Assembly: GCA_963816135.1 (NCBI GenBank)
Contig: CAWFJD010000017.1
Span: 1,128,128-1,192,127 of the forward strand
From: an uncultured Chloroflexia bacterium
Lineage (GTDB): Bacteria > Chloroflexota > Limnocylindria > Limnocylindrales > CSP1-4
DNA length: 64,000 nucleotides
Reading direction: 5' to 3'
Shown: positions 1 to 64,000 of the stretch, piece by piece
How positions within the stretch are numbered: position 1 is the first letter of the stretch
Layout of the letters: every line of letters begins with the position of its first letter
Made by a program: the position numbers and the translations under genes
Notes under the pieces: model-generated
What the model saw: the letters and a program-made list of their open reading frames with translations, nothing else
What the model was told of the DNA's origin: nothing
Databases searched by the model: none

Positions 1-35
1 AAGGAGCTCGAATCACAGCCAGGGGGCTCGGAGAA

Positions 36-1406
36 ATGAGCACGCGGCGGCTGGGCGAGGACGAGATCGAACGGCGCCTTCGGTCGCTGAGCGCCAACCT
101 GGATCCGATGACGCCGCGCGACATCTACACCTACATACGCGCATTGCCGGACGAGCATCCCATCCGCGGTCGCGGTTGGGCAAATCCGATGCGTGCGGCC
201 CTCGGGCGACCCGCCACGGTGGCGGCCGCCTTTGCCTCGCTGGCCCTGACAGCGTTCATCGTCCTGAGCCTCGTGCTCTGGTCAGGCCACTCCGCCCCGC
301 CGGCCGGGCCGGCGACGCCTTCAGCTCCGGCTTCGGCTTCGGCTTCGGCCTCGGCCGAACCGTCGAACACCGCCCCGGCGCCGGCCACACCTGGAAACCA
401 CTTCACTCCGACGGGAGCGATGCCCGAATACCGGCTTGGCTACACGGCCACGCTGCTCAACGATGGCCGCGTTCTGATCGCCGGCGGTTTCGCCGACGGA
501 CCGGATCTGACCCTCGCCGAGTTGTACGATCCCGCGACCGGCACCTTCAGCCCGACCGGCTCGATGACCATCGGCCGTGAGTACCCCACTGCCACCCTGT
601 TGAAGGATGGCCGCGTGCTCATCGTTGGCGGTGGCGGTCCCATCGACACCGCGGAGCTGTACGACCCTGCCACGGGGAAGTTCAGCCGGACAGGCTCGCC
701 GATCGAGGGGCGCCAATTCCACTCGGCCACCTTGTTGAAGGACGGCCGCGTGCTCATCGTTGGCGGTGGCGAGACCAAAACGGCGGAGCTGTACGACCCG
801 GTGACGGGCAAGTTCAGCCCAACCGGATCCATGAAGAGCGTTCGCTACTTCCATACAGCAACTCTGCTCTCGGACGGCCGCGTGCTCGTTGCCGGCGGGC
901 GGACGGTCGGCACGGGCGCCGCCCCGGAGGACGATGTGGCATCTGCCGAGGTATACGATCCGGCGACCGGGAAGTTCAGCCCCACCGGGTCGATGTCGCG
1001 GCCACTGGAGGGTGACACTGCCACGCTCCTCCCCGACGGCCGCGTACTGGTCGCGGGCGGAGACCCCCTGCAGCAAGCCACTACCGGCGTCGACGGAGAA
1101 ACGTCCAGGTCGGCGGAGCTCTACGACCCGGCGACCGGGAAGTTCAGCCCGACCGGATCGATGATCACGGGCCGCACGAACCACACCGCCACGTTGCTGA
1201 AGAGTGGCAGAGTGCTCATCGCGGGGGGCCAGACCGACGCGGCGGAGTCGTACGACCCGGCGACTGGCACCTTCAGCCAGATCGGGAAGCTCACGAAGGA
1301 GGCCGACGCCGTGTCCGCCACCCTGCTGGCTGACGGCCGAGTCCTCTTCCTCGGCAGCGACACCTGGGCCTCGGGGCCACCTTCAGCCGAGCTGTACATG
1401 CCGTAG
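36..1406 (+). CDS. Membrane-anchored Kelch-repeat (beta-propeller) protein
   Basis: 456-aa ORF. N-terminal hydrophobic segment (VAAAFASLALTAFIVLSLVLW) and Ala/Ser/Pro linker. Eight tandem ~50-aa units of the form TATLL.DGRVL..GG....AELYDP.TG.FS.TGSM, typical of Kelch/galactose-oxidase-type propeller blades. Confidence 0.75.
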   Translation: MSTRRLGEDEIERRLRSLSANLDPMTPRDIYTYIRALPDEHPIRGRGWANPMRAALGRPATVAAAFASLALTAFIVLSLVLWSGHSAPPAGPATPSAPASASASASAEPSNTAPAPATPGNHFTPTGAMPEYRLGYTATLLNDGRVLIAGGFADGPDLTLAELYDPATGTFSPTGSMTIGREYPTATLLKDGRVLIVGGGGPIDTAELYDPATGKFSRTGSPIEGRQFHSATLLKDGRVLIVGGGETKTAELYDPVTGKFSPTGSMKSVRYFHTATLLSDGRVLVAGGRTVGTGAAPEDDVASAEVYDPATGKFSPTGSMSRPLEGDTATLLPDGRVLVAGGDPLQQATTGVDGETSRSAELYDPATGKFSPTGSMITGRTNHTATLLKSGRVLIAGGQTDAAESYDPATGTFSQIGKLTKEADAVSATLLADGRVLFLGSDTWASGPPSAELYMP

Positions 1407-1497
1407 GACGGGCATCGGTCCTCGAGGCCGAGGATCGCCACCACCGGCGCCGAACCACAGCGAACACACTGGGATTCTGGGGTTGAGGACCGTTGCG

Positions 1498-1515
1498 TGG
1501 CACAAGTACTTGTGC
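1498..1515. promoter_or_regulatory. 18-bp perfect palindrome GGCACAAGTACTTGTGCC, candidate operator upstream of the LLM oxidoreductase gene
   Basis: Read directly from the sequence. It is exactly self-complementary with no spacer and lies 40 bp upstream of the start at 1555 in the 148-bp gap after the Kelch gene. Confidence 0.4.
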
Positions 1516-1554
1516 CCCCGCCCCGGCAACGACCACCGTCCGTACGATCGCTGA

Positions 1555-2577
1555 ATGAAGAAGATCGGGTTCCTCTCGTTCGGGCATTGGTCCGCATCAC
1601 CCCATTCGGAGGTGCGTTCCGCGTCGGACGCGCTGATCCAGTCGATCGAACTTGCCGAGGCGGTCGAGGAGATCGGCGGCGACGGCGCCTACTTCCGGGT
1701 CCACCACTTCGCCCAGCAGCTGGCGTCGCCGTTCCCGCTGCTGGCGGCGATCGGCGCCCGAACCAAGCGCATCGAGATCGGGACGGCGGTCATCGACATG
1801 CGCTACGAGAACCCGCTGTACATGGTCGAGGACGCCGGGGCCGCCGACCTTATTGCCGGCGGTCGCCTGCAGCTCGGGATCAGTCGCGGGTCGCCCGAGC
1901 AGGTCATCGACGGCTTCCGGTACTTCGGCCATTTGCCGCCGGAGGGCGCGACCGACGCAGACATGGCCCGCCAGCACACGGAGGTCTTCCTCCAGGCACT
2001 GAGCGGCGCCGGATTCGCCCAACCCAGCCCTTCCCCGATGTTCCCGAACCCGCCCGGGTTGCTTCGCCCGGAACCGCACTCACCCGGGCTGCGAGACCGA
2101 ATCTGGTGGGGTGCGGGAACCCGCGCCACGGCCGAATGGACGGCGCGGCAGGGCATGAACCTGATGTCGTCGACGCTGCTGACCGAGGACGCCGGCGTGC
2201 CGTTCCACGCGCTCCAGGCGGAGCAGATCCGTCTCTTCCGTGAGGCTTGGGCCGCCGCCGGGCACACGCGCGAGCCGCGGGTGTCGGTCAGTCGCAGCAT
2301 CTTCGCGCTCGTGGACGATCGCGATCGGGCGTACTTCGGGCGCGGCAATCAGGAGTCGGATCAGGTCGGCTACCTGGACGCCCAGACCAGGGCGATCTTC
2401 GGCCGGTCCTACGCCGCGGAGCCGGACGTCCTCGTGAAGGAGCTCGCCGGCGACACGGCGATCCAGGCGGCGGACACGCTCCTGCTCACCGTCCCGAACC
2501 AGCTCGGCGTCGAGTACAACGCCCACGCGATCGAGAGCATTCTGAAGTTCGTGGCGCCGGAGCTTGGCTGGCGGTGA
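1555..2577 (+). CDS. LLM-class (luciferase-like) flavin-dependent oxidoreductase
   Basis: 340-aa product MKKIGFLSFGHW...; TIM-barrel luciferase-like monooxygenase family signature over the full length. AAGG-like region precedes the ATG. Confidence 0.8.
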   Translation: MKKIGFLSFGHWSASPHSEVRSASDALIQSIELAEAVEEIGGDGAYFRVHHFAQQLASPFPLLAAIGARTKRIEIGTAVIDMRYENPLYMVEDAGAADLIAGGRLQLGISRGSPEQVIDGFRYFGHLPPEGATDADMARQHTEVFLQALSGAGFAQPSPSPMFPNPPGLLRPEPHSPGLRDRIWWGAGTRATAEWTARQGMNLMSSTLLTEDAGVPFHALQAEQIRLFREAWAAAGHTREPRVSVSRSIFALVDDRDRAYFGRGNQESDQVGYLDAQTRAIFGRSYAAEPDVLVKELAGDTAIQAADTLLLTVPNQLGVEYNAHAIESILKFVAPELGWR

Positions 2578-2768
2578 GCTGGACCGAGGCGCTTGTGACG
2601 CCCTCGCAGGCCCGGACTGGAGCCATTCGCTCGACGTAGTCCACGCCCTGTGTTCACGGGTGGCCCTGTCCAGGAGCCCGGCAGAGGTCCCGCCTGGCCC
2701 TGCGTCCCGGACATCATCACCAGGCGCCGCGGCCGCTCGTCGTTGCTGACGCCGATGGAGGGCAGGCA

Positions 2769-4058
2769 ATGGGGATGGCGAAGAGACCGACGGCGGTCCT
2801 AATGTTCGTGATGTGCGTGGTTCCGGCGGCCTGCGGGGCGCCGGCCCCGACCATGCCGTCCGCGGCAACGCCAATCGCAACCAAGAGCGATTCACCCAGG
2901 CCGTCGGTCGCGCCAACTGCGGCCGGTCCATCACCCAGCCACGCCCTGCCGGCTCCGGCTAGTGCCACGCCATCCCTTCCGGGCATATCGCCCGCTGCCG
3001 GATGTGCTGCGTCCGAGCTGGTCGGATTTCGCCTCGTCTCGCAGGGGTGTATGCCAACAAGCGGAGGCTTCGCGGATGCGGTGCCGCTTATGGACTCCCC
3101 TAGAGAGCTCCTGTTGTTTGAGGCGGGCGAAACCGGGCAGGTGCAGTCTCTGGATCCTACCAATGGGGTCATTTCCGCGCCGCTGGAGCTGCCGACGTCT
3201 CCGGCATACTTGCGGTGGACGCTGCTGCCCCACGATCGGGTGCTCTTCGTAGGTGACGCCAGCCATCGGGGCGCCTGGGTTCTGGATACCCAGACGTGGT
3301 CAATCAGCGCAACGGGGTCGACGCACTACCCCGTATCTCAATTCACGTTGACGACGTTGGGCGACGGGCGCGTCCTCTTGACCGGGGGCATCCGCGACGC
3401 TGTGTCGGCACAAACCACCTACACAGCGGAAATCTGGGCTCCGGGCACAGGTCGCTTCACGCTTACCCGACACGGAATGATGTCCGCACGCTGGAATGAC
3501 TCCACCGCCGTCCTCAGGGACGGCCGGGTGCTGGTCATGGGAGGGCTGTACTGGGAGGACTCAGGTGCCACCACCCTCGGATCGGCGGAAATCTACGACC
3601 CCACCACGGGTTTGTTCACACGGACCGGTTCGATGACCCCCAGGGTGGGAGCCCTTGCGGTGACGCTGTCCACAGGTAAGGTCTTTGTGGCCGGCGGTGC
3701 TAACGGCGACTGCGCCAGGCAGTCGTCAGCGTGCACGACGCGCTCCGTTGACGGCGGCAGCCTTTTCGATCCAAAGACCGGCAAGTTCACGACGCCGGAT
3801 TGGATGCCCGCCCATGTGGCCGTTGACCGTGCGGAGCAGCTTGCGGACGGTCGCCTGTTCCTGTGCTTTGCCTCGGACGCGGATACATCCGCACCGAGCC
3901 GAATCGGTTACTACGATCCTGTCTCGGACACCCTCGAGTCCACGGACGATCCAGTCGACGGCGAAACGTACGGTTTGGCCGATGGAAGCATCTTCGTCGT
4001 GGCTCCGGGGCAAGACCGCATAGGCGGCACGTGGTCGAACTGGACGCCGACGCAGTGA
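2769..4058 (+). CDS. Kelch-repeat lipoprotein
   Basis: N-terminus MGMAKRPTAVLMFVMCVVPAACG has a signal peptide plus lipobox Cys, followed by a Pro/Ala/Ser linker. Repeats LTTLGDGRVLLTGG, VLRDGRVLVMGG and LADGRLFL with AEIYDP.TG.F motifs indicate a Kelch propeller. Confidence 0.7.
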   Translation: MGMAKRPTAVLMFVMCVVPAACGAPAPTMPSAATPIATKSDSPRPSVAPTAAGPSPSHALPAPASATPSLPGISPAAGCAASELVGFRLVSQGCMPTSGGFADAVPLMDSPRELLLFEAGETGQVQSLDPTNGVISAPLELPTSPAYLRWTLLPHDRVLFVGDASHRGAWVLDTQTWSISATGSTHYPVSQFTLTTLGDGRVLLTGGIRDAVSAQTTYTAEIWAPGTGRFTLTRHGMMSARWNDSTAVLRDGRVLVMGGLYWEDSGATTLGSAEIYDPTTGLFTRTGSMTPRVGALAVTLSTGKVFVAGGANGDCARQSSACTTRSVDGGSLFDPKTGKFTTPDWMPAHVAVDRAEQLADGRLFLCFASDADTSAPSRIGYYDPVSDTLESTDDPVDGETYGLADGSIFVVAPGQDRIGGTWSNWTPTQ

Positions 4059-4101
4059 CCCGACCCCAATGGCCACTCAGTCGGCCGGACTCGAAGGGAA
4101 C

Positions 4102-4177
4102 TGGAGCGGGAGACGGGTCTCGAACCCGCGACATTCAGCTTGGAAGGCTGACGCTCTACCGACTGAGCTACTCCCGC
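4102..4177 (-). tRNA. tRNA-Gly (anticodon UCC)
   Basis: The minus-strand read GCGGGAGTAGCTCAGTCGGTAGAGCGTCAGCCTTCCAAGCTGAATGTCGCGGGTTCGAGACCCGTCTCCCGCTCCA folds as a cloverleaf. It has a 7-bp acceptor stem, a D-arm GCTCAGTCGGTAGAGC, anticodon loop CTTCCAA (anticodon TCC), T-loop TTCGAGA, and a 3' CCA. Confidence 0.85.
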
Positions 4178-4451
4178 TCGTTTGCCTTGGATTATTAGGC
4201 AACACGTGCAACTGGCCTAATGAACCGCGGCTCCTGCCTGGTGCCAGGCGCTGTGGGAGCGCTGTCATGGTTAGCACCACGCTCCCAGAGCGTATAACTG
4301 TAGCCGATTCCGAGCATTTCACGCTCAGCGCACAGCGTCTAATTACACGCTGTCCGCTCTAAGGCGTCGAGGCCGAGGACGAAGGTGGGTGTGTGGAATG
4401 GTGGGTTGGCACCACCCCAGGTGACGCGGAAGGACACACGCCGCGCTGCCG

Positions 4452-4964
4452 CTAGACCGTCGGGAACTCCGCTCCCCCTGTCTCGAAGTGCCAGCGAATG
4501 AGTGCGAATCCATACTTGACAGCGGCTTCGACCTTCTCGCGAGGGATCTCGCCATTTGGGTCGATGAAGGGCATGAAGCCCGCTGCTCGGGGGTTGACGG
4601 CGACCATCCGGCCTACGAGCCGCCGAACCTCATCGACGTCCCGGACGAACTCGGGTCGCAACTGCACATCTCGCCCCCGCAGTCGGACGCGTATCGCCCC
4701 ATCCTCCCGAAGGTTCAGCTTCCACTTCCCGCCGCCAGGGGTGAGCAATGTGTCACCGTCCTGGGTGTAGCTCACCGGCTGCCGGTACAACTTGCCGGTC
4801 TTTCGGCCGCGGAACCTGAGGAGCATCAGCGTATTGCTGAGCGGCGTCGCGAACGGAAGTCCAAGAATGAGCCGCATCGGTACGTTCACCGCAGCCATGA
4901 TCCGGGCTCGCCGCGCCATCCCGCCGGGCCGCACCACGGGTTCTGGGGATCCGAGGGTCGTCAT
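4452..4964 (-). CDS. Deazaflavin (F420H2)-dependent nitroreductase family protein (DDN/DUF385, PNPOx-like fold)
   Basis: 170 aa. The motif LLRFRGRKTGKLYRQPVSYTQDGDTLLT is characteristic of DDN-family split-barrel proteins. Confidence 0.7.
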   Translation of the reverse strand: MTTLGSPEPVVRPGGMARRARIMAAVNVPMRLILGLPFATPLSNTLMLLRFRGRKTGKLYRQPVSYTQDGDTLLTPGGGKWKLNLREDGAIRVRLRGRDVQLRPEFVRDVDEVRRLVGRMVAVNPRAAGFMPFIDPNGEIPREKVEAAVKYGFALIRWHFETGGAEFPTV

Positions 4965-5473
4965 CGCGGATCGCTCCTAACGCCGGCTCGATCGGGGCCT
5001 GCGGACGCACGAGCACGGCTCACCGAGACGATTACCTCGGGTTGCCGCTGGGCCGGCGCCTCCGAGCCGGCCGGACCGCGCAGCGGCTGCTCACGGAGGA
5101 GTAGCGCCGTCACCAAGGCCAGGGCAGCGATCGGAGCTGCAACAAGGAATACCGTGTCGGCGGAACGCACGACGGCGCTGACGAGTCCATCGCGGATTGT
5201 CGGCGGTAACGACCGGATGGCGGCTGGGCTCATCTCGAGGACGCTCGGGTCGAGCTTCCTGCACGTCCCACCCGGCACGAGCTCCGGGATCCAGCGCGCA
5301 AGCTGGCTAGAGAACACCGCTCCATAGAGAGCCACGCCAAGGGTTCCGCCGAGGGCCCTGAAGAAGTTGGCGACGGCGGTCGCTGTGCCGAGGAGTCGAC
5401 GATCGACGGCGTTCTGGAGGGCGACCTGTGGGCGGCCGAGGGCTTCTCTCTGAACCGACGCCTCGACAATCAT
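4961..5473 (-). pseudogene. MFS (DHA2-like) transporter C-terminal fragment with no N-terminal half (gene remnant)
   Basis: From ATG 5473 the product (IVEASVQREALGRPQVALQNAVDRRLLGTATAVANFFRALGGTLGVALYGAVFSS...) matches the last two to three TM helices and cytoplasmic tail of 14-TM MFS exporters. Upstream in-frame sequence is low-complexity, and the CPBP gene stop sits at 5487. The ~330 residues that would normally precede this piece are absent. Confidence 0.5.
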
Positions 5474-5486
5474 CGAACGACCTCCA

Positions 5487-6305
5487 TCAATGCCACCCTG
5501 CCAGCACGTACACGGCGGTGAATAGGACGGTGTTGTGGGCGATGTGGAAGACAATGCCGGGCAGGGTCGAACCCGTCCGCTCGCGAACCCAACCAAGCCC
5601 GAGACCGAGGCCGAAGCCCAGCGGCATAAGGATCGGCAGGATGTGGATGCCGCCAAACAGGGCCGCCGTAGTGAGGATCGTCGGCCAGGCGCCATATCGG
5701 CTCCTGAACCAGCCGAAGAGGGCGCCGCGGAACAGGAGCTCCTCCCCAATCGGGGCAAGAAGGCAGGCGCGGGCTAGGCTCAAGCTGGTCGTAAATGGAT
5801 CGAGTGAGCCCAAGCGGCCGCCGTCGGAGCCGAGCCAGGCGAGCGCGTCAACGAGGACTCCAAACGCGCCAATCGCCGTGTAGACGAGCGCGACGGCTCC
5901 CCAACAGAGCACGCCAGTCGCGACCGCGAGGGCCACATCATTGACCGAGGCGAATCGGATTTGGAGGATGTCCCGAAAGCCACCACTGCGGCCCAGGAAC
6001 AGGTACAGCGATGCAATCAGGAGCGCGTAGACCTCGAACACGCTGATTGCAGTGATCGCCTTAGTGAGTCCTGCGGAAGCCGGCGCGACCGCGCTCGCGG
6101 CAGCGAAGGTTGCAGCGCCGACGACCGCAGAAGTTCCGACCCAGACGACCAGCGCGCCGGCCAGGCGAGCGCCTGGCACGGCACCAATCGACGTTGACGA
6201 CATCACACGCGAGCCTCCGCCTGGCAATCCGACCGCGCCGGGGCTCTCGGACTTGTTACCGAGCACCGCCGCGTCGTTCGTCTGAGTTGTTCTCATGGCG
6301 CCCAC
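5487..6305 (-). CDS. CPBP-family intramembrane metalloprotease (CAAX protease / Abi family)
   Basis: Multi-TM protein with the conserved EELLFRG motif and a FHIAHN-type second motif (IVFHIAHNTVLF). Confidence 0.7.
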   Translation of the reverse strand: MGAMRTTQTNDAAVLGNKSESPGAVGLPGGGSRVMSSTSIGAVPGARLAGALVVWVGTSAVVGAATFAAASAVAPASAGLTKAITAISVFEVYALLIASLYLFLGRSGGFRDILQIRFASVNDVALAVATGVLCWGAVALVYTAIGAFGVLVDALAWLGSDGGRLGSLDPFTTSLSLARACLLAPIGEELLFRGALFGWFRSRYGAWPTILTTAALFGGIHILPILMPLGFGLGLGLGWVRERTGSTLPGIVFHIAHNTVLFTAVYVLAGWH

Positions 6306-6380
6306 AGCCGCCCTCTACCGGCCCGCCGGCGGATTGGGCAAGCTCCTTCGCTGGCCGAGGCCGCTCGATTCCGGGCATCC

Positions 6381-7262
6381 CTACAACTCAGCCACTACGG
6401 GGATGACTTCGCGGCCCATGATCTCGAGCGGCGTGATCCGGTCGACGTTCACTACCCAGCCAAAGACGGTTTGGATCCCCATCCCGCTGAGCCAGCGCAG
6501 ACGCCCAATCAGTTCGCCGACCTTCTCGCCGTCTTCGCCAACATCGAAGCCGAAGGGGGCCGTCTTCTCGATAGCGTGGTAGTCGCGCCGTTCCACCTCG
6601 CAGAGTCGACGGAGCAGCTCGAGCTGGCGCGGGATCTCCGGCGATGGGCGCAGGTTGCAGGCGTCGGCGTAACGCGCCACTAGAGGCAATGTCCGACGTT
6701 CACCCGATCCCGCGATGAGGATCGGCGGATGCGGCCGGCTCAAGCTTTGAGGCGCGTTGAGCGGGTGCGGCATTCGGACATGCTCGCCGAGAAACGGACT
6801 CTCGTCTCCACGCTCACCGTCCCACATCCGAAGGCAGGCCTGCACGGTCTCATCGAGCAAGTCGAAGCGTGTACCGAGCTCCGGGAATGGCAATCCGAGC
6901 CCCTCCGCCTCCTCGGCGTAGTCACCGGCGCCGATCCCGAGCATCGCCCGACCGCCAGACAACACGTCCAGCGTCGTTACCATCTTGGCGAGCAGGCCGG
7001 CGGGTCGATAGGGGACTGCCGTGGCCAGTGCCAGGAGCCGAACACGGTTCGTCCGAGCGGCGATGAAGCCGAGAGTCGTGTATGCCTCGATCTGGCTTTC
7101 GGTCGGCCCGCCCATCAGCGGGTGCTGCCAGACATGGTCGGCCACGTCGATGGCATCGAAGCCCGCTGCCTCGGCCGCCTCGACGATAGCTGCAAGAGTG
7201 GAACCAAGCCTCGAAGGGCCGCCCTCCCACGACGTGGCGGGGATGTGCAGACCGAGTCTCAT
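6381..7262 (-). CDS. LLM-class F420-dependent oxidoreductase
   Basis: 293 aa, luciferase-like TIM-barrel family throughout (MRLGLHIPATSWEGG...GFDAIDVADH...). Its start overlaps the stop of the downstream membrane ORF by ATGA. Confidence 0.8.
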   Translation of the reverse strand: MRLGLHIPATSWEGGPSRLGSTLAAIVEAAEAAGFDAIDVADHVWQHPLMGGPTESQIEAYTTLGFIAARTNRVRLLALATAVPYRPAGLLAKMVTTLDVLSGGRAMLGIGAGDYAEEAEGLGLPFPELGTRFDLLDETVQACLRMWDGERGDESPFLGEHVRMPHPLNAPQSLSRPHPPILIAGSGERRTLPLVARYADACNLRPSPEIPRQLELLRRLCEVERRDYHAIEKTAPFGFDVGEDGEKVGELIGRLRWLSGMGIQTVFGWVVNVDRITPLEIMGREVIPVVAEL

Positions 7263-7862
7263 GATGCCTTCGCCTCCGCGCCGGCGGTCGCGCCTTCACG
7301 CGAGCGACCTGACAGGATTCGACCGGCGACGAAGCCCGTCGCTGCCGCAAAGCCGAGCACGACCAGCGACGGCACGAAGTCCGGCTTGAGCGTCATAAGC
7401 CAAACGATCCCCAACGCGATTCCGACCCGCATGGCATAGAACACAGCGAGCGACCTGTCTCGAACGATGTGCAGGGTCTGCTCATTCAGAAGTCCCTGCG
7501 CCTGGCCTAGTGCTTTGCCGGCCACGGCCATTCGGCTCAGGTTGATCGCCGCGCCGAGGATCGCGATGACAACGAAACCGACGAAGGCTCGCGCCGATCC
7601 ACCCACCCGGACTATCGACATTCGCGGCAAGGTAGATGCCTGGGAGCAGGATCAAGCCCAGCGACGCCGGCCCGAGCATCCGCGTCGGCCGCATCAGGCC
7701 AAGCCAGGCCGCCCTTCGGCGCCGGAGGTCGCGCGACGAATGCCCCAAACGGCGACGCCCTCAATTGCCAACGCAGCGAACATCGCGAGCGCCCCAGTGA
7801 TGTGAAGGAATAGCGCGAGGTTGTAGGCCGAGGCAGCGTCCATGTTCTTGCCCTGAGCGGAT
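7259..7862 (-). CDS. Small integral membrane protein (about 4 TM) interrupted by two apparent 1-nt frameshifts
   Basis: Three consecutive minus-strand frames each give plausible TM segments. They read MDAASAYNLALFLHITGALAMFAALAIEGVAVWGIRRA, then LGPASLGLILLPGIYLAANV, then VGFVVIAILGAAINLSRMAVAG...LGIVWLMTLKPDFVPSLVVLGFAAATGFVAG. No single frame is open across all three. Confidence 0.35.
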
Positions 7863-7966
7863 CTAGGTCGGTCAGGCTATTACACTACTTGGAGCACTGC
7901 AATAGTCGTATCACTCCTATGGTGGCACCAGTTGAAAGACCTGGCTCGTTCCGCTAGACTGCGCCA

Positions 7967-8416
7967 GTGGCCGATCCTTCCAAGCAGAGAACCGAGCTTG
8001 CCGCCGCGATATGGCGACGGATCTTCGACTTCATCGTTGCCACCTCACCCCAGCGCATCGACCTACTCGCCAGCAAAGGACTCACCCCCAATGACAGCCG
8101 GGCGCTCCAGAGCCTGAGCGAGGACCCGGCCGGGCGTCCGATGAGATCGCTGGCCTCAGAGTGGCAGTGCGACGCTTCGACGGCGACCTTTATCGTCGAT
8201 CGGCTGGAGGCCAAGGGCCTGGCCGAGCGGCGACCGCACCCGACGGACCGGCGGGTGAAGCTCGCTGCTCTAACCGAACGCGGAGCCGAGACTCAAGCCG
8301 CCCTCGTCGCCGGCACGTACACCCCACCCCCGGAGCTGCTCGAGTTATCTGACGAAGCTCTCGTGACGCTCTTGCGAGGCGTCGAGCTGCTGCCCAATCT
8401 CGGGGGGACGAGATAA
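7967..8416 (+). CDS. MarR-family transcriptional regulator
   Basis: 149 aa with a winged-helix core (LTPNDSRALQSL...SLASEWQCDASTATFIVDRLEAKGLAERRPHPTDRRVKLAALTERG) typical of MarR. Confidence 0.85.
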   Translation: MADPSKQRTELAAAIWRRIFDFIVATSPQRIDLLASKGLTPNDSRALQSLSEDPAGRPMRSLASEWQCDASTATFIVDRLEAKGLAERRPHPTDRRVKLAALTERGAETQAALVAGTYTPPPELLELSDEALVTLLRGVELLPNLGGTR

Positions 8417-8519
8417 TCCGTAGCCGTCTCCGGATGCTCCAGCTCTGACGCAGGTGTCGATGGCCGCTCTCGTGGCGACAGGAGTGGGCGTATTTTTCGA
8501 CGCGCTGTATGCCTGCTTG

Positions 8520-8849
8520 CTCGGGCTCGGCCCACCGGCCCGACACCCCGTAGTAGTCGGTCATCCCGATGCCCGCCTGTCGCTCCACGACGGCGAACTC
8601 GCCGGTCGCCACGAACTGGTCGGCGAGGCCTGCAAGAGCTGCCGCCTCCGCGTAGCGCTGCCGGTAGGCGGCGAGCACCCGCAGCGCGTCTTCCTCAGAT
8701 TTCCCGCTCCTGTCCCAGCCGGGCCAGTCGAACGCGGCCGCCACGGTCCGCTTCTTCTTGCCGAACTCGACCATCACGCGGATTGAGTTGTCCATCACCC
8801 AACCTCTGCGAAAGATCTCAAGTTGCTCATCATCCCACGGCCCGACCAT
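8520..8849 (-). pseudogene. Truncated paralog of the conserved hypothetical gene at 16007..16702 (N-terminal ~110 aa only)
   Basis: The minus-frame product VMVEFGKKKRTVAAAFDWPGWDRSGKSEEDALRVLAAYRQRYAEAAALAGLADQFVATGEFAVVERQAGIGMTDYYGVSGRWAEPE aligns with residues 5-110 of the 16007 protein (VRVLAESGKKKVVAVAFDWPGWERTGPSEDEARKALEGYRSRYASVAALAGLAAEFAEAGDLRIVERVEG...). Homology then stops, and the reading frame runs into and overlaps the intact MarR gene. Confidence 0.45.
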
Positions 8850-8936
8850 TCCACCCCGCTGTGGACCGGGTGCACGCTGAGATGGACGGTCGCCTTAGGT
8901 ATTCCCGGGATGTCGATGCGCCGAGCTGCGTCGACG

Positions 8937-9894
8937 TCAGCGTGCGCTTGTGGCCGCCTCGAGCAGGCGGAGCGCATGCGATCGGAGGGCGTCGGCCAGT
9001 TCGTCGGGGGCCCGGATCTCGAACGCCCAGGGCATCGCGGCCAGGAGCCTCGCGGCACCGTCGAGGTTCGCGGCCTGGAAGCGGACGATCGTGGACGAGC
9101 CGGTTTCGCGGAGCTCAGCGATGGTGCCCGGCAGAGTCGCGCGCACGTCCGCGGCCGACGCGGCGGCGACGACCTGGATCTCCCATCCCCACGGGACGCG
9201 CGCAAGCGTCTGCTCAACGAACGCGGTCGCGTCGAAGCCGACAGGGACCTGGGCGGGCAGGCCGAGTTGCGCGATCGCGGTGATGCGGTCGACACGAAAC
9301 GTACGAAGATCCTTCTTGACCTGATCGAAGGCGGCCAGGTACCACCGGCCCCGGATCACGACCAACCCGTAGGGATCGATGTCCCGGCTCGTCGCCTCTC
9401 CATCGCGCGCCGAGTAGCCGATGCGGATGCGGCGTTGAGCAGTCATGGCGCGAGCGAGCGAGAGCAGGGTAACTGCCGCTACGGCCTCACGCTCCGGACC
9501 CGAGTCCGCGAAGGCGAGGGACGCCTCCAGGTGCGCGATGTCCTCGCTGAGTCGAGATGGAAGCACGCGCCGGATCTTCGCCAGCGCCGCCTCAATGGCC
9601 GGTGCGGAAAGGCCTAACCCGGAGCGCTGGGCCGCCCGGAGGGCCAGGGTAACCGCTGTCGCCTCGTCGTCAGTCAGCATCAGCGGTGGGAGCCGATAGC
9701 CCGGGCGCAGCCGATAGCCGCCGTGCCGGCCGAGCCTCGAATTCGACCGGGATCCCGAGGTCCTGAAGTCGCACCACATCACGACGGAGCATGCGCAGGT
9801 CGATCTCGAGCTGCCGGGCAAGCTCCGGGCCCGTGGCCCATTCGCGGCCCTGAAGCAGGTGCAGTAGCGAGAGAACACGCGACGACGCTGGCAT
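8937..9894 (-). CDS. WYL-domain transcriptional regulator (HTH, WYL, C-terminal extension), interrupted by one 1-nt frame shift near 9735
   Basis: The HTH part (MPASSRVLSLLHLLQGREWATGPELARQLEIDLRMLRRDVVRLQDLGIPVE) is in one frame and ends at stop 9670. The remainder (SRLGRHGGYRLRPGYRLPPLMLTDDEATAVTLAL...DIDPYGLVVIRGRWYLAAFD...) is in the +1 frame of the 8937..9923 ORF. The join falls at the GAATTC around 9735. Confidence 0.7.
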
Positions 9895-9912
9895 GTCGTC
9901 AGGGTAACCACA

Positions 9913-9937
9913 AATGAGGACATTAGTGGCCCTCATT
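9913..9937. promoter_or_regulatory. Inverted repeat AATGAGG-n11-CCTCATT with an internal CATTAG direct repeat, in the WYL regulator / hydrolase divergent promoter region
   Basis: Read directly: caAATGAGGacattagtggcCCTCATTagtcg. It is AT-richer than the surroundings and lies between the divergent starts at 9894 (minus) and 10019 (plus). Confidence 0.35.
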
Positions 9938-10018
9938 AGTCGATATCGTGAGGGACACTCGAGCGGATCGATGCGCGTGTTGTCGACATCGGACGGATCG
10001 ACCAACGGAAGGTAGGAC

Positions 10019-10723
10019 ATGGCCACATTCGTCCTCGTGCCAGGCGCCTGGCTTGGCGGAGCGGTATGGGAACAAACCCGGAGGCAACTAGAGGCGGCGG
10101 GCCACGAGGTCATCGCGGTCACGCTGCCCGGGCTGGGCGACGAGGCCACTGCTCCGGCAGCCGCGATCGGCCTCGGGACGCACGTCTCGCACGTCGTCGA
10201 CCTGCTCGAGGCGCGCGATCTCCGAGACGTGGTGCTTGTCGGGCACTCGTATGGCGGCGCCGTCATATCCGGCGTTGTTACGCATGCGGCTCCGCGCATC
10301 CGGCGCCTCGTGTACCTGGCCGGCGCGGTTCTGCCTGCAGGTAAGTCGATGTTCGACCTGATGGGCCCGGGCGCGGCGGACGGGTTGACGGCCGCGGCAG
10401 CCGCCGCCGGGAACCCGGATCGACTGCCTGTCCCGGTGCCGGCCGAGCTCGACATGTTCTACGGCGAGCACGGGCTCACGGGGGAACTGTTCGACCGCTT
10501 CCGCGACAACGCCGTTCCGCACCCGATCGAGACGTTCCGCGAACCCTTGCTTGCAGGAACGTTCGCGAGCGATTCAGTGCCGCGCACGTACCTCCACTGC
10601 GAGGCGGACGGTGCCGTCCGCATCCCGACCGACGCTCCGGGCTGGACGATCCAGGTTCTCCCGACCGGGCACTGGCCCATGCTCACGATGCCGGTCGAGA
10701 CCGCGGTCGCCCTCGGAAACTGA
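10019..10723 (+). CDS. Alpha/beta hydrolase (methylesterase-like)
   Basis: 234 aa. It begins FVLVPGAWLGGAVWEQ and carries a nucleophile elbow GHSYGG, with the small fold typical of plant-MES / SABP2-like esterases. Confidence 0.75.
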   Translation: MATFVLVPGAWLGGAVWEQTRRQLEAAGHEVIAVTLPGLGDEATAPAAAIGLGTHVSHVVDLLEARDLRDVVLVGHSYGGAVISGVVTHAAPRIRRLVYLAGAVLPAGKSMFDLMGPGAADGLTAAAAAAGNPDRLPVPVPAELDMFYGEHGLTGELFDRFRDNAVPHPIETFREPLLAGTFASDSVPRTYLHCEADGAVRIPTDAPGWTIQVLPTGHWPMLTMPVETAVALGN

Positions 10724-10834
10724 GGCGTCGCTCGGGGTTCAGGTAGATGGCCGGGCGGCAGGTGCCCTGCCGTTCCATTCCGGGTCCGGTGAGTCCGAAG
10801 CGCGACGGCTGGGATCACCGGTCCCGGCGACCCT

Positions 10835-11596
10835 CTACTGGGCGATCCTGCGACGGTAGACCCTCATCGCGAACAGATACGCGACGATGAGGATGCCGAC
10901 GCACCAGGCCAGCGCGATCCAGATGTCGGTGCCGACGGGCTGCCCTGTGAGCAGGTTGCGGATCGCGTTGACGATCGAAGTCACGGGCTGGTTCTCAGCG
11001 AAGGCGCGCACCGGACCGGGCATAGTGGCGGTGGGCACGAAGGCCGAGCTGACGAACGGCAGGAAGATGAGCGGGTAGGAGAACGCGCTCGCGCCGTCCA
11101 CGGACTTCGCGGTCAGGCCTGGGATGACGGCCAGCCATGTCAGCGCCAGCGTGAACAGGATCAGGATCCCGGCAACCGCGAGCCACGCCAGCACTCCTGC
11201 CGGCGAGCGGAAGCCCATGAGGAGAGCGACGAGCACGACCACCCCGAGCGAGACCATGTTGGCGACCAGTGACGTCAGCACGTGCGCCCACAGCACGGAT
11301 GACCGGGCGATCGGCATGGACTGGAACCGCTCGAAGATGCCGCTCTTCATGTCGAGGAAGAGCCGGAATGCCGTGTAGGAGATGCCCGAAGCGATCGTAA
11401 TGATCAAGATGCCGGGCAGCAGGTAGGTCACATACGAGTCGGACCCGGAGTTGATCGCCCCGCCGAACACGTAGACGAACAGCAGCATGAACGCGATCGG
11501 CATGACCGTCGTGGTGATGATCGTGTCCAGGCTGCGCGTGATGTGGCGCAGGGACCGTCCCGTCAGGACGGCGGTGTCGCCGAAGAAGTACGTCAT
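10835..11596 (-). CDS. ABC-2 type transporter permease
   Basis: 253 aa with six predicted TM helices, in the ABC-2 / DrrB-like family. It lies directly downstream of the ATPase gene with a 9-nt gap. Confidence 0.8.
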   Translation of the reverse strand: MTYFFGDTAVLTGRSLRHITRSLDTIITTTVMPIAFMLLFVYVFGGAINSGSDSYVTYLLPGILIITIASGISYTAFRLFLDMKSGIFERFQSMPIARSSVLWAHVLTSLVANMVSLGVVVLVALLMGFRSPAGVLAWLAVAGILILFTLALTWLAVIPGLTAKSVDGASAFSYPLIFLPFVSSAFVPTATMPGPVRAFAENQPVTSIVNAIRNLLTGQPVGTDIWIALAWCVGILIVAYLFAMRVYRRRIAQ

Positions 11597-11605
11597 CGTT
11601 GTTCC

Positions 11606-12424
11606 CTACTTGCTTTCGTTGATGTTGCCGTTCGCGCCGTCGCCGGTGCGCCGGCCGTCGCTGCCGCCGACGAGTTTGAGGAAGATGTCCTCGAGGGTCG
11701 GCTGCTTCTCGACGTATTCCACCTTGGCGGGTGGAAGCAGGGCCTTGAGCTGGGCGAGCGTGCCGTTCACGATGATCCGGCCCTCGTGGAGGATCGCGAT
11801 CCGGTCGGCCAGTTGTTCGGCCTCGTCGAGATATTGCGTTGTGAGCAGCACCGTGGTGCCGTGCTCGGCGAGTTCCTTGACCGCCTGCCACACCTCGATG
11901 CGGGCCTGGGGGTCGAGCCCGGCCGTCGGTTCATCGAGGAAGATGACCGGCGGATCGCCGATAAGGCTCATCGCAATGTCGAGGCGGCGCCGCATGCCAC
12001 CCGAATACGTCGACACCCTCCGCGCGGCCGCGTCGGTCAACCCGAAGCGCTCGAGCAAGCCACTCGCGATCTCGCCCGGGTCCTTGAGGTGTCGCAGCCG
12101 GGCGATCAACACGAGGTTCTCCCGCCCGCTGAGGATCTCGTCGACAGCCGCGAACTGCCCGGTGAGGCTGATCGACTCCCGCACGTGTGCAGCGTGTGTG
12201 GCAACGTCGAAGCCGTTGACGCTCGCAGTCCCCGCGTCGGCCTTGAGCAGCGTGGATAGGATGTTCACCACGGTGGTCTTGCCTGCCCCGTTCGAGCCGA
12301 GCAGAGCGAAGATGGCCCCACGTTCGATAGCGAGATCCACGCCGCGCAGCACGCGCAATTGGCCGTAGGACTTCTCCAGGCCCTGCACGTGGATCGCAGG
12401 CCCGGCGAGTTGATTGATCACCAT
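11606..12424 (-). CDS. ABC transporter ATP-binding protein
   Basis: Walker A GSNGAGKTT, signature YSGGMRRRL, Walker B VIFLDEPTAGLD and H-loop are all present. The true ATG at 12424 (MVINQL...) was found by mapping the 272-aa domain. The listed 624-aa ORF is overextended upstream. Confidence 0.9.
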   Translation of the reverse strand: MVINQLAGPAIHVQGLEKSYGQLRVLRGVDLAIERGAIFALLGSNGAGKTTVVNILSTLLKADAGTASVNGFDVATHAAHVRESISLTGQFAAVDEILSGRENLVLIARLRHLKDPGEIASGLLERFGLTDAAARRVSTYSGGMRRRLDIAMSLIGDPPVIFLDEPTAGLDPQARIEVWQAVKELAEHGTTVLLTTQYLDEAEQLADRIAILHEGRIIVNGTLAQLKALLPPAKVEYVEKQPTLEDIFLKLVGGSDGRRTGDGANGNINESK

Positions 12425-12466
12425 CAGGACTCCGTTCGCTCCTTCAGTTCTGTTATCGCTGTACGC

Positions 12467-12511
12467 ATACGGCGTATACTGTTCCGACAGTCTAGGTATG
12501 CGGCGTATACT
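12467..12511. promoter_or_regulatory. Two 14-bp direct repeats (ATACGGCGTATACT and ATGCGGCGTATACT, 31 bp apart): candidate TetR operators
   Basis: The repeats sit in the 96-bp gap between the divergently transcribed ABC ATPase (start 12424) and the TetR gene (start 12521). Each repeat contains the palindromic core GTATAC. Confidence 0.4.
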
Positions 12512-12520
12512 TGTCAAGCG

Positions 12521-13297
12521 ATGGAACCAGCGAACGCGACAGATAAGGTGCCGCAGGCGCGAGAACGGCCGAACCTGACCCGCGAGGCCGTCGTTGCTCG
12601 CGCGCTCGAGATCGGCAATGTCGAAGGCCTGGAGGCGGTCAGCCTGCGGCGCCTCGCCCAGGAGCTGGGCGTCACGCCGATGGCCCTTTACCGCCACGTC
12701 CGAGACAAGCAGGACCTCATCAACGCCATGACCGAGGTCGTCCTGGGAGGGATCGACCCCATTGCCGGCTTTGGACCAGAATTGTCCTGGACCGAAGGGC
12801 TGCGCCTGGCTATCGACAACTACAAGGAGCAGCTCGACGCCCGTCCCCTTGCCCTTCCTCTCAGCATCGCGTACACCGGCGACGGACCCCCGTCCTTCTG
12901 GAGGGTGCTCGAGCAGCTCCTGGCCATCCTGCTCGAGGCAGGCTTTGCGCGACGCGAGGCAATCGTTCTGATCCGGATGATCTCCAACCTCCTCGCCGGC
13001 TACCTGCTGCTCCTCCAGCAGGGCACGCCCTCGGAGGCCATGCCACTCGATTTCCACCAGATGGACCTGCTGCGGCGACGCTTCGCGCTCGGCCAGATGA
13101 GCCTGCCTCGCGACGAGTTCCCGAACCTGGTCGAAAGCGCGGAGGACACGGCTGAGGTCTGGCTGACCGATCCGAACTACTGGTGGCGGAACACGGTCGA
13201 CCTGATCATCTTCGGACTTGAACGGATGCTCGAGCGTGACCGACAAGCAATGCCGCCGCAGGGGAGCGCCTCGCAACCGGGCGCCTTGAAGCCCTAG
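12521..13297 (+). CDS. TetR/AcrR-family transcriptional regulator
   Basis: The N-terminal HTH (LTREAVVARALEIGNVEGLEAVSLRRLAQELGVTPMALYRHVRDKQDL) is a TetR signature. ATG 12521 is in frame with the listed ORF. The gene is divergent from the ABC exporter operon. Confidence 0.85.
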   Translation: MEPANATDKVPQARERPNLTREAVVARALEIGNVEGLEAVSLRRLAQELGVTPMALYRHVRDKQDLINAMTEVVLGGIDPIAGFGPELSWTEGLRLAIDNYKEQLDARPLALPLSIAYTGDGPPSFWRVLEQLLAILLEAGFARREAIVLIRMISNLLAGYLLLLQQGTPSEAMPLDFHQMDLLRRRFALGQMSLPRDEFPNLVESAEDTAEVWLTDPNYWWRNTVDLIIFGLERMLERDRQAMPPQGSASQPGALKP

Positions 13298-14271
13298 AGA
13301 GTGGGCGGCAGCCCGAACGCCCCAAAGCGCTCCGGACGGAAGGTCGTGATTTCGGCGATGACACCTTCCCGGATCCGCAGGACGTCGAGCTTGAACGCTC
13401 GGAAGACACTGTCGCCCGGCTGACGCAGATAGCTTGCCGCGGTGGGCATCCGATTGGCCCACGTCGGCACCAGGCGCCAATCGCCCATGCGCATCGCCTC
13501 TCCGAGCAGGGGCCCGATGGCCCCCAACCCCTCATAGAGGTACGGGAACGGCGGCATCGTGACCCGCAGGTCCTGCGCCGAAATCGAGACGGCCAGCGCC
13601 GAGTCTCCGCGCTCGTGGGCCGCAATGAACTGCGATAACAACTCCCGTTCCGTCTCGCTCGACTCGGGGGCGGACCATTCCGTCCGCTCGGGTGGAAGGT
13701 GTTCCCGCATCTTTGCGCGGGCCCGCTGGAGGGCGCTGTTCGTGGCGGGGATGCTCGTCTCGAGCAGCGCCGCCGTCTCGCTCGCCCGCCAGCCGAGGAC
13801 GTCACACGCAATCAGGGCCGCCCGCTGGCGAGCGGGCAAGACCTGGAGTGCCACCAGGAAGACGAGCGAGATCGTCTCCCGCTCGACGGTTACCGCATCG
13901 GGCTGCTCATCGGCGGTCGGCACCTCGTCGAGCAGCGCGTCGGGGTACGGCTGAAGCCACGGCACGTCGCGAAGGGTCGCGATGCCGGTCCCCCGCCGTG
14001 GCCGGCGCCGCAGCGCGTCCAGGCAGACATTGGTGGCGATCCGGTAGAGCCAGGCTCGGACCGACGAGCCATCGAACTCGCGCTGGGCGCGCCAGGCCCG
14101 GAGGAAGGCCTCCTGTACGGCATCCTCGGCCTCGTCGAACGAGGCGAGCATCCGGTAGCAATGGAGATGGAGCTCTCGCCGGTGGCGCTCGAATAGCGCC
14201 GAGAAGGCGGATTCGCCTCCTGCCATCGCGGCGCTGACCTCCGGGGCGTGGGAGGTGGTCATGCGAGGCAT
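13294..14271 (-). CDS. ECF-type RNA polymerase sigma factor with C-terminal SnoaL-like extension (ECF41 / SigJ-like architecture)
   Basis: Sigma-70 region 2 (ELHLHCYRMLASFDEAEDAVQEAFLRAWRA) and region 4 (RQRAALIACDVLGWRASETAALLETSIPATNSALQRARAKM) are followed by a ~120-aa extension ending ...VLRIREGVIAEITTF. Confidence 0.8.
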   Translation of the reverse strand: MPRMTTSHAPEVSAAMAGGESAFSALFERHRRELHLHCYRMLASFDEAEDAVQEAFLRAWRAQREFDGSSVRAWLYRIATNVCLDALRRRPRRGTGIATLRDVPWLQPYPDALLDEVPTADEQPDAVTVERETISLVFLVALQVLPARQRAALIACDVLGWRASETAALLETSIPATNSALQRARAKMREHLPPERTEWSAPESSETERELLSQFIAAHERGDSALAVSISAQDLRVTMPPFPYLYEGLGAIGPLLGEAMRMGDWRLVPTWANRMPTAASYLRQPGDSVFRAFKLDVLRIREGVIAEITTFRPERFGAFGLPPTL

Positions 14272-14278
14272 CTTCGCA

Positions 14279-14716
14279 TCACGCCTCGGCCCTCGCGCGG
14301 TTCACCTCCTGAATGAGCCAGGTGTTCCCGTCCGGGTCCTCGAACGAGGCGAACGTGTTGTAGTTGCGGCGTTCCGGATCAGGCCCCGGCTCCTGGCCAG
14401 CCGCGCCGAAGTGGAAGAAGTCGCTGACCGCCACCCCTCGCTCCACGAGGTCCGTCCGGGCGGCCTCGATGTCGGGGACGATCACATGCAGTCCGTACAT
14501 CGAACCCGGCTTCATTGGCGTGCGGTCCATGAGCGCGATCGCGCAGGCCGAACCCCGCGGGGTCAGCTGCACGACGCGCGTGTCGGGGCCGACGCGGACG
14601 TCGACGAGTTCGCTGAAGTTGGCCTGGTCAACGTAGAACGCCTTGGCCCGGTCGATGTCCGACACGGGCACGACGATGAGCTCGAGGGTCCAATCCATGG
14701 TCACTATCTCCTGCAT
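14279..14716 (-). CDS. VOC-family protein (glyoxalase / bleomycin-resistance fold)
   Basis: From ATG 14716 the product is MQEIVTMDWTLELIVVPVSDIDRAKAFYVDQANFS...DPDGNTWLIQE, typical of VOC proteins. The upstream part of the listed ORF is not protein-like. Confidence 0.7.
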   Translation of the reverse strand: MQEIVTMDWTLELIVVPVSDIDRAKAFYVDQANFSELVDVRVGPDTRVVQLTPRGSACAIALMDRTPMKPGSMYGLHVIVPDIEAARTDLVERGVAVSDFFHFGAAGQEPGPDPERRNYNTFASFEDPDGNTWLIQEVNRARAEA

Positions 14717-14888
14717 GTCATCGGCCGGTAATGCCGATCGTCTGCTCGTAGAACGACGGCGCCCACGTAAACTCATCGGCCGAGCGGACGGGGAACCAAT
14801 TCCAGGGTTTCGCGGCCCTCGGGCGTCGGATGGATTCCTGGCCGGGACGTTAGGTTCCCAATTCATCTGCCCAAGCCTTCGCCAGCGC

Positions 14889-15206
14889 TCAGGCTCCCCA
14901 ACGCGTCCTGCCTGGGTCTTGCTGGCCGGTCCGTCCTTCCGTGCTGGAAGCCGGATAGAGCTGCGATGACATCGGCGGGAACGGTTGGCGGCTGAAGATG
15001 GCTTCGACCGGCAGTCCGAAGTACTCGGCCGCCCGGAGGGCCAGGTCCAGGCTCGGGTTGTACTCTCCGCGCTCCAGATAGCCGATCGTCTGGTAATTCA
15101 CGCTCAGCGCGTCGGCCAGCTCCTGGCGCGACAGGCCGCGTTCGGCCCGCAGGACGGCAAGGCGGTTGTGGAGGACCGGTTCCGTTCGGTCGGCGGTCTT
15201 CGTCAT
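14889..15206 (-). CDS. XRE-family HTH transcriptional regulator
   Basis: LAVLRAERGLSRQELADALSVNYQTIGYLERGEYNPSLDLALRAAEYFGLPVEAIF is a canonical Cro/C1-type HTH. Its start overlaps the stop of the upstream membrane ORF. Confidence 0.7.
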   Translation of the reverse strand: MTKTADRTEPVLHNRLAVLRAERGLSRQELADALSVNYQTIGYLERGEYNPSLDLALRAAEYFGLPVEAIFSRQPFPPMSSQLYPASSTEGRTGQQDPGRTRWGA

Positions 15207-15748
15207 CAGACTTCGGCCGGCGGGTCAGGCTCGAGCCAAGCCATGACTGCCATGGGGAGCATGTTCAGGCACAGGCACAGCACAGCCACGCCGCAGGCAA
15301 GGGCGATGATGCTCGTCAGGTCCAACGTGATCCCTCCCCAGGAGCCTAGGGGGAACAGAAGCATCACCACGCCCGGGGCAACGAGGAGCGCTACAGTAGC
15401 CGCCGCCACCCCTGCGACCACGATCCTGTGGCTGAGGTTGGTGGCGGTATCGCGAAGCTGCCGCTGGCGCTCGTCCGGGCCCATCGGGCCGATCGCCGCT
15501 CTCCAGCCCTGCTCGAGCACCGCTCCGGCTAACCCCGCCTGAAGCACGGGCAGGAGCTCCGTTGACGAGACGCCCCAAACGACCGAAGGCTGTGCCGGCA
15601 CCCCTCCATGCAGCCAGAAAATGATCATCGCCTCCGGAAGCGCCAGATATGCCACCGCCACGATCAAGCGCCGACTTCTTCGAGACAGATGAGCCACCCG
15701 CTCTGAGAAGGAGCGGCCAGGTGCGGGCCCGGATCTCGACGACTGCAT
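15206..15748 (-). CDS. Integral membrane protein co-transcribed with the XRE regulator
   Basis: Four to five hydrophobic helices (IVAVAYLALPEAMIIFWLHG..., VVAGVAAATVALLVAPGVVMLLFPLG..., IIALACGVAVLCLCLNMLPMAVMAWL). The start codon is uncertain. Confidence 0.45.
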   Translation of the reverse strand: MQSSRSGPAPGRSFSERVAHLSRRSRRLIVAVAYLALPEAMIIFWLHGGVPAQPSVVWGVSSTELLPVLQAGLAGAVLEQGWRAAIGPMGPDERQRQLRDTATNLSHRIVVAGVAAATVALLVAPGVVMLLFPLGSWGGITLDLTSIIALACGVAVLCLCLNMLPMAVMAWLEPDPPAEV

Positions 15749-15769
15749 TTATGAGCCCTCATGCGGACG

Positions 15770-15835
15770 AATGTAGAGACATGTCGAAATATATGACATA
15801 TACAACACTGTGTCAAGTCTACGATATGCCCGCTG
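15770..15835. promoter_or_regulatory. AT-rich island with an imperfect inverted repeat (ATGTCGAAATATATGACAT) between the membrane/XRE operon and the 16007 gene
   Basis: Local GC drops to about 35% against a 70% background. The position fits a shared or divergent promoter/operator region. Confidence 0.35.
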
Positions 15836-16006
15836 CCACCATCCTCGTCGGCCGGCGGTGCGGAATTTCCTCGGTAGCAGGTGCCCGGACGCTCACCATG
15901 ATCCGCGGCTTGCGACAGGCCGTCCGTCAGTCATCAGTCGCTGGACGCTGAGCCGGATCGACGCCGATCATCAAAAGTCACAGGTTGCTTTCCAAAGGAG
16001 CAGGCG

Positions 16007-16702
16007 TTGGCCAACCCTGTTCGCGTGCTGGCCGAGTCCGGCAAGAAGAAGGTAGTGGCGGTGGCGTTCGACTGGCCGGGCTGGGAGCGTACCGGACCAT
16101 CTGAGGACGAGGCCAGGAAGGCGCTCGAGGGGTACCGGTCGCGCTACGCAAGTGTGGCCGCGCTCGCTGGGCTTGCCGCGGAGTTCGCCGAGGCCGGAGA
16201 CCTCCGGATCGTCGAACGGGTCGAGGGTTCGAGCACGACCGACTTCTTCGGCATCTCCGTGAAGTCGGCGACTGCCGAGCACGAACGGATGAGCGACGCT
16301 GAGTGCGATCGCAAGCTCGCCCTCCTGCAGGCTTGCTGGGCCTACTTCGATGGCGTGCCGGGGCGCGTCTCAGCCGAGCTTCGCAAGGGCCCTCGAGGCG
16401 GCGGGCGCGATCGGAATCAGATCGTCGCTCACACGCGCGGCAGCGAACGTGAGCTCGCCAAGAAGGTCGGCCTCTACGAGGAGCACGACCAGGTGCACAC
16501 GCCGGACGGCCTGCTCGCGCATCGTGAGGCGTACCTCGAGGCGATCCGCCGATACCACGCTCGCGGCGCCGAAGCTCGTTCGTGGACGCTGCAGTTCCTG
16601 ATCCGGCGCTCCGCCTACCACATGCTCGATCACGCCTGGGAGATGGAAGACAAAGACCTGTCGCCGGAGCGAGCGGACACGACCGCCCGTGGGGGCAGCT
16701 AG
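16007..16702 (+). CDS. Conserved hypothetical protein (intact copy; the truncated paralog is at 8520..8849)
   Basis: 231 aa beginning VRVLAESGKKKVVAVAFDWPGWERTG. The C-terminal half has His-containing helices (VAHTRGSERE...YHMLDHAWEMED). I do not recognise the family. Confidence 0.55.
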   Translation: MANPVRVLAESGKKKVVAVAFDWPGWERTGPSEDEARKALEGYRSRYASVAALAGLAAEFAEAGDLRIVERVEGSSTTDFFGISVKSATAEHERMSDAECDRKLALLQACWAYFDGVPGRVSAELRKGPRGGGRDRNQIVAHTRGSERELAKKVGLYEEHDQVHTPDGLLAHREAYLEAIRRYHARGAEARSWTLQFLIRRSAYHMLDHAWEMEDKDLSPERADTTARGGS

Positions 16703-17340
16703 TTGCGGGTGAACGTCATGTGGGTGACTCCGCTCGGCGATGAGGTTGCCTCGATTTTGTAGTCCTTCTCGAGCCCTTCCAGCCCGTCCCACAGGCGCAC
16801 GCCCCGGCCGAGCAGGATCGGGACCACCACGATGTGCATGTGGTCGATGAGCCGCGCTGCCAGGAACTCGCGGATCATGGTGGCTCCCCCGCCGATGCGG
16901 ACGTCCTGGCCGTTCGCGGCCGCGCGGGCCATTTCGAGCGCCTCGCCGGGCGACACGTCGATGAAGTGGAACGTCGTGCCGCCTTCCATCTCGATCGACG
17001 GGCGCACGTGGTGGGTGAGGACGAAGACCGGCGTGTGGAATGGTGGGTTGGGACCCCACCAGCCCTTCCAGGCGGGGTCCTCATGCCAGCCGGGAGGTCC
17101 GAACTTGTTGGCGCCCATGATCTCCGCGCCGATCCCCGGATCGTGGAGCCGCAGGAAGGTGTCGTCGATGCCGCTGGTCCCGCCGGGCTCGCCGACCGTC
17201 TTACGCCACCACTGGGTTACGAACATCCATTCGTGCAGCCTTTGGCCGGCGTGGCCGATCGGCGCGTCGAGGCTCTGGCCAACGCCGGTGCCGAACCCAT
17301 CGAGGGAGATCGAGAAGAACTGGACGCGAGCGAGTGACAT
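16699..17340 (-). CDS. Dihydrofolate reductase family protein (RibD C-terminal domain / YyaP-like)
   Basis: 213 aa beginning MSLARVQFFSISLDGF with ...IDHMHIVVVPILLGRGVRLW, typical of the bacterial DHFR-like reductase family. Confidence 0.75.
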   Translation of the reverse strand: MSLARVQFFSISLDGFGTGVGQSLDAPIGHAGQRLHEWMFVTQWWRKTVGEPGGTSGIDDTFLRLHDPGIGAEIMGANKFGPPGWHEDPAWKGWWGPNPPFHTPVFVLTHHVRPSIEMEGGTTFHFIDVSPGEALEMARAAANGQDVRIGGGATMIREFLAARLIDHMHIVVVPILLGRGVRLWDGLEGLEKDYKIEATSSPSGVTHMTFTRN

Positions 17341-17589
17341 GGCTCGTCCTCATCTTGGGTAGAACGTCACGAGGGCCCTGCCGCTCTGCCGTGCTACGGC
17401 GCGGCCCGTCAGGGCTTGGCTCCGCCGGCGCGTGGCGGCCCCACCAGAATGGCCGGAACGTAATCCAGGAGCTGGATGCGACCATCGAAGGTGCGGCTGG
17501 CGATCATGTCGAGGCCAACATCGGGCTCCCGAACCGTGGGTGGCTCGCTCGTCGAGGCTGTAGCATTCGGCGCGGCGATCCTGTTGGGG

Positions 17590-18225
17590 TCAGCCAGGTC
17601 GGCGACCCCGCTCCCCCGTCGGATCCACGAACCGGACCACTCCCGCCAGGCGAGCCGCGCGCGGGATGAGGGCGTTGTCCGCGGCCTCGTGAACGAGTTC
17701 CTCGAAGAGCGCGGCGTTGGCCTCCACGTCGTCCATCGACCGCACCGTCACCCAGCGCGCGAGCTTCGTCACGCCCTCGCCTTCGAGAACTCGCATCGGG
17801 TCGCTCATGTGCACGCCGCGCGGGAAGCCGAGATGCACGTGCTCGGGCTGGGCCATGATCCAGGCGAAGAACACGCTGCGCCGACGCCGAGCTACCCGGC
17901 CGCGCCCCGCTCGACTTCTTCCCGCCCCCGAGGAGTCCGCACCGCCGTCGCTCGCGGGTCCGAGGCCGAGTGGCATGTCATAGCCGATGATCCGCCAGCC
18001 TGGCCGCACCGCTTCTATCGCCTCGGGCTCGGCGCGTTTGACCAGCGCCTGGAGGGCGCGCGCCAGCTCCGGCATGGGGTCGGGCAGGGCGGCGAGGAGC
18101 GAGTCAATCGGGATCTGGTTCGCGAGCAAGGTGTCCTCGAACAGGTCCCGATGAGGATCCGCTTCCCGCCCACGTCGGTCACTACCTCGTCGCGACATCT
18201 GACGCCGGCGGTGCGCCCTCCGCAA
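17590..18225 (-). CDS. DUF1801 (YdhG-like) domain protein
   Basis: LAALPDPMPELARALQALVKRAEPEAIEAVRPGWRIIGYDMP...FFAWIMAQPEHVHLGF matches DUF1801. It carries an internal Gly/Arg-rich insert. The antisense ORF 17476..18279 was rejected. Confidence 0.55.
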   Translation of the reverse strand: MRRAHRRRQMSRRGSDRRGREADPHRDLFEDTLLANQIPIDSLLAALPDPMPELARALQALVKRAEPEAIEAVRPGWRIIGYDMPLGLGPASDGGADSSGAGRSRAGRGRVARRRRSVFFAWIMAQPEHVHLGFPRGVHMSDPMRVLEGEGVTKLARWVTVRSMDDVEANAALFEELVHEAADNALIPRAARLAGVVRFVDPTGERGRRPG

Positions 18226-18275
18226 CCCTCGCCCGTCGGATCGCTGTCCGGCTCGCGCGAGTCGGATGCGGCGAT

Positions 18276-20543
18276 CTAGGCCGCCGGCCGACGATCCAAG
18301 GCCACAGCGAGCGGCTGCGGACGGCCGAAGAGGTAGCCCTGACCGAAACCGACGCCTAACGTGGCGAGCATGTCCGCCTCCGCTTCTGTCTCAACGCCCT
18401 CGGCCAGGACCGCGCAACCGACGTTGGATGCGAATCCCACGATGCTTCCGACCAGGGCCCGCTTGGCGGGATCGTCGTCCACGCCGCGGACCAGCACGAT
18501 GTCGAGCTTGAGGATGTCGGGCTCGATTTCGAGAATGTGCCGGAGGCCGGCGTAGCCGGCGCCCACGTCGTCCACCGCGATCCTGGCGCAGCCGCGGAGT
18601 CCGCTCAGCGACGTGCGGAGTTCGACGTAACTCTCGACCGCATCCCGCTCCGTGATCTCGATCACGACCGGGCATCGCGCCTGTTCCAGCAGGCCTCCGA
18701 TGCCGCCGCCGGTGACCAGTTCGGGCGACGCGTTCAGGCTGAGGTAGGTGCCCGCCGGCAAGCCGGCCGCGGACCCAAGAGCGGCATCGATCGTCACGCG
18801 TTCAAGCGCGACACCCAGCCCGGCTCGCGCCGCCTGGGCGAAGCGCACGTCGGGCGGAACGCCGTCGTCGAACCGGGTAAGCGCTTCGTGCCCGACGATC
18901 CGCCGCGTCGCGAGGTCGATGATCGGCTGGAACACGATCCGAAACGCACGAGCTTCAATGATCTGCGCCAGCTCCTGACGTACGGTTCGCTCGCGCGCCC
19001 GCGCCTCCAGCTTCGCTCCGAGGATGGCACCGGCGAGCAGGCCGAACTGGCGCGCGGTCTCGACCCGCTCCTCACGGACGTCGCTCCGGCCGTCGACCGA
19101 AGCGAGGCTGATCCTGCCGAGCAGGCGCTCGCCGAACAGGACCGGACCGCTGCAGGCCATGTGGAGGCCGCCTCCTCGAAGCGCCCCGGCCCACGGATCC
19201 GAGCGGTCCTCGAGCGACTCGTACCAGGCGCCAACCATGGCTCGTGTGCGAAAGTCGGCGGCGACTTCGGCGGGCTGGGTTTCCCCGATGACGGCGCCGG
19301 GCACCGGGCCCACCTGGGCAAGCAGCGTGCTGCTGCCGTCCTCTTCGAACGCGAGAATGGCCGCCTGGGCAACCCCCTCGGCCTCGACCGCGAGCTCGCA
19401 GATCCGGCGTGCCATATCCTCCACCGTTCCGCTCGCGTCGAACCGGACGAGCGAGGTCAGCACCAGCGAGCGGTGACGGATCTCGCGGGCGAGCTCGCCG
19501 GCGGCTGCGATCGACTCGGCGTGGGCGGCGCGCTCGCGGATCACGAGCAGCCACTGACGTACGAGCGCGAGCACGACGACGGTCACCGCTGTGACCTCCA
19601 CGAGGGGCTCGGCGGGCGTGGAGTGGGCAAGCACGATGGCCACGACCGATCCGCCGACGGCGAGGAGCGGATAGACGTCGACCATCGTCCGCCCGTAGCG
19701 ATCCAGGGCGGCCGTCGGTTGGGGTCGACGGTTCCACGTTACGCAGCCCCAGGCCACGCTCAGGATGGCCACGGAGAACCCCCAATCCAGGGGCGTGACT
19801 GGCGCGGTCCGTCCGCCGACGAGCATGTCGAGCCAGAGCAGCCACATCGCGCCGAGAAGGAGGAGGCCGTCAAGCACGGCGTAGGGGCCCCACACGGACG
19901 GCGTCAGTCCGCCGGCGAACAGGACGAGGTAGCCGGCGGCTGAGCACGCGACGAACGCCAGCGCCACCGCCGCGGCGGCGGGTATCGCGGGATCGGGATG
20001 GGGCATGAGAATGAGCGGCTGCCAGGCCGGAGCGAGCACGCAGGCTATGGCTCCGGTCACGATCAGGTAATCGAGGACGAGTTGTCCGAGCGTCGCGCGA
20101 TCGAGGTAGGCCGCGAACGCCCGGAGGAGGACGACCGCCGCGATCGCGAGCGCGATAAGCAGCAGGATCGCCGCCGGACCACCCGCCATCGCCTCCGAGT
20201 CGGGCGCGATTCCCCACGCGGCCATCCCGACGCTCCCCACGCCGAAGGCGAGAGCCAGGCCGCCCGGCAGCCAGCGCCGCCCGGCTCGTGCGGCGCGCCA
20301 CATCACAAGCATCGCGATCAAGGCCGCGACCGTCGTCGCGACTTGCTGGAACACGTCGAGGGGAACGGCCCAGGATCGTGGGCCCAGAGCGGCTCCGACT
20401 GCGGTAATAGAGATAGCCACGAGGGCAGCAAGGAGGGATCGACTTGCCAGACGGAGCGCCCTCGGGGAGAGGGACGGCTCCGCGCTTGGGATCCCGATGG
20501 AGCCGTCCTGGCGCATCACCGGCCGTCTCGCGTCGCGAAGCAC
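18276..20543 (-). CDS. Membrane-anchored EAL-domain protein (putative c-di-GMP phosphodiesterase) with a central sensor-like domain
   Basis: 755 aa. The N-terminal ~300 aa are polytopic. The C-terminal EAL domain has the motifs QPIIDL...GHEALTRF, ...EITERD..., ...DDVGAGYAGLRHILEIEPDILKLD... and GVETEAEADMLATLG. Confidence 0.8.
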   Translation of the reverse strand: MLRDARRPVMRQDGSIGIPSAEPSLSPRALRLASRSLLAALVAISITAVGAALGPRSWAVPLDVFQQVATTVAALIAMLVMWRAARAGRRWLPGGLALAFGVGSVGMAAWGIAPDSEAMAGGPAAILLLIALAIAAVVLLRAFAAYLDRATLGQLVLDYLIVTGAIACVLAPAWQPLILMPHPDPAIPAAAAVALAFVACSAAGYLVLFAGGLTPSVWGPYAVLDGLLLLGAMWLLWLDMLVGGRTAPVTPLDWGFSVAILSVAWGCVTWNRRPQPTAALDRYGRTMVDVYPLLAVGGSVVAIVLAHSTPAEPLVEVTAVTVVVLALVRQWLLVIRERAAHAESIAAAGELAREIRHRSLVLTSLVRFDASGTVEDMARRICELAVEAEGVAQAAILAFEEDGSSTLLAQVGPVPGAVIGETQPAEVAADFRTRAMVGAWYESLEDRSDPWAGALRGGGLHMACSGPVLFGERLLGRISLASVDGRSDVREERVETARQFGLLAGAILGAKLEARARERTVRQELAQIIEARAFRIVFQPIIDLATRRIVGHEALTRFDDGVPPDVRFAQAARAGLGVALERVTIDAALGSAAGLPAGTYLSLNASPELVTGGGIGGLLEQARCPVVIEITERDAVESYVELRTSLSGLRGCARIAVDDVGAGYAGLRHILEIEPDILKLDIVLVRGVDDDPAKRALVGSIVGFASNVGCAVLAEGVETEAEADMLATLGVGFGQGYLFGRPQPLAVALDRRPAA

Positions 20544-21010
20544 TCGCGCATGACGGCGCCGCCCCGGTGGCGCGCGCTATTCACACCGGTTCCGGCGAGC
20601 GGGGGACGACGACAGCGCTGGAATGACCGCATGAGGAGGCTTCGGCTGGAGACGGTGATGCTTGACCCCGCGACCGACCCCTGGCCCGCCCGGCAATCGG
20701 GCGGGTGACCGACGCGGGCCGCACTCCGGGCACCAGGCTCTCTGGCCAGCCGCCAAATGGGTCCGTTGCGGGCCCGGCCACAATCGCCTACCCAATCGGA
20801 ACACCGACTGCCCATTCGTGGAGGTGCGCGGGGAGGTGTTCTCGCTATCCGCAACGCTCCGATCGCGCATGGAACGACCCTTGAGGGTGGCTGCCACCTC
20901 GATCGATCGTATGGACTCAACCCAGTGGTCAACGAGCCGAGGCCCGGAAAGCCCGTCGACGACGGCATTCGCGGCCACGCTCTCATCCAGTGTCCTCAGG
21001 AGGATGAGCC

Positions 21011-23572
21011 ATGACGGCTGTCAGAAGCCGTGTTGTCAGGACGATCGGCTGCGGGATCGCGAGCCTGCTGATGGTGGCCGCGCTGCCTTTGGCGGCCTTC
21101 GCCGTGACGCCTGTCGTAACCCAATACGCGATGTCGCCTTCGCCCATCGCCGCGCCCGCTTCCCTTGCCGCGGGCGCAAACGTTTCGATCACCGTGTCGG
21201 CCGAAACGGCCACCAATAGTCTGGTTCCCGGCGCGGTCATCTTCCTGTCGTTCACCCAGGCGACTGGAGGCGGAACGGCCTCCGTCGGCACGACGAGCCT
21301 CGGCAAGACGCCCGTTGCCTTCACCGCGGCATCGGGCACGGTGACGGTCACGTACACCGCCCCGGCCGTGTTGCCGGCTAACGGCCGTGACACGCTCAAG
21401 GCCGCCGACGCCAAGTCGCTGCCCACGATTTCGACCACGGACACCTACGACTTCGCCGCGCCGCTCAGCTACGTGTGGTCGCCGGATCCGATCGCCGCGC
21501 CCGGTTCCGTGGCTGCGGGTAGCACGGTTTCACTCACCGTGACCGCGGAGAACGCGACGGCCGCCCCGGTCCCGAACGCGACGGTCTATCTGTCCTTCGT
21601 CCCGGCGACAGGCGGCGGTTCGGCGACGGTGGGTACCACTGCCCTGACCGCCACGCCGACGGCCTTCGTGGTTGGGGCTACGGGCCAGCTCGCGGTCACC
21701 TACCAGGCGCCTGTGGCGTTGCCGGCAAGCGGCACCGACACGATCGCGGCCCAGCAGACGCCCACGAGCGCCAAGCGGACCGACAGCTACTCCTTCGGAA
21801 CGCTGGGCTCGATCACGTTCTCTCCCAGCCCAATCGCAGCCGCGGGTTCGCTGACGCCCGGGCAAACCGTGGCGGTCACACTCGAGGCCAAGGATGTCGG
21901 CGGTAATCCCGTTGCCGGCCAGGCGCTCTTCCTCACCTTCGTGCCGGGGGCCAATGGCGGCACGGCGATGTTCGGGACTCGGGCGCTCTCGGCGACGCCG
22001 ATTCAAATCAAGACAGACAGCGCCGGCCAGGTGGTGATTCAGTACGCGGCCCCGACCATGGCGGGTGCGACCGGCACCGATACCCTCACGGCCGGCGACG
22101 CCAAGACCAGCCCGACCTTGTCGGCAACCGACAACTACAGCGCCTCGGCGGGTAGCGGCGGGCCCGGTCCGCTCAACCACCTGGTCCTGAGCCCGGCACA
22201 CGCGACCGTGAACCCAGGAGTGGCCCAGGCTTACACCGCTGCCGGTTTCGACGCCAACGGCGTCGCTCTCGGCGACGTGACCTCGGCTACCACCTTCACG
22301 ATCGCCGGCGGCACGTGCACGGCCAACTCCTGCACGGCCACGGCGGCCGGAGATCATACGGTCACTGGCACGGATGGCTCCGCGACCGGCACCGCGACAC
22401 TTACAGTCAGCGGCGTTCTCGGGGCGGTTTCCGGCGATACCTACCATCCAGTTACCCCCGTCCGTCTCCTGGACACCCGGGCCGGCAACGGCCACTCGGG
22501 GCAGCTCGTGGCCAACACTCCCATCACGTTCCAGATCACGGGCCGCGGCATCCCGGCCGGAGCCACCGCGGTCACCGGCAACCTCGCCGTGACGGGTTCG
22601 AGCGCGTCCTGGGCCGTCTACCTGGGCCCAGATCCGGTCGCCTCACCTTCCAGCTCGACGATCAACTTCGAGAAGGGTCAGACCACGGCAAACGGACTGA
22701 CCGTCGCGTTGAGTTCCACAGGCTCCCTATCGGCGACATACATATCCACCGCGGGCAACACGACCGACCTCGTGTTCGACGTGACGGGTTACTTCACGAC
22801 CGATACGACGGGAGCCACCTACCACCCGATGGACCCGGCTCGCCTTCTCGATACCCGAGCGGGCAACGGTCTCTCGACCCGGCTGAGCGCCAACACGCCG
22901 GTGACCTTCCAGATCACCGGCCGCGGCGGGGTGCCGGCTGGCGCCACGGCGATTACCGCCAACGTCACCATTGTCGATGAGACGGCCGCCTGGGCGGTCT
23001 ACGTTGGCCCGATCCCGACCGCCAGCCCGACCACTTCGACCATCAACTTCAATGCCGGCGACGTCAAGGACAACAACTTGACCGTGGAACTGGGAAGTGG
23101 CGGCACCTTGTCTGCCACCTATCTGTCGAACGCGGGCAACACCACGGATCTGGTTCTCGATGTGACCGGCTACTACACCGCGGACCTCACCGGTTCGGAG
23201 TTCGTGCCGATCACCCCGACCAGGCTCCTGGACACTCGCTCCGGCAACGGCTTGTCCGGCATGTTTAGCGCCAACACCCCGCGATCCTTCCAGGTGGGCG
23301 GTCGCGGCGGCATACCGGCAAGCGCCACGGGCGTGACCGGGAACGTCGCCGTGGTCAACGAGACGGCCTCCTGGGCCGTCTTCGTGGGGCCCGATCCGAT
23401 GGCCAGCCCAACAACTTCAACGCTCAACTTCATCGCGGGCCAGGTGGTCGCGAACGGGATGACCGTGGCTCTCGGGTCCGGCGGAACCCTCAGCCCAACC
23501 TACATCTCCACGGCGGGCAACACCGCCGATCTGGTCTTCGACGCCACGGGCTACTTCGTGGCAGCGGGCTAA
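21011..23572 (+). CDS. Secreted protein: signal peptide, 3 Ig-like (Big-type) repeats, a Big_2-like domain, and a C-terminal triple ~126-aa repeat module
   Basis: 853 aa. The signal peptide is MTAVRSRVVRTIGCGIASLLMVAALPLAAFA. There are three ~115-aa units of the form SP.PIAA.GS...G..V..TV.A.......PV.....FLSF....GG..A.VGTT.L..TP......G...V.Y.AP......G.DT, then a Big_2-like segment. The protein ends in three repeats that each begin YHP.TP.RLLDTR.GNG and end DLVFDVTGYF. Confidence 0.75.
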   Translation: MTAVRSRVVRTIGCGIASLLMVAALPLAAFAVTPVVTQYAMSPSPIAAPASLAAGANVSITVSAETATNSLVPGAVIFLSFTQATGGGTASVGTTSLGKTPVAFTAASGTVTVTYTAPAVLPANGRDTLKAADAKSLPTISTTDTYDFAAPLSYVWSPDPIAAPGSVAAGSTVSLTVTAENATAAPVPNATVYLSFVPATGGGSATVGTTALTATPTAFVVGATGQLAVTYQAPVALPASGTDTIAAQQTPTSAKRTDSYSFGTLGSITFSPSPIAAAGSLTPGQTVAVTLEAKDVGGNPVAGQALFLTFVPGANGGTAMFGTRALSATPIQIKTDSAGQVVIQYAAPTMAGATGTDTLTAGDAKTSPTLSATDNYSASAGSGGPGPLNHLVLSPAHATVNPGVAQAYTAAGFDANGVALGDVTSATTFTIAGGTCTANSCTATAAGDHTVTGTDGSATGTATLTVSGVLGAVSGDTYHPVTPVRLLDTRAGNGHSGQLVANTPITFQITGRGIPAGATAVTGNLAVTGSSASWAVYLGPDPVASPSSSTINFEKGQTTANGLTVALSSTGSLSATYISTAGNTTDLVFDVTGYFTTDTTGATYHPMDPARLLDTRAGNGLSTRLSANTPVTFQITGRGGVPAGATAITANVTIVDETAAWAVYVGPIPTASPTTSTINFNAGDVKDNNLTVELGSGGTLSATYLSNAGNTTDLVLDVTGYYTADLTGSEFVPITPTRLLDTRSGNGLSGMFSANTPRSFQVGGRGGIPASATGVTGNVAVVNETASWAVFVGPDPMASPTTSTLNFIAGQVVANGMTVALGSGGTLSPTYISTAGNTADLVFDATGYFVAAG
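22439..23569 (+). repeat. C-terminal tandem triplet of an uncharacterised ~126-aa domain (copies 1-3 of 9 in the window)
   Basis: The per-repeat consensus is [YF].P..P.R.LDTR.G.G........P.TF...G..G.P..A.AVTGN.TV......W.V..GP.......STINF..G....N.LTV.L...G.LSATY.S..G...DLV.DVTGY[FY]. It was read directly from the translation. Confidence 0.7.
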
Positions 23573-23668
23573 CCGCCACAACGCCTTGGAGTGACTAATG
23601 ACGGCGCCGGTCCAGGCGATGAGCGGGACCGGCGCTGTCATTACCTGGTATACCGGCCGGAGCCTGGC

Positions 23669-24196
23669 CTAGCCTCCGGCGGCGGCGGTGTCGCTGCGAT
23701 AGGCAGTCGGCACGGCGGCTGGATCGGTGTCCTCTCCGAGGGCCTCGACCGCCTCGCGGATCTGTCGGTCTTCGGTCTCGCAAAGATCGACGAAACGGAA
23801 GGCGACCAGATGCTGCGTAAGCCGCGGCGACGAGCTCAGCTCGTCCACCCGGACCACCTGGGCGCGGCAGTCCAGCGCTTCGTGGGGAGTCAGTTGCACT
23901 TCGACCCGGAACACCCCGCCGACTTCGAGCGGCGCGGAGGTCAGGCACACGAAGCCGCCCCGGCTGATGTTCGTCGTCCGCACGGCGAGCAACGGCCTGT
24001 CCGCGGACAGATGCAAGTACGCAGGGATGGCGAGCGTAAAGCGTGCGGCCGTACGCCGGTCGGCGTCGTTCTGGTTCGTGGCTGAGCCCTCTCGAGATCT
24101 CTCGGCCGATCGTCTGAGCGCGACTAGCTTAGGCCACGGCGCGGTGACGCGGGAGGGCTGGCGGTACCGGTAACATCCGACCCTTTGGTCCCCCAA
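23669..24196 (-). CDS. PilZ-domain protein (putative c-di-GMP receptor)
   Basis: RRTAAR (RxxxR) followed about 30 residues later by NISRGG (a D/N-x-S-x-x-G motif) and a beta-barrel-like C-terminus. The start codon is uncertain. Confidence 0.55.
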   Translation of the reverse strand: MGDQRVGCYRYRQPSRVTAPWPKLVALRRSAERSREGSATNQNDADRRTAARFTLAIPAYLHLSADRPLLAVRTTNISRGGFVCLTSAPLEVGGVFRVEVQLTPHEALDCRAQVVRVDELSSSPRLTQHLVAFRFVDLCETEDRQIREAVEALGEDTDPAAVPTAYRSDTAAAGG

Positions 24197-24202
24197 TTCG
24201 GA

Positions 24203-25852
24203 CTAGAAGGCCCGGTTCGCGACCAATCGAGCGCCCCAATCCGCCGCCACGGCCGGGAACTCGTTACGGACCTGCGGCCAGCCATGGGTGTAGGCCGAGT
24301 CGATCGCCTTGTACCTGTAGCCGTCGGCCTTGAGCAGCTGCTCGAAGTTGGCGGCCTCCGGGCCGTAGAACGGCTGGCTCGGGTCGGCGACGACGACCAG
24401 ATAAAGGGAGACTCGAACCTGCGGGGCGAGCGTCGAGATCAGGCGCGCCGGCGAGTAGGCGGCAAGAGCAGCCGGCGTAACGAAAGGTCGGGCGGAGTTG
24501 GAATTCGCCGATCCGGCCTCGTAGTAGCCGGAGAACGAGATGGATGTCCCGAAGACGTCAGGGTGTCGAAGAGCGAGCATCGCGGCGCAGAAGCCACCCG
24601 CCGACATGCCCATGATGCCGCGTCCGGCGGGCCGGGCAATCGTCCGGTAATGGGAATCGACATACTCGGGGACGGTCTTAGATATGAACGTTTCCATCTT
24701 CATCTGCCCGTTCGTGGAATTCGCGCACTCGGAATCCGGGAAGGGCGCGCCCCACTCGTCGATGAAGACGACGATCGAGGCCGGCATGGCTCCCGAATCG
24801 ATGAGCGAGTCGAGCGCCGCGGTGGCTCCGGTGCCTTTGTCCCACAACGTGAAGCCGGTGGGTGCCTCATAGAGGACCGGATACGAACGGCTGCCCGCCG
24901 GGTCGTAGCCGGGCGGCGTGTACACCGAGAAATCGGCCACGGTGCGAGTGCCGCCGGTCCAGGGCGCGGGAACGTCGTAGTTGACGACCCGGCCGGCTCC
25001 GGAAGGCCGCCAGGCCAGCCAAGGCCTGCTGCCGCCCGCGGAGCTCCCGGGGGCTGTCGCGCTCCCCGGAGTCGACGTCGAACCGGTGGTCGGACCCGCG
25101 CTCGGGTCAGTTGTGGAACCCACGGTCGGGCCGGTAGTCGCGGTGGCTCCCCCACCTCCGTCGCTGGGCCTGCTCGCCGCTGAAGACGGTGCGCCACCCG
25201 ATAGCGGAATCCGCTCCACGCCGCCGAGCATCAGCGCGTCCGGCGAGAGGTTGACCATGTCTCCGAACGCCGGGACGGTCACGACGAGAAGGATGAGGAC
25301 CAGCACGGCCACGATGGGCCGGCGCAGGCTGGCGACCCGGTCGCGGCCCCCGCCGAGGAGTAGGCCCAGATCCGAGCCCGTCGCGATGAGGGCCGGCCGA
25401 AGGGCCACGGCCAGTGTCGCTCCGGCCGCCGCGGCGAGGGTCCCGATCACGGCCAGCGTGGCCAGCGTAACGATCCAGCCGCCCGGCGAGAAAGATCCCA
25501 GCGCGCCCGTGGCAGCCAGCGCGTTCTGCGTTTCCGCCACGAACGTCTGGAGGTACAGGGCCGCGACGCCCGCGATCCCCAGCAGCGTGGCAAATCGGGT
25601 CCGCGGTGCCGCAAGGGCCGCCATGGCCGCGACGACGGCGCCCACGACGAGAGCCGTGATCAGCTGGGCGCGGTCCGGATCGAAGCCCATGACGACGAGC
25701 GCCACGTCCGACGACTCGACGGTACCGGAAACCACCGCTCCGACGACGACGACGGCCGCGAGCAGGATGCCTGCCAGCGTCGACGGCGAAAAGGTGGACG
25801 AGCGCGCGTCTCGACGGCGATCGGGGTTGGGCCGCCAGCTCGCCTGGCTCAC
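24203..25852 (-). CDS. Membrane-anchored esterase (esterase-D / Ag85-like alpha/beta hydrolase) with a Pro/Gly/Thr-rich linker
   Basis: The C-terminal ~300 aa read YPVLYEAPTGF...GIMGMSAGGFCAAMLALRHPDVFGTSISFSG... (GxSxG nucleophile), a putative-esterase family fold. The N-terminus has about five TM helices. The inferred GTG start at 25852 overlaps the stop (25849) of the upstream DUF2156 gene (GTGA). Confidence 0.7.
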   Translation of the reverse strand: MSQASWRPNPDRRRDARSSTFSPSTLAGILLAAVVVVGAVVSGTVESSDVALVVMGFDPDRAQLITALVVGAVVAAMAALAAPRTRFATLLGIAGVAALYLQTFVAETQNALAATGALGSFSPGGWIVTLATLAVIGTLAAAAGATLAVALRPALIATGSDLGLLLGGGRDRVASLRRPIVAVLVLILLVVTVPAFGDMVNLSPDALMLGGVERIPLSGGAPSSAASRPSDGGGGATATTGPTVGSTTDPSAGPTTGSTSTPGSATAPGSSAGGSRPWLAWRPSGAGRVVNYDVPAPWTGGTRTVADFSVYTPPGYDPAGSRSYPVLYEAPTGFTLWDKGTGATAALDSLIDSGAMPASIVVFIDEWGAPFPDSECANSTNGQMKMETFISKTVPEYVDSHYRTIARPAGRGIMGMSAGGFCAAMLALRHPDVFGTSISFSGYYEAGSANSNSARPFVTPAALAAYSPARLISTLAPQVRVSLYLVVVADPSQPFYGPEAANFEQLLKADGYRYKAIDSAYTHGWPQVRNEFPAVAADWGARLVANRAF

Positions 25853-27642
25853 GTCGCGGCCGCCTGTCTGACGGTCTGCCGTCTCCAGGGCAGGTGTATG
25901 GCATCCGCGACATGCACCCAGAGAAGTCCGGAGACGAACGCGATCAGGTCCCGGCGATAGCGAACAGCTCCATACCTGGGCACCCAGACCGGGTCGAACT
26001 TGCCCTTGAAGAAGGCCAGCCCCTTCACGTCGTACCAGCGCTGGACGAGGCGGCCGCCCGTCGCCAGCAGCCGCTCCTCGAGTGGCCCGTTCGGATCCAG
26101 GCCGGCCAGGGGTGCCAGACCGAGCGAAAGAGAGGACGCGCCCGCGTTTCGGAAACCCGTGGCCGCCTCCGCGATGCATGCCTCGACGACGCCCGGTGGG
26201 CTGCCCGTCATGCGCCTCATGAGATCGAGCACCCAGCTGCCGTCGGCGCCGGTGCGCCGGAAGGTGGCAAAGCCGATCGCCCGGTCATCGGGACCGATCG
26301 CGACCGAGATCGGCTGCCAGCCGATTGAACCCCGCTCGTACCTGCCGATCGTGAACCCCATCTGCGGCCCCGCGCGCTTGCGCCAGTCCGCATCGACTGC
26401 ATCGAGCTGGTCGGCGAGGCGACTCTCCTCGGCCGGAACGCCGGCGGGGAACCAGCGAAAGCGCACGCCATCGCGCTTGCATCGGGTGATCGTGTGGCGC
26501 AGATTCGCCCTGCGGGACCCGCTGGTATCGAACGTCCGCAGGTCGATGACCGCCTCCTCGCCAACCTTGAAGGTGCGAAATCCCAGGGCCGCCAGGCGAC
26601 TTCGGCCGCTGGGACTGGCCTGGTAAACAACCGGGATTCGATCCTGCCTGCGGCTGCGGGCCACGAAATCGGCGAGGAGGCGGATGGCTTCCTCGTCCGG
26701 CCCGATCGGATCTCCGAGGACGACGGCCGTGCGGCCGGCCATTCCATAGACCACAAGGCCATTCGAATCGGGTGGGTCGAAGACGTACTTGTCCTCACCA
26801 AGCTGGAACGGCAGCAGCGCTCCGGAGCCGTAGCGCTCCGCGATGGCTCGGGCCCGCGATCTGGTGGTTGGGTCCGGCGGCGGTTCGGCCACCCGGCTCA
26901 GGACCCCGATCGCCGCAAGCACCATGGGCAACCGCGCCAGCACGATCAGCAGACCCAGCAGGGCATCGCGGCTGGTGGCCTGCAGCACTCGCTGGCCCGC
27001 GTCGTCGCTCAAGCCGAACGCGTTGGCAATCGCCCAGGTGAAGTCGCCTGCGCTCGCGAGAGGCCGCGGCCAGTCGTTGGTGGCGATGATGATCACAGAG
27101 GTTTCTATGGCCAGGGTGATCAGGCTCACGATGAAGAGCCAGATGATGAGGCGTTTCCAGCCAACACCGGTCTGGACCTCATAGCGGCGACGATCGGCGA
27201 GCAGCACCGAGAACGCGATGAACGCGGCGACTACGACGACGGGGTGAGCCAGGAGGTCCGACTGGGCAAGCAGCGCAACGCACAGGGTCACGAGGGTCAA
27301 AACCCAAGCGATCGTCTTGCTTCGAATGAGCCCGACGGTCAGGGCGCCGAGGCCGGCCGCCGAGAGGAGCGCCAGCGCCGGGCTGGCATCGTTGGGGTCG
27401 AATGGCAGGATGCCGTCGAGCGCGTCGGTTGCGGCCTGGAACAGGCCGAACGCGTAGGCCAGGGATGCCAGCGCGCAGACAGCCAGGAAGAGGGCCGGCG
27501 CATAGGTGTAGGCCGTCGCCGCTATTCGGACTGGCAGGCCTCGCCTCCGATGGACAGGCTTCGCCATGCCGTCCCAGCTCCGATTGGTAGGAGCCGCTCG
27601 TCCCCTGACGGGTAGCTTCATCTTCAGAACCAACCACCTCAT
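25849..27642 (-). CDS. Aminoacyl-phosphatidylglycerol synthase-like protein: polytopic N-terminus plus DUF2156 (MprF/LysX C-terminal synthase domain)
   Basis: 597 aa. The N-terminal half has about 6 TM helices. The C-terminal half (LLPFQLGEDKYVFDP...GLVVYGMAGRTAVVLGDPIG...DLMRRMTGSPPGVVEACIAEA...) matches the GNAT-like aa-PG synthase domain of MprF-family enzymes. Confidence 0.7.
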   Translation of the reverse strand: MRWLVLKMKLPVRGRAAPTNRSWDGMAKPVHRRRGLPVRIAATAYTYAPALFLAVCALASLAYAFGLFQAATDALDGILPFDPNDASPALALLSAAGLGALTVGLIRSKTIAWVLTLVTLCVALLAQSDLLAHPVVVVAAFIAFSVLLADRRRYEVQTGVGWKRLIIWLFIVSLITLAIETSVIIIATNDWPRPLASAGDFTWAIANAFGLSDDAGQRVLQATSRDALLGLLIVLARLPMVLAAIGVLSRVAEPPPDPTTRSRARAIAERYGSGALLPFQLGEDKYVFDPPDSNGLVVYGMAGRTAVVLGDPIGPDEEAIRLLADFVARSRRQDRIPVVYQASPSGRSRLAALGFRTFKVGEEAVIDLRTFDTSGSRRANLRHTITRCKRDGVRFRWFPAGVPAEESRLADQLDAVDADWRKRAGPQMGFTIGRYERGSIGWQPISVAIGPDDRAIGFATFRRTGADGSWVLDLMRRMTGSPPGVVEACIAEAATGFRNAGASSLSLGLAPLAGLDPNGPLEERLLATGGRLVQRWYDVKGLAFFKGKFDPVWVPRYGAVRYRRDLIAFVSGLLWVHVADAIHLPWRRQTVRQAAAT

Positions 27643-28001
27643 CCGCTTCGCGGAAACCGATCGCGAGGTCGCGGTGTCGACGCATACGATCGGATTTCGG
27701 TTTCGTCGCGAAGGAGTCGCACCAGCGGCGTCTCACCACCCGCGACCCCAGGTCAATGGCTCCAGGCTAAGGGCGCAATTCAGATTGGCCGTGTTTGGGT
27801 CGAGGCGCGGCTGCACGGCCGAGTGTCCCAGGAGGGAGGTCGCCCCGTTGCGTCGGTCCGCGGGCCGGTTCCACTGCCAGACTAAGCCGAGGCTGTCGGC
27901 TCCGAGCGTGCAGCGGCGACGCCGCGGCTCGTGTACCGTCCGAATCGCACGAGGCCGGCGCACGAAGCGCCAGCCACGAGCCACGACGAACGAGGGATCG
28001 G

Positions 28002-28574
28002 ATGGCGGCGGACGTCGTCGAGCTTGCGGATCCGGGCTGGTCGCGCCACGACTTCTACATGCGCCTCGCCATCGTGGTCGAGTCCGGAGCCAAGTGCCTG
28101 GGATCGCGCGTGGGGGCGGTGATCGTCCGCGACAACCGAGTCCTCGGCAGCGGTTACAACGGCACTCCGGCCGGCTATCCGAACTGCACTGAGACGGAAC
28201 GCGGCTGCCGCCGCTGCGCCCTGCGCCTTGAATCGCCCGACACACAGATCGCCGGCAAGCTCTACGACATCTGCCTGTGCGTCCACGCGGAGCAGAACGC
28301 GATGCTCACGGCCGCCCGCTTCGGCACCGCAATCGATGGCGCCGTGCTCTACACGACGGTCCAGCCGTGTTTCAACTGCCTCAAGGAGATCATGCAGACG
28401 CGCATCCGAGGCGTGGTCTTCCGCCGCGAATGGGAAGCGCGCCACCCGGACTACGCCTGGGTAGCCTCCGAATACGACCGCCTGGTCGAGCACTATCGCG
28501 CCGCCGGCAACCTCTTCGCCCGACTCGCCCAGGCCGAAACTCTGACCGCGGTGCAGCTCGAAATCGGCCGTTAG
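28002..28574 (+). CDS. dCMP / cytidine deaminase-family zinc enzyme (ComEB-like)
   Basis: The zinc-binding motifs HAEQNAM and PCFNCLKEIMQ are present. The start was assigned at ATG 28002 (MAADVVEL...); the upstream part of the listed ORF is not protein-like. Confidence 0.8.
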   Translation: MAADVVELADPGWSRHDFYMRLAIVVESGAKCLGSRVGAVIVRDNRVLGSGYNGTPAGYPNCTETERGCRRCALRLESPDTQIAGKLYDICLCVHAEQNAMLTAARFGTAIDGAVLYTTVQPCFNCLKEIMQTRIRGVVFRREWEARHPDYAWVASEYDRLVEHYRAAGNLFARLAQAETLTAVQLEIGR

Positions 28575-28614
28575 GCACGGGAGACGGCGGCGCGCTGACA
28601 CGCCCGGCCCGAGC

Positions 28615-29673
28615 CTACGAGATGGCGATCATCCGCTCCAGGGCCTGTCGGGCGCGGCCGGCGACATCTTCCGGCACGGAGATCTCGAACTGGTCCAGCG
28701 CCAGCGAGTCGCGCAGCTTCTCGAGCGTGGTCAGCTTCATGTACTGGCAGATCGCCTCGCGGTTCACCGGCACGAAACGCTTGCCCGGTGCCTTGAGCGC
28801 GAGCCGGTGGAGGATGCCGATTTCGGTCGCGATGAGGAATGCCGGCGCGGCCGAACGCTCCGCGTAGGTGACCATGCCCTCGGTCGAGAGGACGTGGACG
28901 TCTTCACCCGCGGCGGCAGCGGCATCGATGACCTGGCTCGTGCAGCCGCACTCCGGGTGGATCAGAAGCTCGGCGCCGGGCTCCGCGCGATGCCACTCCT
29001 CCACGTCCGCCGGCCGGATGCCCGCGTGGACGTGGCACTCGCCAAGCCAGAGGATCAGCTTGCGGCCGGTTACTCGCCGGAGCCACATTCCCAGGAACAG
29101 GTCCGGCAGGAAGAGGATTTCGCGGTCGGCGGGAATGGCCTCGATGACGCCGCGGGCGTTGCCGGAAGTGCAGCAGTAGTCGCTCTCGGCCTTGACGGCG
29201 GCGCTCGTGTTCACGTACGAAACCACGACCGCGCCCGGATGCTCGGCCTTCCAGGCCCGGAGCTGATCCACGCTGATCGAGTCGGCGAGCGAGCAGCCGG
29301 CGGCCAGGTCCGGGAGGAGAACGCGCTTCGAGGGCGAGAGGATCTTGGCGGTTTCGGCCATGAACGCGACGCCGCAGAACACGATCGTGGACTGGCGGGC
29401 GGACGCGGCGACGCGGGAGAGCATCAGGGAGTCGCCCACGTGATCCGCCACGTCCTGGATTTCCGGCCGCTCGTAGGAATGGGCCAGGATGACGGCGTCG
29501 CGCTCGGCCGCAAGGCGGCGAATCTCGGCCTGGAGCTCGGGGAAGGTCGCGGGATCTCCCGCGGGCGGGATGGCCGTCGAGCGGGCGGCCTCCAGGCGCG
29601 CGAGCTGGCCGGCCGAGACGTCGACGGAGGACGAAGCGGTCGATGACGCCGAGGCCGAATGTTGGTCGGTCAC
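28615..29673 (-). CDS. nadA: Quinolinate synthase NadA
   Basis: Full-length match to NadA (AVILAHSYERPEIQDVADHVGDSLMLSR...FMAETAKILSP...SYVNTSAAVKA...CTSGNA...GECHVHAG...HPECGC...). The GTG start at 29673, preceded by GAGGT, overlaps the nadC stop (GTGA). Confidence 0.85.
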   Translation of the reverse strand: MTDQHSASASSTASSSVDVSAGQLARLEAARSTAIPPAGDPATFPELQAEIRRLAAERDAVILAHSYERPEIQDVADHVGDSLMLSRVAASARQSTIVFCGVAFMAETAKILSPSKRVLLPDLAAGCSLADSISVDQLRAWKAEHPGAVVVSYVNTSAAVKAESDYCCTSGNARGVIEAIPADREILFLPDLFLGMWLRRVTGRKLILWLGECHVHAGIRPADVEEWHRAEPGAELLIHPECGCTSQVIDAAAAAGEDVHVLSTEGMVTYAERSAAPAFLIATEIGILHRLALKAPGKRFVPVNREAICQYMKLTTLEKLRDSLALDQFEISVPEDVAGRARQALERMIAIS

Positions 29674-30603
29674 CCGATTACCTCGAGCGAGACGTCGAGC
29701 GCCTTGACCGAATGCGTGAGCGCCCCGAGCGAGACGAAGTCGACGCCGGTCTGGCCGACCGCGCGAAGGTTGTCGAGCGTGATGCCGCCGGAGGCTTCGG
29801 TTTCGACCCGGCCGCCGACGATCTCGACCGCGGCGCGCAGCATCTCGACGCTCATGTTGTCGAGCAGTATCCGGTCGACCCCGGCTTCGAGCGCTTCGCG
29901 GACCTCGTCGAGCGTTTCGGCCTCGACTTCGAGACGCAGCTGTGGCGCGATGTGCGCGAAGGCGGGCGACCGCCGGAGCGATGCCGCCGGCGAGGCGAAG
30001 GTGGTTGTCCTTGACGAGGAGCGCCTCGCCGAGGCTCATCCGGTGGTTCGTGCCGCCGCCGCACCGGACCGCGTACTTCTCGAGCTCGCGCAGACCGGGA
30101 GTGGTCTTGCGAGTGTCGAGCAGCGTGGCGCCCGTCCCTTCGAGTTCGGCGACGCATCGGGCGGTCAGCGTTGCGATGCCGCAGAGGCGGCCGAGGATGT
30201 TCAACGCCGTCCGCTCGCCCGCGAGAACGGCTCGGGCGGGACCTGTGATGCGGGCAATCTCGGCGGGAACATGGTCCACTCGCTCGCCGTCCTGGACCTC
30301 GGCCGTGATCGTGACCGCGGGATCGAGCGCGGCGAACACGGCCCGGACGACCGGCAGGCCGCAGATCACTCCGGGTTCCTTGACCAGAAGAGAGGTGCGG
30401 GCGATGGCCTGGGCCTCGAACAGGCCTTCTGAAGTGGGGTCGCCCGCCGCCAGGTCCTCGGCGAGGGCCAGGGCCACGACCCGCTCCACGGCCTGCGGGT
30501 CGGGCGGGCGGACGAGGCCGGGAGTGACGGCGGCTGCGGCGTCTGCTGCGGCTGCGGCGGCCGCCGCGGCGGCGTTGAAGGAGTCCACGAGTTCGCCAGA
30601 CAT
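29670..30603 (-). CDS. nadC: Nicotinate-nucleotide pyrophosphorylase (quinolinate phosphoribosyltransferase) NadC, with one apparent 1-nt frameshift near 29950-29990
   Basis: The N-terminus (DPTSEGLF...LLVKEPGVICGL...LAGERTALNILGRLCGIATLT...TRKTTPGLRELEKYAVRCGGGTNHRMSLGEALLVKDNHLRLAGGIAPAVARLRAH) is in the frame starting at 30603. The rest (IAPQLRLEVEAETLDEVREALEAGVDRILLDNMSVEMLRAAVEIVGGRVETEASGGITLDNLRAVGQTGVDFVSLGALTHSVKALDVSLEV) is in the frame ending at stop 29670. Confidence 0.8.
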
Positions 30604-32077
30604 CAGGACCAGTGCTCCAGGGAGAGTTGCTTACCCGGCCGGAGGACGAAATGGCCCTCGAAGGCCGGATCGGGGGCGGGGGCGTCGATACGGTAATGGA
30701 CGCCGCGACTCTCGCGTCGGGCCAGGGCGAACGTGGCTACGAGCGCGGCAACGGGGTCCGCGACGCAGGCGAGATCCGCGAGAGCCAGAGGGTCGCGCAT
30801 GACGCCGGCCTCACGCCAAACCTGGTCGCGGAGCTCGTTCGAGACGACGCGCTCGTGGGCGCGGGTGTGGCCGGGGCCGGTGCCGTGGCCGTGGCCGGCC
30901 GTGGCCGTGGCCGGGGCCGCAGACTTCGCCGCCTGGCCCAGCGCCGCCAGGTCGTTCGCCTGCGCGAACCGGGGCCGACTCGTCGAGCGCCGCCAGGGCC
31001 GCGCGCCTGCCGAAGACCAGGCATTCGAGGAGCGAGTTGGAAGCGAGCCGGTTGGCTCCGTGGACGCCGGTCGCGGCGCATTCGCCCGGCGGCGTACAAA
31101 CGCGGAATGTCCGTCCGGCCGTCGAGGTCCGTGACGATGCCGCCGATCGTGTAGTGGGCCGCCGGCGAAACGGGCACCGGAGCGCGGGCGGGGTCGTAGC
31201 CGGAGCGTTCGATCTCCGCCATCAGGCCCGGGAAACGGCCTCGGTCGATTGCCCGCAGATCCAGGAACACCCGGCCCTGGCGAACCATCGCCCGGGCAAC
31301 CTCGTCGCGGGGCGCCAGCTCGTCCACGAAACGCTCGCCCGCCGCGTCGAGGAGCGTGGCGCCCTCGCCTCGGAGGGCCTCGGTCAGGAGCAGCCGCGAG
31401 CCTTCCAGCACCGTCGGATGGAATTGCATGAACTCCATGTCCGCGACGGCCGCGCCGGCACGGACCGCCAGCGCGATCGCGTCCCCGATCTGGCCCATCG
31501 GGTTGGTGGATCGAGCCCAGAGCGCGGCGGCTCCGCCCATCGCGAGGACGGTGGCGCGGGACCGGATCGTTCCGGTGGCGGTCACGACGCCGAGACACTG
31601 CCCGCCTTCCACCCACAGGCCTCGGACGTCGGTCTCCTGCGTGATCGCGATCCGCTCGTCGCGAACCGCCCGTCGCTCGAGCAGGCTCGTGACCGCCCAG
31701 CCCGTGACGGCCCCCTCCACGCTCGAGACGCGCCGGCGCGAGTGGCCGCCTTCGAGGCTGAGCTCGGGATCGAACGGCACGCCGAACGCGATGAGCTCGC
31801 GAACCCGCTCCGGCCCTTCTTCGACGAGGACGTGGACGGCGCTCGGCCGGCACAGGTCCCGCCCCGCCCGCTCCGTGTCGATCTGGTGGAGCGCCGTGGT
31901 GTCGTCGTCGCCCATCGTGGCCGCGATCCCGCCCTGGGCATGCCAGCTCGAGGAGTCGGGGGCGTGGCCCTTGGTCACCATCAGAACGGACGCGCCCTGG
32001 TCCGCGGCGGTCAGCGCGGCGGTGAGTCCGGCCGCGCCGGAACCGACGACGAGGACGTCGGGAATGTTGGAGGTCAC
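30603..32077 (-). CDS. nadB: L-aspartate oxidase NadB, with two apparent 1-nt frameshifts (about 31085 and about 30990)
   Basis: The FAD-binding N-terminus ([22 protein letters not shown]...) is in frame 1 up to ...RLYAAG. The next segment [38 protein letters not shown] is in a second frame. The C-terminus (...[12 protein letters not shown]...[15 protein letters not shown]...[14 protein letters not shown]...) is in a third frame. Both shifts fall in homopolymer runs (ccGGGcg and gCCCCg). The nadB stop overlaps the nadC start (ATGA). Confidence 0.8.
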
Positions 32078-32078
32078 C

Positions 32079-33804
32079 TCAGCGCTCCCGGCGCAGCGAC
32101 ACGGCTCGCCGGTAGCTCGCGATGTACTGCTCGGCCGGGCCCGCTTCCCACGACCAATCGATCGACATTCCGCGATCGAGGAGCGCGGCCCACTCGGGGC
32201 CTCCGGCGCGGTAGCGGCGAATCGCCCGCCGGCACGCTTCGACGAGGGCTGCCGGCGTGTCGGCGGAGTGGACGAAGCCCGTCCCGTCCTCGGGCCGATC
32301 GTCGACGTCGACGACCGTGTCGGCGAGACCGCCGGTCCGGTGGACGATCGGCGGCGTCCCGTAGCGCATGGCGATCATCTGGCCCTGGCCGCACGGCTCG
32401 AATCGCGACGGCATGACGAAGAAGTCCGAGCCCGCGTAGATGCGCCGTGCCAGTGCCCGGTCGAACTTCTCGATGACGGCGACGGACGGTCGGATGGGCG
32501 GCGGCGACTTCGCGAAGGCTCGCCACGAGCTTGCGATCGCCGGTCCCGAGAGCGACGACCCGGGCGCCCATGGCCACGAGCTCCGGGGCCGCGCTGGCCA
32601 GGAGATCGAAGCCCTTCTGCGGATCGAGCCGGCCGACCATGCCCAGCAGCGGACCGTCCGAGTCGAGGTCGAAGCCGAGCTCGGAGAGCAGCGCCCGACG
32701 GCACTCGGCCTTGCCTGCCGGCTCCGTCCGGGAATAGCGGGCCGGCAGCGCGTCGTCCGTCTCGGGATCCCAGATGGCCATGTCCAGGCCGTTGAGTATC
32801 CCGCCGAAACGGTGGCCAAGGCCGCGAAGGACGCCATCCATGCCCATGCCGTTCGCGGGCTCGAGGATCTCGGCGGCATATCCGGGGCTGACCGTGTTGG
32901 AAAGCTCGGCTCGAGTCACGCCTTCGCGAAGGAGCAGGAGTGCCGTCGGCTCCGGGCTTCATCGCCTGCGCGAGCTCGTCCGGGAACGCCATGCCGGCGG
33001 CCTGGTCCCGACTCAGCCAGCCCTGATACGCGAGGTTGTGGACCGTGGCCATGATCGCGGCCCGCGAAATCAGCGGATAGGCCTCGTAGGCGACGTCGCG
33101 AAGGACCACGGTTGGCATGGCCTGCCAGTCGTGAAGGTGGATCACGTCGACTGGGCGTTCGTCGAGGAGCAGCGCTTCGATCGCGGCCCGGCACAGCAGC
33201 CCGAATCGCCAGCCATTGTCCGGATAGTCCCCCGCCGGCCCGCCGTAGTAGTCGTCGCGATCGAACGCGGGCGCGTGGTCGATGAGGCGGACGCGGTAGC
33301 CGCGCGCTTCGAACTCGACCAGCTTGACGTGGGTGATGCCCGAGGGCGCCAGCGGATCCGGCACCGCCAGCGGCCGGATCGTCGCGTTGCCGGGCACGAC
33401 CATGCCCCGGTACTTGGGCAGGAACACGTCCACCGGCGGCTCGATCTCGCCGAGCGTCTCTGGCCTTCGCTCCCGACGCTCACGACGGCGCCCGTTCCGA
33501 GCCAGACCTGCGACTGGGGCAGCCGGGCCACGCCCGCCGGTGGCGGCTCGAGGTTCTCTTCGTCGGAGGTGTCGACGGGCGAAATTTGCGCCGGTCTTTT
33601 TGGGGCGGCCTTGCCCTGCTTGCCGCCGCCCGGCCGGGCAGTGGACGCGGCGGCTATGGTCGTGGCCCCGGTGGCTCTACTCGTGGCTGCGGTGCCGGGT
33701 CCGGTCGCGGCGCCGACGGCTCGCGCCAGGGCGTCCACCACGTCGCCGAGGCCCCCCGTCTTTGCCCACGGCTCGCACTCGGCGCTTATGCAGACGACCC
33801 GCAT
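32079..33804 (-). CDS. glgA: Glycogen (starch) synthase GlgA (GT5), with at least three apparent frameshifts and a ~85-aa low-complexity insertion after the KTGGL motif
   Basis: ATG 33804 gives MRVVCISAECEPWAKTGGLGDVVDALARAVG (a KTGGL-type ADP-glucose glycogen synthase N-terminus). The later segments VDVFLPKYRG...HDWQ...HNLAYQG, then VSPGYAAEI...GILNGLDMAIWDPETD...GMVGRLDPQKGFDLL...LGTGD, then VAVIEKFDRALARRIYAGSDFFVMPSRFEPCGQGQMIAMRYGTPPIVHRTGGLADTV lie in different minus-strand frames. Confidence 0.7.
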
Positions 33805-34557
33805 TCTCGGCTCCCTTGACGGTCCGATCGCAGACCTCGACGCCGTATTGACTCGGCCGCCCTCCGAGCGGGCTTTTGAAGCCTCGACGTGGACACTCAT
33901 GGTAAGCGTCGGGCCGGATCGCTGGCGAATGCGGGCGACACGGGCCATCGGGCTGCGGCGCGGGGGCCGGCGATGCGGGAGCGGCCGCCGCGAGCCGAGG
34001 CCGGCTAACCTCGCCGCCTCGACGCAGCGGCCCGAGACTTGCCCTGGCCCGATGCGAGGAGACATTATCGTCAACCGATGGAAGTGGTGCTAGCGAAAAA
34101 TTGGCATCGGCCCAGGCCCGGAACCAGCCCCTGTTGGGGGTAGAAGGAACCCGCGAAGGGCCCGATTTCCGGGCTCCAGCCCGTGCACCGGAGGCACGCT
34201 GGCGGCGCGGGCGGGCTCGGAGGCACAATGGTTTCTCGGTATCACCACCTGGGTTGGTATCTCGGAGAAACGGTGGGGCGAGGCGGCGGCGCGCGATGAG
34301 CCCCCTGGCAGAGACTGGCCTTACGCGCGGCGCGCGACAGTCCCGCGCCGCTCCTGCGCCACGGCGCCGCCACGCCCCACGCCCACGCCCGCGGCCGGAG
34401 GTCATGCGCCGCGCTGCGCACGCCACCTGCGCCGCCACTACGCTCCGCCCGCGCCGCCACGACGCGGCACCGCACGCCCCGTCCGACTAAACGACGGCTA
34501 AACGGCTGGTAGACCGGTACCCAGGCTCGAACAGCCCGTCGGGTTCCGTCCGCTATC

Positions 34558-36759
34558 ATGGCGCGGAATATGGACCGAGCCGTGCAGGTTCCGACTCTCC
34601 CGGGCGCGTCTTTCCGGCTGCCCCCGCAACTCGAAGGGCTGCGCCGCCTTTCGTACAACATGTGGTGGGCCTGGAACCCGCGAGCCCGGGCGCTCTTCAG
34701 CCGTATCGATGGCCTGTCATGGTCTCGATACCGCAACCCGGTGGAGGTCCTCTCGCAGCCGATCGCCTGGTCGGAGCTGCTCGACGACCCGGCCTTCATG
34801 GCCGAGTACACCCAGATCCTCGCCGAGTTCGACCGGTACATGGCCGGCGGCCGCGAGCACTGGTTCAACCGTGAGTACGGTGGGGCGCTCTCCAAACCCA
34901 TCGCCTATTTCTGCGCCGAGTACGGCTTCCACGAATCGCTCGGCATCTATTCGGGCGGTCTCGGAGTCCTGGCAGGCGACCACATCAAGTCCGCGAGCGA
35001 CATGGCCATGCCGTTTGTCGGCGTGGGCCTGCTCTACAAGCACGGGTATTTCCGCCAGACGATCGACGCCGACGGCCACCAGGAGCACGCCTACCCGGAC
35101 TACGACCTCGCCGAGCTGCCGATCCTGCGGGTCCTTGGACCAGACGGTGAGCCGCTGACGGTCTCGGTCGAGTTGCCGGGACGAGACCTGTTCGCCGCCG
35201 TGTGGCTCGTCCAGGTTGGCCGCGTACCCGTCCTGCTGATGGATACGGACATCCCGGACAACGCGGAATCGGACCGGCCGGTCACCCAGATCCTGTACGT
35301 CCGCGGCCGCGAGATGCGCCTCCACCAGGAGCTCGTCCTGGGCGCCGGCGGTGTCCGAGCTCTCAAGGCCCTCGGCATCGACCCCGCCGTCTGGCACCTC
35401 AACGAAGGCCACTCCGCGTTCCTCCTCGTCGAGCGAACGAGGGCGCTCGTGGCCAAGGGCGTGCCACTCGAAGAAGCCCTGGATCGGGTCCGATCCAACT
35501 CCGTCTTCACCATCCACACCCCGGTCTCAGCCGGTAACGAGCGCTTCGACGCGGACCTGGTTCGCCGGGTCGCCGGGCCTCTCTACGAGGGCGACGGCCG
35601 AAAAGGCACCGGCGGCGTGCCGATGGATCGCGTCCTGGAGCTCGCCCGCGGCGTGGACGGCGACACTCGCTCGCTCGACATGACGGCCCTCTCGCTGCGC
35701 ATGTCGATGGCGGCCAACGCCGTGAGCAAGCTGCACAGCGTCACGGCCAACAACACCTGGCAGGGTCTGGGCAACAAGCAGATCCTCGCCGTCACGAACG
35801 GCGTCCACATGCCCACCTGGGTCGGCCAGCCGATGCGCTATCTGTTCGAGCGCCATCTCGGCGCCGAGCTCGACAACGTCGACGCCCGCGACGGCGCGGG
35901 CGCCTTCTGGGAGCGGACGGACCAGATCCCGGACGTGGACCTCTGGGAAGCGCACCAGCGCCAGAAGCTCGAACTGATGATCTTCGCCCGCAACCGGCTG
36001 CGCCACCAGTTCGCCCGCCACGGCGAATCGCCGAACACGCTCGAAGAACTCGAAGACGTGCTCGACGTCGGCACGCTGACCATCGGCTTCGCCCGCCGGT
36101 TCGCGACCTACAAGCGGGCCGCGCTCATCTTCTCGGACATGGATCGCCTCGCCCGGCTGCTCTGGGACAAGGACCGGCCCGTCCAGATCATCTTCGCCGG
36201 CAAGGCCCATCCCGCCGATCGACCCGGCCAGGGCGTGATCCAGGAGATCTTCGCCCGGTCGCGTTCGCCGCAGCTGCGCGGTCGAGTCTTCATGCTCGAG
36301 GACTACGACATGCGCGTCGCCCGGTTCATGGTCCAGGGCGTGGACGTCTGGCTCAACAACCCGCGCCGCCCCCTGGAGGCGTCGGGGACCAGCGGCATGA
36401 AGGCCTCGGCCAACGGAGTCGCCAACCTGTCGGTCCTCGACGGCTGGTGGGACGAGGGCTGGGTCGGCGACAACGGCTGGGCCATCGGCGGCCGCGAGAC
36501 GAACCCCGACGAAGGCGCTCAGGACTACAACGACGCCCAGGATCTCTATCGCCTCCTCGAGCAGGAAGTCGTGCCGCTCTACTACAACCGAACCGAGGAC
36601 GACGTGCCCGAGGGCTGGACGGCAGAGATGCGCCGCTCCATCGGCAGCACGCTCTGGCGGTTCTCCACGGTTCGGATGCTCCACGAATACGTCGAGTGGA
36701 TGTACATGCCCGCCGCCGGAGTCCAGCCGAAGAAGCCTTCAGGCGTCCCCGGCCGGTAG
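34558..36759 (+). CDS. glgP: Alpha-glucan phosphorylase (GlgP, GT35, short alpha-glucan-family type)
   Basis: 733 aa, intact frame. Reads MARNMDRAVQVPTLPG...LSYNMWWAWNPRARALF...FCAEYGFHESLGIYSGGLGVLAGDHIKSASD...GTSGMKASANGVANLSVLDGWWDEGW, diagnostic for the alpha-glucan phosphorylase family. Confidence 0.85.
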   Translation: MARNMDRAVQVPTLPGASFRLPPQLEGLRRLSYNMWWAWNPRARALFSRIDGLSWSRYRNPVEVLSQPIAWSELLDDPAFMAEYTQILAEFDRYMAGGREHWFNREYGGALSKPIAYFCAEYGFHESLGIYSGGLGVLAGDHIKSASDMAMPFVGVGLLYKHGYFRQTIDADGHQEHAYPDYDLAELPILRVLGPDGEPLTVSVELPGRDLFAAVWLVQVGRVPVLLMDTDIPDNAESDRPVTQILYVRGREMRLHQELVLGAGGVRALKALGIDPAVWHLNEGHSAFLLVERTRALVAKGVPLEEALDRVRSNSVFTIHTPVSAGNERFDADLVRRVAGPLYEGDGRKGTGGVPMDRVLELARGVDGDTRSLDMTALSLRMSMAANAVSKLHSVTANNTWQGLGNKQILAVTNGVHMPTWVGQPMRYLFERHLGAELDNVDARDGAGAFWERTDQIPDVDLWEAHQRQKLELMIFARNRLRHQFARHGESPNTLEELEDVLDVGTLTIGFARRFATYKRAALIFSDMDRLARLLWDKDRPVQIIFAGKAHPADRPGQGVIQEIFARSRSPQLRGRVFMLEDYDMRVARFMVQGVDVWLNNPRRPLEASGTSGMKASANGVANLSVLDGWWDEGWVGDNGWAIGGRETNPDEGAQDYNDAQDLYRLLEQEVVPLYYNRTEDDVPEGWTAEMRRSIGSTLWRFSTVRMLHEYVEWMYMPAAGVQPKKPSGVPGR

Positions 36760-36839
36760 GTCAAGCGGGCAAGGGACCATTCGAGGTTCGTCTTGCGCGG
36801 CGCCTCGCCAGGTCGACCGGCAAGCGCGGTGGGGCTTTG

Positions 36840-38165
36840 ATGGAGAAGGCAATGGCGGACTACCAGTGCGGCGCCTGCGGCGCGCGAGTGACCGGAGATA
36901 CTCTGGTCTGCCCGGCATGCGGCCACAAAGCCGGCCAGAGCTGCGTGAGCTGCGGGTTCGTGACTTCCCGGACGGCATTCATCGGCGAGCCGTGCCCGAA
37001 TTGCGGCTCTACCGCGCACCTCCCCAAGGCTCGGGCGGGCGACTGGTCCGGCGTCCTGAAAGCGGGTGCGTTCATCCTGGGCGTCGTGCTGGTGGGAACG
37101 ATCCTGGCTTTCGTCCACGGCGAGTTCCAGTCGCCGCCAGGCATCAGGGGACCCATGGTCGAGGCGCGGAGTGGACACACGGCCACCGCGATCGCCGGCG
37201 ACCGCGTGCTCCTCGTAGGCGGCGTGGGTGGTAATGGGCCGCTCGCCACGGCGGAGATCTTCAATACCGCTTCGCGAACGTTCACCGCTACGAGTTCCCT
37301 CACAACGGCCCGGAGCGGCCAAACCGCAACGCTGCTCGCCGACGGCAGAGTCCTGATCGCGGGCGGCCAAGGAGCGTCGGGGCCGACGACGAGCGCCGAG
37401 ATTTACGATCCCGCGGCGGGCATGTTTAGCGCGACCGGCTCGATGCAGACCGCGCGGACCTCCCAGACGGCAACGATGCTCGGAAATGGGCTCGTCCTGC
37501 TCGCCGGAGGCCAGGGAGCTTCAGGGCCTCTCGCGAACGCCGAACTCTACGATCCGAAGACGGGATCCTTCTCTGCCACGGGGCAGATGACGACCGCGCG
37601 TGTCCGTGCCACGGCCACGGCTCTGGGCGACGGTCGCGTGCTGATCGTGGGCGGGCAGGGCGCGGCCGATCTCGCCAGCGCGGAGATCTATGACCCCTCG
37701 AGCGGCAGCTTCACCGCCACAGGATCGCTAAAGACCGCCCGCCAGAACCACACCGCGACGCTCTTGCCCGGCGGCAGGGTTCTGGTCGCAGGGGGCGGGC
37801 AGATGTCCTTCGGGAGCACGTTGGCCTCTGCGGAGATCTACGACCCCGCTACCGGGACGTTCAGCGAGACCGCGCAGATGAGCGTGCCTCGAGAGAACCA
37901 CACAGCCACTCCCCTGCCCGACGGTCGAGTTCTGATTGTCGCCGGCGAGAACAACGCGGTCGACCTCTCTTCCGCGGAGATCTACGAGCCAAGCTCCGGC
38001 AGGTTTACCACGGCAGGCGTGATGCCGTTCGCATGCGACAGCCAGACCGCAACGGCGGTAAGCGGAAAGGTGCTGATCGCGGGCGGCCGAGCCGGCAATC
38101 CGCTGCCGACGGCCATCCTCTTCGACCCGGCTACCGGCGCGTTCCAGGGTCTCGACAACAGGTAG
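36840..38165 (+). CDS. Double zinc-ribbon, single-TM, Kelch-repeat protein
   Basis: From ATG 36840 the product starts MEKAMADYQCGACGARVTGDTLVCPACGHKAGQSCVSCGF...GEPCPNCGSTAHLP (four CxxC pairs), then a TM helix (GAFILGVVLVGTILAFV), then six Kelch-type blades (TATLLADGRVLIAGGQG...AEIYDPA.G.FS.TGSM). The listed ORF start at 36447 overlaps glgP and was rejected. Confidence 0.7.
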   Translation: MEKAMADYQCGACGARVTGDTLVCPACGHKAGQSCVSCGFVTSRTAFIGEPCPNCGSTAHLPKARAGDWSGVLKAGAFILGVVLVGTILAFVHGEFQSPPGIRGPMVEARSGHTATAIAGDRVLLVGGVGGNGPLATAEIFNTASRTFTATSSLTTARSGQTATLLADGRVLIAGGQGASGPTTSAEIYDPAAGMFSATGSMQTARTSQTATMLGNGLVLLAGGQGASGPLANAELYDPKTGSFSATGQMTTARVRATATALGDGRVLIVGGQGAADLASAEIYDPSSGSFTATGSLKTARQNHTATLLPGGRVLVAGGGQMSFGSTLASAEIYDPATGTFSETAQMSVPRENHTATPLPDGRVLIVAGENNAVDLSSAEIYEPSSGRFTTAGVMPFACDSQTATAVSGKVLIAGGRAGNPLPTAILFDPATGAFQGLDNR

Positions 38166-38217
38166 ACCCGGCGCCACGGCACTCGACGGGCGGCCGCGCG
38201 AGGCCTGCGCACCGGCC

Positions 38218-38859
38218 CTAGGGCTCGCGCCCCGCGGGGGCCCAGAGTCCGCCCGTTTCGGTCATCCAATCCCCGACTCGGTCGCATGCCGCGGCCACGT
38301 CGTCGTCGGAGACATCGAGCTCGAGCACCGGCAGCTTCGATTCGCGCGCCAGCGAGCGCAGCAGTTCTTGCTCGGCGAGGAACGGCGCGAGGTCGTCGTA
38401 CTGGCCTGGATTGCCCGAGACCTTCAGCCGTTCGGCCCGCGCCGCTTCGAACGTCTCCGGCCGCCGGACGCACAGGACCAGGTGGAAGCCGAGGGGCAGC
38501 AAGCGCTCCTCGAGCCAGGCAAAGTCGTAATCGACCCCGCGCTCGGTCCGCTGGCACGCCCTGGTCGAGAGATGGAATCGGTCGACGATCCACGAGTAGT
38601 AGGGCATCAGCTCGAAGAGATGGACCCACGCTTCGTAGGTTTCCAGCGCCCGCGCTTCCTCGTCGGCGGCGAAGTTGATGATGCCGCGGCCCCACGGGAA
38701 TGGCGTGAAAGCACACCACTCGGCTGAGATCAGCGGCGAGTGGTAGGCGTAGCGGCGCGGCCCGACGATCCGCGGATGCTCGTTGAGGGCGAAGGCGATG
38801 TCGGTCTTGTGGGTCAGCCGAGTGCCTTCGAGGATGATCTTGGGCGTCAGCTTGGCCAC
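38218..38859 (-). CDS. Hypothetical protein with a degenerate P-loop-like N-terminus
   Basis: 213 aa. The N-terminus KIILEGTRLTHKTD resembles a nucleoside/nucleotide-kinase P-loop (GxxxxGKT), but the second Gly is replaced by His. The rest is unrecognised. Its start overlaps the stop of the upstream GH13 gene by about 13 nt. Confidence 0.45.
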   Translation of the reverse strand: MAKLTPKIILEGTRLTHKTDIAFALNEHPRIVGPRRYAYHSPLISAEWCAFTPFPWGRGIINFAADEEARALETYEAWVHLFELMPYYSWIVDRFHLSTRACQRTERGVDYDFAWLEERLLPLGFHLVLCVRRPETFEAARAERLKVSGNPGQYDDLAPFLAEQELLRSLARESKLPVLELDVSDDDVAAACDRVGDWMTETGGLWAPAGREP

Positions 38860-40550
38860 GTTGCCTCCACTTCAGCTTCTGAGAGATCGAGCCAGGCGGC
38901 CGAGTCCGGCGCCAGCCCGACGGGGCCGACTTCCCCGCTCGACAGCAGGACTCGGGCCCCGGCCGGCAGCGGCATCGGCTCGATTGACAGGTTGACCGCG
39001 CAGGCGAGGCTCCGGCCACGAGCGAAGAACAGCGTGTCGGCCGGCGATGCCAGCCATCGAAACGTCGGTCCCTCGAAATCCGGATGCTCCCTCCTCAACC
39101 ACAGGGCGGCGCGATAGAGCTCGAGCATCGAGGCGGGATCGTGCGATTCGGCCCCAACGGACAGCTCCGCCCACTCCGCCGGCTGCGGCAGCCACGGCCG
39201 CGAGTCCTCCGGCCCGAAACCGAACGGCGGCCGATCGCCGCTCCACGGCAACGGGATGCGCGTGCCATCGCGGCCTATGTCCGCGCCGCCGGAGCGGCGG
39301 AAAGTCGGGTCCTGGCGGACCTCGTCGGGCAGATCCAGGACCTCGGGCAATCCCAGCTCGTCGCCCTGATAGATGTACGCGCTTCCGGGCAGGGCGAGAT
39401 AAAGAACGGCTGCGGCGCGGGCCCGAGCCACTCCCCTCGCCCGATCGGACGGCTCGCTGCGGAGCCACGCATTCCACTCCGTTCCGGCGGGCGCGGACGG
39501 TCGCCCGTACCGGTACGTGGGCCGCGCCAGGTCGTGATTGCCGATCACCCATGTTGGCGGCGCGCCGACGGCCGCGTGGGAGGCCAGCGTCCCGTCGATC
39601 GACTGCCGTAGCGCGGCCGCCTCCCAGGGACGGAGCGCGAAGTCGAAGTTGAACGCCGTGTGCAGCTCGTCGGGGCGCAGGTAGGCGGCCGCGTCGGCGG
39701 CCGGCAAGTGGATCTCGCCGCAGAAGACGGCGCCGCGGGGGTTCGCGATCGCACGCCAGCGTCGATATATCTCGTGGAGGCCATCCATGTTCTCGTACGG
39801 ATGCGCGGCTGGATCCCAAGCCCCCGGAACGTCTGCCCGGGCGATGCCTTCCGACGCATCGATGGCGTCCGGCAAACCTGGGGCTTTCAGCAGGAACGAG
39901 GCCACGTCGATGCGGAAGCCGTCCACTCCGAAGTCGAGCCAGAACTCCAGGATGGACTCGAACTCCGCGCGGACCTCCGGGTTGTCCCAGTTGAGGTCAG
40001 GCTGGGCGGAGTCGAACAGGTGCAGGTACCACTGCCGCGGCTCGACGCCGTCGTCCGGGACCTGCGTCCAGGCCGGTCCTCCGAAGATGCTCCGCCAGTT
40101 GTTCGGCGGGTCCTGGCCGCCCGGGCCCCGGCCGTCGCGGAAGTGATAGCGGGATCGGGCGGTGGATCCGCGCGGGGCGGTCCAGGCCTCGCGGAACCAG
40201 CGATGCTCGCGGGAGGTGTGATTGGGGACGATGTCGATGAGCACCCTCAAATCGAGACCGTGCGCATCGGCTATCAACCCGGCCGCCTCGTCGAGAGTGC
40301 CGAAGCGGGGATCGATGGCTCGATAGTCGGACACGTCATAGCCGCCGTCCGCCATGGGCGACGGGTACCACGGCGTAATCCAGACGGCGTCCGCTCCCAG
40401 GTCGCGCAGATACCGGAGCCGGCTCCGGATCCCGGCGATGTCGCCATCACCGTCGCCGTTCGCGTCGGCGAAGCTGCGAATGTAGATCTCGTAGACGACG
40501 GCGGTCCGCCACCAATCCGCCGACGTTTCCTGGGTTGGGATCTCCGGCAT
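38847..40550 (-). CDS. GH13 alpha-glucosidase (oligo-1,6-glucosidase / trehalose-synthase-like subfamily)
   Basis: WWRTAVVYEIYIRSFADANGDGDGDIAGI...GADAVWITPWY..., GH13 region II DGFRIDVASF, IDIVPNHTS, catalytic E in FCGEI, and ...NHDLARP. ATG 40550 was chosen; the upstream ORF extension is non-protein-like. Confidence 0.8.
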   Translation of the reverse strand: MPEIPTQETSADWWRTAVVYEIYIRSFADANGDGDGDIAGIRSRLRYLRDLGADAVWITPWYPSPMADGGYDVSDYRAIDPRFGTLDEAAGLIADAHGLDLRVLIDIVPNHTSREHRWFREAWTAPRGSTARSRYHFRDGRGPGGQDPPNNWRSIFGGPAWTQVPDDGVEPRQWYLHLFDSAQPDLNWDNPEVRAEFESILEFWLDFGVDGFRIDVASFLLKAPGLPDAIDASEGIARADVPGAWDPAAHPYENMDGLHEIYRRWRAIANPRGAVFCGEIHLPAADAAAYLRPDELHTAFNFDFALRPWEAAALRQSIDGTLASHAAVGAPPTWVIGNHDLARPTYRYGRPSAPAGTEWNAWLRSEPSDRARGVARARAAAVLYLALPGSAYIYQGDELGLPEVLDLPDEVRQDPTFRRSGGADIGRDGTRIPLPWSGDRPPFGFGPEDSRPWLPQPAEWAELSVGAESHDPASMLELYRAALWLRREHPDFEGPTFRWLASPADTLFFARGRSLACAVNLSIEPMPLPAGARVLLSSGEVGPVGLAPDSAAWLDLSEAEVEATWPS

Positions 40551-40653
40551 GACTCCATGATGCCGCATGACTTCGCCGTTGAGCTTGGGCCCGGAGCGAC
40601 TTGAGTTGACGGACGGAGCGCTTCGGCTCATGGTCTCGCGACAAGGAGGCGGC

Positions 40654-42348
40654 ATGGTCCGGTCGGGCAAGCGAGCGATTCTGATAGCCATGGTTGCGGC
40701 GGTCGTGGCCGGTTGCGGAACATCGACCCCCTCAGTCCGGCCGAGCTCGATCGCGTCGCCCGCTCCGTCGGTCGCGACGTCGCCTTCGGCCTTCGCCTCG
40801 ACCGTCCCGTCCACGCTGCCATCGCCCGCGGCCTCGGCCTCTTTCGACCCCTACGGCGCGCCCTCGTCACAGCTCGCGCCCCTCGCCTACCCACATCGAA
40901 CCGTCTTCGTCCAACTCTTCGAATGGAAGTGGACCGACATCGCCACGGAGTGCGAGCAGTGGCTCGGGCCGCACGGCTTCGCCGCGGTCCAGGTCTCACC
41001 GCCCAACGAGCACGCGCTCATCGACACGGCCACGAACCAGTTCCCCTGGTGGGAGCGCTACCAGGCCGTGAGCTACAAGCTCGAGAGCCGCGGCGGCACT
41101 CGGGCCGAGTTCGCGGACATGGTCAAACGCTGCCGCGCGGTCGGCGTCGACATCTACGCGGACGTCCTCCTGAACCACATGGCGGCCGGTTCCGGCACCG
41201 GCAGCGCCGGCACGGTCTACACCAAGTACTCGTATCCGGGGCTCTACGGACCGGCGGATTTCCATGCCAGCGCCAATCCGGCCTACCCCAAGACCAGCTG
41301 CGACCACGGGATCAACGACTTCAACGACCCGACCGAGGTCCAGACCTGCGAGCTCTCGGGTCTGGCCGACCTTCGGACCGAGGAACCGAAGGTCCAGGAC
41401 ACGCTCGCCAGCTACATGGCCGACCTGTATGGCCTGGGCGTGCGAGGCTATCGGATCGACGCCGCCAAGCATATCGACCACTCGCAGCTCGCCCAGATCC
41501 TGGCTCGACTGAAGGCGAAGCTTCCGTCCGGCTCAACCTTCTATGTGGACCAGGAAGTCACCGATTTCGGCGGTGACGCCGTGCCCAAAGACCTCTACTA
41601 CTCCACCGGCAGCGTGGATGACTTCGTCTATACCGCCGACATCGCCGCGGCCTTCACCCATACCGACGAGACGCTCGCCGCACTGGCTCACCTCGACACG
41701 GCCGGCTTCATCGGCCCGAGCGACAAGTCCGTGGTCTTCACCGACAACCATGACTCGCAGCGAGGCCACGTCGGAAACGGTCTGATCCTGAGCTACAAGC
41801 GCGGGGCCGTGTACACGCTCGCGAACGTCTTCATGCTCGCCTATCCCTTCGGCTATCCGCGGGTTATGTCGAGCTATGTTTTCACCGACACCGAAGCCGG
41901 GCCGCCCTCGGACGCCGCCGGCCACACCAACTCGATCTACGCGGCCGACTCCGCCGCCCCCAACTGCGGTCTCAAGCCGGGTCAGTGGGTTTGCGAGCAG
42001 CGCTGGCACGCCATCGCCGGCATGGTCGGCTTCCGCGACTTCACCGCCGATTCGCCCGCGGTGGCCAATTGGTGGTCCAACCCGAGCGACCCGAACCAGA
42101 TCGCTTTCGGCCGCGGCTCGGCCGGGTTCGTGGCGATCAACAAGTCCACGAAGCCGCTCTCCCAGACGCTCCAAACTGGGCTGCCCACGGGCACGTACTG
42201 CGACGTCGTGAGTGGCGGTCTGGCCGCGGGCGGAAGCAGTTGCACCGGGCTCGCCGTCGCGGTTGCCGCCGATGGCACGGCCCACCTCGAGATCCCCGCC
42301 CTGCGGGCCGTCGCGATCCACGTCGGCGCGAAGCCGGCGGCCAAGTAG
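40654..42348 (+). CDS. Secreted alpha-amylase (GH13) lipoprotein
   Basis: AAGGAGG lies 5 nt before ATG 40654. The signal plus lipobox is ILIAMVAAVVAGCG. GH13 regions are present (VFVQLFEW, DVLLNHMA, GYRIDAAKH, EVTD, FTDNHD), in the actinobacterial / animal-type alpha-amylase family. Confidence 0.85.
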   Translation: MVRSGKRAILIAMVAAVVAGCGTSTPSVRPSSIASPAPSVATSPSAFASTVPSTLPSPAASASFDPYGAPSSQLAPLAYPHRTVFVQLFEWKWTDIATECEQWLGPHGFAAVQVSPPNEHALIDTATNQFPWWERYQAVSYKLESRGGTRAEFADMVKRCRAVGVDIYADVLLNHMAAGSGTGSAGTVYTKYSYPGLYGPADFHASANPAYPKTSCDHGINDFNDPTEVQTCELSGLADLRTEEPKVQDTLASYMADLYGLGVRGYRIDAAKHIDHSQLAQILARLKAKLPSGSTFYVDQEVTDFGGDAVPKDLYYSTGSVDDFVYTADIAAAFTHTDETLAALAHLDTAGFIGPSDKSVVFTDNHDSQRGHVGNGLILSYKRGAVYTLANVFMLAYPFGYPRVMSSYVFTDTEAGPPSDAAGHTNSIYAADSAAPNCGLKPGQWVCEQRWHAIAGMVGFRDFTADSPAVANWWSNPSDPNQIAFGRGSAGFVAINKSTKPLSQTLQTGLPTGTYCDVVSGGLAAGGSSCTGLAVAVAADGTAHLEIPALRAVAIHVGAKPAAK

Positions 42349-42543
42349 CGCCGGCCCAGGGCGCGGTCGCCCCCGCCACCCGCGGTCACCGCCGCCGCGC
42401 GCAGTCGCGGTCGGCGCGCGCGCCCTCGGCCGCCGGACTCCGCTTCGGCACCCACCCCTCGCCCACCCTCGGCCATTTTGGCGCCGAATTCGTATGCCGC
42501 TGACCACTTCGGCCAGTCGGAACCAGGTGTGACGGATTTGGTC

Positions 42544-42572
42544 TTGACACCCCGTGGCGGACCGGCTAATTT
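42544..42572 (+). promoter_or_regulatory. Sigma-70-like promoter: TTGACA-17 nt-TAATTT
   Basis: -35 TTGACA (42544-42549), a 17-nt spacer, and -10 TAATTT (42567-42572). It lies upstream of the LacI gene and the sugar ABC operon on the plus strand. Confidence 0.55.
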
Positions 42573-42577
42573 CCGCG

Positions 42578-42604
42578 TCGAACCGGTTTATTGAACCGGT
42601 TCAA
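42578..42604. promoter_or_regulatory. LacI-type operator: perfect 14-bp palindrome TTGAACCGGTTCAA (42591-42604) with an adjacent related half-palindrome TCGAACCGGTTTA
   Basis: Read directly from the sequence. It sits immediately downstream of the -10 element and 75 bp upstream of the LacI gene start. The AACCGGTT core matches the LacI/GalR operator architecture (a TG..(N)..CG..(N)..CA style palindrome). Confidence 0.6.
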
Positions 42605-42679
42605 TTGGAGGAAGGCACCAGTCTTGATAGCCGGACCCTGGCCCGGGTCCGACCCCGACACGCAGACCGGTGAGGAGCT

Positions 42680-43804
42680 TTGGAGCAGCAGCGCGCTCGA
42701 CGTCCGCGGATCAGCGACGTCGCCAGTGGAGCAGGTGTATCCAAGTCGACGGTTTCGATCGCCTTCAACAACCCTGAGCGATTGAGCCCCGAGACCACAG
42801 CCCGGATTCGTGCCGTCGCGGACGCATTGGGCTACCGGCCACATCCGGTGGCTCGGATGCTCGCCCAACGCCATACGAGCACCCTCGGCATCCTTACGCC
42901 GCAGGCCCTCGTTGTGGCGTTCGCCAATCCGTTCTTCAGCATGTTCAGCCAGGGCGTAGCAAGCGTGGCCGAAGAATTCGGCTACAGCCTTCTGTTCGTT
43001 TCCCCGCTCCACGGTTCTCTCGCCCGTGCGGTCGGACGAGCCAGCGTCGACGGCTTCGTGGCCATCGGCCTGGGCGAAGACCATCCCGAGGTCGAGCAGA
43101 TCCGAAGCGCCCGCCTGCCGATCGTCCTTGTCGACTCGGCGGCGTTTCCGGAGCACGGCTCGATCACGGTCGATGACGAGGCCGGCGCATTTGCCGCCGC
43201 CGAGCATCTTCTCGACCTGGGTCACAGGAATTTCCTGGTCCTCGCGGTCGAGCCGCCTCAACTCGGCATCGAGAACACCCTTGCCAGCCCGACTCTCGAC
43301 AGCGTTTCTTCACGCCGCCTGCACGGCTACCGCCAGGCGCTCGCAGCTCGAGGGATCGAGCTCACCGAAGACCGCGTCGCCATTGGCTCGCCGACACTCG
43401 AAGGCGGCGCGGCGGCGCTGAACAGGGCCCTCGACTCGGGAATCGACTTCACGGGGGTTCTGGCAATGAGCGACGTGATGGCGATCGGCGCCATCCACGC
43501 CGCTGAGAAGCGAGGGCTGAGGGTCCCCGAGGACATCAGCCTTGTCGGCTTCGATGACATCGACGAAGCGGAACACACTCGCCCACCGCTCACCACCGTG
43601 CGCCAACCCGTCAGGGAGAAGGGCGCGGAAGCGGCCAGGTTGCTGCTCGCGGCGGTGGACCGACTCGATTTCCAGCAGCCGGAGCACCGGCGCCTTGGGA
43701 CTCAACTCATCACCCGCGCGTCGACATGTTCGGTCGGCCCGCGGGCGAAGGAGGTGACACCACCGATCGAAGACGAGCAAGGAGTCGTCGGGACGGCCAA
43801 CTAG
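42680..43804 (+). CDS. LacI-family transcriptional regulator
   Basis: N-terminal HTH (PRISDVASGAGVSKSTVSIAFNNPERLSPETTARIRAVADALGYRPHPVARML) followed by a periplasmic-binding-protein-like sugar-binding domain. Confidence 0.8.
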   Translation: MEQQRARRPRISDVASGAGVSKSTVSIAFNNPERLSPETTARIRAVADALGYRPHPVARMLAQRHTSTLGILTPQALVVAFANPFFSMFSQGVASVAEEFGYSLLFVSPLHGSLARAVGRASVDGFVAIGLGEDHPEVEQIRSARLPIVLVDSAAFPEHGSITVDDEAGAFAAAEHLLDLGHRNFLVLAVEPPQLGIENTLASPTLDSVSSRRLHGYRQALAARGIELTEDRVAIGSPTLEGGAAALNRALDSGIDFTGVLAMSDVMAIGAIHAAEKRGLRVPEDISLVGFDDIDEAEHTRPPLTTVRQPVREKGAEAARLLLAAVDRLDFQQPEHRRLGTQLITRASTCSVGPRAKEVTPPIEDEQGVVGTAN

Positions 43805-43897
43805 ACGTCCTTGGAACTGCCCGACGAAGCAGGTGCTCTGGGCCGGTATACCCCGGCCGTGCCACGTGGACGTCCATGAGGAGAGGAACGTAAACGA

Positions 43898-45187
43898 ATG
43901 AAGACTCTCGCCAAATTGGGTTCGCTCGCCGCCGTTGCGGTCCTGGCGGCCGCGTGCTCATCCGCCGCCGCGTCGCCCACGCCGGCGCCGGTCGCAACCC
44001 CCGCCCCCGGCACCCCAACACCGGCCGGCGCTACGCCCACACCCGCCGGACCGGCCACGCCGGCGCCGCTGAGCGGCTCCCTGACCATCTGGACCGCCTA
44101 CGGTTCGGGTGGTAGCGCCGAAGGCACCGCGATGGACACCGTGCTGACCAAGGCCAAGACCGCCTTTCCCGGCCTGACGATAAATCGCGTCGAAGTCCCG
44201 TTCAGCGACCTCTTCACCAAGGTTGAGACGGCGTGGAGTGCGGGCGAGGAAACGCCTGACATGTTCATCGCGCCCAACGACAGCCTCGGCAAAGAGCAGC
44301 GGATGGGCATTCTGTATGGGCCGCTGGACGACGTCCTGGCCCCATACACGAGCAACTTCACCCAGATCTCACTCGACGGCTCCAAGGTCAATGGCCACTT
44401 CTACGAGATCCCGGAGAGCATGAAGGCCGTCTCCATGTTCTACGACAAGTCGAAGGTAACCGCGGTTCCGACGACGACTGACCAGCTCCTCGCGCTTGCC
44501 AAGGCCGGCACCAAGATCGGCATCGCCGAGTACGCCTCCGGCTACTACAACTGGTGGCTCTTCAACGCGTTCGCCGGCGGCCCAATCATGGACAAGACCG
44601 GGAAGTGCGTCGCGACCACCAATGGCACCGCCGACGCCTTCGCTTATCTGAAGGCCCTCAAGGACACCGGGAACGTCAAGTTCTACACGGACGGCCCGAG
44701 CTTCCAGGCTGATTTCAAGACCGGCAAGTCCCAGATCGTGATCGAAGGCCCGTGGGCCACCGGCGACTTCGAGAAGGCGCTGGGCGCCAATCTCGGCATC
44801 GCCAACATCCCCGCCGGCCCCAAGGGCAAGGCGCTTCCGATGTCCGCGCCGGACGGCTGGTACATCAACGTCAACGCCAGCGACAGCCAGAAGGCTCTCG
44901 CGGTCCAGTTCGCGCTCTGGGAAGTCAGTGCCGCAGGCGGCGAGCAGACGTTCGCCGACTCGGCCGGTCACCTTCCGGCCGCCAAGGCCGCGACGGTCTC
45001 CGACCCGATCTCGAAGGGCTTCCTGACGCAGATCAACGACAGCTTCCCGCGCCCCCAGACCAAGCAGCTCGACAACTACTGGACCAACTTCGGCAACGCG
45101 TTCGACTCCGTGGTTGTCAAGGGCACCGATCCGGCCGCAGCGGTCAAGACCGCCTGCGACGCCATGAACAAGGCCAACGGCCTCTAG
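43898..45187 (+). CDS. Sugar ABC transporter substrate-binding lipoprotein (MalE-like)
   Basis: The signal plus lipobox is LAAVAVLAAACSS, followed by an Ala/Pro/Thr linker. The remainder is a family-1 extracellular solute-binding fold (...KVNGHFYEIPESMKAVSMFYDKSK...). Confidence 0.85.
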   Translation: MKTLAKLGSLAAVAVLAAACSSAAASPTPAPVATPAPGTPTPAGATPTPAGPATPAPLSGSLTIWTAYGSGGSAEGTAMDTVLTKAKTAFPGLTINRVEVPFSDLFTKVETAWSAGEETPDMFIAPNDSLGKEQRMGILYGPLDDVLAPYTSNFTQISLDGSKVNGHFYEIPESMKAVSMFYDKSKVTAVPTTTDQLLALAKAGTKIGIAEYASGYYNWWLFNAFAGGPIMDKTGKCVATTNGTADAFAYLKALKDTGNVKFYTDGPSFQADFKTGKSQIVIEGPWATGDFEKALGANLGIANIPAGPKGKALPMSAPDGWYINVNASDSQKALAVQFALWEVSAAGGEQTFADSAGHLPAAKAATVSDPISKGFLTQINDSFPRPQTKQLDNYWTNFGNAFDSVVVKGTDPAAAVKTACDAMNKANGL

Positions 45188-45326
45188 GCGCTCGAGCCGA
45201 CGAAGGGCGCCGGACTTCCCGGCGCCCTTCGTCCATCCCTGCCGGCAGCGCGGATCTGAGACCGCGACTGGCGCAAACCAAGGAGCAGCAACCGACTAGC
45301 GGTCGTCGAGGCCGTCGTCAAGCGAC

Positions 45327-46346
45327 GTGGAGGGCTTGACCTTGAGTGCCCAAGCGAGGGCGACATATATGCCCAGGCGCCGCCTGTTCGGCGCCGACGC
45401 GCGAGTCGCTTTCCTCTACCTGATTCCTGCCTTCGCCGTGATGGCGATCATCACCTTCTACCCACTGCTGTTTCAGGTCTGGATGTCCTTCACGGACTTT
45501 GGCCCCCAGAACCTGAACGCTCGCCACCCAGCTCCGCTCGACTGGGTCTGGTTCGGGAACTACGTCAAGATCCTGACCAACGACATCGCCGGAATCCCCA
45601 ACTACGACTTCTTCCGGATCGTCTCCTTCAACCTGTTCTGGGCGTTCAGCAACGTAATCATCCACCTCATCCTTGGCGTGGCCATCGCCCTGCTGCTCAA
45701 CCAGAAGGCCCTGGTGGGTCGGTCGATCTACAGGGCGGTCTTCGTGCTGCCCGTCGTCATCCCGCCGATCATCGTGGCGACGGTCTGGCACAACATGTTC
45801 GACCAGAGCAACGGCGCCATCAACTTCCTGATCGCGATCATCGGCAGACAGCCGCCGGGGAGCGTCAACATCGCCTGGTTGACCGATCCGGGCAACCCGA
45901 TCTCGTTCTTCCCGCTGCTGCCCCTGTCCTACTTCGCCCTGTTGACGGCCAACGTGTGGCTCGGATGGCCACTGAACGCCGTCGTGGCTACCGGAGCCCT
46001 GCAGAGCATCCCGAAGGACCTGTACGAGGCGGTCGAGATCGACGGCGGCGGGGCCTGGATGAAGTTCCGATACGTGACCCTGCCGTTCCTTCGCCCGGCG
46101 ATGCTGCCGTACGCGATCTACGGGTTCGTGATCACGTTCAACTTGTTCTACCTGTCCTTCATCATGTCGAACGGAGGGCCGTTCGGCCGTACTGAGTTAC
46201 TCGTTACGCAGGCCTACCGCCTCGTCAACCAGCAGGCGCTGTACGGCGTCGGAGCTGCCTTCTCCGTGATCATGTTCTTCATCTTGCTGACCCTCACGAT
46301 CATCACGAACCGACTCACGAAAGCGACGGCCAGCTATGTGGACTGA
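45327..46346 (+). CDS. Sugar ABC transporter permease (MalF-like)
   Basis: Six TM helices and an EAA-type loop (YEAVEIDGGGAWMKFRYVTLPFLRPAM). An alternative ATG is at 45369. Confidence 0.85.
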   Translation: MEGLTLSAQARATYMPRRRLFGADARVAFLYLIPAFAVMAIITFYPLLFQVWMSFTDFGPQNLNARHPAPLDWVWFGNYVKILTNDIAGIPNYDFFRIVSFNLFWAFSNVIIHLILGVAIALLLNQKALVGRSIYRAVFVLPVVIPPIIVATVWHNMFDQSNGAINFLIAIIGRQPPGSVNIAWLTDPGNPISFFPLLPLSYFALLTANVWLGWPLNAVVATGALQSIPKDLYEAVEIDGGGAWMKFRYVTLPFLRPAMLPYAIYGFVITFNLFYLSFIMSNGGPFGRTELLVTQAYRLVNQQALYGVGAAFSVIMFFILLTLTIITNRLTKATASYVD

Positions 46347-46362
46347 GAATTGAGAAGCCGCC

Positions 46363-47307
46363 GTGGAGCCCTCGCCGATCGCGCACCCGGCAATCGCACG
46401 GACCGGCCCGCAGGCGATCGCCGCGATGCGCCGCCGCAGGCTTCTGCGAGGCATCGGCCATCAGGCCCTGCTGCAGGCGCTCTGCATCTTCGTCGCCATC
46501 ACCGTCCTGTTTCCGATCGTCTACGTTTTCGGCGTAGCGCTCGACCCGCGAAACATCGCCCGGCCCGATGGCCTCAACTTGATCCCACCGAACCCCTCGC
46601 TCGACGCCTTCAGCCGGGCCATCGCGAAGCCGTCCCCGAACAACATCACTTTCCTGAACCTGGCGTTCAACAGCCTCAAGCTGGCGGTGGCCACTTCTCT
46701 AGTAAGCGTCGCATTCGGGGTGAGCGCGGCATACGCGTTCTCGCGGCTGAAGTTCAAGCTGCGATCGTTCCTGATGATCGCCGTGCTGGCCGTGCTGATG
46801 CTGCCGGCGGTGGCCACGATCGCGCCCCTCTTCGTGCTCCTCAATGGCATCCGAATCGGAGACTTCGTGCTCCGCAACTCGATCCCCGGAGTTGCGCTGG
46901 CACTGATCTCCGGCGCTCTTCCCTTCGCTATCTGGAATCTGAAGGGATACCTGGACACAATCCCCAAGGACCTGGAGGAAGCGGCGGCCATCGACGGCTG
47001 CACACGCAACCAGTCGTTCATCTACGTGGTCCTGCCACTCGCCATGCCAGCCCTGGCGGTCACCGCCTTCCTGGGTTTCGTCGCGGGCTGGACGGACTTC
47101 TATTTCTCCTGGATGTTCCTGGACCATCCTCAGGACTTCACTCTGACGATGGCTCTGTATGCGATGGTTGGCCAGTACGCGTCCACCACGCCATGGAATG
47201 TCCTGTCAGCGTTTGCCATCCTCGTCTCGCTGCCGGTCTCACTGGTCTACCTGTTCTTCCAGAGGTGGATCGTGAGTGGCCTGGCAATCGGAGGCGTGAA
47301 GGGCTAG
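46363..47307 (+). CDS. Sugar ABC transporter permease (MalG-like)
   Basis: Six TM helices and an EAA loop (EEAAAIDGCTRNQSFIYVVLPLAMPAL). Confidence 0.85.
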   Translation: MEPSPIAHPAIARTGPQAIAAMRRRRLLRGIGHQALLQALCIFVAITVLFPIVYVFGVALDPRNIARPDGLNLIPPNPSLDAFSRAIAKPSPNNITFLNLAFNSLKLAVATSLVSVAFGVSAAYAFSRLKFKLRSFLMIAVLAVLMLPAVATIAPLFVLLNGIRIGDFVLRNSIPGVALALISGALPFAIWNLKGYLDTIPKDLEEAAAIDGCTRNQSFIYVVLPLAMPALAVTAFLGFVAGWTDFYFSWMFLDHPQDFTLTMALYAMVGQYASTTPWNVLSAFAILVSLPVSLVYLFFQRWIVSGLAIGGVKG

Positions 47308-47512
47308 AACCCGACCATTTCCCCGGTGGCGGGCGCCGCGGTTGCTGTGACCAGCCCGGCGCCCGCCACCGGGCTTCCACTCGAACGCGTTCCACGCCGC
47401 GCCGCGCTAGCATTCCCAGGGCGAGCCGGATCGGGGGCGCGATGCCAGCTGCGCCTGGAACTCAGCCAAGAACCCAGCTTCCAAGCGGCCTCGATAGCTG
47501 GAGTCCATTCCC

Positions 47513-49726
47513 GTGGGACCGACCGTTTCCCTGTCTCTGGTCGTGCACAACCACCAGCCCGTCGGCAATTTCGGCTGGGTCATAGAGGACGTCTTCGATC
47601 ACGCGTACCAGCCGATGCTCGACGCCCTCGAGCGCCATCAGGGCATTCGCCTGGGCCTCCACTACACGGGGCCGCTGCTCCAGTGGATGGTCGCGAACCG
47701 GCCCGATGCGATCGATCAAATGCGCCGCCTGGTCGCCCGCGACCAGATCGAGATCGTGGGCGGCGGCTTCTACGAGCCCATCCTGATCACGCTGCCGGAC
47801 CGCGACCGCAACGGTCAGCTGGTTCGCATGGCCGATGAGCTCGAGGGGCTGTTCGGCCGGCGGCCCCGTGGCGCGTGGCTAGCGGAACGGGTCTGGGAGC
47901 CGTCGCTGGCCAAGGACCTCGCCGCCGCCGGGTATGAGTGGACCGTCCTGGACGACAACCATCTCCGCGCGGCGTCGATCAAAGAAGACGAGATGTGGAC
48001 CTCGTTCACGACCGACGACCGCGGCCGCCGCCTCACGGTCTTCGGCACCGAGCAAGGCCTGCGGTACCGGATCCCGTTCCGACCCGTCGAAGACGTGATC
48101 GGCTACTTGCGAGAGCGAATGACCCCGGACGGCACGAACGTCGGGATGATGGGCGACGACGGCGAGAAGTTCGGTGCGTGGCCGGGGACCTGGGAGTACT
48201 GCTGGAGCCGCGAACACTGGGTCGACCGCATGTTCGACGCACTCGAGTCCAACAACGAGTGGCTCAAGATGGTCAAGCCGTCCGAATGGATCGACGTCCA
48301 TCCGCCCACCAAACGGATCTACTTCCCCACCTCCTCCTACGTGGAGATGACCGAGTGGGTGCTGCCCCCGGAGGAGACGCCGGTCTTCGTCGACCTGCTC
48401 GAGACGGCCCGCGAGCGCGGCGATCCGGCTGCCCGCTTCCTGCGCGGTGGCTTCTGGCGCAACTACGCCGCGCGCTACCGCGAGATCAACGAGCTCCACA
48501 AGCAGATGCTCCGGGTTTCGGACAAGGTGGCCGCGATGGCGCCCGGACCCGAGCGGGACCGCGCCCTGGACCATCTCTACCAGGGCCAGTCCAACGACTG
48601 CTACTGGCACGGGCTGTTCGGCGGGATCTACATCGTCCACATGCGGATGGCCACGCTGTCCCACTTGATCGCGGCTGAAGATCTCGCCGACGCCCAGAGC
48701 CTGCGTCTCGGCCTCGGCGAGGGCGTTGCCCCGTACGGCGCCCGGCTGTTCGACACGGACCTCGACGCCATCGACGAAGTGCTCGTCTCGTCACCGGGCC
48801 AGACGATCATCGTCGACGTGGCCGAAGGCGGGGCGCTGTCGTCGTGGGATCTCCGCGCCAGCCGCGTCGCTCTTGCGTCGGTGATGCGTCGCCGGCCGGA
48901 GGCCTACCACGCCCGGCTCATCGCCCACGAAAGCACGGGGCCGGCGGGTGCCGCGGACGCGCGCGAAGCCGCTTCGGGCGGCCCCAAGACGATCCACGAC
49001 ATCGTGAGCGTCAAGGAGCCCGGACTCTCGGCCCTCCTCCACTACGACGACCACGAGCGGCGAAGCGGCCTCGTGCATCTGTTCCGGGTGGACGTGGCTC
49101 CCGACGCCCGCCAGCTCGCGGCCGGCGACTATCGAGAGCTCGGCGACTTCGTCGAAGGCAGCTTTGACGTGGTGTCGTCCGAGGACGATCGGCTGGTGCT
49201 CCGGCGGGCCGGTGGCTTGCGTTCGGAGGCCGGCGCCGCCGGGATCGCCGACTCGCTGGTCGTGACGAAGAACTACCGGTTCGGCGGCGGGCGACTCGAT
49301 CCAACCCTGGATCTCGAGACGGCCATCGAGAACACCGGCGACCGAGCGGTCGAGTTCGAGCTGGCGGTCGAATGGAACCTCGATCTACTCGGTGGCGGCC
49401 ACAACCCGTCGGCCTACTACGAACTTCCGTCCGGCGAGCGGACGACGCACGATGTAGCCGGTGAGCTCGGCTCGGCTTCGTCGATCGTCTTCGGCAACGA
49501 CTTCGAAGGGGCACGCGTCGAGGCCCACGCCGACCCCAAAGCTCGCCTGACCTGGTATCCGGTCGAAACCGTCTCCAACTCCGAGGCAGGTTTCGAGCGC
49601 TCCTACCAGGGCAGCTGCCTTCTCTTCCGCTGGCCGATCGAACTTGCGCCCGGTGAGCTCGCCCTCAGAGCCGTTCGCATGCGAGTCGAGCAGTCTCGGG
49701 ACCAGGCGGCTGAGGAGTCGCGCTGA
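47513..49726 (+). CDS. GH57-family glycoside hydrolase (alpha-amylase / 4-alpha-glucanotransferase / branching-enzyme-like)
   Basis: GH57 signature motifs are present: LSLVVHNHQPVGNF, catalytic region MMGDDGEKFGAWPG, and ...YWHGLFGGIY. It is 737 aa with a long C-terminal extension. Confidence 0.8.
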   Translation: MGPTVSLSLVVHNHQPVGNFGWVIEDVFDHAYQPMLDALERHQGIRLGLHYTGPLLQWMVANRPDAIDQMRRLVARDQIEIVGGGFYEPILITLPDRDRNGQLVRMADELEGLFGRRPRGAWLAERVWEPSLAKDLAAAGYEWTVLDDNHLRAASIKEDEMWTSFTTDDRGRRLTVFGTEQGLRYRIPFRPVEDVIGYLRERMTPDGTNVGMMGDDGEKFGAWPGTWEYCWSREHWVDRMFDALESNNEWLKMVKPSEWIDVHPPTKRIYFPTSSYVEMTEWVLPPEETPVFVDLLETARERGDPAARFLRGGFWRNYAARYREINELHKQMLRVSDKVAAMAPGPERDRALDHLYQGQSNDCYWHGLFGGIYIVHMRMATLSHLIAAEDLADAQSLRLGLGEGVAPYGARLFDTDLDAIDEVLVSSPGQTIIVDVAEGGALSSWDLRASRVALASVMRRRPEAYHARLIAHESTGPAGAADAREAASGGPKTIHDIVSVKEPGLSALLHYDDHERRSGLVHLFRVDVAPDARQLAAGDYRELGDFVEGSFDVVSSEDDRLVLRRAGGLRSEAGAAGIADSLVVTKNYRFGGGRLDPTLDLETAIENTGDRAVEFELAVEWNLDLLGGGHNPSAYYELPSGERTTHDVAGELGSASSIVFGNDFEGARVEAHADPKARLTWYPVETVSNSEAGFERSYQGSCLLFRWPIELAPGELALRAVRMRVEQSRDQAAEESR

Positions 49727-49782
49727 GCGAACACGCGGGCAGTGTCGAGATTCGGCGAGCCGTCCCCGAGGACGCCGCGGCC

Positions 49783-50187
49783 GTGGCCGACGTCTACCTT
49801 CGCTCCTTTCGGGCCGCCCTCCCGTCGATCCAACTTGCTCACACCGACGATGAGGTTCGGGACTGGATCCGGGAGCGGCTGATCCCGAGCGCCGGGTGCT
49901 GGGTCGCGGTCGAAGGCCCGGCGATCGTGGCGTTCGCCGCGCTCACCCCCGGTTGGCTGGACCAGCTCTATGTCGCTCCTGACCGGTTGGGCGAAGGTAT
50001 CGGCCGGCGGCTGCTGGACCTGGCGAAGGAGCGCTCGGACGGCCAGCTCGATCTTTGGACGTTCCAGGTGAACACCCGCGCCAGACGCTTCTACGAACGC
50101 AACGGTTTCACGGCCGTCGAGTTTACGGATGGAGCCGGAAATGAGGAACAAGAGCCCGACATCCGATACGAATGGAGACGGATGTGA
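49783..50187 (+). CDS. GNAT-family N-acetyltransferase (true start probably upstream of the listed GTG)
   Basis: ...VEIRRAVPEDAAAVADVYLRSFRAA... and ...WVAVEGPAIVAFAALTPGWLDQLYVAPDRLGEGIGRRLLD... show GNAT motifs A/B. In-frame upstream codons back to the GH57 stop encode SEHAGSVEIRRAVPEDAAA, but there is no canonical start codon there. Confidence 0.6.
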   Translation: MADVYLRSFRAALPSIQLAHTDDEVRDWIRERLIPSAGCWVAVEGPAIVAFAALTPGWLDQLYVAPDRLGEGIGRRLLDLAKERSDGQLDLWTFQVNTRARRFYERNGFTAVEFTDGAGNEEQEPDIRYEWRRM

Positions 50188-50580
50188 CCCGGCCGGCAAT
50201 CTACTCGCCGAGCGGCGCGGGATTCCAGTTGCGGCCACCGTCCGACGTCACGTAGACACGGCCGGAGTCCGCGAAGGCCTGGAGGATGCCGGTCCGGGCG
50301 AGACCAGCGGGATTGCGAGCAAAACCGCAACGAGCGTCACGACCGCCGCCAGTCCGACCAGCAACGGCCGGCCGAACCTCCGCCCTATCCTGGTGCTCAT
50401 GTCCACAGCCCTCCCGACATGTCCATCACTTCCTGTGAGGGTCGGCCCATCTCAGAAGTGACGTTCACGGCGCGCGACCGTTCAGCTCGCGGCTCCGACA
50501 GGGGGTCCGCCAGAGCGGGCAGTCGGACCACCACTTGCGGGGCCTGCCAACCCGCCAGAGCGTCCGGTACCATCCGCCGA

Positions 50581-52107
50581 GTGAGTCGACCGAAGCTCGC
50601 CGTTCATGGGCATTTCTATCAGCCTGAGCGGCGCAACCCGTTCACCGGCGAGATCGCGCCCCAGGCCGGCGCCGCGCCGTACCGCGACTGGAACGCGCGC
50701 ATCGACGCCGAGTGCTACAAGCCCAACGCCGATCACGGCAATCTGCGCCACGTCTCGTACGACCTCGGGCCAACCCTGGCCGACTGGCTGGCGACCCATG
50801 ACCCAACGACCCATCATGGATTTGTCGATTCGGACCGCCCCGGCTCGCGGCCGAACGACGACGACGGCCGATACGCCCCCGACACCTCCGACCCGGGCGA
50901 AGGCAACGCGATGGCCCAGGCATACCACCACGCCATCCTGCCGCTCGCGTCGATGGCCGATCGCAGGACCGAGATCCGCTGGGGCCTGCGCGACTTCGAG
51001 TTGAGGTTCGGTCGGCGGCCGACCGGCATCTGGCTGCCGGAGACAGCCGTGGATCATCCGACGCTTCGGATCCTCGTCGACGAAGGGGTCCGATACACGA
51101 TCCTCGCTCCCTGGCAGGCGACCGATTCCCGACTCGACACGCGCCGGCCGTATCGAGTCGACCTTGGCCGGGGCAAGTCGATCATCGTGGTCTTCTACGA
51201 CGCGGCGTTGTCGGCGTCCGCCTCGTTCGAGTCCGACGCGACGATGAACGCCGACTCCTTTGCCCGCGACCGAGTGCTGCCGCGTCTCGCCGGACCGAGC
51301 TTCGCGGACGGAACTCCCAGGATCGCGGTCATCGCCACCGACGGCGAGCTGTACGGCCACCACCAGAAGTTCCGCGATCTGTTCCTTGCCCGGCTCGTCA
51401 GTCCAGGGCCCGACATCGCGGATCGCGGCTTCGACGTGACCACGGTTGGGCAGCTCGTTGGCGCGGCCGCTCCCGGGTTGTTCCCGGCCACGCAGGTCGC
51501 CGAGCGGACCTCATGGAGCTGCCACCACGGCGTGCTCCGCTGGTACGCGGAATGCCCGGACGCGTCGGACGGCCGCTGGAAGGGACCGTTGCGGGTGGCC
51601 CTGGAGCGGCTCGCTTCGGCGATCGACACGGTGGCCGTGGGACTGGCCGGCGAGTTCATGGACCCCGCGGCTTTGTGGCCGGCCCGCGACGAGTATGTCG
51701 ACGTGATCTTCGGCGCGGAGTCGGCCGAGGGCTTCGCCCGGCGGTGGCTGCCTCTGGGCGACGAGGCTCAGCGCGACGGCCTCATGGCCCTCATGGAAGC
51801 GGAGCGGTGGCGGCTCGCGATGTTCGCCAGCGACGGCTGGTTCTGGGACGATCCTATTCGGCCCGAGAGCAAGCAGGTCTTGATGTGCGCCGCGAAGTCC
51901 TCTCGCCTCATCGACGCGCTGGCCGGAACCTCCCTGGAGGCGCGTCTGCGCGACGATCTGTCGTCGTTTGTCTCTCCGTCGCCGGCCGGATCGATGGGGC
52001 GGGCATCTACGACGAAGCCCTCAGCGAGGCGAAGCAGCCGGTCCGGTAATGCGGGCCTGCTGGATCTGCGCGCGTGCGGCCGCGTTCGCCCGGGTTCGTT
52101 GGCCTGA
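50581..52107 (+). CDS. DUF3536-type GH57-like protein
   Basis: The GTG 50581 product is VSRPKLAVHGHFYQPERRNP... (a HxHxYQP motif parallel to GH57 HNHQP), followed by ...IWLPETAVD...TDGELYGHHQKF... . The last ~40 aa are low-complexity and may be affected by the downstream duplication junction. Confidence 0.65.
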   Translation: MSRPKLAVHGHFYQPERRNPFTGEIAPQAGAAPYRDWNARIDAECYKPNADHGNLRHVSYDLGPTLADWLATHDPTTHHGFVDSDRPGSRPNDDDGRYAPDTSDPGEGNAMAQAYHHAILPLASMADRRTEIRWGLRDFELRFGRRPTGIWLPETAVDHPTLRILVDEGVRYTILAPWQATDSRLDTRRPYRVDLGRGKSIIVVFYDAALSASASFESDATMNADSFARDRVLPRLAGPSFADGTPRIAVIATDGELYGHHQKFRDLFLARLVSPGPDIADRGFDVTTVGQLVGAAAPGLFPATQVAERTSWSCHHGVLRWYAECPDASDGRWKGPLRVALERLASAIDTVAVGLAGEFMDPAALWPARDEYVDVIFGAESAEGFARRWLPLGDEAQRDGLMALMEAERWRLAMFASDGWFWDDPIRPESKQVLMCAAKSSRLIDALAGTSLEARLRDDLSSFVSPSPAGSMGRASTTKPSARRSSRSGNAGLLDLRACGRVRPGSLA

Positions 52108-52149
52108 GGCGCCTCGCGGGGCCGCTGGCTGCGGATCGGGCCGCCAGAA

Positions 52150-52510
52150 CCTGCCGGATACCGACGCCGAGCGGACGGCCACCACCAGAAGTTCCGCGAT
52201 CTGTTCCTGGCCCGACTCGTCAGCCAGGTCCCGACATCGCGGATCGGGCTCGACCTGCCCACCGTCGGGCAGTCGTCGGCGCGGCCGCTCCCGGCTGTTC
52301 CCGGCGACGAAGTTCGCCGAGCGGACCTCATGGCTCTCCATTCGGCATTTCCGACTTCCGCGGACTCTCGGCCGCGCCCGTCGGTCGCGATTGACCGCTG
52401 CGCGGGAACTGCGGCGGCTACTGCGATCGGCAGGGCCGGTGGTCGCTGGCGGACGAGCTCAGGATCCCGCAGCTCTGAGGCCGCCCGCAGAATACGTCGA
52501 CGTGTTTCCG
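52150..52510 (+). repeat. Degraded partial tandem copy (about 80% identity) of an internal segment (about 51330..51705) of the preceding DUF3536 gene
   Basis: Direct comparison shows caccagaagttccgcgatctgttcct[t/g]gcccg[g/a]ctcgtcag... at 51361 and again at 52181, and ...gaccccgcggctttgtggccggcccgcgacgagtatgtcgacgtg vs gatcccgcagctctgaggccgcccgcagaatacgtcgacgtg. Spurious minus ORFs over both loci share the peptide TSRARNRSRNFWWWP. The copy has no intact frame. Confidence 0.55.
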
Positions 52511-52922
52511 CTCATCCGCGAGGTACGACTCCGACGTCTGGAGAATGCTGGAGGCCGGTTTCGGTCGAACCTGATCTCCGCTCTGAGCAAGTCGGCGAGT
52601 GGTGATCGCGACCAGCCTGCTCGACGGTCGAGTTCGCTCGCCCGACGAGCAAGAGGCCGCCGGCGCGCGAGACCGCGACGCTCGGGTCGGGATCGAAACG
52701 GCTCCGGGACGATGGCGCCTCGCGGCCGCCGCGGCCCAAGGTCGGGATGACGCCTGGCACGGCCGGCTCCCGCGCGGGCCCGGGGCGAGCGCGGCACGCC
52801 GTGTCGCGCAGGGAGATGAGCGGGTCGCCCCGCTCCGCCCGCCTGCTAGACTCGGCAGAACCGGCCGCGCCCCCTGCCGACTGATCGACCGCCGAAACAG
52901 CTGCTGAGTTCGGAGCGCATTC

Positions 52923-55900
52923 GTGGCATTCGAGTTCCACATCTCGAGAGCGGCCCGCGACCGCTACGACTTCGATCGCGCCCTCTTCCAGACCAGTGGC
53001 AACGTCATCATCCCGGACTTCCCCGCGGCGCGGCTCTTCGCCAAGCGGATGAACGAACGTGCGGACCCGGTCCGGTACCCCGACCGCGTGGTCCACGCCG
53101 CCGAGCTCAACGCCATGGGCCTGATCGACGAGATCAGCCACCACGCGGTCGAGATCTACCGCCGGACCGTCAATCCCAAGCTCATGGCCGAGGCCGTCGA
53201 TTCCATCGCGCGGCAGCTCGACCCGGCCGCGTTCGACAAGGCCCTGGGCCATTTCGTCGAGCAATTTCCGCCCCTCGCCGTGTACGTCCAGGGCTCGGAC
53301 GTGGCCACGTATCTCGGGGGCGAGACCGAAGGGATCCCCAACCGCGAGATCGCGCTCGAAGAGCTGCTGATGCTCTGGCTGGCCAACGCCAATCCCGCGT
53401 TCGGTACGTTCGATGAGCTCTTCGACGACTGCGACCTGGCCGAAAAGACGGACTACGAGCAGGTCATCACAGGGCTCCAGAACTACTTCGACAGCCAGCC
53501 GAAGTTCGGCCCCGAAGGGCTCAGCCTGATCGCCTTCCTGCGGGCCCCGGCGCTCGCGGAACCGAACTCCCTCGCGGCCCAGCTGCGCTACATCCGTTCG
53601 CGCTGGGGCCTGGTCCTGACTCCGTTCCTGAACCGTCTCGTCGTGACGCTGGACGTCCTCCACGAAGAAGAGGTCGCGCTGTGGATGCGGATGCATCCCA
53701 AGCCCACTCCCGACGCCCCGACCGCCGGCCCCGGCCTCGGTGGCCTTGACAACGAGTACGAGCGCTTCAGCACCGACCGCGAGTGGATGCCCAAGGTCGT
53801 GCTGCTCGCCAAGACGACGTTCGTGTGGCTCGACCAGCTGTCCAAGCGATACGGCCGCTGGATCCACCGGCTCGACGAGATCCCCGACGAAGAGCTCGAG
53901 GCCCTGTCGCGGCGCGGCTTCACGGGCCTGTGGCTCATCGGCCTCTGGGAACGGAGTACGGCCTCCCAGAAGATCAAGCAGTGGCGCGGCAACCCCGAGG
54001 CCGCGGCGAGTGCCTACTCCCTCATGGAATACCGGATCGCCGACGAGCTCGGCGGCGAAGAAGCCTTCCAGACACTGCGCCACAAGTGCGCCCAGCGTGG
54101 CATCCGGCTCAGCTCGGACATGGTCCCCAACCACATGGGCATCGATTCCCGCTGGGTCGTCGAGCATCCCGATTGGTTCCTGAGCCTGCCGGACGCGCCC
54201 TACCCCTCGTACAGCTTCACGGGCGGCAACCTGTCCGACGACGAGCGGGTCATGATCCAGATCGAGGACCACTACTGGAACGCCAGCGACGCGGCCGTTG
54301 TCTTCAAGCGCACGGACACCTGGACCGGCGACGTCCGCTACATCTACCACGGCAACGACGGCACGAGCATGCCGTGGAATGACACCGCCCAGCTGGATTA
54401 CCTGAAGGCCGAGGTCCGCGAAGCCGTCATCCAGACCATCCTCCACGTCGCCCGCCAGTTCCCCATCATCCGCTTCGACGCCGCGATGACCCTCGCCCGC
54501 CGCCACATCCAGCGGCTGTGGTTCCCCGAACCCGGCCAGGGCGGCGCCATCCCGTCGCGTGCGGAGCACGCCACTCCACGCGCCGTCTTCGACGAGTTCA
54601 TGCCCAACGAGTTCTGGCGCGAGGTCGTGGACCGGGTCGCCCTGGAGGCGCCGGATACCCTGCTCCTCGCCGAAGCGTTCTGGCTCCTCGAGGGCTACTT
54701 CGTCCGGACGCTCGGCATGCATCGCGTCTACAACAGCGCCTTCATGAACATGATGCGCGACGAGGAGAACGCCAACTATCGGCGGGTCATCAAGGACACC
54801 CTCGAGTTCGATCCGGAAGTGCTCAAGCGCTACGTGAACTTCATGAGCAACCCGGACGAGCGAACGGCGGTCGACCAGTTCGGCAAAGGCGACAAGTACT
54901 TCGGCGTCTGCACGCTCATGGCCACCATGCCCGGCCTGCCGATGATCGGCCACGGGCAGGTCGAAGGCTTCGCCGAGAAATACGGCATGGAGTACCGCAA
55001 GGCATATCGGGACGAGCATCCGGACGGCTGGCTGATCGAGCGCCACGAGCGCGAGATCTTCCCGCTGTTCCACCGCCGCCATCTCTTCGCGGGCGTGACC
55101 GACTTCCTCCTCTACGACGTCTACGATCCGGACGGCTGGGTCAACGAAGACGTCTTCGCCTACTCGAACCGAGCCGGCGAGGAGCGCAGCCTGGTCGTCT
55201 ACCACAACCGATATGCCGAAGCGCGCGGCTGGATCCGCCAGTCGGCGGCGTACTCCACGCCGGATGGATCGGGCGGACGGCGCCTGACCCAACGCTCGCT
55301 CGGCGAGGGCCTGGGCCTCCACGCCGACGGCAAGTGGTTCGCGCTGCTGCGCGAGCAGCGTTCCGGGCTCCAGTTCATACGCCGCTCCTCGGACCTGTGC
55401 CGCGACGGGATGTATGTCGAACTGCACGCCTATGGCTGCCAGGTATTCACCGATGTCCACGAGGTCGAGGACGTCGACGGCCGCTGGGCCCAGCTTGCCG
55501 AACGCCTCGCCGGAGAGGGCGTCCCGAGTGTCGAAGCGGCTCTTCGCGAGATGGAGCTGGAGCCGGTCCACTCCGCCGTCCGCGCCCTGGTAGAGGGCGG
55601 CGCGGTTCTGCGATTGACCGAGATCGGGGCGGCGCGGGCCCGATCCGCCTGTCCGGCGGCTGCCGCTCGAGGCCTCGATCTCGGATTGCGCGGCCCGGGG
55701 GCCCGGACCGGCCCCAAGCCGACGCCGGCGGCTGGAGAGGCCGCCGCTCAGGCGACGCCGAAGGCCGAAGCGCCGACTCCCAGCCCGAAAGTCGAACCCA
55801 CCCCGCAGGAGATCGCTTCGCTCGTCGAGTCCGCCGTGACGCGCGTCGCGGACGCAGTCACATCCGCGGCTCAGATCAGCCACTCCGATGCGGACGTCGA

Positions 55901-56456
55901 CGCCATCACCGCTGCCTTCCGCTCCCGCCTCGAGGCCGCGCTCCGCCTTCCGGAAACGAATGACGAAAAGCTGTGCGCGGGCCTGGCCGACACCTGGGCC
56001 TGGGTCGCTCTGCTCGGCCGGCTCGTCTCCGAGGCACTCGTCGCGGCCACCAATGGAGCGGAATCGAAGCTCGACAGCGGTTTGGTGTCCCCTTCGTTCG
56101 AGTCTCTGGAACTCGCGCCGGTACTGGCGAGTGTCTTCAGGGACCTGGGTCTCGATGAAGGTGCCGGGTGGCGGCTGGTCGGCCTGATCCGGATGCTCAG
56201 GACGCTTCCCCTGCCGTCCTCCGTGGCGGCTCGGCCGGCCAAGGACCGGCCGGCGGCTCTCGTCCGGGCGCTGCTTTCCGGAGACGCGGCCCGAGCCTAC
56301 ATGGGCGTGAACATCTGGGAAGACGTGACCTGGTTCAACCGCGAGTCATTCAGCCACGTGCTGTGGTGGATGTTCGCCCTCGAGGCCCTCGACGCCGTGC
56401 CGGCCGGGGCCGGGCAGGAACCGGCGCCACCCGACTCGCCGAAGCGCGCAAGCTGA
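52923..56456 (+). CDS. Large (1177 aa) GH13-family (alpha-amylase superfamily) protein with long N- and C-terminal extensions
   Basis: The central GH13 core has GIRLSSDMVPNHMGIDS (region I/II style D..NH), PIIRFDAAMTL (catalytic Asp), LLAEAFWLLEGY (catalytic Glu), and FMSNPDERT. The flanking ~400 aa (N-terminal) and ~350 aa (C-terminal, Ala/Pro-rich linker plus helical tail) are unrecognised. Confidence 0.7.
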   Translation: MAFEFHISRAARDRYDFDRALFQTSGNVIIPDFPAARLFAKRMNERADPVRYPDRVVHAAELNAMGLIDEISHHAVEIYRRTVNPKLMAEAVDSIARQLDPAAFDKALGHFVEQFPPLAVYVQGSDVATYLGGETEGIPNREIALEELLMLWLANANPAFGTFDELFDDCDLAEKTDYEQVITGLQNYFDSQPKFGPEGLSLIAFLRAPALAEPNSLAAQLRYIRSRWGLVLTPFLNRLVVTLDVLHEEEVALWMRMHPKPTPDAPTAGPGLGGLDNEYERFSTDREWMPKVVLLAKTTFVWLDQLSKRYGRWIHRLDEIPDEELEALSRRGFTGLWLIGLWERSTASQKIKQWRGNPEAAASAYSLMEYRIADELGGEEAFQTLRHKCAQRGIRLSSDMVPNHMGIDSRWVVEHPDWFLSLPDAPYPSYSFTGGNLSDDERVMIQIEDHYWNASDAAVVFKRTDTWTGDVRYIYHGNDGTSMPWNDTAQLDYLKAEVREAVIQTILHVARQFPIIRFDAAMTLARRHIQRLWFPEPGQGGAIPSRAEHATPRAVFDEFMPNEFWREVVDRVALEAPDTLLLAEAFWLLEGYFVRTLGMHRVYNSAFMNMMRDEENANYRRVIKDTLEFDPEVLKRYVNFMSNPDERTAVDQFGKGDKYFGVCTLMATMPGLPMIGHGQVEGFAEKYGMEYRKAYRDEHPDGWLIERHEREIFPLFHRRHLFAGVTDFLLYDVYDPDGWVNEDVFAYSNRAGEERSLVVYHNRYAEARGWIRQSAAYSTPDGSGGRRLTQRSLGEGLGLHADGKWFALLREQRSGLQFIRRSSDLCRDGMYVELHAYGCQVFTDVHEVEDVDGRWAQLAERLAGEGVPSVEAALREMELEPVHSAVRALVEGGAVLRLTEIGAARARSACPAAAARGLDLGLRGPGARTGPKPTPAAGEAAAQATPKAEAPTPSPKVEPTPQEIASLVESAVTRVADAVTSAAQISHSDADVDAITAAFRSRLEAALRLPETNDEKLCAGLADTWAWVALLGRLVSEALVAATNGAESKLDSGLVSPSFESLELAPVLASVFRDLGLDEGAGWRLVGLIRMLRTLPLPSSVAARPAKDRPAALVRALLSGDAARAYMGVNIWEDVTWFNRESFSHVLWWMFALEALDAVPAGAGQEPAPPDSPKRAS

Positions 56457-56533
56457 CGGGCGCCCTCGCCCGTGCCGCGGAGCTGTCCGGATACCAGCTC
56501 GATCGCCTCGAGGCCAGCGCTGCGGAGGCGTAG

Positions 56534-59500
56534 CTACTTCAGGAAGTATCCGGTGACGTCGAAGACGAGATCCGTGGTCGCGCCCGACGGACCCATGTAG
56601 GTTGCTGTCAGCACACCTCCAGGGCCAAGGGCGACGGACAGGCCGTTGCCCTTGGATTGACCGCCCAGGAAGTTGACCGTCGAGGTGCCGGGCGAGGCTT
56701 CGGCGACCGGGCCCAGGTAGACGGCCCAGCCCGACTTGTCGTTGACGACCGTGACGTTGCCGGTGACCGCGAGAAGCCCATCGGGGAGGGCGGCCTGTCG
56801 AGCTATCGGGAAGGTGCTCGGACTGTTGGCCAGCAGGCAGCTCGGCAGACCCAAGTGGGCTCGCGTGTCCAGCAGCCGAGTTGGCGCTATCGGCACGAAG
56901 GCCGAGCCCGACATGTCGGCCGTATAGAAGCCCGTGACGTCGAAGACGAGATCGGTTTTCGCGCCGGCGGGTCCCATGTACGTCGCGCACAGCCGTCCCG
57001 CGGAGTCGAGCGAAACGCTCAGGTTGTTGCCGGCAACCTGCCCCGACGTGAAGTTCACAGCCGAGGTCGATGGTTTGCTCGTGGAGACCGGCCCGAGATA
57101 GACCGCCCAGGCCGCCGACGGATTTACCACCGTTACGTTGCCGGTGACCGCCTTCGCCTCCAGGGGAAGTCCGTTCCGACCGGCCACCGAGAAGCACGCG
57201 GGCGTGTTAGCCGAGAGTCTCGCCGGGAGACCGATCGCGTGCCGCGTATCCAGCGAGCGCACAGGATCGATCGGGTGATAAGTCTGGCCGCTGGCGTCCG
57301 TGGCGTAGAAACCGGTGACGTCGAAGACGAGGTGGGTCGTCGCCCCGGCCGGGCCCATGTAGGTCGCCGACAGCGTTCCATGGCTGGACAGGGCGACGGT
57401 CAGGCCATTGCCCGCCGTCTGGTTGCCGACGAAGTTGATGGTCGAGGCCGGCGGATGGGCGATTGGATCAGGCCCGAGGTAGGCCGCCCAGGGGGCCGAC
57501 GGACTGACCACGGTGAGGTTCCCGGTGACCGCGATCGCCTTGTCCGGAATGCCGCTCCGGCCGGTGATCTGGAACGTCTTCGGGCGTGTTAGCCACCAAC
57601 TTGCCCGACAGCCCGTTGCCGGATCTGGTGTCGAGGAGCCGGACAGGGTTGATGGGGTGATACGTAGACGAACCGGCGGGCAACGAGATGACACCACCGA
57701 CGGAGTTCGAGGGCGCGGAGGCCGGGCCCCAACCCACGGCGTTGCCAGCCTGAACCGTGAAGGTGTACGCCGTGTTCGCGGCGAGGCCCGTTGCCGTGCA
57801 ATTCAGGGCACCGGTCGTGGTGCATGTCTTGCCGGCCGGCGAACTCGTAACCGAGTAGCTCGTGATCGCGCTGCCGCCGTCTGAAGCGGGCGCGGACCAG
57901 CTTACGGTCGCCCCGCCGCTGCCGAGAACTGCCGTGACACCGGTTGGGGCACCCGGCACGGTCATCGTCGCGCTGATGGTGACCGTTACCGTGCCCGTGG
58001 CCGTCCCGCTTTTGCCGTCCGAGACCGTGTAGGAGAACGAGTCCGACCCCACGTATCCCGACTGCGGCGTGAACCTGATCTTTCCCTTATCCGTGCCACT
58101 CCCGACGATTACGACAGTCCCGTGATCGCCACTCGAGACCGCCGTGACGCTCAGGGTGTCGCCGTCCGGATCGCTGTCATTGGCGAGCAGCGTTGCCGGC
58201 GCGATGAGGAGTGCCGTGTTCACGAGCGTGCTCGCCGCGTCGTCGACCGCCACCGGCGGATGATTTGGAGTCACGGTGATCGAAACGGTGGCCGTGTTGC
58301 TCTGAAGGCTGGCGTCGCTGGCCACGTAGGTGAACGAGTCCGAGCCGGAGAAGCCGGTGGCTGGAACATAGTTGATCGTGCCGTTGACGACGGACGCCGT
58401 GCCGTGTGACGGCTGAGTCACGAGCGTGGCCGTCAGGCTGTCTCCGTCGGCGTCGGTATCGTTGTCGAGGACGCGGATGGTGACCGACGATCCCTGGGCC
58501 GTGGTAGCCGAGTCGTCGACCGCGATGGGAGCATGGTTGACCGTAGCAACCGTGACCGTCACGGAGCCCGTGGCCGTCCCGCCCAGGCCGTCAGACACGG
58601 TGTAGCTGAACGAGGCGGGGCCCAGGTACGCAGCCTCCGGGGTGAACAGGATCTTGCCCAGGTCGGCGCCGCTGGCGACGATTTCGACCGTGCCGTGGAC
58701 GGGGCTCGAGACCCCCGCGACTGCCAGGACATCACCATCGGGGTCGGTGTCGTTGGCGAGTAGTGTCGCAGGCGCGATCAGGAGCGGCGTGTCGATGACG
58801 GTCGTTGCCAGGTCGTTACCCGCCACCGGCGGATCGTTGACCGGAGTGACCGTGATCGTGAAAGACTGAGTCGGGCTCGCGTCTACCCCGCCGCCCGCGG
58901 TTCCGCCGCTGTCGACGAGATGGAGGACGAGCGTGGCCGATCCGTTGGCGTTGGGGGCCGGCGTGAAGCTCAGGGTCCCAGTAGGGTCAACGGCAGGGCC
59001 GGCGCTGAAGAGTGCGCCGTTCGTGTTCGAGTCGATCACGAACGAGAGGTTCTGGCTCGCCTCGTCGGCAGGACCCGCGCTCATGCCCGTGGCCCAGCCC
59101 AGGAGTGAAGCCGGACCCGAATCCTCGGCGACGGTCTGGTCCGCACCCTTAGCGAACGAGGGCGGGTCGTTGACCGGCGTGACCGTGATCGTCACGGTGG
59201 CCGTGTTGCTTGGAAGGCTGCCGTCGCTCGCCTGGTACGTGAACGAGTCGGCGCCGTTGAAGTTGGCCGCCGGGGTGTAGGCGAAGATCCCGTTGCTCAA
59301 GAGGTTGCCGGTGCCGTGCGTTGGACCGCTCACGAGAATGGCGGTCAGGCTGTCGCCGTCGGCGTCGGTGTCGTTGGCGAGGACGTGGATGGCGACCGAC
59401 CCGTCCTCGGCCGTCGTGGCGGAGTCGTTGACCGCGACCGGGGCATGGTCGACCGGCGCCGATGGCGTGACGGCTCCGGACGGGTCCGATTCGGGTCCGT

Positions 59501-60923
59501 CACCGACGTTGCTGTGGGCCCGAACGGTGAAGGTATAGGCCGTCCCGTTGGTGAGGCCCGGGACGTCGGCACTCGTCGTGTTGCCGACCTGGACGACCAG
59601 CCCACTCTGAGCCGTCCCGCCGACGTACGGCGTGACGACGTAGTGGTCGATCGTGCCGCCGTTTGAGGGTGCCGCCGTCCATGTGACATTCGCGGTCGCG
59701 TTCCCCGCGGTGGCGCTGACGGAGGTCGGTTTGCCCGGGAGTTGGGGCGTCACACTCACCATGTCGTACGTGAGATCGAACTGACTCGAAGCGTCGGTCT
59801 CGTACAGGCCCGTCCAAGGGTTGTAGGTCCGCGCGTGGATGCGGTCATTGTCCGGATCGAACACGTAGTAGCGGAGCGTGCCCATCGTGTTCGTCCCGGT
59901 ACCCATCGAGCGAGACTGGTAGTCGCTCAGGACTTGATACACCGGCGTCGAAAGGCAGGCCGAGTTCGTATGCATGTCGGTCCGGTGCGCCTCGCCGCTC
60001 GTGTAGCTGTCGTCGTCGTAGTTGTGGCCGGCGATGACCAGGAAGACATTGCAGCGCGGCGCGATCAGGTTCGTGAACACCGTCGCGGGGGTTGTGGCGG
60101 AGGCGCCGGGAATATCGTCGTACGAAGGCGGGTCGGTGGAGTAGTCGGTCATCCGACTGCCGTCCGTCTCGAGGAAGCCGTGCGTCGCGATGATCGCCCG
60201 GTAGCCCGGATGGGCGTCGAGGACGCGTCCCGCCCAGGCCACGGCGAAGTTCGGGAGCCCGTATTCCAGGTTGACGACGAGGAAGTCCATGCCGCCGGCG
60301 GTGAACGTCCCCCAGTTGTCCATGCTTTCCCTGTCCGGGTCGGTGCTCAGGGCGTAGGGCTGTCCGGGGCCGAGATATCCGCCGTATTGAGCCGTGCTCC
60401 ATGCGCTCTGCCAGGGGGAGCGGGATGAGAAGCGGCTCGGCGGGAAGGTAGATTCGAAGAGAGCCGCGTCGCCATCCGCTAGACCCAGGTCGTGGTTTCC
60501 CGGGAGAACGCTGTAGGGGAAGTTGGCGTTGTCGAGGATCTTGAACGCGTTGCTCGCCGTGGTGTACGCCGACTGGCTCGTGTTCGTGTTGACCACGTCG
60601 CCGAGCTGAGCCGCCCACACCGAGCGCAGCGACGCCTTGCTATCGGCGATCCATTGAATCTGGGCCACGCCCCGCTGACGCTCGTCCGAGTCGCCCTCGA
60701 ACATGTTCTGCGTGTCCGGGATCGCGACGAACGTGAACTCCGTGGAGCCGACAGGCGTCGTCGCGGCGAGGGCGGGCGGGGCCGTGAAAGCCTGCAGCAA
60801 TCCTGCCCCCAGGGCAGCCACGACGACGATCCGCCGAGCTCTGCCTGCGGCGGACTGCCGACCGGCAACAGGCACCGTAACCCGCGGCACCCGACCCACC
60901 CTGAACACCAAAGGCCTCCTCAC
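56534..60923 (-). CDS. Giant secreted surface protein (one gene with a 1-nt frame shift near 57590): signal peptide, calcineurin-like metallophosphoesterase, FN3, 5 cadherin-like/VCBS-type Ig repeats, FN3, and the C-terminal triple ~126-aa repeat
   Basis: The signal peptide is ...VVVAALGAGLLQAFTAPPALA. The metallophosphoesterase has GNHDLG and ATHGF motifs. The FN3 reads SATAGNATANVTWTAAPSNGGTIDHYVV...YTFTVRAHSNVG. Five ~100-aa units carry VNDPPV...LANDTDADGD/LANDTDPDGD. The upstream ORF ends in STYHPINPVRLLDTRSGNGLSGKLVANTP followed by frame garbage. The repeat continues as KTFQITGRSGIPDKAIAVTGNL... in the 56534..57697 ORF. Confidence 0.7.
56537..57680 (-). repeat. C-terminal tandem triplet of the ~126-aa domain (copies 4-6)
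   Basis: Same consensus as at 22439..23569 (YHP..P.R.LDTR...G ... DLVFDVTGF[YF]). Confidence 0.7.
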
Positions 60924-61151
60924 CCCAAGTTCCAGCCCCCCGGCTGGACAGACCCTGCGATCACCGCGACCGCTCAGACGCGCCGGTCCGCGAGGGCCGG
61001 CGAGGCCGAGCCATTATCGTCCGGTACTTTCGCTGCTGTACAGGTACTTTCGGGTGGGATTCCGGTGCGTGCTGCCACCGCGGGGCCACCGCCGAGCGGG
61101 TGGGCTCAGCGAGGCGGCGCCGGCCGCTGCCATGCCTTCAGCGATGGGAGA

Positions 61152-63728
61152 TCAGGGCACGTAGTAGCCGGAGACGTCGAAGACGAGATCGGTGCCGTTG
61201 CCGGGGTTCGACATATACGTTGCGGACAGTGTTCCGGACCCCGCCAGCGCCACGGTCAGGCTGTTGCCACGGACCTGGCCCGCATCGAAGTTGATCGACG
61301 ACGTCGTCGGGGCCGCCGTCGCGTCCGGGCCGACGAAGACCGCCCACGGACCCGTCTCGTTGACGACGGTCAGATCGCCCGTGACCGCTCGCGCGGTGGC
61401 CGGCACGGCGTCCTTGCCGCCGATCTGGAAGGTTACCGGCGCATTGGCCCGCATCGGGCCCGCAACGCCCGCCCCGCTACGCGTATCGAGCAATCGGAGA
61501 GGCGTGATCGGCACGAAGGAGACTCCCGTCCCATCGGCCGTGAAGTAACCGGTCACGTCGAACACCAGGTCGGTGCTATTGCCGGGGTTGGACATGTACG
61601 TGGCGCTCAGCGTGCCGCCCGAGCCGAGGGGAACGGTAAGGTTGTTGCCCTGCGTCTCCCCGGCCGAGAAGTTGACCGTTGACGTGGTGGGCGCGGCGCT
61701 GGGCACGGGACCGAGAGCCACGGCCCATGCCGAAGTGGGATCCACCACCGTCAGATTGCCGGTGACCCCTACGGCGTTCGAAGGGACTCCATTTCGGCCG
61801 GCCACCGCAAAGGTCCGCGGCGTGTTGGCCAGGAACCTGCCGGTCAACCCGTTGCCGGCTCGTGTATCGAGCATCCGCGTGGGGCTCATGAGGTGGAATG
61901 TGTCGCCGGACACCGGGGCGAAATAACCCGTGACGTCGAACACGAGGTCGGTGCGACTTCCCGAGGTGGACATGTAGGTAGCCGAGAGGGATCCGGTCGG
62001 CGACAGCGGCACGGTCACGCCGTTGCCCGCGACCTGACCGGCGGCGAAGTTGATCGTCGAAGTGCTCGGCGTCGAAGTCTCCTGCGGTCCAAGGAATACG
62101 GCCCAGCCGTTGGTGGATCCGGTCACCGTCAGATTTCCGGTCACCGCGGTCGCGTTCGAGGGTATGCCGGCTCGGCCGGCAACCTGGAATGTCGCCGGCG
62201 TATTCGCCTGAAGGCTCGCGGGCAGGCCATTCCCAGTCCGGGTGTCCAGAAGGCGAGTCGGAGCGACGGCGTGGTAGGTCGACTTCACGATGGGAGCGGC
62301 CGGTGTCGCCGGCGCGGAATCCGCCGAGGGCGGCCCTTCACCGGCCAGATTCGCCGCAGTCACGCTAAACGTGTACGTCGTCCCGTTGATGAGCCCCGTG
62401 ATGGTGCAACTCGTGGCGCCGCTGGTCTGGCAAATCTCTCCGGCCGGGCTGGAAGTGGCCACGTAGCCGGTGATGGGAGATCCGCCGTCGCTGGCGGGAG
62501 CGCTCCACGAGACCGTGGCCGATTGATCGCCGGCGATGGCCTGGACGTTGGTAGGAGCACCTGGCGGCAGGGACGGTGTAGGCGTCGGGGTCGGCGTCGG
62601 CGTTGGGGTCGGGCGCGGGGTCCTGATCGGCGTTGCGGTGGCGCCTGCGACGGCATTGTGACAATTGAGGGTCCCGCTGTCCGTGAACGAACCTGTCGCG
62701 TCGATGAATTTCCAGCTCATGCTGGCCTGGTGCAGGGTCATCGCCAGGATGCCGAAGCTCGTCGTGTCCTGGACGACGCTGTTGGGCGCCAGCGCCGCGA
62801 TGCCCGTGTGATTGGAGCCCCCGGTGCCTACCGTGAACTGGGTGATGCCCGTGGTCATGTCAACCAGGCCGGTTGGCGTCTGGGGAAGGAACCGCTCGTA
62901 GATGTGGTCGTGGCCATCGAGGACGACGTCGGCTTGAGCCGCATACAGCTGCTGCCAGAGCGGCAATGAGTTGATCGAAGCTCGGCCTCCGGAGCTGAAT
63001 AGCGGGATATGCCAGTAGGCCAGCGTGCACTGTCCCATGTGAGATCCAAGGTCACTGGCGAGCCACTTGCTCTGCGGCGACCCTGGTTGGCATCCGCCAA
63101 CATCCGCGCAGTTCGAGTTCAGGGCGATGAGGTGCCAGGCTCCCACGTTGTAGCTGTACCAGCCCTGACCCGGGGTTCCAGCTGCCGAACCGAAGTAGCC
63201 AAAGTAGCCGGCTCCGTTGAGATTCGTTTGATCGCAGCCGGTGACGGTGCCGCCTCCGTTGTCTGTCAGGTACTCGTGGTTGCCGGGCACCGGATGCGTG
63301 ATCGACTTCACCCTGCCCCAGCTGGTGTCATAGGACTGCTGATACGCGGACAGACTGCCGCAGTAGTACTGGTTGTCCCCCAGTGACAGGACCGCCGAGT
63401 AGCCGTGACCGGCCAGAAGGTCAGCCGTCGCGTTCTGCTCGCAGCCAGTTCCGGTGCCGCTTCCACCGCGGTAGTTCGGGTCCAGCGGATCGCAAGCGAT
63501 GTCGCCGGCGGCGGCGATGACCGGGTCTCCGGCCGCGGCCGCGGCCGAGGAGACGGACGCGTACTGAGCGAGCCAGGGCACGACGGTGAAGGCGCTCACA
63601 GCCAGGGCCAGACCGGCGATCATCCGCACGGCTGCAGTGGCCACTCCGGGAGTTGATCTTCGGCCGCCGCGTTCAACCCGGCCGGCCGGGCTTGCGTCAA
63701 AGTCGGTACGGGTGGGGCGCAAACGCAT
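61152..63728 (-). CDS. Secreted metallophosphoesterase (purple-acid-phosphatase-like), FN3, then the C-terminal triple ~126-aa repeat
   Basis: Signal peptide (VRMIAGLALAVSAFTVVPWLAQYA). The metallophosphoesterase motifs are GDIACD, GDNQY, GNHEY and GHDHIYERF. The FN3 reads PGAPTNVQAIAGDQSATVSWSAPASDGGSPITGYV...YTFSVTAANLAGEG. Three repeats then begin STYHAVAPTRLLDTRTGNG, TFHLMSPTRMLDTRAGNG and SFVPITPLRLLDTRSGAG. Confidence 0.75.
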   Translation of the reverse strand: MRLRPTRTDFDASPAGRVERGGRRSTPGVATAAVRMIAGLALAVSAFTVVPWLAQYASVSSAAAAAGDPVIAAAGDIACDPLDPNYRGGSGTGTGCEQNATADLLAGHGYSAVLSLGDNQYYCGSLSAYQQSYDTSWGRVKSITHPVPGNHEYLTDNGGGTVTGCDQTNLNGAGYFGYFGSAAGTPGQGWYSYNVGAWHLIALNSNCADVGGCQPGSPQSKWLASDLGSHMGQCTLAYWHIPLFSSGGRASINSLPLWQQLYAAQADVVLDGHDHIYERFLPQTPTGLVDMTTGITQFTVGTGGSNHTGIAALAPNSVVQDTTSFGILAMTLHQASMSWKFIDATGSFTDSGTLNCHNAVAGATATPIRTPRPTPTPTPTPTPTPSLPPGAPTNVQAIAGDQSATVSWSAPASDGGSPITGYVATSSPAGEICQTSGATSCTITGLINGTTYTFSVTAANLAGEGPPSADSAPATPAAPIVKSTYHAVAPTRLLDTRTGNGLPASLQANTPATFQVAGRAGIPSNATAVTGNLTVTGSTNGWAVFLGPQETSTPSTSTINFAAGQVAGNGVTVPLSPTGSLSATYMSTSGSRTDLVFDVTGYFAPVSGDTFHLMSPTRMLDTRAGNGLTGRFLANTPRTFAVAGRNGVPSNAVGVTGNLTVVDPTSAWAVALGPVPSAAPTTSTVNFSAGETQGNNLTVPLGSGGTLSATYMSNPGNSTDLVFDVTGYFTADGTGVSFVPITPLRLLDTRSGAGVAGPMRANAPVTFQIGGKDAVPATARAVTGDLTVVNETGPWAVFVGPDATAAPTTSSINFDAGQVRGNSLTVALAGSGTLSATYMSNPGNGTDLVFDVSGYYVP
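61155..62300 (-). repeat. C-terminal tandem triplet of the ~126-aa domain (copies 7-9)
   Basis: Same consensus; each unit ends ...DLVFDV[TS]GY[FY]. Confidence 0.7.
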
Positions 63729-64000
63729 GCGGTCCTGTCCTTACGTTGGCCCCTCGCTATGGACGACGGACTGCCTCAGGCGAGCAGTCGCCACGGAAAA
63801 CGGGCAGCGGGATGGGCGAATTGCTTCGCCAACTGTGGGCCCACCACCGGGCCGCGCGTACACCGTCCTGCTTGGCGGACGACTCGATCCGCAAGGCGCG
63901 ATGACCGGCTCTGAGGCTCGCAAAGAGGCCACTCAAGGGAGTAGAAGCGTTGCTACCCGGTCGGCCACCGAGCCGGCGGCGAGAAACGAGGCGTCGGTCC

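Follow-up and report, generated by a model that had tools for sequence, protein, structure and literature searches.

The window analysed here, the whole 64-kb stretch of DNA from an uncultured soil member of the Limnocylindria (Chloroflexota), carries three genes for secreted proteins, designated A, B and C, all of which end in a C-terminal triplet of tandem copies of the same repeat unit. The genes, the individual copies and an interruption in gene B are located as follows:

21011..23572, + strand: gene A, 853 aa, with signal peptide, passenger repeats, Ig-like unit and triplet (open reading frame; hydrophobic N-terminus)
22442..22795, + strand: copy A1, 118 aa (HMM domain, E 1.4e-59)
22820..23176, + strand: copy A2, 119 aa (HMM domain, E 2.7e-62)
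23201..23557, + strand: copy A3, 119 aa; a 4-aa tail precedes the stop codon (HMM domain, E 2.5e-59)
56534..60923, - strand: gene B, 1462 aa after removal of one base, interrupted by a frameshift (open reading frames, Pfam, frame analysis)
57580..57583, - strand: +1 frameshift site, a CCCG run inside copy B1, near 57581 (frame analysis)
57305..57662, - strand: copy B1, 119 aa and one surplus base (recovered by the HMM in two frames, as 57579-57662 and 57305-57610)
56924..57280, - strand: copy B2 (HMM domain, E 1.9e-60)
56543..56899, - strand: copy B3, with a 2-aa tail (HMM domain, E 4.8e-57)
61152..63728, - strand: gene C, 858 aa (open reading frame; fn3 E 2.6e-16)
61920..62276, - strand: copy C1 (HMM domain, E 2e-59)
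61542..61898, - strand: copy C2 (HMM domain, E 7.7e-60)
61161..61517, - strand: copy C3, with a 2-aa tail (HMM domain, E 1.4e-58)

An earlier, sequence-only reading of the window had described these as secreted proteins with otherwise differing N-terminal parts, and the domain layouts bear this out. The passenger of protein A consists of three ~115-aa repeats (residues 36-377) followed by an 83-aa Ig-like unit (residues 385-467); the protein has no Pfam match, and an identical protein is present in NCBI/ENA (P0121). Protein C runs from a signal peptide or anchor through an acid-phosphatase-type metallophosphoesterase, a Pro/Thr linker and an fn3 domain to the triplet. Its Pfam Metallophos signal falls just short of the cutoff (E 5.7e-4), and its homologues carry the name ‘acid phosphatase type 7’. 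Gene B was correctly placed and does have the triplet at its end, but it is not one intact reading frame: an additional base splits it into open reading frames at 57468..60923 and 56534..57697. Deleting one base at 57580..57583 restores the sequence ...ANTPKTFQITG..., a stop-free protein of 1462 aa and a normal first copy; the frameshift is either an assembly indel or the mark of a pseudogene. The restored protein comprises a signal peptide, a putative metallophosphoesterase-like region, fn3, Big_9/cadherin-like repeats, a further fn3 and the triplet. Pfam matches Big_9, Cadherin_4/5 and fn3 here; the region that had been read as metallophosphoesterase-like has no Pfam match.

Searching the six-frame translation with a profile HMM of the copies recovered exactly nine copies in the window and no others, the same nine, three per protein and C-terminal, as had been counted from the sequence. 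Domain E-values range from 1e-57 to 1e-62 for the eight intact copies, while the two pieces of copy B1 (E 2.1e-46 and 3.5e-10) align over the full length once the frame is repaired. The unit had been given as ~126 aa, which holds as the repeat period inclusive of a 7-8-aa linker; of this, 119 aa (118 in copy A1) form the conserved core. The motifs reported for its start ([YF]xPxxPxRxLDTR), core (STINF...N.LTV) and end (DLVxDVTGY[FY]) are all present as described, and the module boundaries proposed at 22439-23569, 56537..57680 and 61155..62300 lie ~25 nt or less from the true ones. Pairwise identity among the nine copies is 50-72%, with 33 invariant columns, which excludes a chance resemblance.

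That the unit is no named Pfam domain, as had been suspected, was confirmed: no Pfam (2025) or NCBIfam (2026) model matches it in proteins A, B and C at E <= 0.1, and no PDB sequence matches the nine-copy profile at E < 0.2. The only Pfam/NCBIfam signals were to Crystallin and bluetail, both at noise level. The literature searched for the motif and for wall-binding modules of Chloroflexota yielded no description of the unit, and a 2025 S-layer preprint was not found to mention Chloroflexota, Actinomycetota, or a jelly-roll or novel type of anchoring. An exhaustive profile search matched 24,921 cluster representatives (50% identity), and members of the family are annotated as hypothetical or named after their other domains. 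Carriers are Limnocylindria (Chloroflexota) and Actinomycetota, including cultured Streptomyces, Arthrobacter and Curtobacterium; named matches fall almost exclusively within these two phyla, the exceptions being two contigs (L034, L048) of a MAG labelled Pleomorphomonadaceae, which are possibly mis-binned. Actinomycetota are regarded as monoderm. The same view is held of Chloroflexota (PMC10608941). Phage genomes (tblastn) and IMG/VR contained no relatives of the unit, and a role for it in receptor binding by phages or in wall binding by endolysins gained no support.

Across the family the copy number is almost always three, and otherwise mostly six or nine. Three copies are found in 48 of 59 protein A homologues and in 132 of the best 150 library representatives, among which seven have six copies, one has nine and four deviate. 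At 76 genome loci, chosen with the motif of a single repeat, 83 arrays are complete; 75 of them contain three copies and eight contain one, with none of two, four or five. In 76 of these 83 arrays, and in 123 of 144 library representatives, the module lies at the very C-terminus and is followed by no more than 2-7 aa. A departure from C-termini had been named as a finding that would speak against anchoring; most modules are indeed C-terminal, but ~15% are N-terminal or internal, some directly after the signal peptide. Confinement to C-termini is nevertheless a poor criterion, since among passenger homologues discussed below the established SLH anchor is N-terminal (P0207, P0225, P0232) and CWB2 is C-terminal (P0196, P0216). 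When copies are compared between proteins, the nearest neighbour in another protein stands at the same position for 134 of 172 copies at position 1, 110 of 172 at position 2 and 103 of 172 at position 3, where ~57 would be expected. On this sequence comparison the repeats are position-specific, with positional orthology, as the repeats of CWB2 are by experiment (PMC4973711). Besides the three triplet genes in the window, at least six loci occur in one MAG, and paralogues with many different passengers are found within the same genomes.

An AlphaFold2 model of the 383-aa triplet (pLDDT 95.3, pTM 0.92), the prediction that the sequence-only reading had called for, gives one rigid all-beta body. 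Each unit is predicted to be an eight-strand jelly-roll-type beta-sandwich, and the three copies with their conserved 8-residue linkers probably fold as a closed pseudo-trimer, a ring geometry that we infer from the pTM together with the co-loss of residues described below. In fold searches the folds nearest to the unit are those of adhesin tips and carbohydrate-binding modules (CBMs), which are binders of external ligands, with similarity both to 8OK3 and to the jelly-roll beta-sandwich of CBMs; viral capsid jelly rolls and nucleoplasmin-type oligomerisers are also resembled. Foldseek comparison of the whole triplet with the PDB gave no whole-module match (TM <= 0.20), and with BFVD one weak match to a giant-virus ‘BclA C-terminal domain-containing’ protein (TM 0.42, query-normalised). 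The near-invariant residues of the unit are polar or charged (R, D, N, S) and recur in a repeated pattern. In a clade of ~30 proteins, copy 3 has lost R8, N48 and D114 and copy 1 has lost S73, N76 and N85, the two sets disappearing together while the same residues are kept at 99-100% at the remaining positions. This co-loss is consistent with composite sites shared by adjacent repeats and with copy 3 touching copy 1, although it is statistically weak, since it amounts in essence to a single evolutionary event within a single clade. The triplet seems to hold three candidate composite polar sites at its repeat-repeat interfaces, in each of which S73, N76 and N85 of a repeat would join R8, N48 and D114 of the repeat before it.

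The proteins to which the triplet is fused are diverse, comprising PQQ and RCC1 propellers, S8 and S53 proteases, GH5, GH18, GH43, cutinase and phosphatases, as well as fn3/PKD/TIG stalks. Some act on the wall, namely an L,D-transpeptidase (YkuD) with PG_binding_1 (P0221) and an M23 peptidase (P0161). A Paenarthrobacter plasmid encodes an RHS protein in the order signal peptide, triplet, RHS repeats; in WapA of Bacillus subtilis, CWB2 wall-binding repeats stand where this protein has the triplet. Further evidence comes from homologues of the protein A passenger that lack the triplet (37-50% identity over residues 36-377): two of them (P0196, P0216) have three CWB2 repeats C-terminally, in the slot of the triplet, and three (P0207, P0225, P0232) have SLH N-terminally. 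The phosphatase of protein C gives a different picture. Only 4 of 120 close homologues carry the triplet, none carries SLH or CWB2, and most stand alone or with PF24517, LamG or fn3, one PF24517-bearing homologue being named ‘DNRLRE domain-containing’. These modules fit a general glycan-binding add-on, and this survey is neutral to mildly against anchoring. A crude hydropathy scan of 192 triplet proteins found a hydrophobic N-terminal segment in 133, a second TM-like segment in only four and an LPXTG-like motif in five. By our reasoning, the succession of enzyme head, stalk and C-terminal module is the layout expected of a basal anchor.

SLH and CWB2 triplets hold proteins at the cell surface in Firmicutes. 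We put at about even the chance that the triplet described here likewise anchors proteins non-covalently to the cell envelope, as a pseudo-trimer that is analogous to those two without being related to them. A resemblance in deployment to SLH or cell-wall-binding modules had been pointed out from the sequence; the analogy has gained comparative support from the copy number, the rigid body predicted for the triplet, the paralogues with many different passengers in the same genomes, the substitution by CWB2 and SLH and the RHS layout, whereas the anchoring itself, and with it the ligand, is what we infer from them. The module would act as a portable cassette on Sec-exported proteins of monoderm Limnocylindria and Actinomycetota. 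Its target would be a polymer in the envelope of the producing cell itself, for instance a secondary wall glycopolymer or a polysaccharide linked to peptidoglycan, and binding to it would retain RHS toxins, adhesin-like stalk proteins and enzymes (phosphatases, proteases and those of peptidoglycan) on that cell. The fuller proposal, which we hold a shade more tentatively, is that the triplet joins SLH and CWB2 as a third class of non-covalent wall anchor, pseudo-trimeric as they are but of unrelated structure. It would be the main means of surface display in Limnocylindria, would be widespread in Actinomycetota, Streptomyces among them, and would recognise a wall glycopolymer through three inter-repeat sites centred on R-x-L-D-T-R.

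The main alternative, which we judge distinctly less probable without regarding it as negligible, is that the triplet is a single-chain, lectin- or CBM-like pseudo-trimer for external ligands, such as environmental polysaccharides, the surfaces of other cells or particles, and that it brings enzymes, adhesins and toxins to substrates or prey. The conserved polar residues are compatible with such a role, the BclA-type protein of a giant virus provides the sole sizeable whole-module match, and PF24517 or LamG-type modules take the place of the triplet in the phosphatase homologues. Arrays of six and nine copies exist as well and suggest lectin-like multivalency, but CBMs vary freely in copy number and are not known to be locked to three. 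Likewise, GH5, GH18, GH43 and cutinase are among the partners, yet carbohydrate-active enzymes form a minority of them, and the YkuD partner acts on the wall of the producer itself. Also arguing against external ligands are the replacement of the triplet by CWB2 and SLH, which are bona fide wall anchors, on the same passenger, and the hydropathy and motif scan, which revealed no other means of cell retention even though many of the proteins look like stalked surface proteins.

Two further explanations dispense with a wall or substrate ligand. The triplet could be a self-assembling or structural module with no specific ligand, either a unit of an S-layer-like lattice or a cap for folding and stability, for which a rigid, compact, all-beta body would be suited and to which the fold likeness to viral capsid jelly rolls and nucleoplasmin-type oligomerisers might point. 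A distant member (P0291) has a short Pfam S_layer_C match (E 1e-8 over 33 residues), but the copies in the window give no such signal, near-invariant polar and charged residues in a repeated pattern are typical of binding sites and not of lattice contacts, and an S-layer subunit would not be joined to dozens of unrelated passengers per lineage; we consider this explanation improbable. Still less credible is a C-terminal secretion or sorting domain that addresses the proteins to a dedicated export or processing machinery in the manner of the T9SS C-terminal domain and is perhaps removed afterwards. It would account for the prevalent position at the extreme C-terminus with a short tail, but not for the modules that are N-terminal or internal. 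Ordinary N-terminal signal peptides are present, the hosts are regarded as monoderm, and inspection of the neighbourhoods found no dedicated partner gene conserved beside the three triplet genes. At ~380 aa the strict triplet is also far larger than known sorting domains.

The family, with its ~25,000 representatives, occurs in two phyla that rank among the most abundant in soil, and neither Pfam nor NCBIfam has a model for it. A name and a function would allow thousands of proteins to be annotated as surface-displayed, would define the surface proteome of the uncultured Limnocylindria and would point to a new wall polymer in Chloroflexota and Actinomycetota, as well as offering actinomycete biotechnology a surface-display tag. 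If the anchoring hypothesis is true, three unrelated folds, those of SLH, CWB2 and the triplet, have converged on a three-repeat pseudo-trimer for wall attachment.

Among known systems, CBM36, CBM35, CBM6 and CBM22 share the jelly-roll fold and are likewise appended to secreted enzymes. CBMs act as independent single modules, whereas the triplet is a single body of fixed three-copy composition whose partners are mostly not glycoside hydrolases, and no Pfam CBM model matches the unit. A second structural parallel is the tip of the MAT fibre protein Bd2133 from Bdellovibrio bacteriovorus (8OK3/8OND), a C-terminal beta-sandwich of ~120 aa that forms a trimer around a three-fold axis (PMC10769870). 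The fold is alike but identity to the unit is only 12-14%, and neither structure is among the matches of the nine-copy profile to all PDB sequences at E <= 10. Furthermore, Bd2133 is a homotrimer in which three chains cap a trimeric beta-helix fibre, while the triplet is one chain, which in proteins A, B and C follows fn3 or Ig-like domains and no fibre.

The closest functional parallels are the wall anchors of Firmicutes. SLH domains are helical with motifs of ~55 aa, unlike the 119-aa beta-sandwich predicted here, and their binding grooves lie between repeats, where one can be degenerate; similarly, the triplet would have three interface sites, of which one is degenerate in one clade. The SLH profile has no match in proteins A, B and C at E <= 0.1, although the same search detects P0207, P0225 and P0232. 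CWB2 has an alpha/beta fold, again different from the all-beta fold predicted for the triplet, its ligand is the anionic polymer PSII, and its hosts are Firmicutes as opposed to Chloroflexota and Actinomycetota. The CW_binding_2 profile does not match proteins A, B and C, while P0196 and P0216 match strongly.

SLH (PF00395) consists of three tandem motifs that form a pseudo-trimer and bind wall polysaccharide (PMC4973711; PMC6081394). The CWB2 module (PF04122) of the Cwp proteins of Clostridioides difficile has three tandem, non-identical and position-specific repeats that are needed as a unit (PMC4973711), and positional orthology is seen here too. CWB2 and the triplet are alike in terminal placement, in the number of repeats and in the slot that they occupy on homologues of the protein A passenger; both are partnered with adhesins, proteases, peptidoglycan enzymes and RHS toxins, and both occur as many paralogues per genome. 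In both, a protein ends or begins with three tandem repeats that are not interchangeable, a likeness of functional analogy and not of homology.

Three secreted proteins encoded in the window, here called A, B and C, each terminate in three tandem copies of one unnamed unit of 119 aa (118 aa in A1, the first copy of A). The genes are as follows.

21011..23572, + strand: gene A, an ORF of 853 aa that carries the triplet
56534..60923, - strand: gene B, split into the overlapping ORFs 57468..60923 and 56534..57697
61152..63728, - strand: gene C, an ORF of 858 aa that carries the triplet

The sequence-only reading had described a tandem triplet in three secreted proteins, nine copies in all, and an HMM built from these copies and run against the six-frame translation of the window bears this out, finding exactly nine and no tenth. 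The eight intact copies are recovered at E-values of 1e-57 to 1e-62, and the frameshifted B1 as two pieces. The copies share 50-72% pairwise identity and 33 invariant columns, and every motif named in that reading is present in them. The repeat of ~126 aa that it proposed is real, but the conserved core is the 119-aa unit, with linkers of 7-8 aa between copies and only 2-4 residues after the last. Gene B does carry the triplet, as claimed, but its ORF is broken within the first repeat by one additional base in a CCCG run at 57580-57583 (near 57581, - strand); in frame analysis, a one-base deletion restores ...ANTPKTFQITG... and a stop-free protein of 1462 aa. P0004 and P0026, fragments of further triplets on a contig equal in length (1,428,169 bp) to the one with protein A, both begin within a repeat, which makes assembly indels a plausible cause.

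The repeat is a genuine, very large and unnamed domain family, used as an obligatory three-repeat module. Matches to Pfam-A (2025) and NCBIfam (June 2026) in the three proteins fall in their N-terminal parts only (fn3, Big_9/cadherin-like repeats and a weak Metallophos signal); the repeat itself has none at E ≤ 0.1, in agreement with the sequence-only reading, which did not recognise it as a named Pfam domain. A profile search over all PDB chain sequences gave nothing under E 0.2, full-text searches of the literature returned no description of the module, and named relatives are called “hypothetical protein”, “beta strand repeat-containing protein” or after their other domains. Exhaustive HMMER searching of 1.84 billion cluster representatives places 24,921 proteins in the family at E ≤ 1e-3 and 3,028 at E ≤ 1e-30. 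The repeat is most closely matched in MAGs of the Chloroflexota class Limnocylindria from fens, peat and soils, and a 1.43-Mb NCBI/ENA contig encodes a protein identical to A. More distant relatives occur in Actinomycetota (Iamia, Gaiellaceae, Acidimicrobiales, Pseudonocardiaceae), and plasmids of cultured Streptomyces, Arthrobacter, Paenarthrobacter, Curtobacterium and Aeromicrobium also bear the module; searches of phage genomes and IMG/VR yielded no relative. Repeat relatives with 55-71% identity in a Pleomorphomonadaceae MAG carrying an alphaproteobacterial label (L034, L048) and a Micrococcales MAG (L004) probably lie on mis-binned Limnocylindria contigs rather than in true hosts.

Exactly three copies are present in 48 of 59 homologues of protein A and in 132 of the top 150 library representatives, of which seven have six copies, one has nine and only four deviate; in both sets the linker is nearly always 8 residues. 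A third sample, of 76 genome loci, is free of triplet bias, because they were selected via a single-repeat motif, and here three copies occur in 75 of 83 uncut arrays, one in eight, and two, four or five in none. Of 144 representatives, 123 have the module at their extreme C-terminus, 8 directly behind the signal peptide and 13 at an internal position. By sequence, the copies are position-specific, with the nearest neighbour in another protein holding the same position for 134, 110 and 103 of 172 (copies 1, 2 and 3) against ~57 expected; identity of 63% within proteins versus ~50% between them shows some within-protein homogenisation as well. Three triplet genes lie in these 64 kb, two of them adjacent, and a strict motif scan found at least six triplet loci in one MAG.

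AlphaFold2, given the 383-aa triplet of protein A and a 32-row alignment of triplets, returned a model with eight strands per repeat (mean pLDDT 95.3, pTM 0.92). Such a pTM over three domains implies that the predicted repeats hold a fixed mutual arrangement, the geometry of which we infer. Foldseek found no solved chain like the whole triplet in the PDB (TM ≤ 0.20) and, among viral models, a sole match at TM 0.42 to a giant-virus protein annotated BclA C-terminal domain-containing; the tip domain of Bd2133, a Bdellovibrio bacteriovorus fibre protein, may be very distantly related to the repeat in structure. Across 516 copies, P6, R8, D11, R13, G17, N48, P70, S73, N76, F77, N85, D114 and G117 are near-invariant. 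In one old, diverse clade of ~30 proteins, copy 3 has other residues in place of R8, N48 and D114, and copy 1 in place of S73, N76 and N85, while these six residues are 99-100% conserved at the other positions. N48 of copy 3 and N85 of copy 1 are both absent in 32 proteins, and only one or the other in 2 and 1. On the simplest reading, the six residues would together make up a single composite site between adjacent repeats, and copy 3 would contact copy 1, closing the triplet into a pseudo-trimer in which one of three interface sites would be dispensable; because the co-loss is essentially one evolutionary event, it is suggestive rather than proof.

The triplet is very likely a rigid, pseudo-trimeric module by which secreted proteins bind a ligand. 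We give an even chance to its acting as a non-covalent tether to the envelope of the producing cell itself, analogous to the wall-binding modules SLH and CWB2. Homologues of the protein A passenger repeats (residues 36-377, 37-50% identity) wholly lack the triplet; three C-terminal CWB2 repeats take its slot in P0196 and P0216, and P0207, P0225 and P0232 begin with SLH domains. This substitution argues for anchoring and against the main rival, a lectin- or CBM-like module for external targets, which seems to us possible, if rather doubtful. The folds nearest to the repeat bind external ligands, however, and the arrays of six and nine copies resemble lectin multivalency. Homologues of the protein C phosphatase also count, at most mildly, against anchoring, being usually standalone or joined to LamG, fn3 or PF24517 (the domain of a protein named “DNRLRE domain-containing” by NCBI); among 120 of them, four have the triplet and none has SLH or CWB2. 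Nor is there a dedicated partner gene among the neighbours of A, B and C; the products of these neighbours include EAL, PilZ and Kelch proteins, an esterase and enzymes of alpha-glucan metabolism.

Fusion partners are highly varied and include PQQ and RCC1 propellers, parallel beta-helices, S8 and S53 proteases, M23 peptidase, YkuD with PG_binding_1, GH5, GH18, GH43, cutinase and metallophosphatases, together with stalk-type CAP, Kelch and fn3/PKD/TIG/Big domains; Pfam recognises fewer than half of the passengers. A crude hydropathy scan assigns a hydrophobic, signal-like segment to the N-terminus of most full-length members; very few show a second membrane segment or an LPXTG-like motif. P0291, a relative outside the window with six copies fused to RCC1 repeats, matches Pfam S_layer_C (PF05124, E 1e-8) over 33 residues (640-672) within its repeat region; the window copies have no such match. 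Protein A itself carries three ~115-aa passenger repeats (residues 36-377; 21116-22141, +) and an 83-aa Ig-like unit (residues 385-467; 22163-22411, +), all without Pfam match. The latter recurs several times, at 44-67% identity, in many unrelated large proteins (among them P0128, P0136, P0166, P0194 and P0222) and looks like another unnamed mobile stalk domain.

Adhesin-like gene A is flanked by genes for a membrane EAL-domain protein (18276-20543, -) and a small PilZ-domain protein (23669-24196, -), a hint that this surface protein is under cyclic-di-GMP control. Elsewhere in the window are three Kelch-repeat (galactose-oxidase-like beta-propeller) proteins (36-1406, 2769-4058 and 36447-38165, all +) and an alpha-glucan/glycogen metabolism cluster (34558-56456) comprising a phosphorylase with DUF3417, two GH13, two GH57, an ABC permease and a 1177-aa alpha-amylase-like protein whose long C-terminal half is without annotation. 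A single 662-aa ORF (28615-30603, -) joins quinolinate phosphoribosyltransferase, its C-terminal domain matched over the first 76 of 169 positions only, to quinolinate synthase NadA; it represents either a fusion of nadC with nadA or two genes merged by another indel.

In the RHS protein WP_243542105.1 from a Paenarthrobacter plasmid, the order is signal peptide, triplet, RHS repeats, and Bacillus subtilis WapA has CWB2 wall-binding repeats at the corresponding place. On sequence tests, the module belongs to neither SLH nor CWB2, nor to any of the Pfam CBM families. Its obligatory three repeats nevertheless have a precedent in SLH and CWB2, which likewise require three repeats and are described as, or proposed to be, pseudo-trimers (PMC4973711; PMC6081394).

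Follow-up and report, generated by a model that had tools for sequence, protein, structure and literature searches.

Two genes that overlap by four nucleotides on the minus strand, here called gene A and gene B, raise the question of whether an uncultured Chloroflexia bacterium couples the aminoacylation of a membrane lipid to an enzyme that acts on the aminoacylated product. They lie within an analyzed stretch of 64,000 nucleotides (the window, to which all positions refer), and their features are collected in Table 1. The first-pass annotation had proposed an aminoacyl-phosphatidylglycerol synthase paired with a membrane-anchored hydrolase. Our preferred reading, held with modest confidence, is a two-component lipid-aminoacylation module in which gene A would be the synthase and gene B an outward-facing aminoacyl-lipid hydrolase.

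Table 1. Features of the gene A/gene B locus, with positions in the window
Feature	Position	Strand	Description and basis
Gene A	25849..27567	-	Flippase-less MprF-type aminoacyl-tRNA:lipid transferase, 572 aa (PF09924, NCBIfam MprF, and PDB matches)
Membrane domain, gene A	26908..27525	-	Six predicted TM helices, N-terminus and C-terminus cytoplasmic (Kyte-Doolittle, K/R distribution)
LPG_synthase_C (DUF2156, tandem GNAT) catalytic domain, gene A	25966..26844	-	Predicted cytoplasmic
GTGA overlap of gene A stop (TGA) and gene B start (GTG)	25849..25852	-	Sequence
Gene B	24203..25852	-	Membrane-embedded PF00756 esterase, 549 aa
N-terminal five-TM domain, gene B (residues 1-215)	25208..25852	-	No known family; hydropathy and positive-inside rule
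GFDPDR motif, gene B (residues 56-61)	25670..25687	-	Predicted outer end of TM2; alignments A1 and A2, motif scan
Gly/Ser/Thr/Ala/Pro-rich linker, gene B (residues 216-275)	25028..25207	-	Disordered; composition
Esterase domain (alpha/beta-hydrolase, PF00756), gene B	24206..25027	-	Predicted extracytoplasmic; pLDDT ~90
Glu329 codon	24866..24868	-	Invariant in gene B subfamily, at Gly position of 'HG' motif
Cys376 codon	24725..24727	-	Replaces Trp of 'EW' signature (synthase-paired esterases); co-varies with Cys422
Ser417 codon	24602..24604	-	Nucleophile in G-x-S-x-G-G elbow; conserved without exception in A1, A2, and the 49 esterase domains compared
Cys422 codon	24587..24589	-	Replaces Gly/Ala five residues after nucleophile
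His523 codon	24284..24286	-	Catalytic histidine; invariant across all alignments
PilZ-domain gene	23669..24196	-	Directly downstream of gene B; Pfam PilZ E 1e-11

The longest open reading frame of gene A extends from 25849 to 27642 on the minus strand (597 amino acids); its product in the public collection has 572 amino acids, and the start is thus probably the ATG at 27567, which has a GGAG ~10 nt to its 5' side. The first-pass annotation of gene A as a protein of about six TM helices followed by a DUF2156 domain was borne out: six helices are predicted, and residues 267-559 match Pfam LPG_synthase_C (PF09924, formerly DUF2156; E 3.2e-61) across the full model (positions 3-297 of 298). The catalytic domain matches the solved domains 5vrv, 6lv0, 4v36, and 4v34 with E-values of 1e-30 to 1e-44, and gene A matches the PDB entry for MprF/LpiA at 4e-44 (7f47); its TM region aligns with the last TM helices of Rhizobium MprF (7f47 chain, residues 375 onward). 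The DUF2156 domain and six adjoining TM helices of bifunctional MprF (Staphylococcus aureus; Rhizobium LpiA/MprF, 7duw and 7f47) are homologous to gene A, but bifunctional MprF has in addition an N-terminal flippase half, which gene A does not. Neither NCBIfam nor Pfam found that half (model positions 1-305; PF03706) in gene A, and PF03706 was found in none of the 120 gene A homologues listed, PF09924 being their only domain. As judged from model coverage, gene A is therefore the synthase half of MprF alone: of the 841 positions in the NCBIfam MprF model (NF033480), it covers only 306-833.

Three family assignments were considered for gene A and rejected. It is not an MprF equivalog, scoring 242 bits against a cut-off of 600 and having no flippase half, nor is it a LysX (the MprF-LysRS fusion; NF002821), for which it scored 114 bits against a cut-off of 742; no lysyl-tRNA synthetase domain was found, and gene A stops ~40 residues past the DUF2156 domain. 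It was also excluded from the actinobacterial LysX/AlaDAGS-like lineage because its MprF score exceeds its LysX score. The same is true of the other Chloroflexota and Dormibacterota synthases, whereas the paired synthases of actinobacteria score higher on the LysX model. Gene A does have a predicted integral membrane domain directly N-terminal of its catalytic domain, as the MprF type has.

Gene B, for which 298 full-length homologues were found (names given as Candidatus Limnocylindrales), had been described as a multi-TM protein with a linker and an esterase-D/Ag85-like domain, and this description also held. Five TM helices are predicted, N-in and C-out, and the charge of every loop obeys the positive-inside rule, which would place the esterase domain outside the cell, as had been proposed; for both genes, the topology is a prediction from hydropathy and charge only. 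The 60-residue linker (G14, S13, T11, A9, P8) varies in length and sequence between homologues, and residues 192-273 are disordered in the AlphaFold2 model (pLDDT < 50). The C-terminal domain matches PF00756 ('Putative esterase'; E 4.2e-23) with 82.8 bits, the cut-off being 22, and Foldseek assigned it the fold of esterase D, the CE1 feruloyl esterases, and Ag85, with a probability of 1.00 to several of these. Among solved structures, the domain is closest to carbohydrate esterases and to an esterase from a soil metagenome; the mycoloyltransferases Ag85C and PS1 are also among its structural and sequence relatives.

The five-TM domain has 38 invariant positions in the alignments and an AlphaFold2 pLDDT of 83.7. 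A Pfam search with it matched nothing, a Foldseek search of PDB folds gave no match (best E 0.42), and an HMM built from it matches esterases of Chloroflexota and Dormibacterota only. Its signature is G[FL]DxxR (also GFDxDR), in which D58 and R61 are invariant even when the distant Ktedonobacteria are included; all of its invariant polar residues are predicted to lie at the outer membrane surface.

The GTGA overlap reported in the first-pass annotation was confirmed at 25849-25852; of the 27 related metagenome loci in which the synthase comes first, 22 have a compatible-frame ATGA or GTGA overlap. Among Limnocylindria-type relatives, L001 retains the 4-nt synthase/esterase overlap amid an otherwise different neighborhood, and the overlap is present in L002-L004 too. 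An adjacent same-strand synthase was detected at 38/79 metagenome loci, and only seven of the 79 have no synthase despite at least 3.8 kb of sequence on both sides; conversely, an esterase gene lies downstream of each of the three synthase homologues that were looked up. The lists of gene A and gene B homologues also have 27 'longest contig' lengths in common. Of 80 genome loci compared across phyla, 25 have the pair, every one of them in Chloroflexota, Dormibacterota, or Actinomycetota, and it was found at none of the ~48 generic PF00756 esterase loci from other phyla. It recurs in Candidatus Limnocylindrales (mostly with the 4-nt overlap), Ktedonobacteria, Dormibacterota, and many Actinomycetota. 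Paired esterases cluster separately from unpaired ones and have the 'EW' signature in common. One protein, P0165 (1095 aa), is a natural seamless synthase-esterase fusion, which agrees with a cytoplasmic C-terminus for gene A and a cytoplasmic N-terminus for gene B. Because adjacency is kept across phyla and is absent beside generic PF00756 esterases, the pairing is more than chance, and its strong conservation makes a functional link between the two genes well founded; that they form a functional synthase/esterase module is well supported.

Neighboring genes beyond the pair showed no conservation among the loci compared. The PilZ gene, possibly co-transcribed with the pair, occupies the same position in L002-L004, L085, L087, and L091 and is absent at L001, L164, L165, and L166; it is thus linked to the pair in the closest relatives only.

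Several known systems likewise place a DUF2156 synthase beside a hydrolase gene: A-PGS with a VirJ-type partner in P. aeruginosa, LpiA/AcvB in Agrobacterium, RakPGS/AhyD in Enterococcus, and the fungal ErdS/ErdH. Their hydrolases act on the aminoacyl ester, and the bacterial ones are extracytoplasmic (PMC6103681, PMC7334510). Such partners have been drawn repeatedly from unrelated hydrolase families, namely VirJ, AhyD, and PesT (PMC6103681), as well as that of the fungal pair (PMC7334510). Gene B resembles the known aminoacyl-PG hydrolases in lying beside a synthase and in having a catalytic domain that is predicted to be extracytoplasmic. Gene B differs from these partners in having a polytopic domain as its anchor and not a signal peptide. 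Membership of gene B in the VirJ/AcvB, AhyD, or ErdH (PF07859) families was rejected by Pfam matches; at E-values up to 0.01, only PF00756 and a weak PF00326 (peptidase S9) were matched.

The closest precedent is the AlaDAGS-PesT operon of Corynebacterium glutamicum (Smith et al. 2015, Mol Microbiol 98:681, as summarized in PMC6103681 and PMC10580965), PesT being the third type of partner besides VirJ and AhyD (PMC6103681). PesT is needed for the formation of Ala-PG, and both a transferase and a hydrolase activity are in question for it (PMC6103681). Actinobacterial MprF homologues with six TM helices and no flippase half produce aminoacyl-diacylglycerol (PMC10580965), and a review called the AlaDAGS type exclusive to Actinobacteria (PMC6103681). 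In many Actinomycetota we found a PF00756 esterase gene directly upstream of, and overlapping, a flippase-less synthase gene; these esterase domains cluster with those of Chloroflexota and share the 'EW' signature. PesT may be an ortholog of these esterases, going by its published description only. The locus described here resembles AlaDAGS-PesT in joining a six-TM, flippase-less MprF homologue with a GNAT-like domain to a co-oriented 'putative esterase' gene, but the host belongs to Chloroflexota and the synthase precedes the esterase, whereas the esterase is upstream both in the published operon and at the actinobacterial loci. The actinobacterial esterases further differ from gene B in having one TM helix and in keeping the canonical Asp and 'HG' motif. 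The proposal of a synthase/partner module stands as to the functional link, which the conserved pairing supports, but it had overlooked the AlaDAGS-PesT precedent; similarly, gene B does belong to a different alpha/beta-hydrolase subfamily (PF00756, not VirJ/AcvB), but one already present in the Actinomycetota pairs and so not new in itself.

Gene B shares with other PF00756 enzymes (esterase D/S-formylglutathione hydrolase, CE1 feruloyl esterases, Ag85) the fold, the GxSxGG elbow, and the C-terminal His; the invariance of that elbow, Ser417, and His523 argues for retained catalysis. Unlike those enzymes, its subfamily is missing the triad Asp and the 'HG' motif and has instead an invariant Glu and a pair of Cys residues. 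The canonical Asp column holds S, G, or P in the gene B subfamily and D in 46/46 other sequences, and the column of Glu329 is Gly in every other PF00756 sequence compared (n=46). A Ser-Asp/Glu-His triad at the canonical positions was therefore rejected for gene B, as was an 'HG' motif, although Ser417 and His523 are kept. Glu329 is a candidate replacement for the lost catalytic acid; IroE, also a PF00756 enzyme, has a Ser-His dyad. With the canonical Asp and 'HG' motif lost, the chemistry of gene B may depart from that of a standard esterase. The W...G to C...C change across subfamilies suggests a Cys376-Cys422 disulfide; together with the Ser/Thr/Pro-rich linker, the co-varying Cys pair fits an extracytoplasmic esterase domain.

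The module we prefer would work as follows. The six helices of gene A would hold a cytoplasmic tandem-GNAT (DUF2156) domain, which would take the amino acid of an aminoacyl-tRNA and attach it to the hydroxyl of an inner-leaflet membrane lipid; the acceptor, which like the amino acid we infer, may be PG, DAG, or a glycolipid. Through the stop/start overlap, the two proteins would be produced at a fixed ratio. The conserved five-helix anchor of gene B would hold a serine-esterase domain, tethered by a flexible linker, on the outside of the cell, and the esterase would attack the aminoacyl ester after the lipid reaches the outer leaflet. Because gene A and its 120 listed homologues have no flippase half, the lipid would have to reach the outward-facing esterase in some other way than through that half of MprF. 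The most likely outcome would be removal of the amino acid, setting the steady-state level of the modified lipid, by analogy with the role of AhyD, VirJ/AcvB, and ErdH beside their synthases.

A PesT-like transferase or product-switching role is possible but unlikely. An aminoacyl-enzyme would form on Ser417 and the amino acid would be passed to a second acceptor outside the membrane, either another lipid or an envelope polymer, in parallel with the acyl-transferring PF00756 enzymes of the Ag85 type; the pair would then set which aminoacylated products appear and not only their amount. As summarized in PMC6103681, C. glutamicum has Ala-PG only when PesT and AlaDAGS are co-expressed, and an Ala-DAG-to-PG transferase was proposed. 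The two mycoloyltransferases among the relatives of gene B point the same way, the replacement of 'HG' and Asp with Ser and His kept fits an altered partitioning between water and acceptor, and the conserved outward-facing polar surface predicted for the five-TM domain might offer a binding site for a lipid donor or acceptor. However, the gene neighborhood, not conserved beyond the pair, points to no acceptor, the characterized synthase-adjacent partners other than PesT are all hydrolases, and PesT is itself placed in PF00756 by its published description only.

Rather improbably, the five-TM esterase might be the outer half of a tRNA-fed route of amino-acid export and not a homeostatic hydrolase. 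Inside the cell, the synthase would charge a carrier lipid with an amino acid; the five-TM domain would receive or translocate the charged lipid, standing in for the absent MprF flippase, and the rewired Ser-His(-Glu) esterase would hand the aminoacyl group on to a further acceptor in the envelope. If true, these Terrabacteria would be using lipid aminoacylation as a carrier system, comparable to teichoic-acid D-alanylation, and not to change membrane charge.

It is more doubtful still that gene B is mainly a membrane partner, its five-TM domain replacing the MprF flippase half or stabilizing the synthase while a degenerate esterase domain binds the head group. The missing flippase half of all the listed synthases would suit this role, as would the natural fusion, the loss of the canonical Asp and 'HG' motif, and a number of invariant positions in the five-TM domain beyond the needs of a mere anchor, but that domain resembles neither MprF nor any transporter in the Pfam and Foldseek searches, the nucleophile, its elbow, and His523 are invariant, and single-TM actinobacterial esterases are still paired, so the association does not rest on the five-TM domain. 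That adjacency reflects only shared regulation or genomic hitch-hiking, the esterase acting on an unrelated glycan or lipid ester of the envelope, is very improbable: carbohydrate and soil metagenome esterases are its closest solved relatives, and unpaired gene B paralogues, which show that the family is not always bound to a synthase, lie beside unrelated genes, including LCP-like and DsbD-like ones, but the pairing persists across three phyla although gene order, neighborhood, and esterase architecture change, with overlapping stop and start codons often and a fusion once, and the synthase is never beside generic PF00756 esterases.

New at this locus are the phylum, Chloroflexota, the conserved five-TM domain with GFDxDR in place of a single anchor, and the active site, with Ser and His, without the canonical Asp and 'HG', and with a gained Cys pair; the synthase-first order is unusual as well. 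The practical impact is modest, as the organism is uncultured and the gene functions are read from sequence. Membrane charge, resistance to antimicrobial peptides, and stress tolerance are all shaped by lipid aminoacylation of the MprF type, and what the esterase partner (PesT) does in flippase-less systems has been a standing question since 2015. Our comparisons suggest that the synthase/PF00756-esterase module extends beyond Actinobacteria to Chloroflexota and Dormibacterota, with the esterase in at least two architectures, a single anchor or a five-helix domain, and occasionally as a fusion protein. These natural variants offer handles on how product and esterase meet, on hydrolysis versus transfer, and on the role of the new membrane domain.

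Gene A encodes the synthase half of an MprF-type protein without the flippase half, since its match to the NCBIfam MprF model (841 positions) is confined to 306-833 and its score, 242 bits, falls short of the 600-bit cut-off. The Pfam domain LPG_synthase_C (PF09924, formerly DUF2156) is covered over its full model (E 3.2e-61), and the solved MprF/LpiA, L-PGS, and A-PGS structures are matched with E values from 1e-30 to 4e-44. Hydropathy and charge distribution predict six TM helices and place the catalytic domain and both ends of the protein on the cytoplasmic side. The region is ~68% G+C; because the product on record is 572 amino acids and a GGAG lies 5' of the ATG at position 27567, we took that ATG as the start of gene A. 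The stop codon of gene A and the GTG start of gene B overlap as GTGA. The N-terminal part of gene B consists of five TM helices whose inside loops are rich in K/R and whose outside loops are acidic or neutral, and the C-terminal part is therefore predicted to be outside. A linker of 60 residues (Gly, Ser, Thr, Ala, and Pro), disordered in the AlphaFold2 model, leads into a domain that Pfam assigns to PF00756, "Putative esterase" (E 4e-23). The model of this domain (pLDDT ~90) resembles a soil esterase, CE1 feruloyl esterases, S-formylglutathione hydrolases, and Ag85C.

The first-pass annotation had described a ~6-TM N-terminus plus DUF2156 domain, the GTGA overlap, and a multi-TM protein with a Pro/Gly/Thr linker and an extracytoplasmic esterase-D/Ag85-like domain. 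Every particular of that observation holds, including the predicted outside location of the esterase, and the Pfam search that it proposed assigned the two proteins to PF09924 and PF00756, respectively.

Features of the synthase-esterase locus (window coordinates unless another locus is named)
Feature	Position	Strand	Remark
Genes A and B together	24203-27642	minus	two genes
Gene A, longest ORF	25849-27642	minus	597 aa
Gene B	24203-25852	minus	549 aa
D58, D60, R61, Q63	gene B, start of TM2		invariant, polar
E107, T108	gene B, end of TM3		invariant
GxFxxxGW loop	gene B, five-TM domain		conserved, outer surface
F196, D198, N201	gene B, after TM5		invariant
EAL-domain protein gene	18276-20543	minus	755 aa
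853-aa protein gene	21011-23572	plus	convergent with PilZ gene
PilZ-domain gene	23669-24196	minus	start 7 nt past gene B stop
Deaminase-family gene	27795-28574	plus	divergent from gene A
662-aa ORF	28615-30603		read-through
nadC	29679-30513	minus	over two reading frames
nadB	30606-31939	minus	over three reading frames
Tandem esterase pair	3806-7455 of locus L120		without synthase
Three esterase genes	1410-8434 of locus L165		around one synthase

The pairing of synthase and esterase, proposed from the sequence, is beyond chance. At the related locus L001 (esterase 49% identical), the two genes overlap by 4 nt and the other neighbours differ. Scanning metagenomes for the esterase family yielded 79 loci, and a same-strand synthase gene adjoins the esterase gene in 38 of these, 27 times upstream and 11 times downstream; an ATGA or GTGA overlap in a compatible frame occurs in 22 of the 27 loci with an upstream synthase. 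Among loci having at least 3.8 kb on each side, just 7 were without a synthase, the remainder being too short to judge. In the reverse direction, all three synthase homologues taken from contigs outside the esterase list have an esterase gene downstream, and 27 "longest contig" lengths are common to the lists of esterase and synthase homologues. One cluster representative of 1095 amino acids (P0165) joins a PF09924 synthase seamlessly to a five-TM PF00756 esterase, with the junction near residues 560-600. Membrane topology permits such a fusion only where the C-terminus of the synthase and the N-terminus of the esterase share one side of the membrane, which agrees with the predictions. P0165 may occur naturally, or a frameshift error at the 4-nt overlap may have created it.

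The five-TM domain of gene B is a conserved, undescribed membrane domain and a notable feature of the locus. It has no match in Pfam, and a Foldseek search of its confident model (pLDDT 83.7, pTM 0.73) against the PDB gave no match, the best E value being 0.42. Among 14-16 family members, 38 positions are invariant, and when the predicted topology is combined with the helix boundaries in the model, the invariant polar residues all lie at the outer membrane surface. Judged from the alignments, the active site is also non-canonical, and this is a notable feature as well. All esterase domains aligned keep the GxSxGG elbow and the C-terminal His. The catalytic Asp column contains D in all 46 other esterases compared and S, G, or P in three sequences of the gene B subfamily, and the 16-member family alignment has no conserved acidic residue in the catalytic-Asp stretch; in the subfamily, an invariant Glu takes the place of Gly in the "HG" motif. 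The Trp of an "EW" signature has become Cys376 and the Gly/Ala five residues past the nucleophile has become Cys422; the two changed together, a co-variation suggesting that they likely form a disulfide, which would be consistent with an extracytoplasmic esterase domain.

Named homologues of both proteins belong to "Candidatus Limnocylindrales bacterium" (Chloroflexota). Beyond this close family, profile searching of 1.84 billion representatives turned up proteins of ~500-545 amino acids in which five TM helices with a G[FL]DxxR motif are likewise joined to an esterase domain. A genome scan seeded with the Ktedonobacteria-type alignment gave 80 loci, which were followed up by tblastn and ORF analysis. 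In Ktedonobacteria, other Chloroflexota, and one Dormibacterota MAG, the five-TM esterase gene adjoins one for a synthase of ~510-610 amino acids in either order. In Gaiellales, Thermoleophilia, Streptosporangiaceae, and other Actinomycetota, an esterase of ~315 amino acids with a single TM helix is encoded directly upstream of, and overlapping, a synthase of ~690 amino acids; the five-TM domain was not present in the actinobacterial loci examined. The synthases of Chloroflexota and Dormibacterota, gene A included, score better with the MprF model than with the LysX model, whereas the reverse holds for the actinobacterial paired synthases; the lipid substrate of gene A is not transferable from either group. 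The actinobacterial synthases of five loci (L016, L018, L022, L023, and L034) are ~110 residues longer than those of Chloroflexota. Their N-terminal extension (the first ~140 residues) has a conserved "LPLDEL", followed by "HH" in some, lies outside the coverage of both models, and bears no relation to the five-TM domain.

None of the ~48 generic PF00756 genes, which come from Bacteroidota, Proteobacteria, Paenibacillus, and others, has a synthase gene close by. Paired and unpaired esterase domains separate in a neighbour-joining tree (no bootstrap), and an "E-W-A/G" signature is common to the paired domains and lacking in the unpaired ones. Both kinds of copy occur on one contig (L150 and L152). 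Unpaired paralogues and the local esterase expansions at L120 and L165 show that the link of this family to a synthase has exceptions; a conserved alternative partner was rejected, as the neighbours of unpaired paralogues vary by locus. The 64-kb window contains no paralogues.

Smith et al. 2015 reportedly described a putative esterase encoded upstream of alaDAGS and conserved in many Actinobacteria, and the actinobacterial pairs found here fit that description of the pesT-alaDAGS operon. A protein search from a Streptosporangiaceae esterase did not reach Corynebacterium; PesT would, we infer, be a PF00756 protein. Three unrelated partner types are encoded beside aminoacyl-PG synthase genes, namely VirJ, AhyD, and "the putative esterase PesT" (PMC6103681). 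In C. glutamicum, PesT is in an operon with alaDAGS, Ala-PG arises only when both are expressed, and the literature is undecided between an Ala-DAG/PG transferase and an Ala-DAG hydrolase (PMC6103681). In AlaDAGS and LysX, which make aminoacyl-diacylglycerol, a GNAT-like domain accompanies six predicted TM helices (PMC10580965); the fungal DUF2156 enzyme ErdS has a dedicated hydrolase partner too, ErdH, which belongs to a further alpha/beta-hydrolase family (PMC7334510). The AlaDAGS type is said to be exclusive to Actinobacteria (PMC6103681), whereas the present pairs are in Chloroflexota and Dormibacterota, and actinobacterial partners are single-TM esterases where gene B has its five-TM domain. 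Read in this way, the pair in the window is related to a known module, an aminoacyl-PG synthase homologue with a PesT-type esterase partner, and is not a new kind. The first-pass annotation had proposed that the hydrolase subfamily of the partner makes the module non-canonical, which overlooked the PesT precedent. Its interpretation is supported in part, for the conserved pairing and the domains; what is unusual here includes the active site and the five-TM domain.

The gene order is nadB-nadC-nadA, a divergent cytidine/dCMP-deaminase-family gene, and then synthase-esterase-PilZ, and it is identical in the relative L002-L004 (esterase 48% identical). The deaminase gene keeps its position there and in L164, so the pair shares with it a conserved ~230-nt intergenic region, in which neither an RNA family nor a promoter-like site turned up; searches across 22500-29000 gave no Rfam family, no sigma-70-like promoter, and no convincing terminator. 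The PilZ gene stands at the corresponding place only among the closest relatives (L002-L004, L085, L087, and L091), and an EAL-domain protein is encoded 3 kb beyond it; these neighbours hint at c-di-GMP-linked control of the locus in the sub-lineage. The 853-aa protein has a signal peptide, three ~120-aa N-terminal repeats, and three ~125-aa C-terminal repeats ("RLLDTRxGNG ... DxTGYF"), with no Pfam match, and looks like a secreted repeat protein. The nadB and nadC frames are broken relative to the intact genes of L002, and the 662-aa ORF is therefore a read-through that takes in the N-terminal portion of nadC, a segment out of frame, and then nadA. Either these are decayed NAD-biosynthesis genes or the long-read assembly contains indel errors; genes A and B, unlike them, are intact.

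In the proposed mechanism, gene A would aminoacylate a membrane lipid at the cytoplasmic face from aminoacyl-tRNA, and gene B, made in step through the overlapping stop and start, would hold a serine esterase at the outer face, to attack the aminoacyl ester after the lipid has become exposed. Gene B would then, somewhat more probably than otherwise, deacylate the lipid and set the steady-state level of its modified form; deacylation is preferred because, on at least three occasions, unrelated hydrolases have come to serve this purpose. A role in transfer or product switching, as considered for PesT, is rather unlikely, but the Ag85-type relatives of the esterase domain, the rewired active site, and the undecided function of PesT itself all speak for it. 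A mainly structural or translocation role is improbable, given the invariant Ser and His and a five-TM domain resembling no transporter, and mere co-location of the two genes is more improbable still. The pairing itself would not surprise a specialist; the architecture and the phyletic spread, here in an uncultured Chloroflexota lineage, would be useful for resolving the function of PesT-type partners.

Follow-up and report, generated by a model that had tools for sequence, protein, structure and literature searches.

The 64,000-nucleotide stretch of DNA analyzed here (the window) belongs to a contig of 1,428,169 bp, on which its truncated gene call P0127 is recorded in NCBI/ENA, and carries a glgA-nadB-nadC-nadA operon, with the following genes:

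32074..33804, minus strand, glgA (glycogen synthase), in four frame segments with three 1-nt shifts
30603..32077, minus strand, nadB (L-aspartate oxidase), with two +1 shifts
29670..30603, minus strand, nadC (quinolinate phosphoribosyltransferase), with one +1 shift
28615..29673, minus strand, nadA (quinolinate synthase), intact in a single frame

The preliminary description of this DNA had reported that GlgA, NadB, and NadC are recovered at full length only by hopping between reading frames. The shifts were mapped over the window by tblastn with the intact orthologues of a related locus, L001, by frameshift-aware protein-to-DNA alignment, and by a GC3 frame plot and a codon-usage Viterbi segmentation, and the frame hops were confirmed. 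The GTG start of nadB overlaps the stop of glgA, and the GTG start of nadA overlaps the stop of nadC (GTGA). As written in the window, glgA has no single ORF, and the shifted frame of nadC reads on into nadA to give a spurious fused ORF of 662 residues. The frameshift-aware alignment showed no in-frame stop codons in glgA, nadB, or nadC, and there are no unique in-frame indels within the conserved blocks of these shifted genes. The glgP and deaminase genes that flank the operon are intact.

With 1-base corrections, full-length GlgA, NadB, and NadC are obtained, which match their family models end to end. Corrected GlgA belongs to TIGR02095 with 451.9 bits (cut-off 328.45), covering positions 36–476 of 477 in one stretch, and has, after the N-terminal KTGGL motif, a low-complexity insert of about 55 residues that is specific to the lineage. 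Corrected NadC belongs to TIGR00078 with 308.6 bits (cut-off 198.4; positions 2–269 of 269), and the intact ORF of NadA belongs to NF006878 with 390.2 bits (cut-off 294). Corrected NadB matches positions 4–489 of 489 in TIGR00551 with 404.8 bits, which is under the curated equivalog cut-off of 452.75. However, the NadB proteins of intact relatives (P0001, P0002, and L001) likewise score only 392–399 bits. Thus, the score below the cut-off reflects the clade as a whole rather than any decay.

The shift sites in the operon are listed below, with motifs written on the gene strand and a slash or square brackets at the junction or extra base:

33458..33465, minus strand, glgA shift 1, −1 in GGC-CA-GAG
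32940..32943, minus strand, glgA shift 2, +1 in GAC GGC [A] CTC, outside any run
32487..32490, minus strand, glgA shift 3, +1 within ACCG (HP-T-SVAV), with runs of at most 2
31084..31087, minus strand, nadB shift 1, +1 in GGG/C
30850..30975, minus strand, nadB shift 2, +1 at some position within a variable linker
29949..29955, minus strand, nadC shift, +1 within GCACATC, with no two identical adjacent bases

The closest relative that covers the operon, L166 (about 81% nucleotide identity), reads a CCC codon at glgA shift 1, and this lesion is possibly a loss from CCC to CC, judging from the sequence. At glgA shift 2, the same relative has GGC CTG. Three glgA shifts had been claimed, and this number stands; the middle one had been put at 32920, while the outer two lie at about 33460 and 32490, and not at 33500 and about 32650 as first thought. 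The nadB shift ascribed to a GGG near 31085 is indeed present at nadB shift 1, where it may be either GG to GGG or an inserted C; relatives carry GGG or GGC, then GAR. The linker with nadB shift 2 is 26 codons longer than that of L001 and contains GCCACG-type repeats. The best candidate for this site, from the coding signal only, is a gene-strand CCCC run, which is located at 30971–30974 rather than near 30990 as had been stated.

Further 1-nt shifts, again mostly +1, are seen in unrelated genes of the window:

9723..9738, minus strand, WYL-domain regulator, +1 between the HTH_11 and WYL parts, with runs of at most 2
57581..57584, minus strand, giant surface protein, +1 in gene-strand CCC/G (ANTP/KTFQ)
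7707..7710, minus strand, small membrane protein, a lone A lost relative to L161 and L162
7581..7583, minus strand, small membrane protein, G added (CTTC[G]TCGG) outside any run, relative to L161 and L162
8393..8395, plus strand, MarR regulator (7967–8416), CC to CCC, shifting the last 8 codons
6308..6313, minus strand, C added, interrupting what is an intact G5 run in the related contig L161

The shifts that had been reported near 9735 in the WYL regulator, near 57590 in the surface protein, and in the small membrane protein were all found. After correction, the WYL regulator matches HTH_11 over 1–55 of 55. Toward its C-terminus, the surface protein has three repeats of about 115 residues each, and its shift falls in the first of them; the small membrane protein is DUF2269-like, with 194 residues when intact. 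The MarR C-terminus and the 6308–6313 site are additional to the shifts listed earlier. Correction of MarR restores LLPISGGRD.P and the stop, as in L161 and L162. The 6308–6313 site is of uncertain coding status, as it may lie within the N-terminal extension of an Rce1-like gene or just upstream. The Viterbi census raised two other possible shifts, which were rejected: near 18150 there is a separate 211-residue gene after a normal stop, and at 24998–25213 there is a Ser/Thr/Gly/Pro-rich linker within one continuous ORF. This census undercounts, as it missed shifts close to gene ends (8393 and 6310).

The shifts are patchy, at about 6.3–9.8 kb and 29.9–33.5 kb, with one site at 57.6 kb. GC content was discarded as a cause of the patches, since the value of 0.65 in one patch is the lowest of the window and that of 0.73 in the other is the highest. 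No shared junction motif, either methylation-related or slippery, was found beyond a generic GC-rich context. The 13 indels are all in or beside minus-strand genes except for the MarR site, which is not significant, as the independent gene clusters number no more than four or five.

The preliminary description had attributed the shifts to homopolymer errors, with both resolved nadB junctions in short homopolymers. The latter is loosely true of both nadB sites, but it is not general. If runs had been over- or under-counted in the classical way, every junction would be expected to fall in a run. The GGG at nadB shift 1, the CCCC near nadB shift 2, and the CCC at the surface protein and MarR sites fit this expectation, and two differences from L161 are at G5 runs (6310 and 4417), although neither is a simple length change. 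However, at least six of the 13 indels are outside any run (glgA shift 2, nadC, WYL, 7582, 7709, and 6310), and 10 of the 13 are insertions. Indels from this type of error are typically in runs of 4 nt or more, while the run lengths at the junctions show at most one of 13 in such a run (only nadB shift 2 could qualify). Of the 408 runs of at least 4 nt in the window, 79 have at least 5 nt, and all but possibly one of the 408 appear correctly sized. Furthermore, the indel contexts match a simulation of random single-base insertion, in which 51% of insertions are non-duplicative, 19% yield runs of at least 3, and 5% yield runs of at least 4. Since 44% of random 16-nt intervals contain a run of at least 3, being near a short run is uninformative. 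We consider homopolymer length miscalling a very unlikely origin of these shifts.

The operon was compared with 14 related loci that carry the cluster, all from independent assemblies (L001, L081–L091, L115, and L166). Every copy of an operon gene held by these loci is intact and in a single frame. No same-species copy of the operon was found in one scan each of the genome and metagenome contig collections, where the best relatives have about 82% NadB identity. Look-ups by exact protein sequence for GlgP, the fused nadC-nadA ORF, the nadB ORF, the deaminase, NadA, and P0127 gave no match. Similarly, a search with a 122-residue NadB query gave no same-species fragments over both nadB junctions, and the best match with full coverage was 66% identical.

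A much closer comparison is provided by L161, an independent contig from SRR32799306 that aligns with positions 4375–8487 of the window at 96.9% identity, with 121 substitutions and five 1-nt indels. The L161 genes in this region are intact. A second assembly, L162, aligns at three of the five indel sites (7581–7583, 7707–7710, and 8393–8395), and at these it agrees with L161 against the window, showing that the three indels are private to this assembly; for the operon, the comparators have at most about 81% identity. When the substitutions are polarized with L162, 37 are unique to the window and 46 to L161, while the 1-nt indels at the three sites number three in the window and none in L161. 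The 1.2 kb that holds these three frame-breaking indels has 24 window-unique and 29 L161-unique substitutions. Thus, the window has frame-breaking indels without the accompanying neutral substitutions. Neutral substitutions usually outnumber indels by 3–10 to one, so about 9–30 extra substitutions would be expected for three indels.

Selective constraint was examined at residues that are invariant in the clade. The fraction altered is 3.2% in glgA, 2.6% in nadB, and 4.6% in nadC, compared with 2.9% in nadA, 1.9% in glgP, and 2.4% in the deaminase; pooled, these tests, which have limited power for the operon, give 22/680 in the shifted genes and 19/862 in the intact neighbors. The pairwise identities are equal, so the shifted genes of the window do not have a longer branch. 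The invariant sites, the pairwise identities, and the substitution comparison with L161 all show that constraint is not relaxed. Nor is the lesion spectrum mixed, as there are 1-nt indels only and no stops.

We suggest that the shifts are very probably an assembly artifact of a non-homopolymer kind, and not real gene decay. For the six operon sites, this is argued by analogy with the 4.4–8.5 kb patch, together with the constraint tests of limited power. The 1.43-Mb length of the contig is indirect evidence of a long-read assembly. Single-base consensus errors in this assembly would have produced the frame shifts, by a process close to random single-base insertion, with fewer deletions, rather than by miscalling of homopolymer lengths. 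These errors would have survived consensus or polishing in patches, which may be places of locally poor consensus, where depth was low, polishing failed, or several strains were collapsed together. The organism then most likely keeps an intact, translationally coupled glgA-nadB-nadC-nadA operon, like all of its relatives. The preliminary description had also judged error to be likelier than decay, and this judgment holds, given the exclusive occurrence of 1-nt indels, constraint like that of the neighbors, the agreement of L161 with L162, and the absence of a substitution excess.

Could the indels nevertheless be real? The glgA-nadBCA unit might be silenced or dispensable, for example through salvage of environmental NAD, and now be gathering frameshifts as a set of very recent pseudogenes, with the WYL, MarR, membrane, and surface genes as further true pseudogenes. 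As decay of a silenced operon would predict, the densest patch coincides exactly with one operon between intact neighbors, and the number of shifts roughly follows gene length (3, 2, 1, and 0 for 1.7, 1.5, 0.9, and 1.05 kb). The correctly sized homopolymers elsewhere imply an otherwise accurate consensus, and insertions outside runs are unlike the error signatures of PacBio in high-GC genomes or of nanopore (PMC8574707, PMC9262707); these points count against the error reading. However, the genes show unrelaxed constraint, with no multi-base or in-frame lesions, and they are intact in all of the relatives that carry them. Furthermore, spontaneous indels in bacteria arise mostly by slippage in runs and are usually deletion-biased, whereas most of these are insertions, several of them non-duplicative. 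The absence of a substitution excess around three frame-breaking indels is also against decay, and with six or seven of about 55 genes disrupted, the pseudogene load would be very high for a free-living bacterium. Overall, we regard genuine recent pseudogenes as unlikely. True multi-hit pseudogenes are known from reductively evolving bacteria such as Mycobacterium leprae, and the window resembles these in having conserved biosynthetic genes with several frameshifts beside intact neighbors. Real decayed genes, however, also have stop codons, larger deletions, raised nonsynonymous change, and lost codon bias, none of which is seen in the window genes.

In a more specific form of this proposal, a free-living Limnocylindria-type member of the Chloroflexota would just have lost de novo NAD and glycogen synthesis by decay of glgA-nadBCA, driven by clustered non-slippage +1 insertions, for instance from localized error-prone repair synthesis, before substitutions accumulated; we consider this quite improbable. 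Alternatively, the split genes might be expressed by programmed recoding, either ribosomal frameshifting or transcriptional slippage. Nothing beyond the recoverability of full-length products speaks for it, and it would have to operate at six sites in three genes and at more in unrelated genes, with no slippery motif shared by the junctions. Moreover, the sites are conserved in 0 of 14 relatives, whose proteins are encoded in one frame, so programmed recoding is effectively refuted and is hardly conceivable here.

Fragmentation of genes by indels is well documented in long-read assemblies, especially in low-coverage bins (PMC9262707, PMC8574707), and it is measured by IDEEL-type tests (Sereika et al. 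2022, PMC9262707; ARAMIS, PMC8574707). The window is similar in that 1-base indels break up conserved genes, leaving neighboring ORFs in different frames, with several shifts possible per gene, on a very long contig, in genes that are intact in other assemblies. However, the published errors are centered on homopolymers, as G/C deletions in runs of 4–6 for PacBio in high-GC bacteria (PMC8574707) and as homopolymer indels for nanopore (PMC9262707). Those of the window are mostly insertions, mostly outside runs, with long runs unaffected, and their distribution is patchy, not uniform over the genome.

The main importance of these results is for data hygiene. At face value, the organism would be without de novo NAD or glycogen synthesis, and six or seven of about 55 genes would count as "pseudogenes"; any metabolic reconstruction, prediction of auxotrophy, or pseudogene count made for this genome would then be wrong. 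The earlier caution over every pseudogene in the genome stands. Since the errors also occur outside homopolymers, most of them would escape homopolymer-aware fixes or filters, and since they are patchy, one region free of errors is a poor guide to its neighbor. The genome should be interpreted only after polishing with accurate reads or after a homology-guided correction that allows for frameshifts.

A mosaic consensus of collapsed alleles or strains can also give false frameshifts. An allele-specific assembly of Trypanosoma brucei is reported as an example of apparent frameshifts of this origin (PMC8445201). A collapsed-strain consensus would explain both the patchiness of the window and its insertions outside runs. 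In several cases, the extra base can be read as two third-position alleles standing side by side (GGG/C, ACC/G, CCC/G, and GGC/A). It is a speculation that the extra bases are strain variants at third codon positions of which both alleles were retained; this is compatible with four to six sites, and the same reading suits about two thirds of random insertions as well.

The glgA-nad cluster occupies the interval 28615-33804 of the window, which has 68% G+C overall, and has four members:

32074-33804, minus strand: glgA
30603-32077, minus strand: nadB
29670-30603, minus strand: nadC
28615-29673, minus strand: nadA

Stop and start codons overlap as GTGA at glgA/nadB and nadC/nadA, and glgP (34558-36759) is intact and divergent from the cluster. 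A GC3 frame plot and a Viterbi segmentation of codon usage agree that the coding phase changes within glgA, nadB, and nadC. The window was compared by tblastn and frameshift-aware alignment with the proteins of L001, the best relative that the genome collection offered, a syntenic Chloroflexota MAG contig of 74-84% nucleotide identity in which glgA, nadB, nadC, and nadA are each one ORF. The result was three shifts for glgA and two for nadB, with a single one in nadC; nadA had none, and the frameshift-aware alignment showed no in-frame stop codons in the four genes. Full-length GlgA, NadB, and NadC are regained by one-base edits. The frame hops of the preliminary description are thus present, with small changes of coordinate: its third glgA junction, placed near 32650, is at 32487-32490, and its nadB C-run, placed near 30990, is at 30971-30974. 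Narrowed using the codons of relatives, the junctions are as follows (sequences on the gene strand):

glgA-1, 33458-33465: -1, GGC-CA-GAG; CCC to CC possible
glgA-2, 32940-32943: +1, GAC GGC [A] CTC; no run
glgA-3, 32487-32490: +1, within ACCG
nadB-1, 31084-31087: +1, GGG/C; GG to GGG or an inserted C
nadB-2, 30850-30975: +1, somewhere in a variable linker; best candidate CCCC at 30971-30974
nadC, 29949-29955: +1, within GCACATC; no two identical neighbours

The shifted nadC frame continues into the nadA frame, giving a spurious 662-aa NadC-NadA 'fusion' ORF (28615-30603) that gene callers could annotate as a bifunctional protein. Directly after its N-terminal KTGGL motif, GlgA has a low-complexity insert (~33540-33710) of some 55 residues, rich in Ala, Thr, Gly, and Pro; at this position inserts that differ in sequence occur in the related loci L166, L083, and L084, and L001 has none. 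The NadB linker (30850-30960) is 26 codons longer than that of L001, is made of GCCACG/GCCACGGCC-type repeats, and is unrelated in sequence to the linker of L166.

The 1-nt shifts reported in the WYL regulator and the giant surface protein were also found, as +1 at 9723-9738 and +1 at 57581-57584 (in CCC/G); the corrected WYL regulator matches HTH_11 over 1-55/55, followed by WYL and WCX domains. Two further census candidates were rejected, that at ~18150 being a separate gene and that at 24998-25213 a low-complexity linker within one ORF. The shifts are patchy, with 4-5 in 6.3-9.8 kb, 6 in 29.9-33.5 kb, and 1 at 57.6 kb; shifts close to the ends of genes escape the census, which makes these totals lower bounds. 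No internal breaks were seen in ~45 kb of other coding sequence, including ORFs of 595-1182 aa, and G+C content did not explain the patches. The C-terminus of the surface protein (1463 aa) has, after fn3 and cadherin-like repeats, three tandem modules of ~115 aa (56534-57640; YHPI.PVR.LDTR ... AVTGN.TVV ... YLGP ... DVTGY), for which no Pfam match was found.

A protein search with the reconstructed small membrane protein as the query gave two matches of importance: P0127, the window's own truncated gene call (120 aa, recorded on a 1,428,169-bp NCBI/ENA contig), and P0121, an orthologue that is intact at 194 aa and lies on the Logan contig L161. Window 4375-8487 is 96.9% identical to L161, with 121 substitutions and five 1-nt indels over 4.1 kb:

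8393-8395: +C (CC to CCC) in the MarR regulator; last 8 codons shifted, correction gives back the conserved C-terminus
7707-7710: -A, a lone A, in the small membrane protein
7581-7583: +G, CTTC[G]TCGG, in the small membrane protein
6308-6313: +C, inside a G5 run
4417: complex -1, intergenic

The intact L161 genes encode 151, 194, and 296 aa. At the three indel sites where it aligns, L162, a second independent assembly (JGI, 89-95% identity), shares the L161 state and not that of the window. Polarised with L162, 37 substitutions are unique to the window and 46 to L161, while the indels at the three sites are 3 and 0; the window lineage therefore has about one frame-breaking indel per kb without an excess of substitutions. 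Real decay usually brings several neutral substitutions per indel. For the 1.2-kb MarR-membrane stretch, decay would be expected to add ~9-30 substitutions, and no excess is seen (24 in the window vs 29 in L161). The small membrane gene (7250-7750) diverges from L161 by 8-9%, vs ~2% in the flanks, and this stretch coincides with two of the indels; since both lineages contribute evenly to the differences, this is a naturally variable gene rather than a region of substitution errors. At 6308-6313 and ~4417 the differences lie at G5 runs without a simple change of length (GGGGG vs GGGCGG; GGTGGGGGT vs GGGGTGGT), and may represent a distinct error mode. A 219-aa ORF overlapping the MarR gene (8190-8849, minus strand) has a plausible N-terminal part (MVGPWDDEQLEIFRRGW...) and then degenerates to Arg-rich sequence; a further frameshift may be hidden there.

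The preliminary description had assigned the shifts to homopolymers, and this mechanism does not fit. Insertions make up 10/13 indels. Six or more are not part of any run (glgA-2, nadC, WYL, 7582, 7709, 6310), as many as five touch only short runs of 2-3 nt, and nadB-2 is the only one possibly in a run of 4, in a window with 408 runs of ≥4 nt and 79 of ≥5 nt. The observed contexts match simulated random single-base insertions, of which 51% are non-duplicative, 19% make a run of ≥3, and 5% a run of ≥4; a run of ≥3 is present in 44% of random 16-nt intervals. Neither published signature resembles these indels: PacBio errors in high-GC bacteria consist of G/C deletions in 4-6-nt runs, with >70-99% of the errors in homopolymers (PMC8574707), and nanopore consensus errors, which are worse where bins have less than ~40-fold depth, are indels in homopolymers (PMC9262707).

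The corrected GlgA (451.9 bits vs a cut-off of 328) and NadC (308.6 vs 198), and NadA (390 vs 294), give end-to-end NCBIfam matches, as does the corrected NadB, whose 404.8 bits are under the 452.75 cut-off but typical of the clade, since intact relatives score 392-399. Residues invariant among relatives deviate, conservatively in most cases, at 3.2% in corrected GlgA, 2.6% in NadB, and 4.6% in NadC, compared with 2.9%, 1.9%, and 2.4% in the intact NadA, GlgP, and deaminase. Pairwise identities showed no lengthened window branch, and conserved blocks of the operon proteins had no unique in-frame indels. With comparators 20-25% diverged, the power of these constraint tests is modest; they exclude old decay but are compatible with very recent decay of the operon, which we consider improbable as the origin of its six sites. 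Programmed recoding was rejected, as the sites are many, share no motif, and are not conserved. The window's indels without substitution excess relative to L161, together with the single-frame genes of relatives, support the earlier view that these are errors rather than pseudogenes. Consensus errors private to this assembly, from a process that is not homopolymer-specific, are the best explanation and very probably the true one; they might stem from polishing that failed, from depth that was low locally, or from a strain mix collapsed into one consensus. The frame shifts are an artefact of practical weight for annotation and not a biological discovery.

The cluster occurs in 14 related loci (L001, L081-L091, L115, L166), with identical gene order wherever the locus is long enough, and in 14/14 each gene present is in a single frame. 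The metagenome assemblies behind these loci are all independent, and several of the contig names are in the style of MEGAHIT or IDBA. The operon's closest relative, L166 (~81% nucleotide identity), has intact glgA (566 aa), nadB (471 aa), and nadC (299 aa); a same-species copy was not found in any of the searched collections. Names on the NadB matches place the lineage in 'Candidatus Limnocylindrales'. The order glgA-nadB-nadC-nadA, the overlap of stop and start codons, and the divergent glgP upstream are shared by the window (28615-36759), L001, L083-L086, L089, and L166, an arrangement conserved in these Limnocylindria-like relatives; it is unusual for glycogen synthase to share what looks like a single operon with the genes of de novo NAD synthesis. 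Many NadB fragments in the protein database, each spanning just 100-200 aa, come from ENA/NCBI contigs of 0.27-1.0 Mb (P0163, P0165, P0169, P0201, P0230, P0252, P0260, and P0268), which hints that nadB is often split by frameshifts where related organisms are represented by very long contigs, presumably from long reads.

Follow-up and report, generated by a model that had tools for sequence, protein, structure and literature searches.

Two putative surface-held metallophosphoesterases and the C-terminal triple-repeat module that they share

Introduction

Secreted phosphoesterases that are held on the cell surface and scavenge phosphate or nucleotides are already well known. The UshA/CpdB-type nucleotidases of Gram-positive bacteria, which are anchored to the cell wall, combine a metallophosphoesterase head with an LPXTG anchor (PMC10454023, PMC8475336). 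Bacterial metallophosphoesterases similar to purple acid phosphatases (PAP-like enzymes; PF00149, 'acid phosphatase type 7') end in nothing, CBM96/DNRLRE, FN3 or SLH, and plant purple acid phosphatases possess an N-terminal Pur_ac_phosph_N domain. SLH (PF00395) and CWB2 (PF04122) modules, helical and alpha/beta, respectively, comprise three repeats each.

The stretch of DNA analysed here (the window, 64 kb) has a GC content of ~67%, compared with 68% reported for soil families of Limnocylindria (PMC13212565). The closest named matches of two of its genes, designated A and B, and of the C-terminal module common to their products belong to metagenome-assembled genomes of Candidatus Limnocylindrales and Chloroflexota. 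The host is read as a high-GC member of the Chloroflexota with kinship to Candidatus Limnocylindrales. Limnocylindria are an abundant uncultured class of soil and freshwater bacteria, the cell envelope of which is essentially unstudied. The reading preferred here, to which a probability of about 0.6 can be given, is that genes A and B encode separate secreted binuclear metallophosphoesterases, that the shared module keeps both of them on the surface of the producer, and that the frame break found in gene B is an insertion error of the assembly. The kinds of enzymes are ordinary and add little to what is known; the shared terminal module, which the original prediction had passed over as incidental, is the least understood and the most interesting part of the locus.

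General Organisation of the Locus

The open reading frames named in the original prediction were all present on the reverse strand (Table 1), and their homologues and invariant residues, in gene B also the modelled fold, confirmed both products as multidomain metallophosphoesterases; their secretion is predicted from the N-termini. The two proteins appear to follow a common plan, consisting of a signal peptide, a catalytic head, a spacer and the C-terminal module. FN3 domains serve as the spacer in both, and gene B adds a stalk of ~500 aa made up of five cadherin-like repeats of the calcium-binding type. An Rfam search of the 56-64 kb region found no RNA family.

Table 1. Features of genes A and B and of the third module gene of the window
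Feature	Position	Strand	Basis
Gene A, 858 aa: signal-like N-terminus, PAP-like metallophosphoesterase, Pro/Thr linker, FN3, triple-repeat module	61152..63728	-	ORF; Pfam fn3 and weak Metallophos; homologues
Gene A N-terminal region, aa 1-66, probable signal peptide: basic stretch, hydrophobic core MIAGLALAVSAFTVVPWLA, Ala-rich end	63531..63728	-	Sequence reading
Gene A catalytic domain, aa 67-362, purple-acid-phosphatase-like	62643..63530	-	Motifs and Cys conserved in 27 homologues; PDB match
Gene A linker TPRPTPTPTPTP, ahead of FN3	62565-62642	-	Sequence
Gene A FN3 domain, aa 389-478	62295..62564	-	Pfam PF00041, E 2.6e-16, 60 bits (cutoff 25)
Gene A C-terminal module, aa 483-858, beta-sandwich repeats of ~126 aa in three copies; units 61902-62279, 61521-61901, 61155-61520	61155..62282	-	tblastn self/paralogue matches, unit alignment, AlphaFold2
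Intergenic region ahead of gene B	60924..61151	-	Motif reading; conservation in L001
Gene B, 1462 aa once one base is taken out; present in the assembly as ORFs 57468..60923 (1151 aa) and 56534..57697 (387 aa)	56534..60923	-	ORFs, joining, codon-position GC
Gene B signal-peptide-like N-terminus, aa 1-53, ending in GRARRIVVVAALGAGLLQAFTAPPALA and followed by ATTP	60765..60923	-	Sequence reading
Gene B catalytic domain, aa 54-391, divergent metallophosphoesterase, motifs DTQ / GD / GNHD / H / GH	59751..60764	-	Homologues, invariant residues, AlphaFold2, Foldseek
Gene B first FN3, aa 396-487	59463..59738	-	Pfam fn3, two stretches, E 9.3e-29, 99.9 bits
Gene B stalk, five cadherin-like / tandem-95 / Big_9 repeats, aa 494-986	57966..59444	-	Pfam, NCBIfam, unit comparison
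Gene B second FN3, aa 989-1073	57705..57959	-	Best Pfam stretch 992-1073
Gene B C-terminal module; units 57284-57665, 56903-57283, 56537-56902	56537..57668	-	tblastn matches, unit alignment
One-base insertion splitting gene B, in a CCC run	57582..57584	-	ORF joining, codon-position GC
Third module gene (gene C); module 22439-23569; N-terminal signal peptide and repeated Ig-like segments with no Pfam match	21011..23572	+	tblastn, Pfam/NCBIfam

The two genes had been described as a tandem pair, which does not stand in the sense of duplicates. Their catalytic domains belong to different families and share no more than membership of the superfamily (blastp E 0.06). L002, the one relative that offers context, has a different neighbourhood, and gene B has a conserved upstream region of its own. 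For these reasons the idea of an operon or a tandem duplication was rejected.

The upstream region of gene B contains two exact copies of CGAAAGTACC (61043-61052 and 61023-61032) with a period of 20 bp, flanking a promoter-like TGTACA-18-GATAAT arrangement (61042..61013). The true start of gene B is probably the GTG at 60908, as read from the sequence, and a GGAGG ribosome-binding site precedes it. The gene B orthologue in L001 is likewise preceded by the conserved CGAAAGTACC repeat and by a conserved block beside the ribosome-binding site. The proposed link to a phosphate regulon found no backing: no pst/pho genes were present among the ~35 larger ORFs of the window that were scanned, and no recognisable Pho box was found upstream, the sole repeat, CGAAAGTACC, being unlike the boxes of E. 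coli, Bacillus and Streptomyces. To our knowledge, no Pho box has been defined for Chloroflexota. The Pho-box idea was provisionally set aside.

The Catalytic Head of Gene A

More than 6560 homologues of gene A were found, among the names of which are acid phosphatase type 7 and metallophosphoesterase. In homologues the conserved domain begins at DPVIAAAGD, directly after a leader comparable to that of gene A. An alignment of 27 homologues demonstrated conservation of the family motifs GD, GDxxY (GDNQY in gene A), GNHE, WH and GHDHxYER, together with eight Cys residues. All seven purple-acid-phosphatase ligands (D, D, Y, N, H, H, H) are present as D12, D54, Y57, N86, H176, H209 and H211, residue 1 being the first of the homologue alignment; six of the seven show no variation, and at least 90% of the 27 homologues retain N86 and H209. 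The best matches among PDB sequences are also purple acid phosphatases (6gja, E 1.9e-4).

The Pfam Metallophos profile PF00149 reached only 20.8 bits with gene A (E 5.7e-4), below the gathering cutoff of 21.5 bits, and 15.6 bits with the head of gene B (E 0.022). Since both scores are below the cutoff, the two heads are assigned as phosphoesterases from their homologues and invariant residues, with the predicted fold as a further basis in the case of gene B; many close homologues of gene A and of the gene B head pass the PF00149 cutoff in precomputed Pfam annotations. No plant-type Pur_ac_phosph_N domain was found ahead of either head, and the sole match of PF16656 was sub-threshold (23 bits against 30) and overlapped the second FN3 domain of gene B. 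The head of gene A is an ACP7-type PAP-like enzyme in which no metal ligand is missing, and it most likely frees phosphate from extracellular phosphomonoesters.

The Divergent Head and the Stalk of Gene B

The product of gene B consists of a divergent metallophosphoesterase, FN3, five cadherin-like/tandem-95 repeats, FN3 and the triple-repeat module. Most of the 44 homologues found for its head score with PF00149. The AlphaFold2 model of the head (pLDDT 90, pTM 0.92) has the four-layer alpha/beta sandwich fold of the metallophosphoesterase superfamily, and Foldseek matched it with probability 1.0 and TM ~0.5 to 1ute, 1qfc, 3zk4, 2ush, 2xmo, Rv0805 and Mre11, purple acid phosphatases and UshA being among the matches.

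The set of metal motifs of the superfamily (DxH, GD, GNH[DE], H and GHxH, or the PAP variant) is complete in gene A and partial in gene B. The original prediction had given GNHD- and GHDH-type motifs for the pair; GNHE and GHDH were recovered in gene A and GNHD in gene B, the latter having GHNY in the remaining place. Thus, the catalytic residues hold in full for gene A, with its seven ligands, and in part for gene B, where motif I is DTQ instead of DxH, with Gln replacing His, and motif V is a GH lacking the second His. The head of gene B therefore lacks two canonical metal-1 ligands; it also lacks the Tyr-containing GDxxY motif. This non-canonical set means that activity is not assured, and the head, which belongs to a rare divergent metallophosphoesterase family, may be catalytically inactive or carry out another chemistry.

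One could suppose that the head is a catalytically dead metallophosphoesterase fold and that the protein is mainly an adhesin, with a binding head on a cadherin-like stalk. The two substitutions and the poor Pfam score would agree with this, an inactive relative of the fold, GAP50 (3tgh), is among the Foldseek matches, and a tandem-95/cadherin stalk is a typical adhesin feature. Nevertheless, 35 sequences of the head family, down to ~30% identity, all share D, Q, GD, GNHD, H and GH, which argues for a maintained metal site. A Gln metal ligand is moreover not without precedent, being used by the E. coli 5'-nucleotidase UshA, one of the structural matches. A dead head is thus quite unlikely, and the head of gene B is probably still a metal-dependent phosphoesterase. 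It represents a small metallophosphoesterase family in which the first motif is a conserved Asp-Thr-Gln.

The stalk gave strong matches in Pfam (Big_9, E 1.3e-97, 321 bits; Cadherin_5, E 1.1e-79, 263 bits; Cadherin_4, E 8.2e-70) and with the NCBIfam tandem-95 model NF012211, which hit five stretches with 265 bits against a cutoff of 90 (E 1.9e-80). Of the two labels proposed earlier for the five repeats, cadherin-like was retained and VCBS was dropped, as TIGR01965 scored 13.4 bits (E 0.064), under its cutoff of 15.5 bits. The units are 93, 111, 100, 91 and 98 aa long; identity is 68% between units 1 and 4 and 66% between units 3 and 5. The LANDTD-type signature, ascribed to all five, is represented by NDTDxDGD in four and is absent from unit 2. 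The orthologue of gene B in the SPRUCE_463 genome lacks the stalk repeats, and in it the repeat unit comes directly after the head.

The Frame Break in Gene B

As had been predicted, the two ORFs assembled for gene B are parts of a single gene, interrupted by a one-base indel. The removal of one C of the CCC run yields an uninterrupted protein of 1462 aa, in which LVANTP is followed by KTFQITGRSGIP, in agreement with the paralogous repeats, and the codon-position GC signal switches phase at ~57590. The indel was expected inside a repeat; it does lie in one, which is the first unit of the triple-repeat module and not a cadherin-like repeat.

The frameshift could be real, the gene being either a recent pseudogene or a source of a truncated 1151-aa enzyme that has no module and is released from the cell. 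The break is, after all, contained in the assembled sequence, and the search for near-identical DNA found nothing to contradict it: genome contigs offered only one orthologue, 68% identical and ending at the contig end, and metagenome contigs at best 66-71% identity. Disrupted paralogues also exist, as another module gene, on an unrelated metagenome contig (L003), contains an in-frame stop. Against this, the 1.05 kb of gene B past the break keeps the full coding GC3 signal, and the module retains 91 of the 96 positions conserved in the family, where the range is 81-96. In addition, defects of the same one-base-insertion type were found in nadB and nadC of the window through splits of their Pfam domains. 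At least four defects thus occur in three genes within 64 kb, all of them one-base insertions and each mended by the removal of a single base, which makes a pattern of systematic insertion errors. Two of them sit in the otherwise well-conserved NAD operon, although nadB and nadC could themselves represent a decaying pathway. Because nadB and nadC show similar insertions and the downstream part of gene B is undecayed, the break is probably a one-base insertion error of the assembly, and a genuine frameshift is regarded as somewhat unlikely.

Programmed +1 ribosomal frameshifting at CCC-G would also give a full-length product. CCC-N is a +1-prone site in enterobacteria, and skipping the G after CCC would produce exactly the expected ANTPKTF in gene B. 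A programmed shift should have its site conserved in homologues and be needed there for the full-length product; the equivalent ANTPxTF site is, in fact, read in one frame by genes A and C and by the L003 homologue. The CCC site of gene B has no stop and no obvious stimulatory element, and similar breaks are present in nadB and nadC. This mechanism is therefore very improbable.

A crude frameshift scan based on GC3 missed nadB and nadC and flagged the 14.3-15.2 kb region and several gene junctions, which turned out to be normal adjacent genes. A suspected split of a glucan phosphorylase gene at 36.4-36.8 kb was rejected, since the next ORF encodes a Kelch-repeat protein. Since the window contains several one-base insertion frameshifts, genes of this assembly should be called with frameshifts taken into account.

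The Triple-Repeat Module

The C-terminal module shared by genes A and B comprises 376 aa in three repeats of ~126 aa. The AlphaFold2 model for gene A is all-beta (pLDDT 96, pTM 0.91), which suggests one rigid body. No Pfam match was found at E values up to 10, except for a spurious Crystallin fragment; there was no NCBIfam match either, and sequence and profile searches of the PDB found nothing. Foldseek gave weak matches only, to multidomain proteins, several of which are described as carbohydrate-binding-module or jelly-roll.

The profile of the unit matches 32,270 protein cluster representatives (clusters at 50% identity), mostly with three units and sometimes with six or nine. Exactly three units are present in 113 of 120 close homologues, the module ends within 10 aa of the C-terminus in 113 of the 120, and in 200 of 240 cases the unit of another protein that is most closely related to a given unit stands at the corresponding position. 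As judged from these sequence comparisons, the module is mobile and its three units are inherited together. Its fusion partners are secreted enzymes and binders, including SpoIID, GH18, subtilases, PKD, FN3, and PQQ and RCC1 propellers. Paralogues with unrelated heads number three in the window, and two are adjacent in L003. Relatives of the gene A enzyme bear SLH or CBM96 where gene A has the module. In Actinomycetota the module is N-terminal and is joined to a cutinase-family protein and to RHS proteins/toxins; this arrangement fits the binding of a target or substrate as well as self-anchoring.

Surface display, as suggested originally, remains plausible in view of the signal-peptide-like N-termini, the eight Cys of the gene A family, the spacers, a terminal module common to exoenzymes, and SLH in relatives of gene A. 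By analogy with SLH and CWB2, we infer that the module is a cell-surface glycan-binding anchor. It would bind a glycan of the cell envelope and hold the enzymes on the surface of the producer, a role played in other monoderm bacteria by three SLH or three CWB2 repeats. The broader proposal is tentative and falls a little short of even odds: the module may be a new class of non-covalent cell-surface anchor, defining the surfaceome (the displayed exoenzymes) of Limnocylindria and other Chloroflexota and reused N-terminally in secreted proteins of Actinomycetota, such as the cutinase-family protein and RHS toxins.

Alternatively, the module could be a carbohydrate-binding module that targets a substrate or particle, namely an external polysaccharide, a plant or fungal wall or other cells, the enzymes being released to home on it. 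Its weak structural matches and its N-terminal position in Actinomycetota speak in favour of this, and target binding would be sensible for GH18, the cutinase-family protein and RHS toxins. It would be less so for SpoIID, which acts on the peptidoglycan of the cell itself, and for phosphatases and proteases, which have no polysaccharide substrate. Many paralogues per genome with unrelated heads are typical of anchoring modules such as SLH, and relatives of the gene A enzyme bear SLH exactly where gene A has the module. A targeting role thus seems rather unlikely.

The module has a confidently predicted fold, is passed on as three units and has tens of thousands of members, and there is no entry for it in Pfam, NCBIfam or the PDB. 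If it is an envelope anchor, one profile would be enough to catalogue the enzymes that Limnocylindria display on their surface, and the same profile would annotate thousands of 'hypothetical' proteins of Actinomycetota. As a new anchor class, it would be among the largest unnamed surface-display domain families, with >32,000 clusters at 50% identity.

Comparison with Known Systems

Gene A is 60-73% identical to many members of the bacterial PAP-like metallophosphoesterases and has the same GD / GDxxY / GNHE / H / GHxHxYER ligands and conserved cysteines. It differs from plant purple acid phosphatases in lacking the plant-type N-terminal domain, and from its PAP-like relatives in ending with FN3 and the triple-repeat module.

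The logic proposed here from sequence is the same as in the UshA/CpdB-type nucleotidases, that is, a secreted binuclear metallophosphoesterase held on a monoderm surface and acting on extracellular phosphate esters or nucleotides. Genes A and B, however, have neither the 5'-nucleotidase C-terminal domain nor an LPXTG/sortase signal, and the proposed anchor is a non-covalent module of 376 aa.

The repeats of gene B score far above the cutoffs for the tandem-95 / Big_9 / cadherin-like repeats of adhesins, and four of the five carry the acidic NDTDxDGD motif. Instead of building a giant adhesin, the repeats of gene B form a short internal stalk between the enzyme head and the terminal module.

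The closest counterparts of the module appear to be SLH and CWB2. There is no sequence match to either, and the module units are ~126-aa all-beta sandwiches, so the proposed likeness is functional only. It consists in a fixed terminal triplet, in many paralogues per genome and in unrelated secreted heads, and SLH itself is carried by an enzyme relative of gene A (P0276).

Gene organisation and coordinates

The protein of gene A has a basic and hydrophobic N-terminus that looks like a signal peptide, followed by a catalytic domain (aa 67-362), a Pro/Thr linker, one FN3 domain (Pfam E 2.6e-16) and a C-terminal 376-aa module. Gene B is represented by two overlapping ORFs in different frames. Its N-terminus, ending in ...PPALA/ATTP, is also signal-peptide-like and precedes a catalytic-type domain (aa 54-391), FN3, five repeats, a second FN3 and a module of the same kind as that of gene A. 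GTG at 60908 is favoured as the start codon.

Positions of the features discussed (window coordinates unless a contig is named)
Feature	Position	Strand	Remark
Gene A ORF	61152..63728	-	858 aa
Gene B, upstream ORF	57468..60923	-	1151 aa
Gene B, downstream ORF	56534..57697	-	387 aa
Copies of CGAAAGTACC	61023-61032 and 61043-61052	-	upstream of gene B
Third module gene (gene C)	21011-23572	+	853 aa
nadC break	junction within 29937-29952	-	one-base insertion
nadB break, first	31078-31090	-	one-base insertion
nadB break, second	about 30900-31000	-	one-base insertion, placed approximately
Large alpha-glucan utilisation cluster	34558-56456		convergent with gene B
Three Kelch-repeat beta-propeller proteins	36-1406, 2769-4058, 36447-38165	+	
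Gene for 1069-aa 'cutinase family protein' with N-terminal module	L083, 2845-6054		Curtobacterium plasmid
Gene for 1529-aa RHS repeat protein with N-terminal module	L084, 5716-10305		Curtobacterium plasmid

Catalytic heads

Although the original prediction described the two proteins as a tandem pair, their catalytic heads belong to different families, with no alignment between them (blastp E 0.06). Searching with the gene A head gave more than 6560 homologues (E<=1e-5, identity 60-73%), which their sources call 'acid phosphatase type 7', 'metallophosphoesterase' or 'calcineurin-like phosphoesterase'. Its best solved relatives by sequence are purple acid phosphatases (6gja, E 1.9e-4), and Pfam Metallophos scored 20.8 bits on gene A, narrowly under the 21.5-bit cutoff. 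An alignment of 27 homologues shows full or almost full conservation of the motifs GD, GDxxY, GNHE, WH and GHDHxYER, which represent the seven purple acid phosphatase metal ligands. Eight Cys are invariant in the same alignment, which fits a disulfide-bonded extracellular enzyme. At the place of the module, relatives of the gene A enzyme carry nothing, FN3, CBM96/DNRLRE or an SLH domain.

The gene B head is far rarer, with 44 homologues, the nearest of which (68% identity) belongs to a Candidatus Limnocylindrales metagenome-assembled genome and others to Streptomyces and Microbacterium; these others are named 'metallophosphoesterase' and mostly have a precomputed PF00149. The D and Q of DTQ, GD, GNHD, one H and GH are invariant in 35 sequences. 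Of the canonical DxH/GD/GNH[DE]/H/GHxH set, only a part is present: motif I has Gln in place of His, and motif V does not conserve its second His. The AlphaFold2 model of the head, computed from an alignment of its homologues, is confident (pLDDT 90, pTM 0.92), and Foldseek matched it to purple acid phosphatases, E. coli 5'-nucleotidase, Lmo2642, Rv0805 and Mre11/SbcD with a probability of 1.0 and TM of about 0.5, which makes the assignment of the modelled head to the metallophosphoesterase fold secure. The head is likely to be catalytically active; E. coli UshA is an earlier example of an enzyme with Gln as a metal ligand.

Frame breaks

Removal of one C out of CCC (57582-57584) gives a continuous 1462-aa gene B protein, in line with the earlier view of 56534-60923 as a single gene interrupted by a 1-nt indel; the break is situated in the first module unit and not in a cadherin-like repeat. 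The overlap encodes ...GKLVANTPEDVPDH... in the upstream frame and ...TRPKTFQITGRSGIP... in the other, and paralogous repeats at this site read ANTPxTFQ[IV]xGRxGIP. Programmed +1 frameshifting would also join the two frames, but it is highly improbable, since homologues cross the ANTPxTF site in a single frame. The GC-rich third-codon phase shifts near 57590 and is then 0.78-0.90 through the end of the gene. The 1.05 kb 3' of the break retain the coding signal. Of 96 positions with a conservation of at least 90% among family members, this part keeps 91 (family range 81-96, median 93), and the scores of its module units resemble those from genes A and C. This indicates that the 3' part has not decayed. 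No sequence nearly identical to the gene B region was found in either contig collection searched.

Similar breaks occur in nadC (quinolinate phosphoribosyltransferase), where positions 1-76 of the QRPTase_C profile lie in one frame and 79-169 in another, and in nadB (L-aspartate oxidase), which spans three frames: the FAD-binding domain is found in ORF 30737..32077, a 20-letter motif follows an extra G in GCCGGGCGAA (GCCGG[G]CGAA) in the second frame, and the C-terminal domain is found in ORF 30603..31853. The first nadC frame is open into nadA, with a spurious 662-aa 'nadC-nadA' ORF at 28615-30603 (minus strand). Every break in the three genes is mended by deleting one base in a G/C-rich context. 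Errors of long-read consensus are insertion-biased. With four breaks of the insertion type, all within 64 kb and spread over three genes that are well conserved in other respects, systematic assembly error is the apparent cause; the gene B break is probably such an artefact (probability about 0.65), and a real recent mutation is the less favoured, rather doubtful explanation.

Cadherin-like stalk of gene B

The five stalk repeats (57966-59444, minus strand; 93, 111, 100, 91 and 98 aa) score with Big_9 (1.3e-97), Cadherin_5 (1.1e-79), Cadherin_4 (8.2e-70) and the NCBIfam tandem-95 repeat (1.9e-80, 5 stretches), whereas the VCBS model scored under its cutoff; of the two names proposed for them, cadherin-like applies and VCBS does not. 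The acidic signature ascribed to all five (NDTDxDGD) is present in four, the second repeat being divergent. The closest pairs are units 1/4 (68%) and 3/5 (66%). This points to internal duplication and implies that a two-unit block was duplicated recently. The orthologue of gene B in the Limnocylindrales genome SPRUCE_463 has no stalk repeats, which indicates a recent gain of the stalk.

Spacer and neighbourhood

The 228-bp spacer between genes A and B contains two exact copies of the 10-bp direct repeat CGAAAGTACC, 20 bp apart, around a promoter-like TGTACA-18-GATAAT. One exact copy, beside the palindrome AGTACCGAACGGTACT, is located upstream of the SPRUCE_463 orthologue (contig L001, 9677-9686), where a block surrounding the ribosome-binding site and the start codon is conserved as well; it is this alignment that favours GTG at 60908. 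The repeat is a candidate regulator site, and the conservation of these elements suggests that gene B probably has its own regulated promoter. The upstream neighbour of the orthologue is a DUF885 gene and not a phosphatase, so the pairing of genes A and B is not conserved. A scan of about 35 of the larger ORFs in the window found no pst/pho genes, and Rfam found no RNA family over 56-64 kb; control of the two genes by phosphate starvation would be a guess.

The rest of the window is occupied by alpha-glucan metabolism, NAD synthesis, Kelch proteins and other genes. The alpha-glucan cluster encodes a glucan phosphorylase of the DUF3417 type, three GH13 and two GH57 enzymes, a LacI regulator and an ABC permease; one GH13 enzyme (1177 aa) is extended at its C-terminus by a long Ala/Pro-rich stretch. 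One of the Kelch-repeat proteins has an N-terminal region with a double zinc-ribbon.

Triple-repeat module

The three module copies in the window share 55-65% identity (tblastn). Neither the module in Pfam, NCBIfam and PDB sequence searches nor its single-unit profile against PDB gave a match, and by sequence it does not fit any named family. A word-indexed search returned more than 2000 close homologues, and the unit HMM (E<=1e-3) matched 32,270 cluster representatives among 1.84 billion, 8,728 of them at E<=1e-30; nearly all have three stretches, and some have 6 or 9. Exactly three units are present in 113 of 120 close homologues, and in 113 of the 120 no more than 10 residues separate the module end from the C-terminus. 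In 200 of 240 cases, the closest relative that a unit has in another protein comes from the matching position (1, 2 or 3), and identity is 66% within one protein and 56-59% at the same position across proteins. This indicates that the triplet is inherited whole, with some homogenisation inside each gene.

AlphaFold2 predicted the whole module (pLDDT 96, pTM 0.91) as an all-beta structure in which each unit has nine strands and long strands cross into the next unit; this indicates a single rigid body and not a beads-on-a-string arrangement. For the module as a whole, Foldseek matches in PDB were only weak (TM about 0.2) and concern multidomain proteins, of which several are described as carbohydrate-binding-module or jelly-roll: a glucosyltransferase (5x7o), Vip3 toxins, Xyn30D, a CBM22 tandem and the STIV 'triple jelly roll'.

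For all three components, the best named matches come from Candidatus Limnocylindrales or Chloroflexota metagenome-assembled genomes, and the window GC (about 0.67) fits the 68% of soil and sediment Limnocylindria families (PMC13212565).

Module partners and proposed function

In Pfam scans, both precomputed and fresh, the partners seen in module proteins are SpoIID (often with FN3), GH18, Peptidase_S8, PKD, RCC1 and PQQ-type propellers, CarboxypepD_reg and thioredoxin-like domains; many fused heads belong to no family. Complete module proteins begin with ordinary signal peptides. In gene C, the signal peptide precedes about four Ig-like repeats of ~125 aa each and then another, beta-rich segment, none of them matched by Pfam or NCBIfam; the module comes last. 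A peat-metagenome contig (L003, Ga0116103_1004972; 2791-4812) has two neighbouring module genes, one encoding signal peptide-SpoIID-FN3-module, intact across the ANTPxTF site; the second is interrupted within a repeat unit by a TAG in frame (INFNAG*VVGNNLTV), which reflects either disruption of the paralogue or a sequencing error in this unrelated data set. Three-unit modules (29-37% identity) also occur on annotated plasmids of Streptomyces, Curtobacterium, Arthrobacter and relatives, in proteins labelled by PGAP as hypothetical, PKD, LamG-like, cutinase-family or RHS. In the last two, the module directly follows the leader; the L083 and L084 genes adjoin conjugation genes.

The GH18, cutinase-family and RHS partners fit better with the main rival reading, a carbohydrate-binding module directed to a substrate or target. 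SpoIID acts on the cell's own peptidoglycan, so its fusion to the module points to wall anchoring, and a surface anchor is the most likely role. As an anchor, the module would bind envelope glycan and keep the enzymes on the cell surface, with the catalytic head kept off the wall by FN3 and also, in the case of gene B, by the cadherin-like stalk of Ca-binding type; gene A would free phosphate from external monoesters and gene B would cleave some phosphoester. The feature worth pursuing is the unnamed triple beta-sandwich module, the more so if anchoring is proven.

Non-covalent wall-binding modules of monoderm bacteria include three SLH repeats and three CWB2 repeats. Like them, the module is a terminal fixed triplet on secreted proteins with unrelated heads, has several paralogues per genome and is replaceable by SLH, and on this pattern it is proposed to be an envelope-glycan binder. 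The enzymes of genes A and B are of known kinds, and the overall design is a variant of the known 'surface-anchored exoenzyme'.
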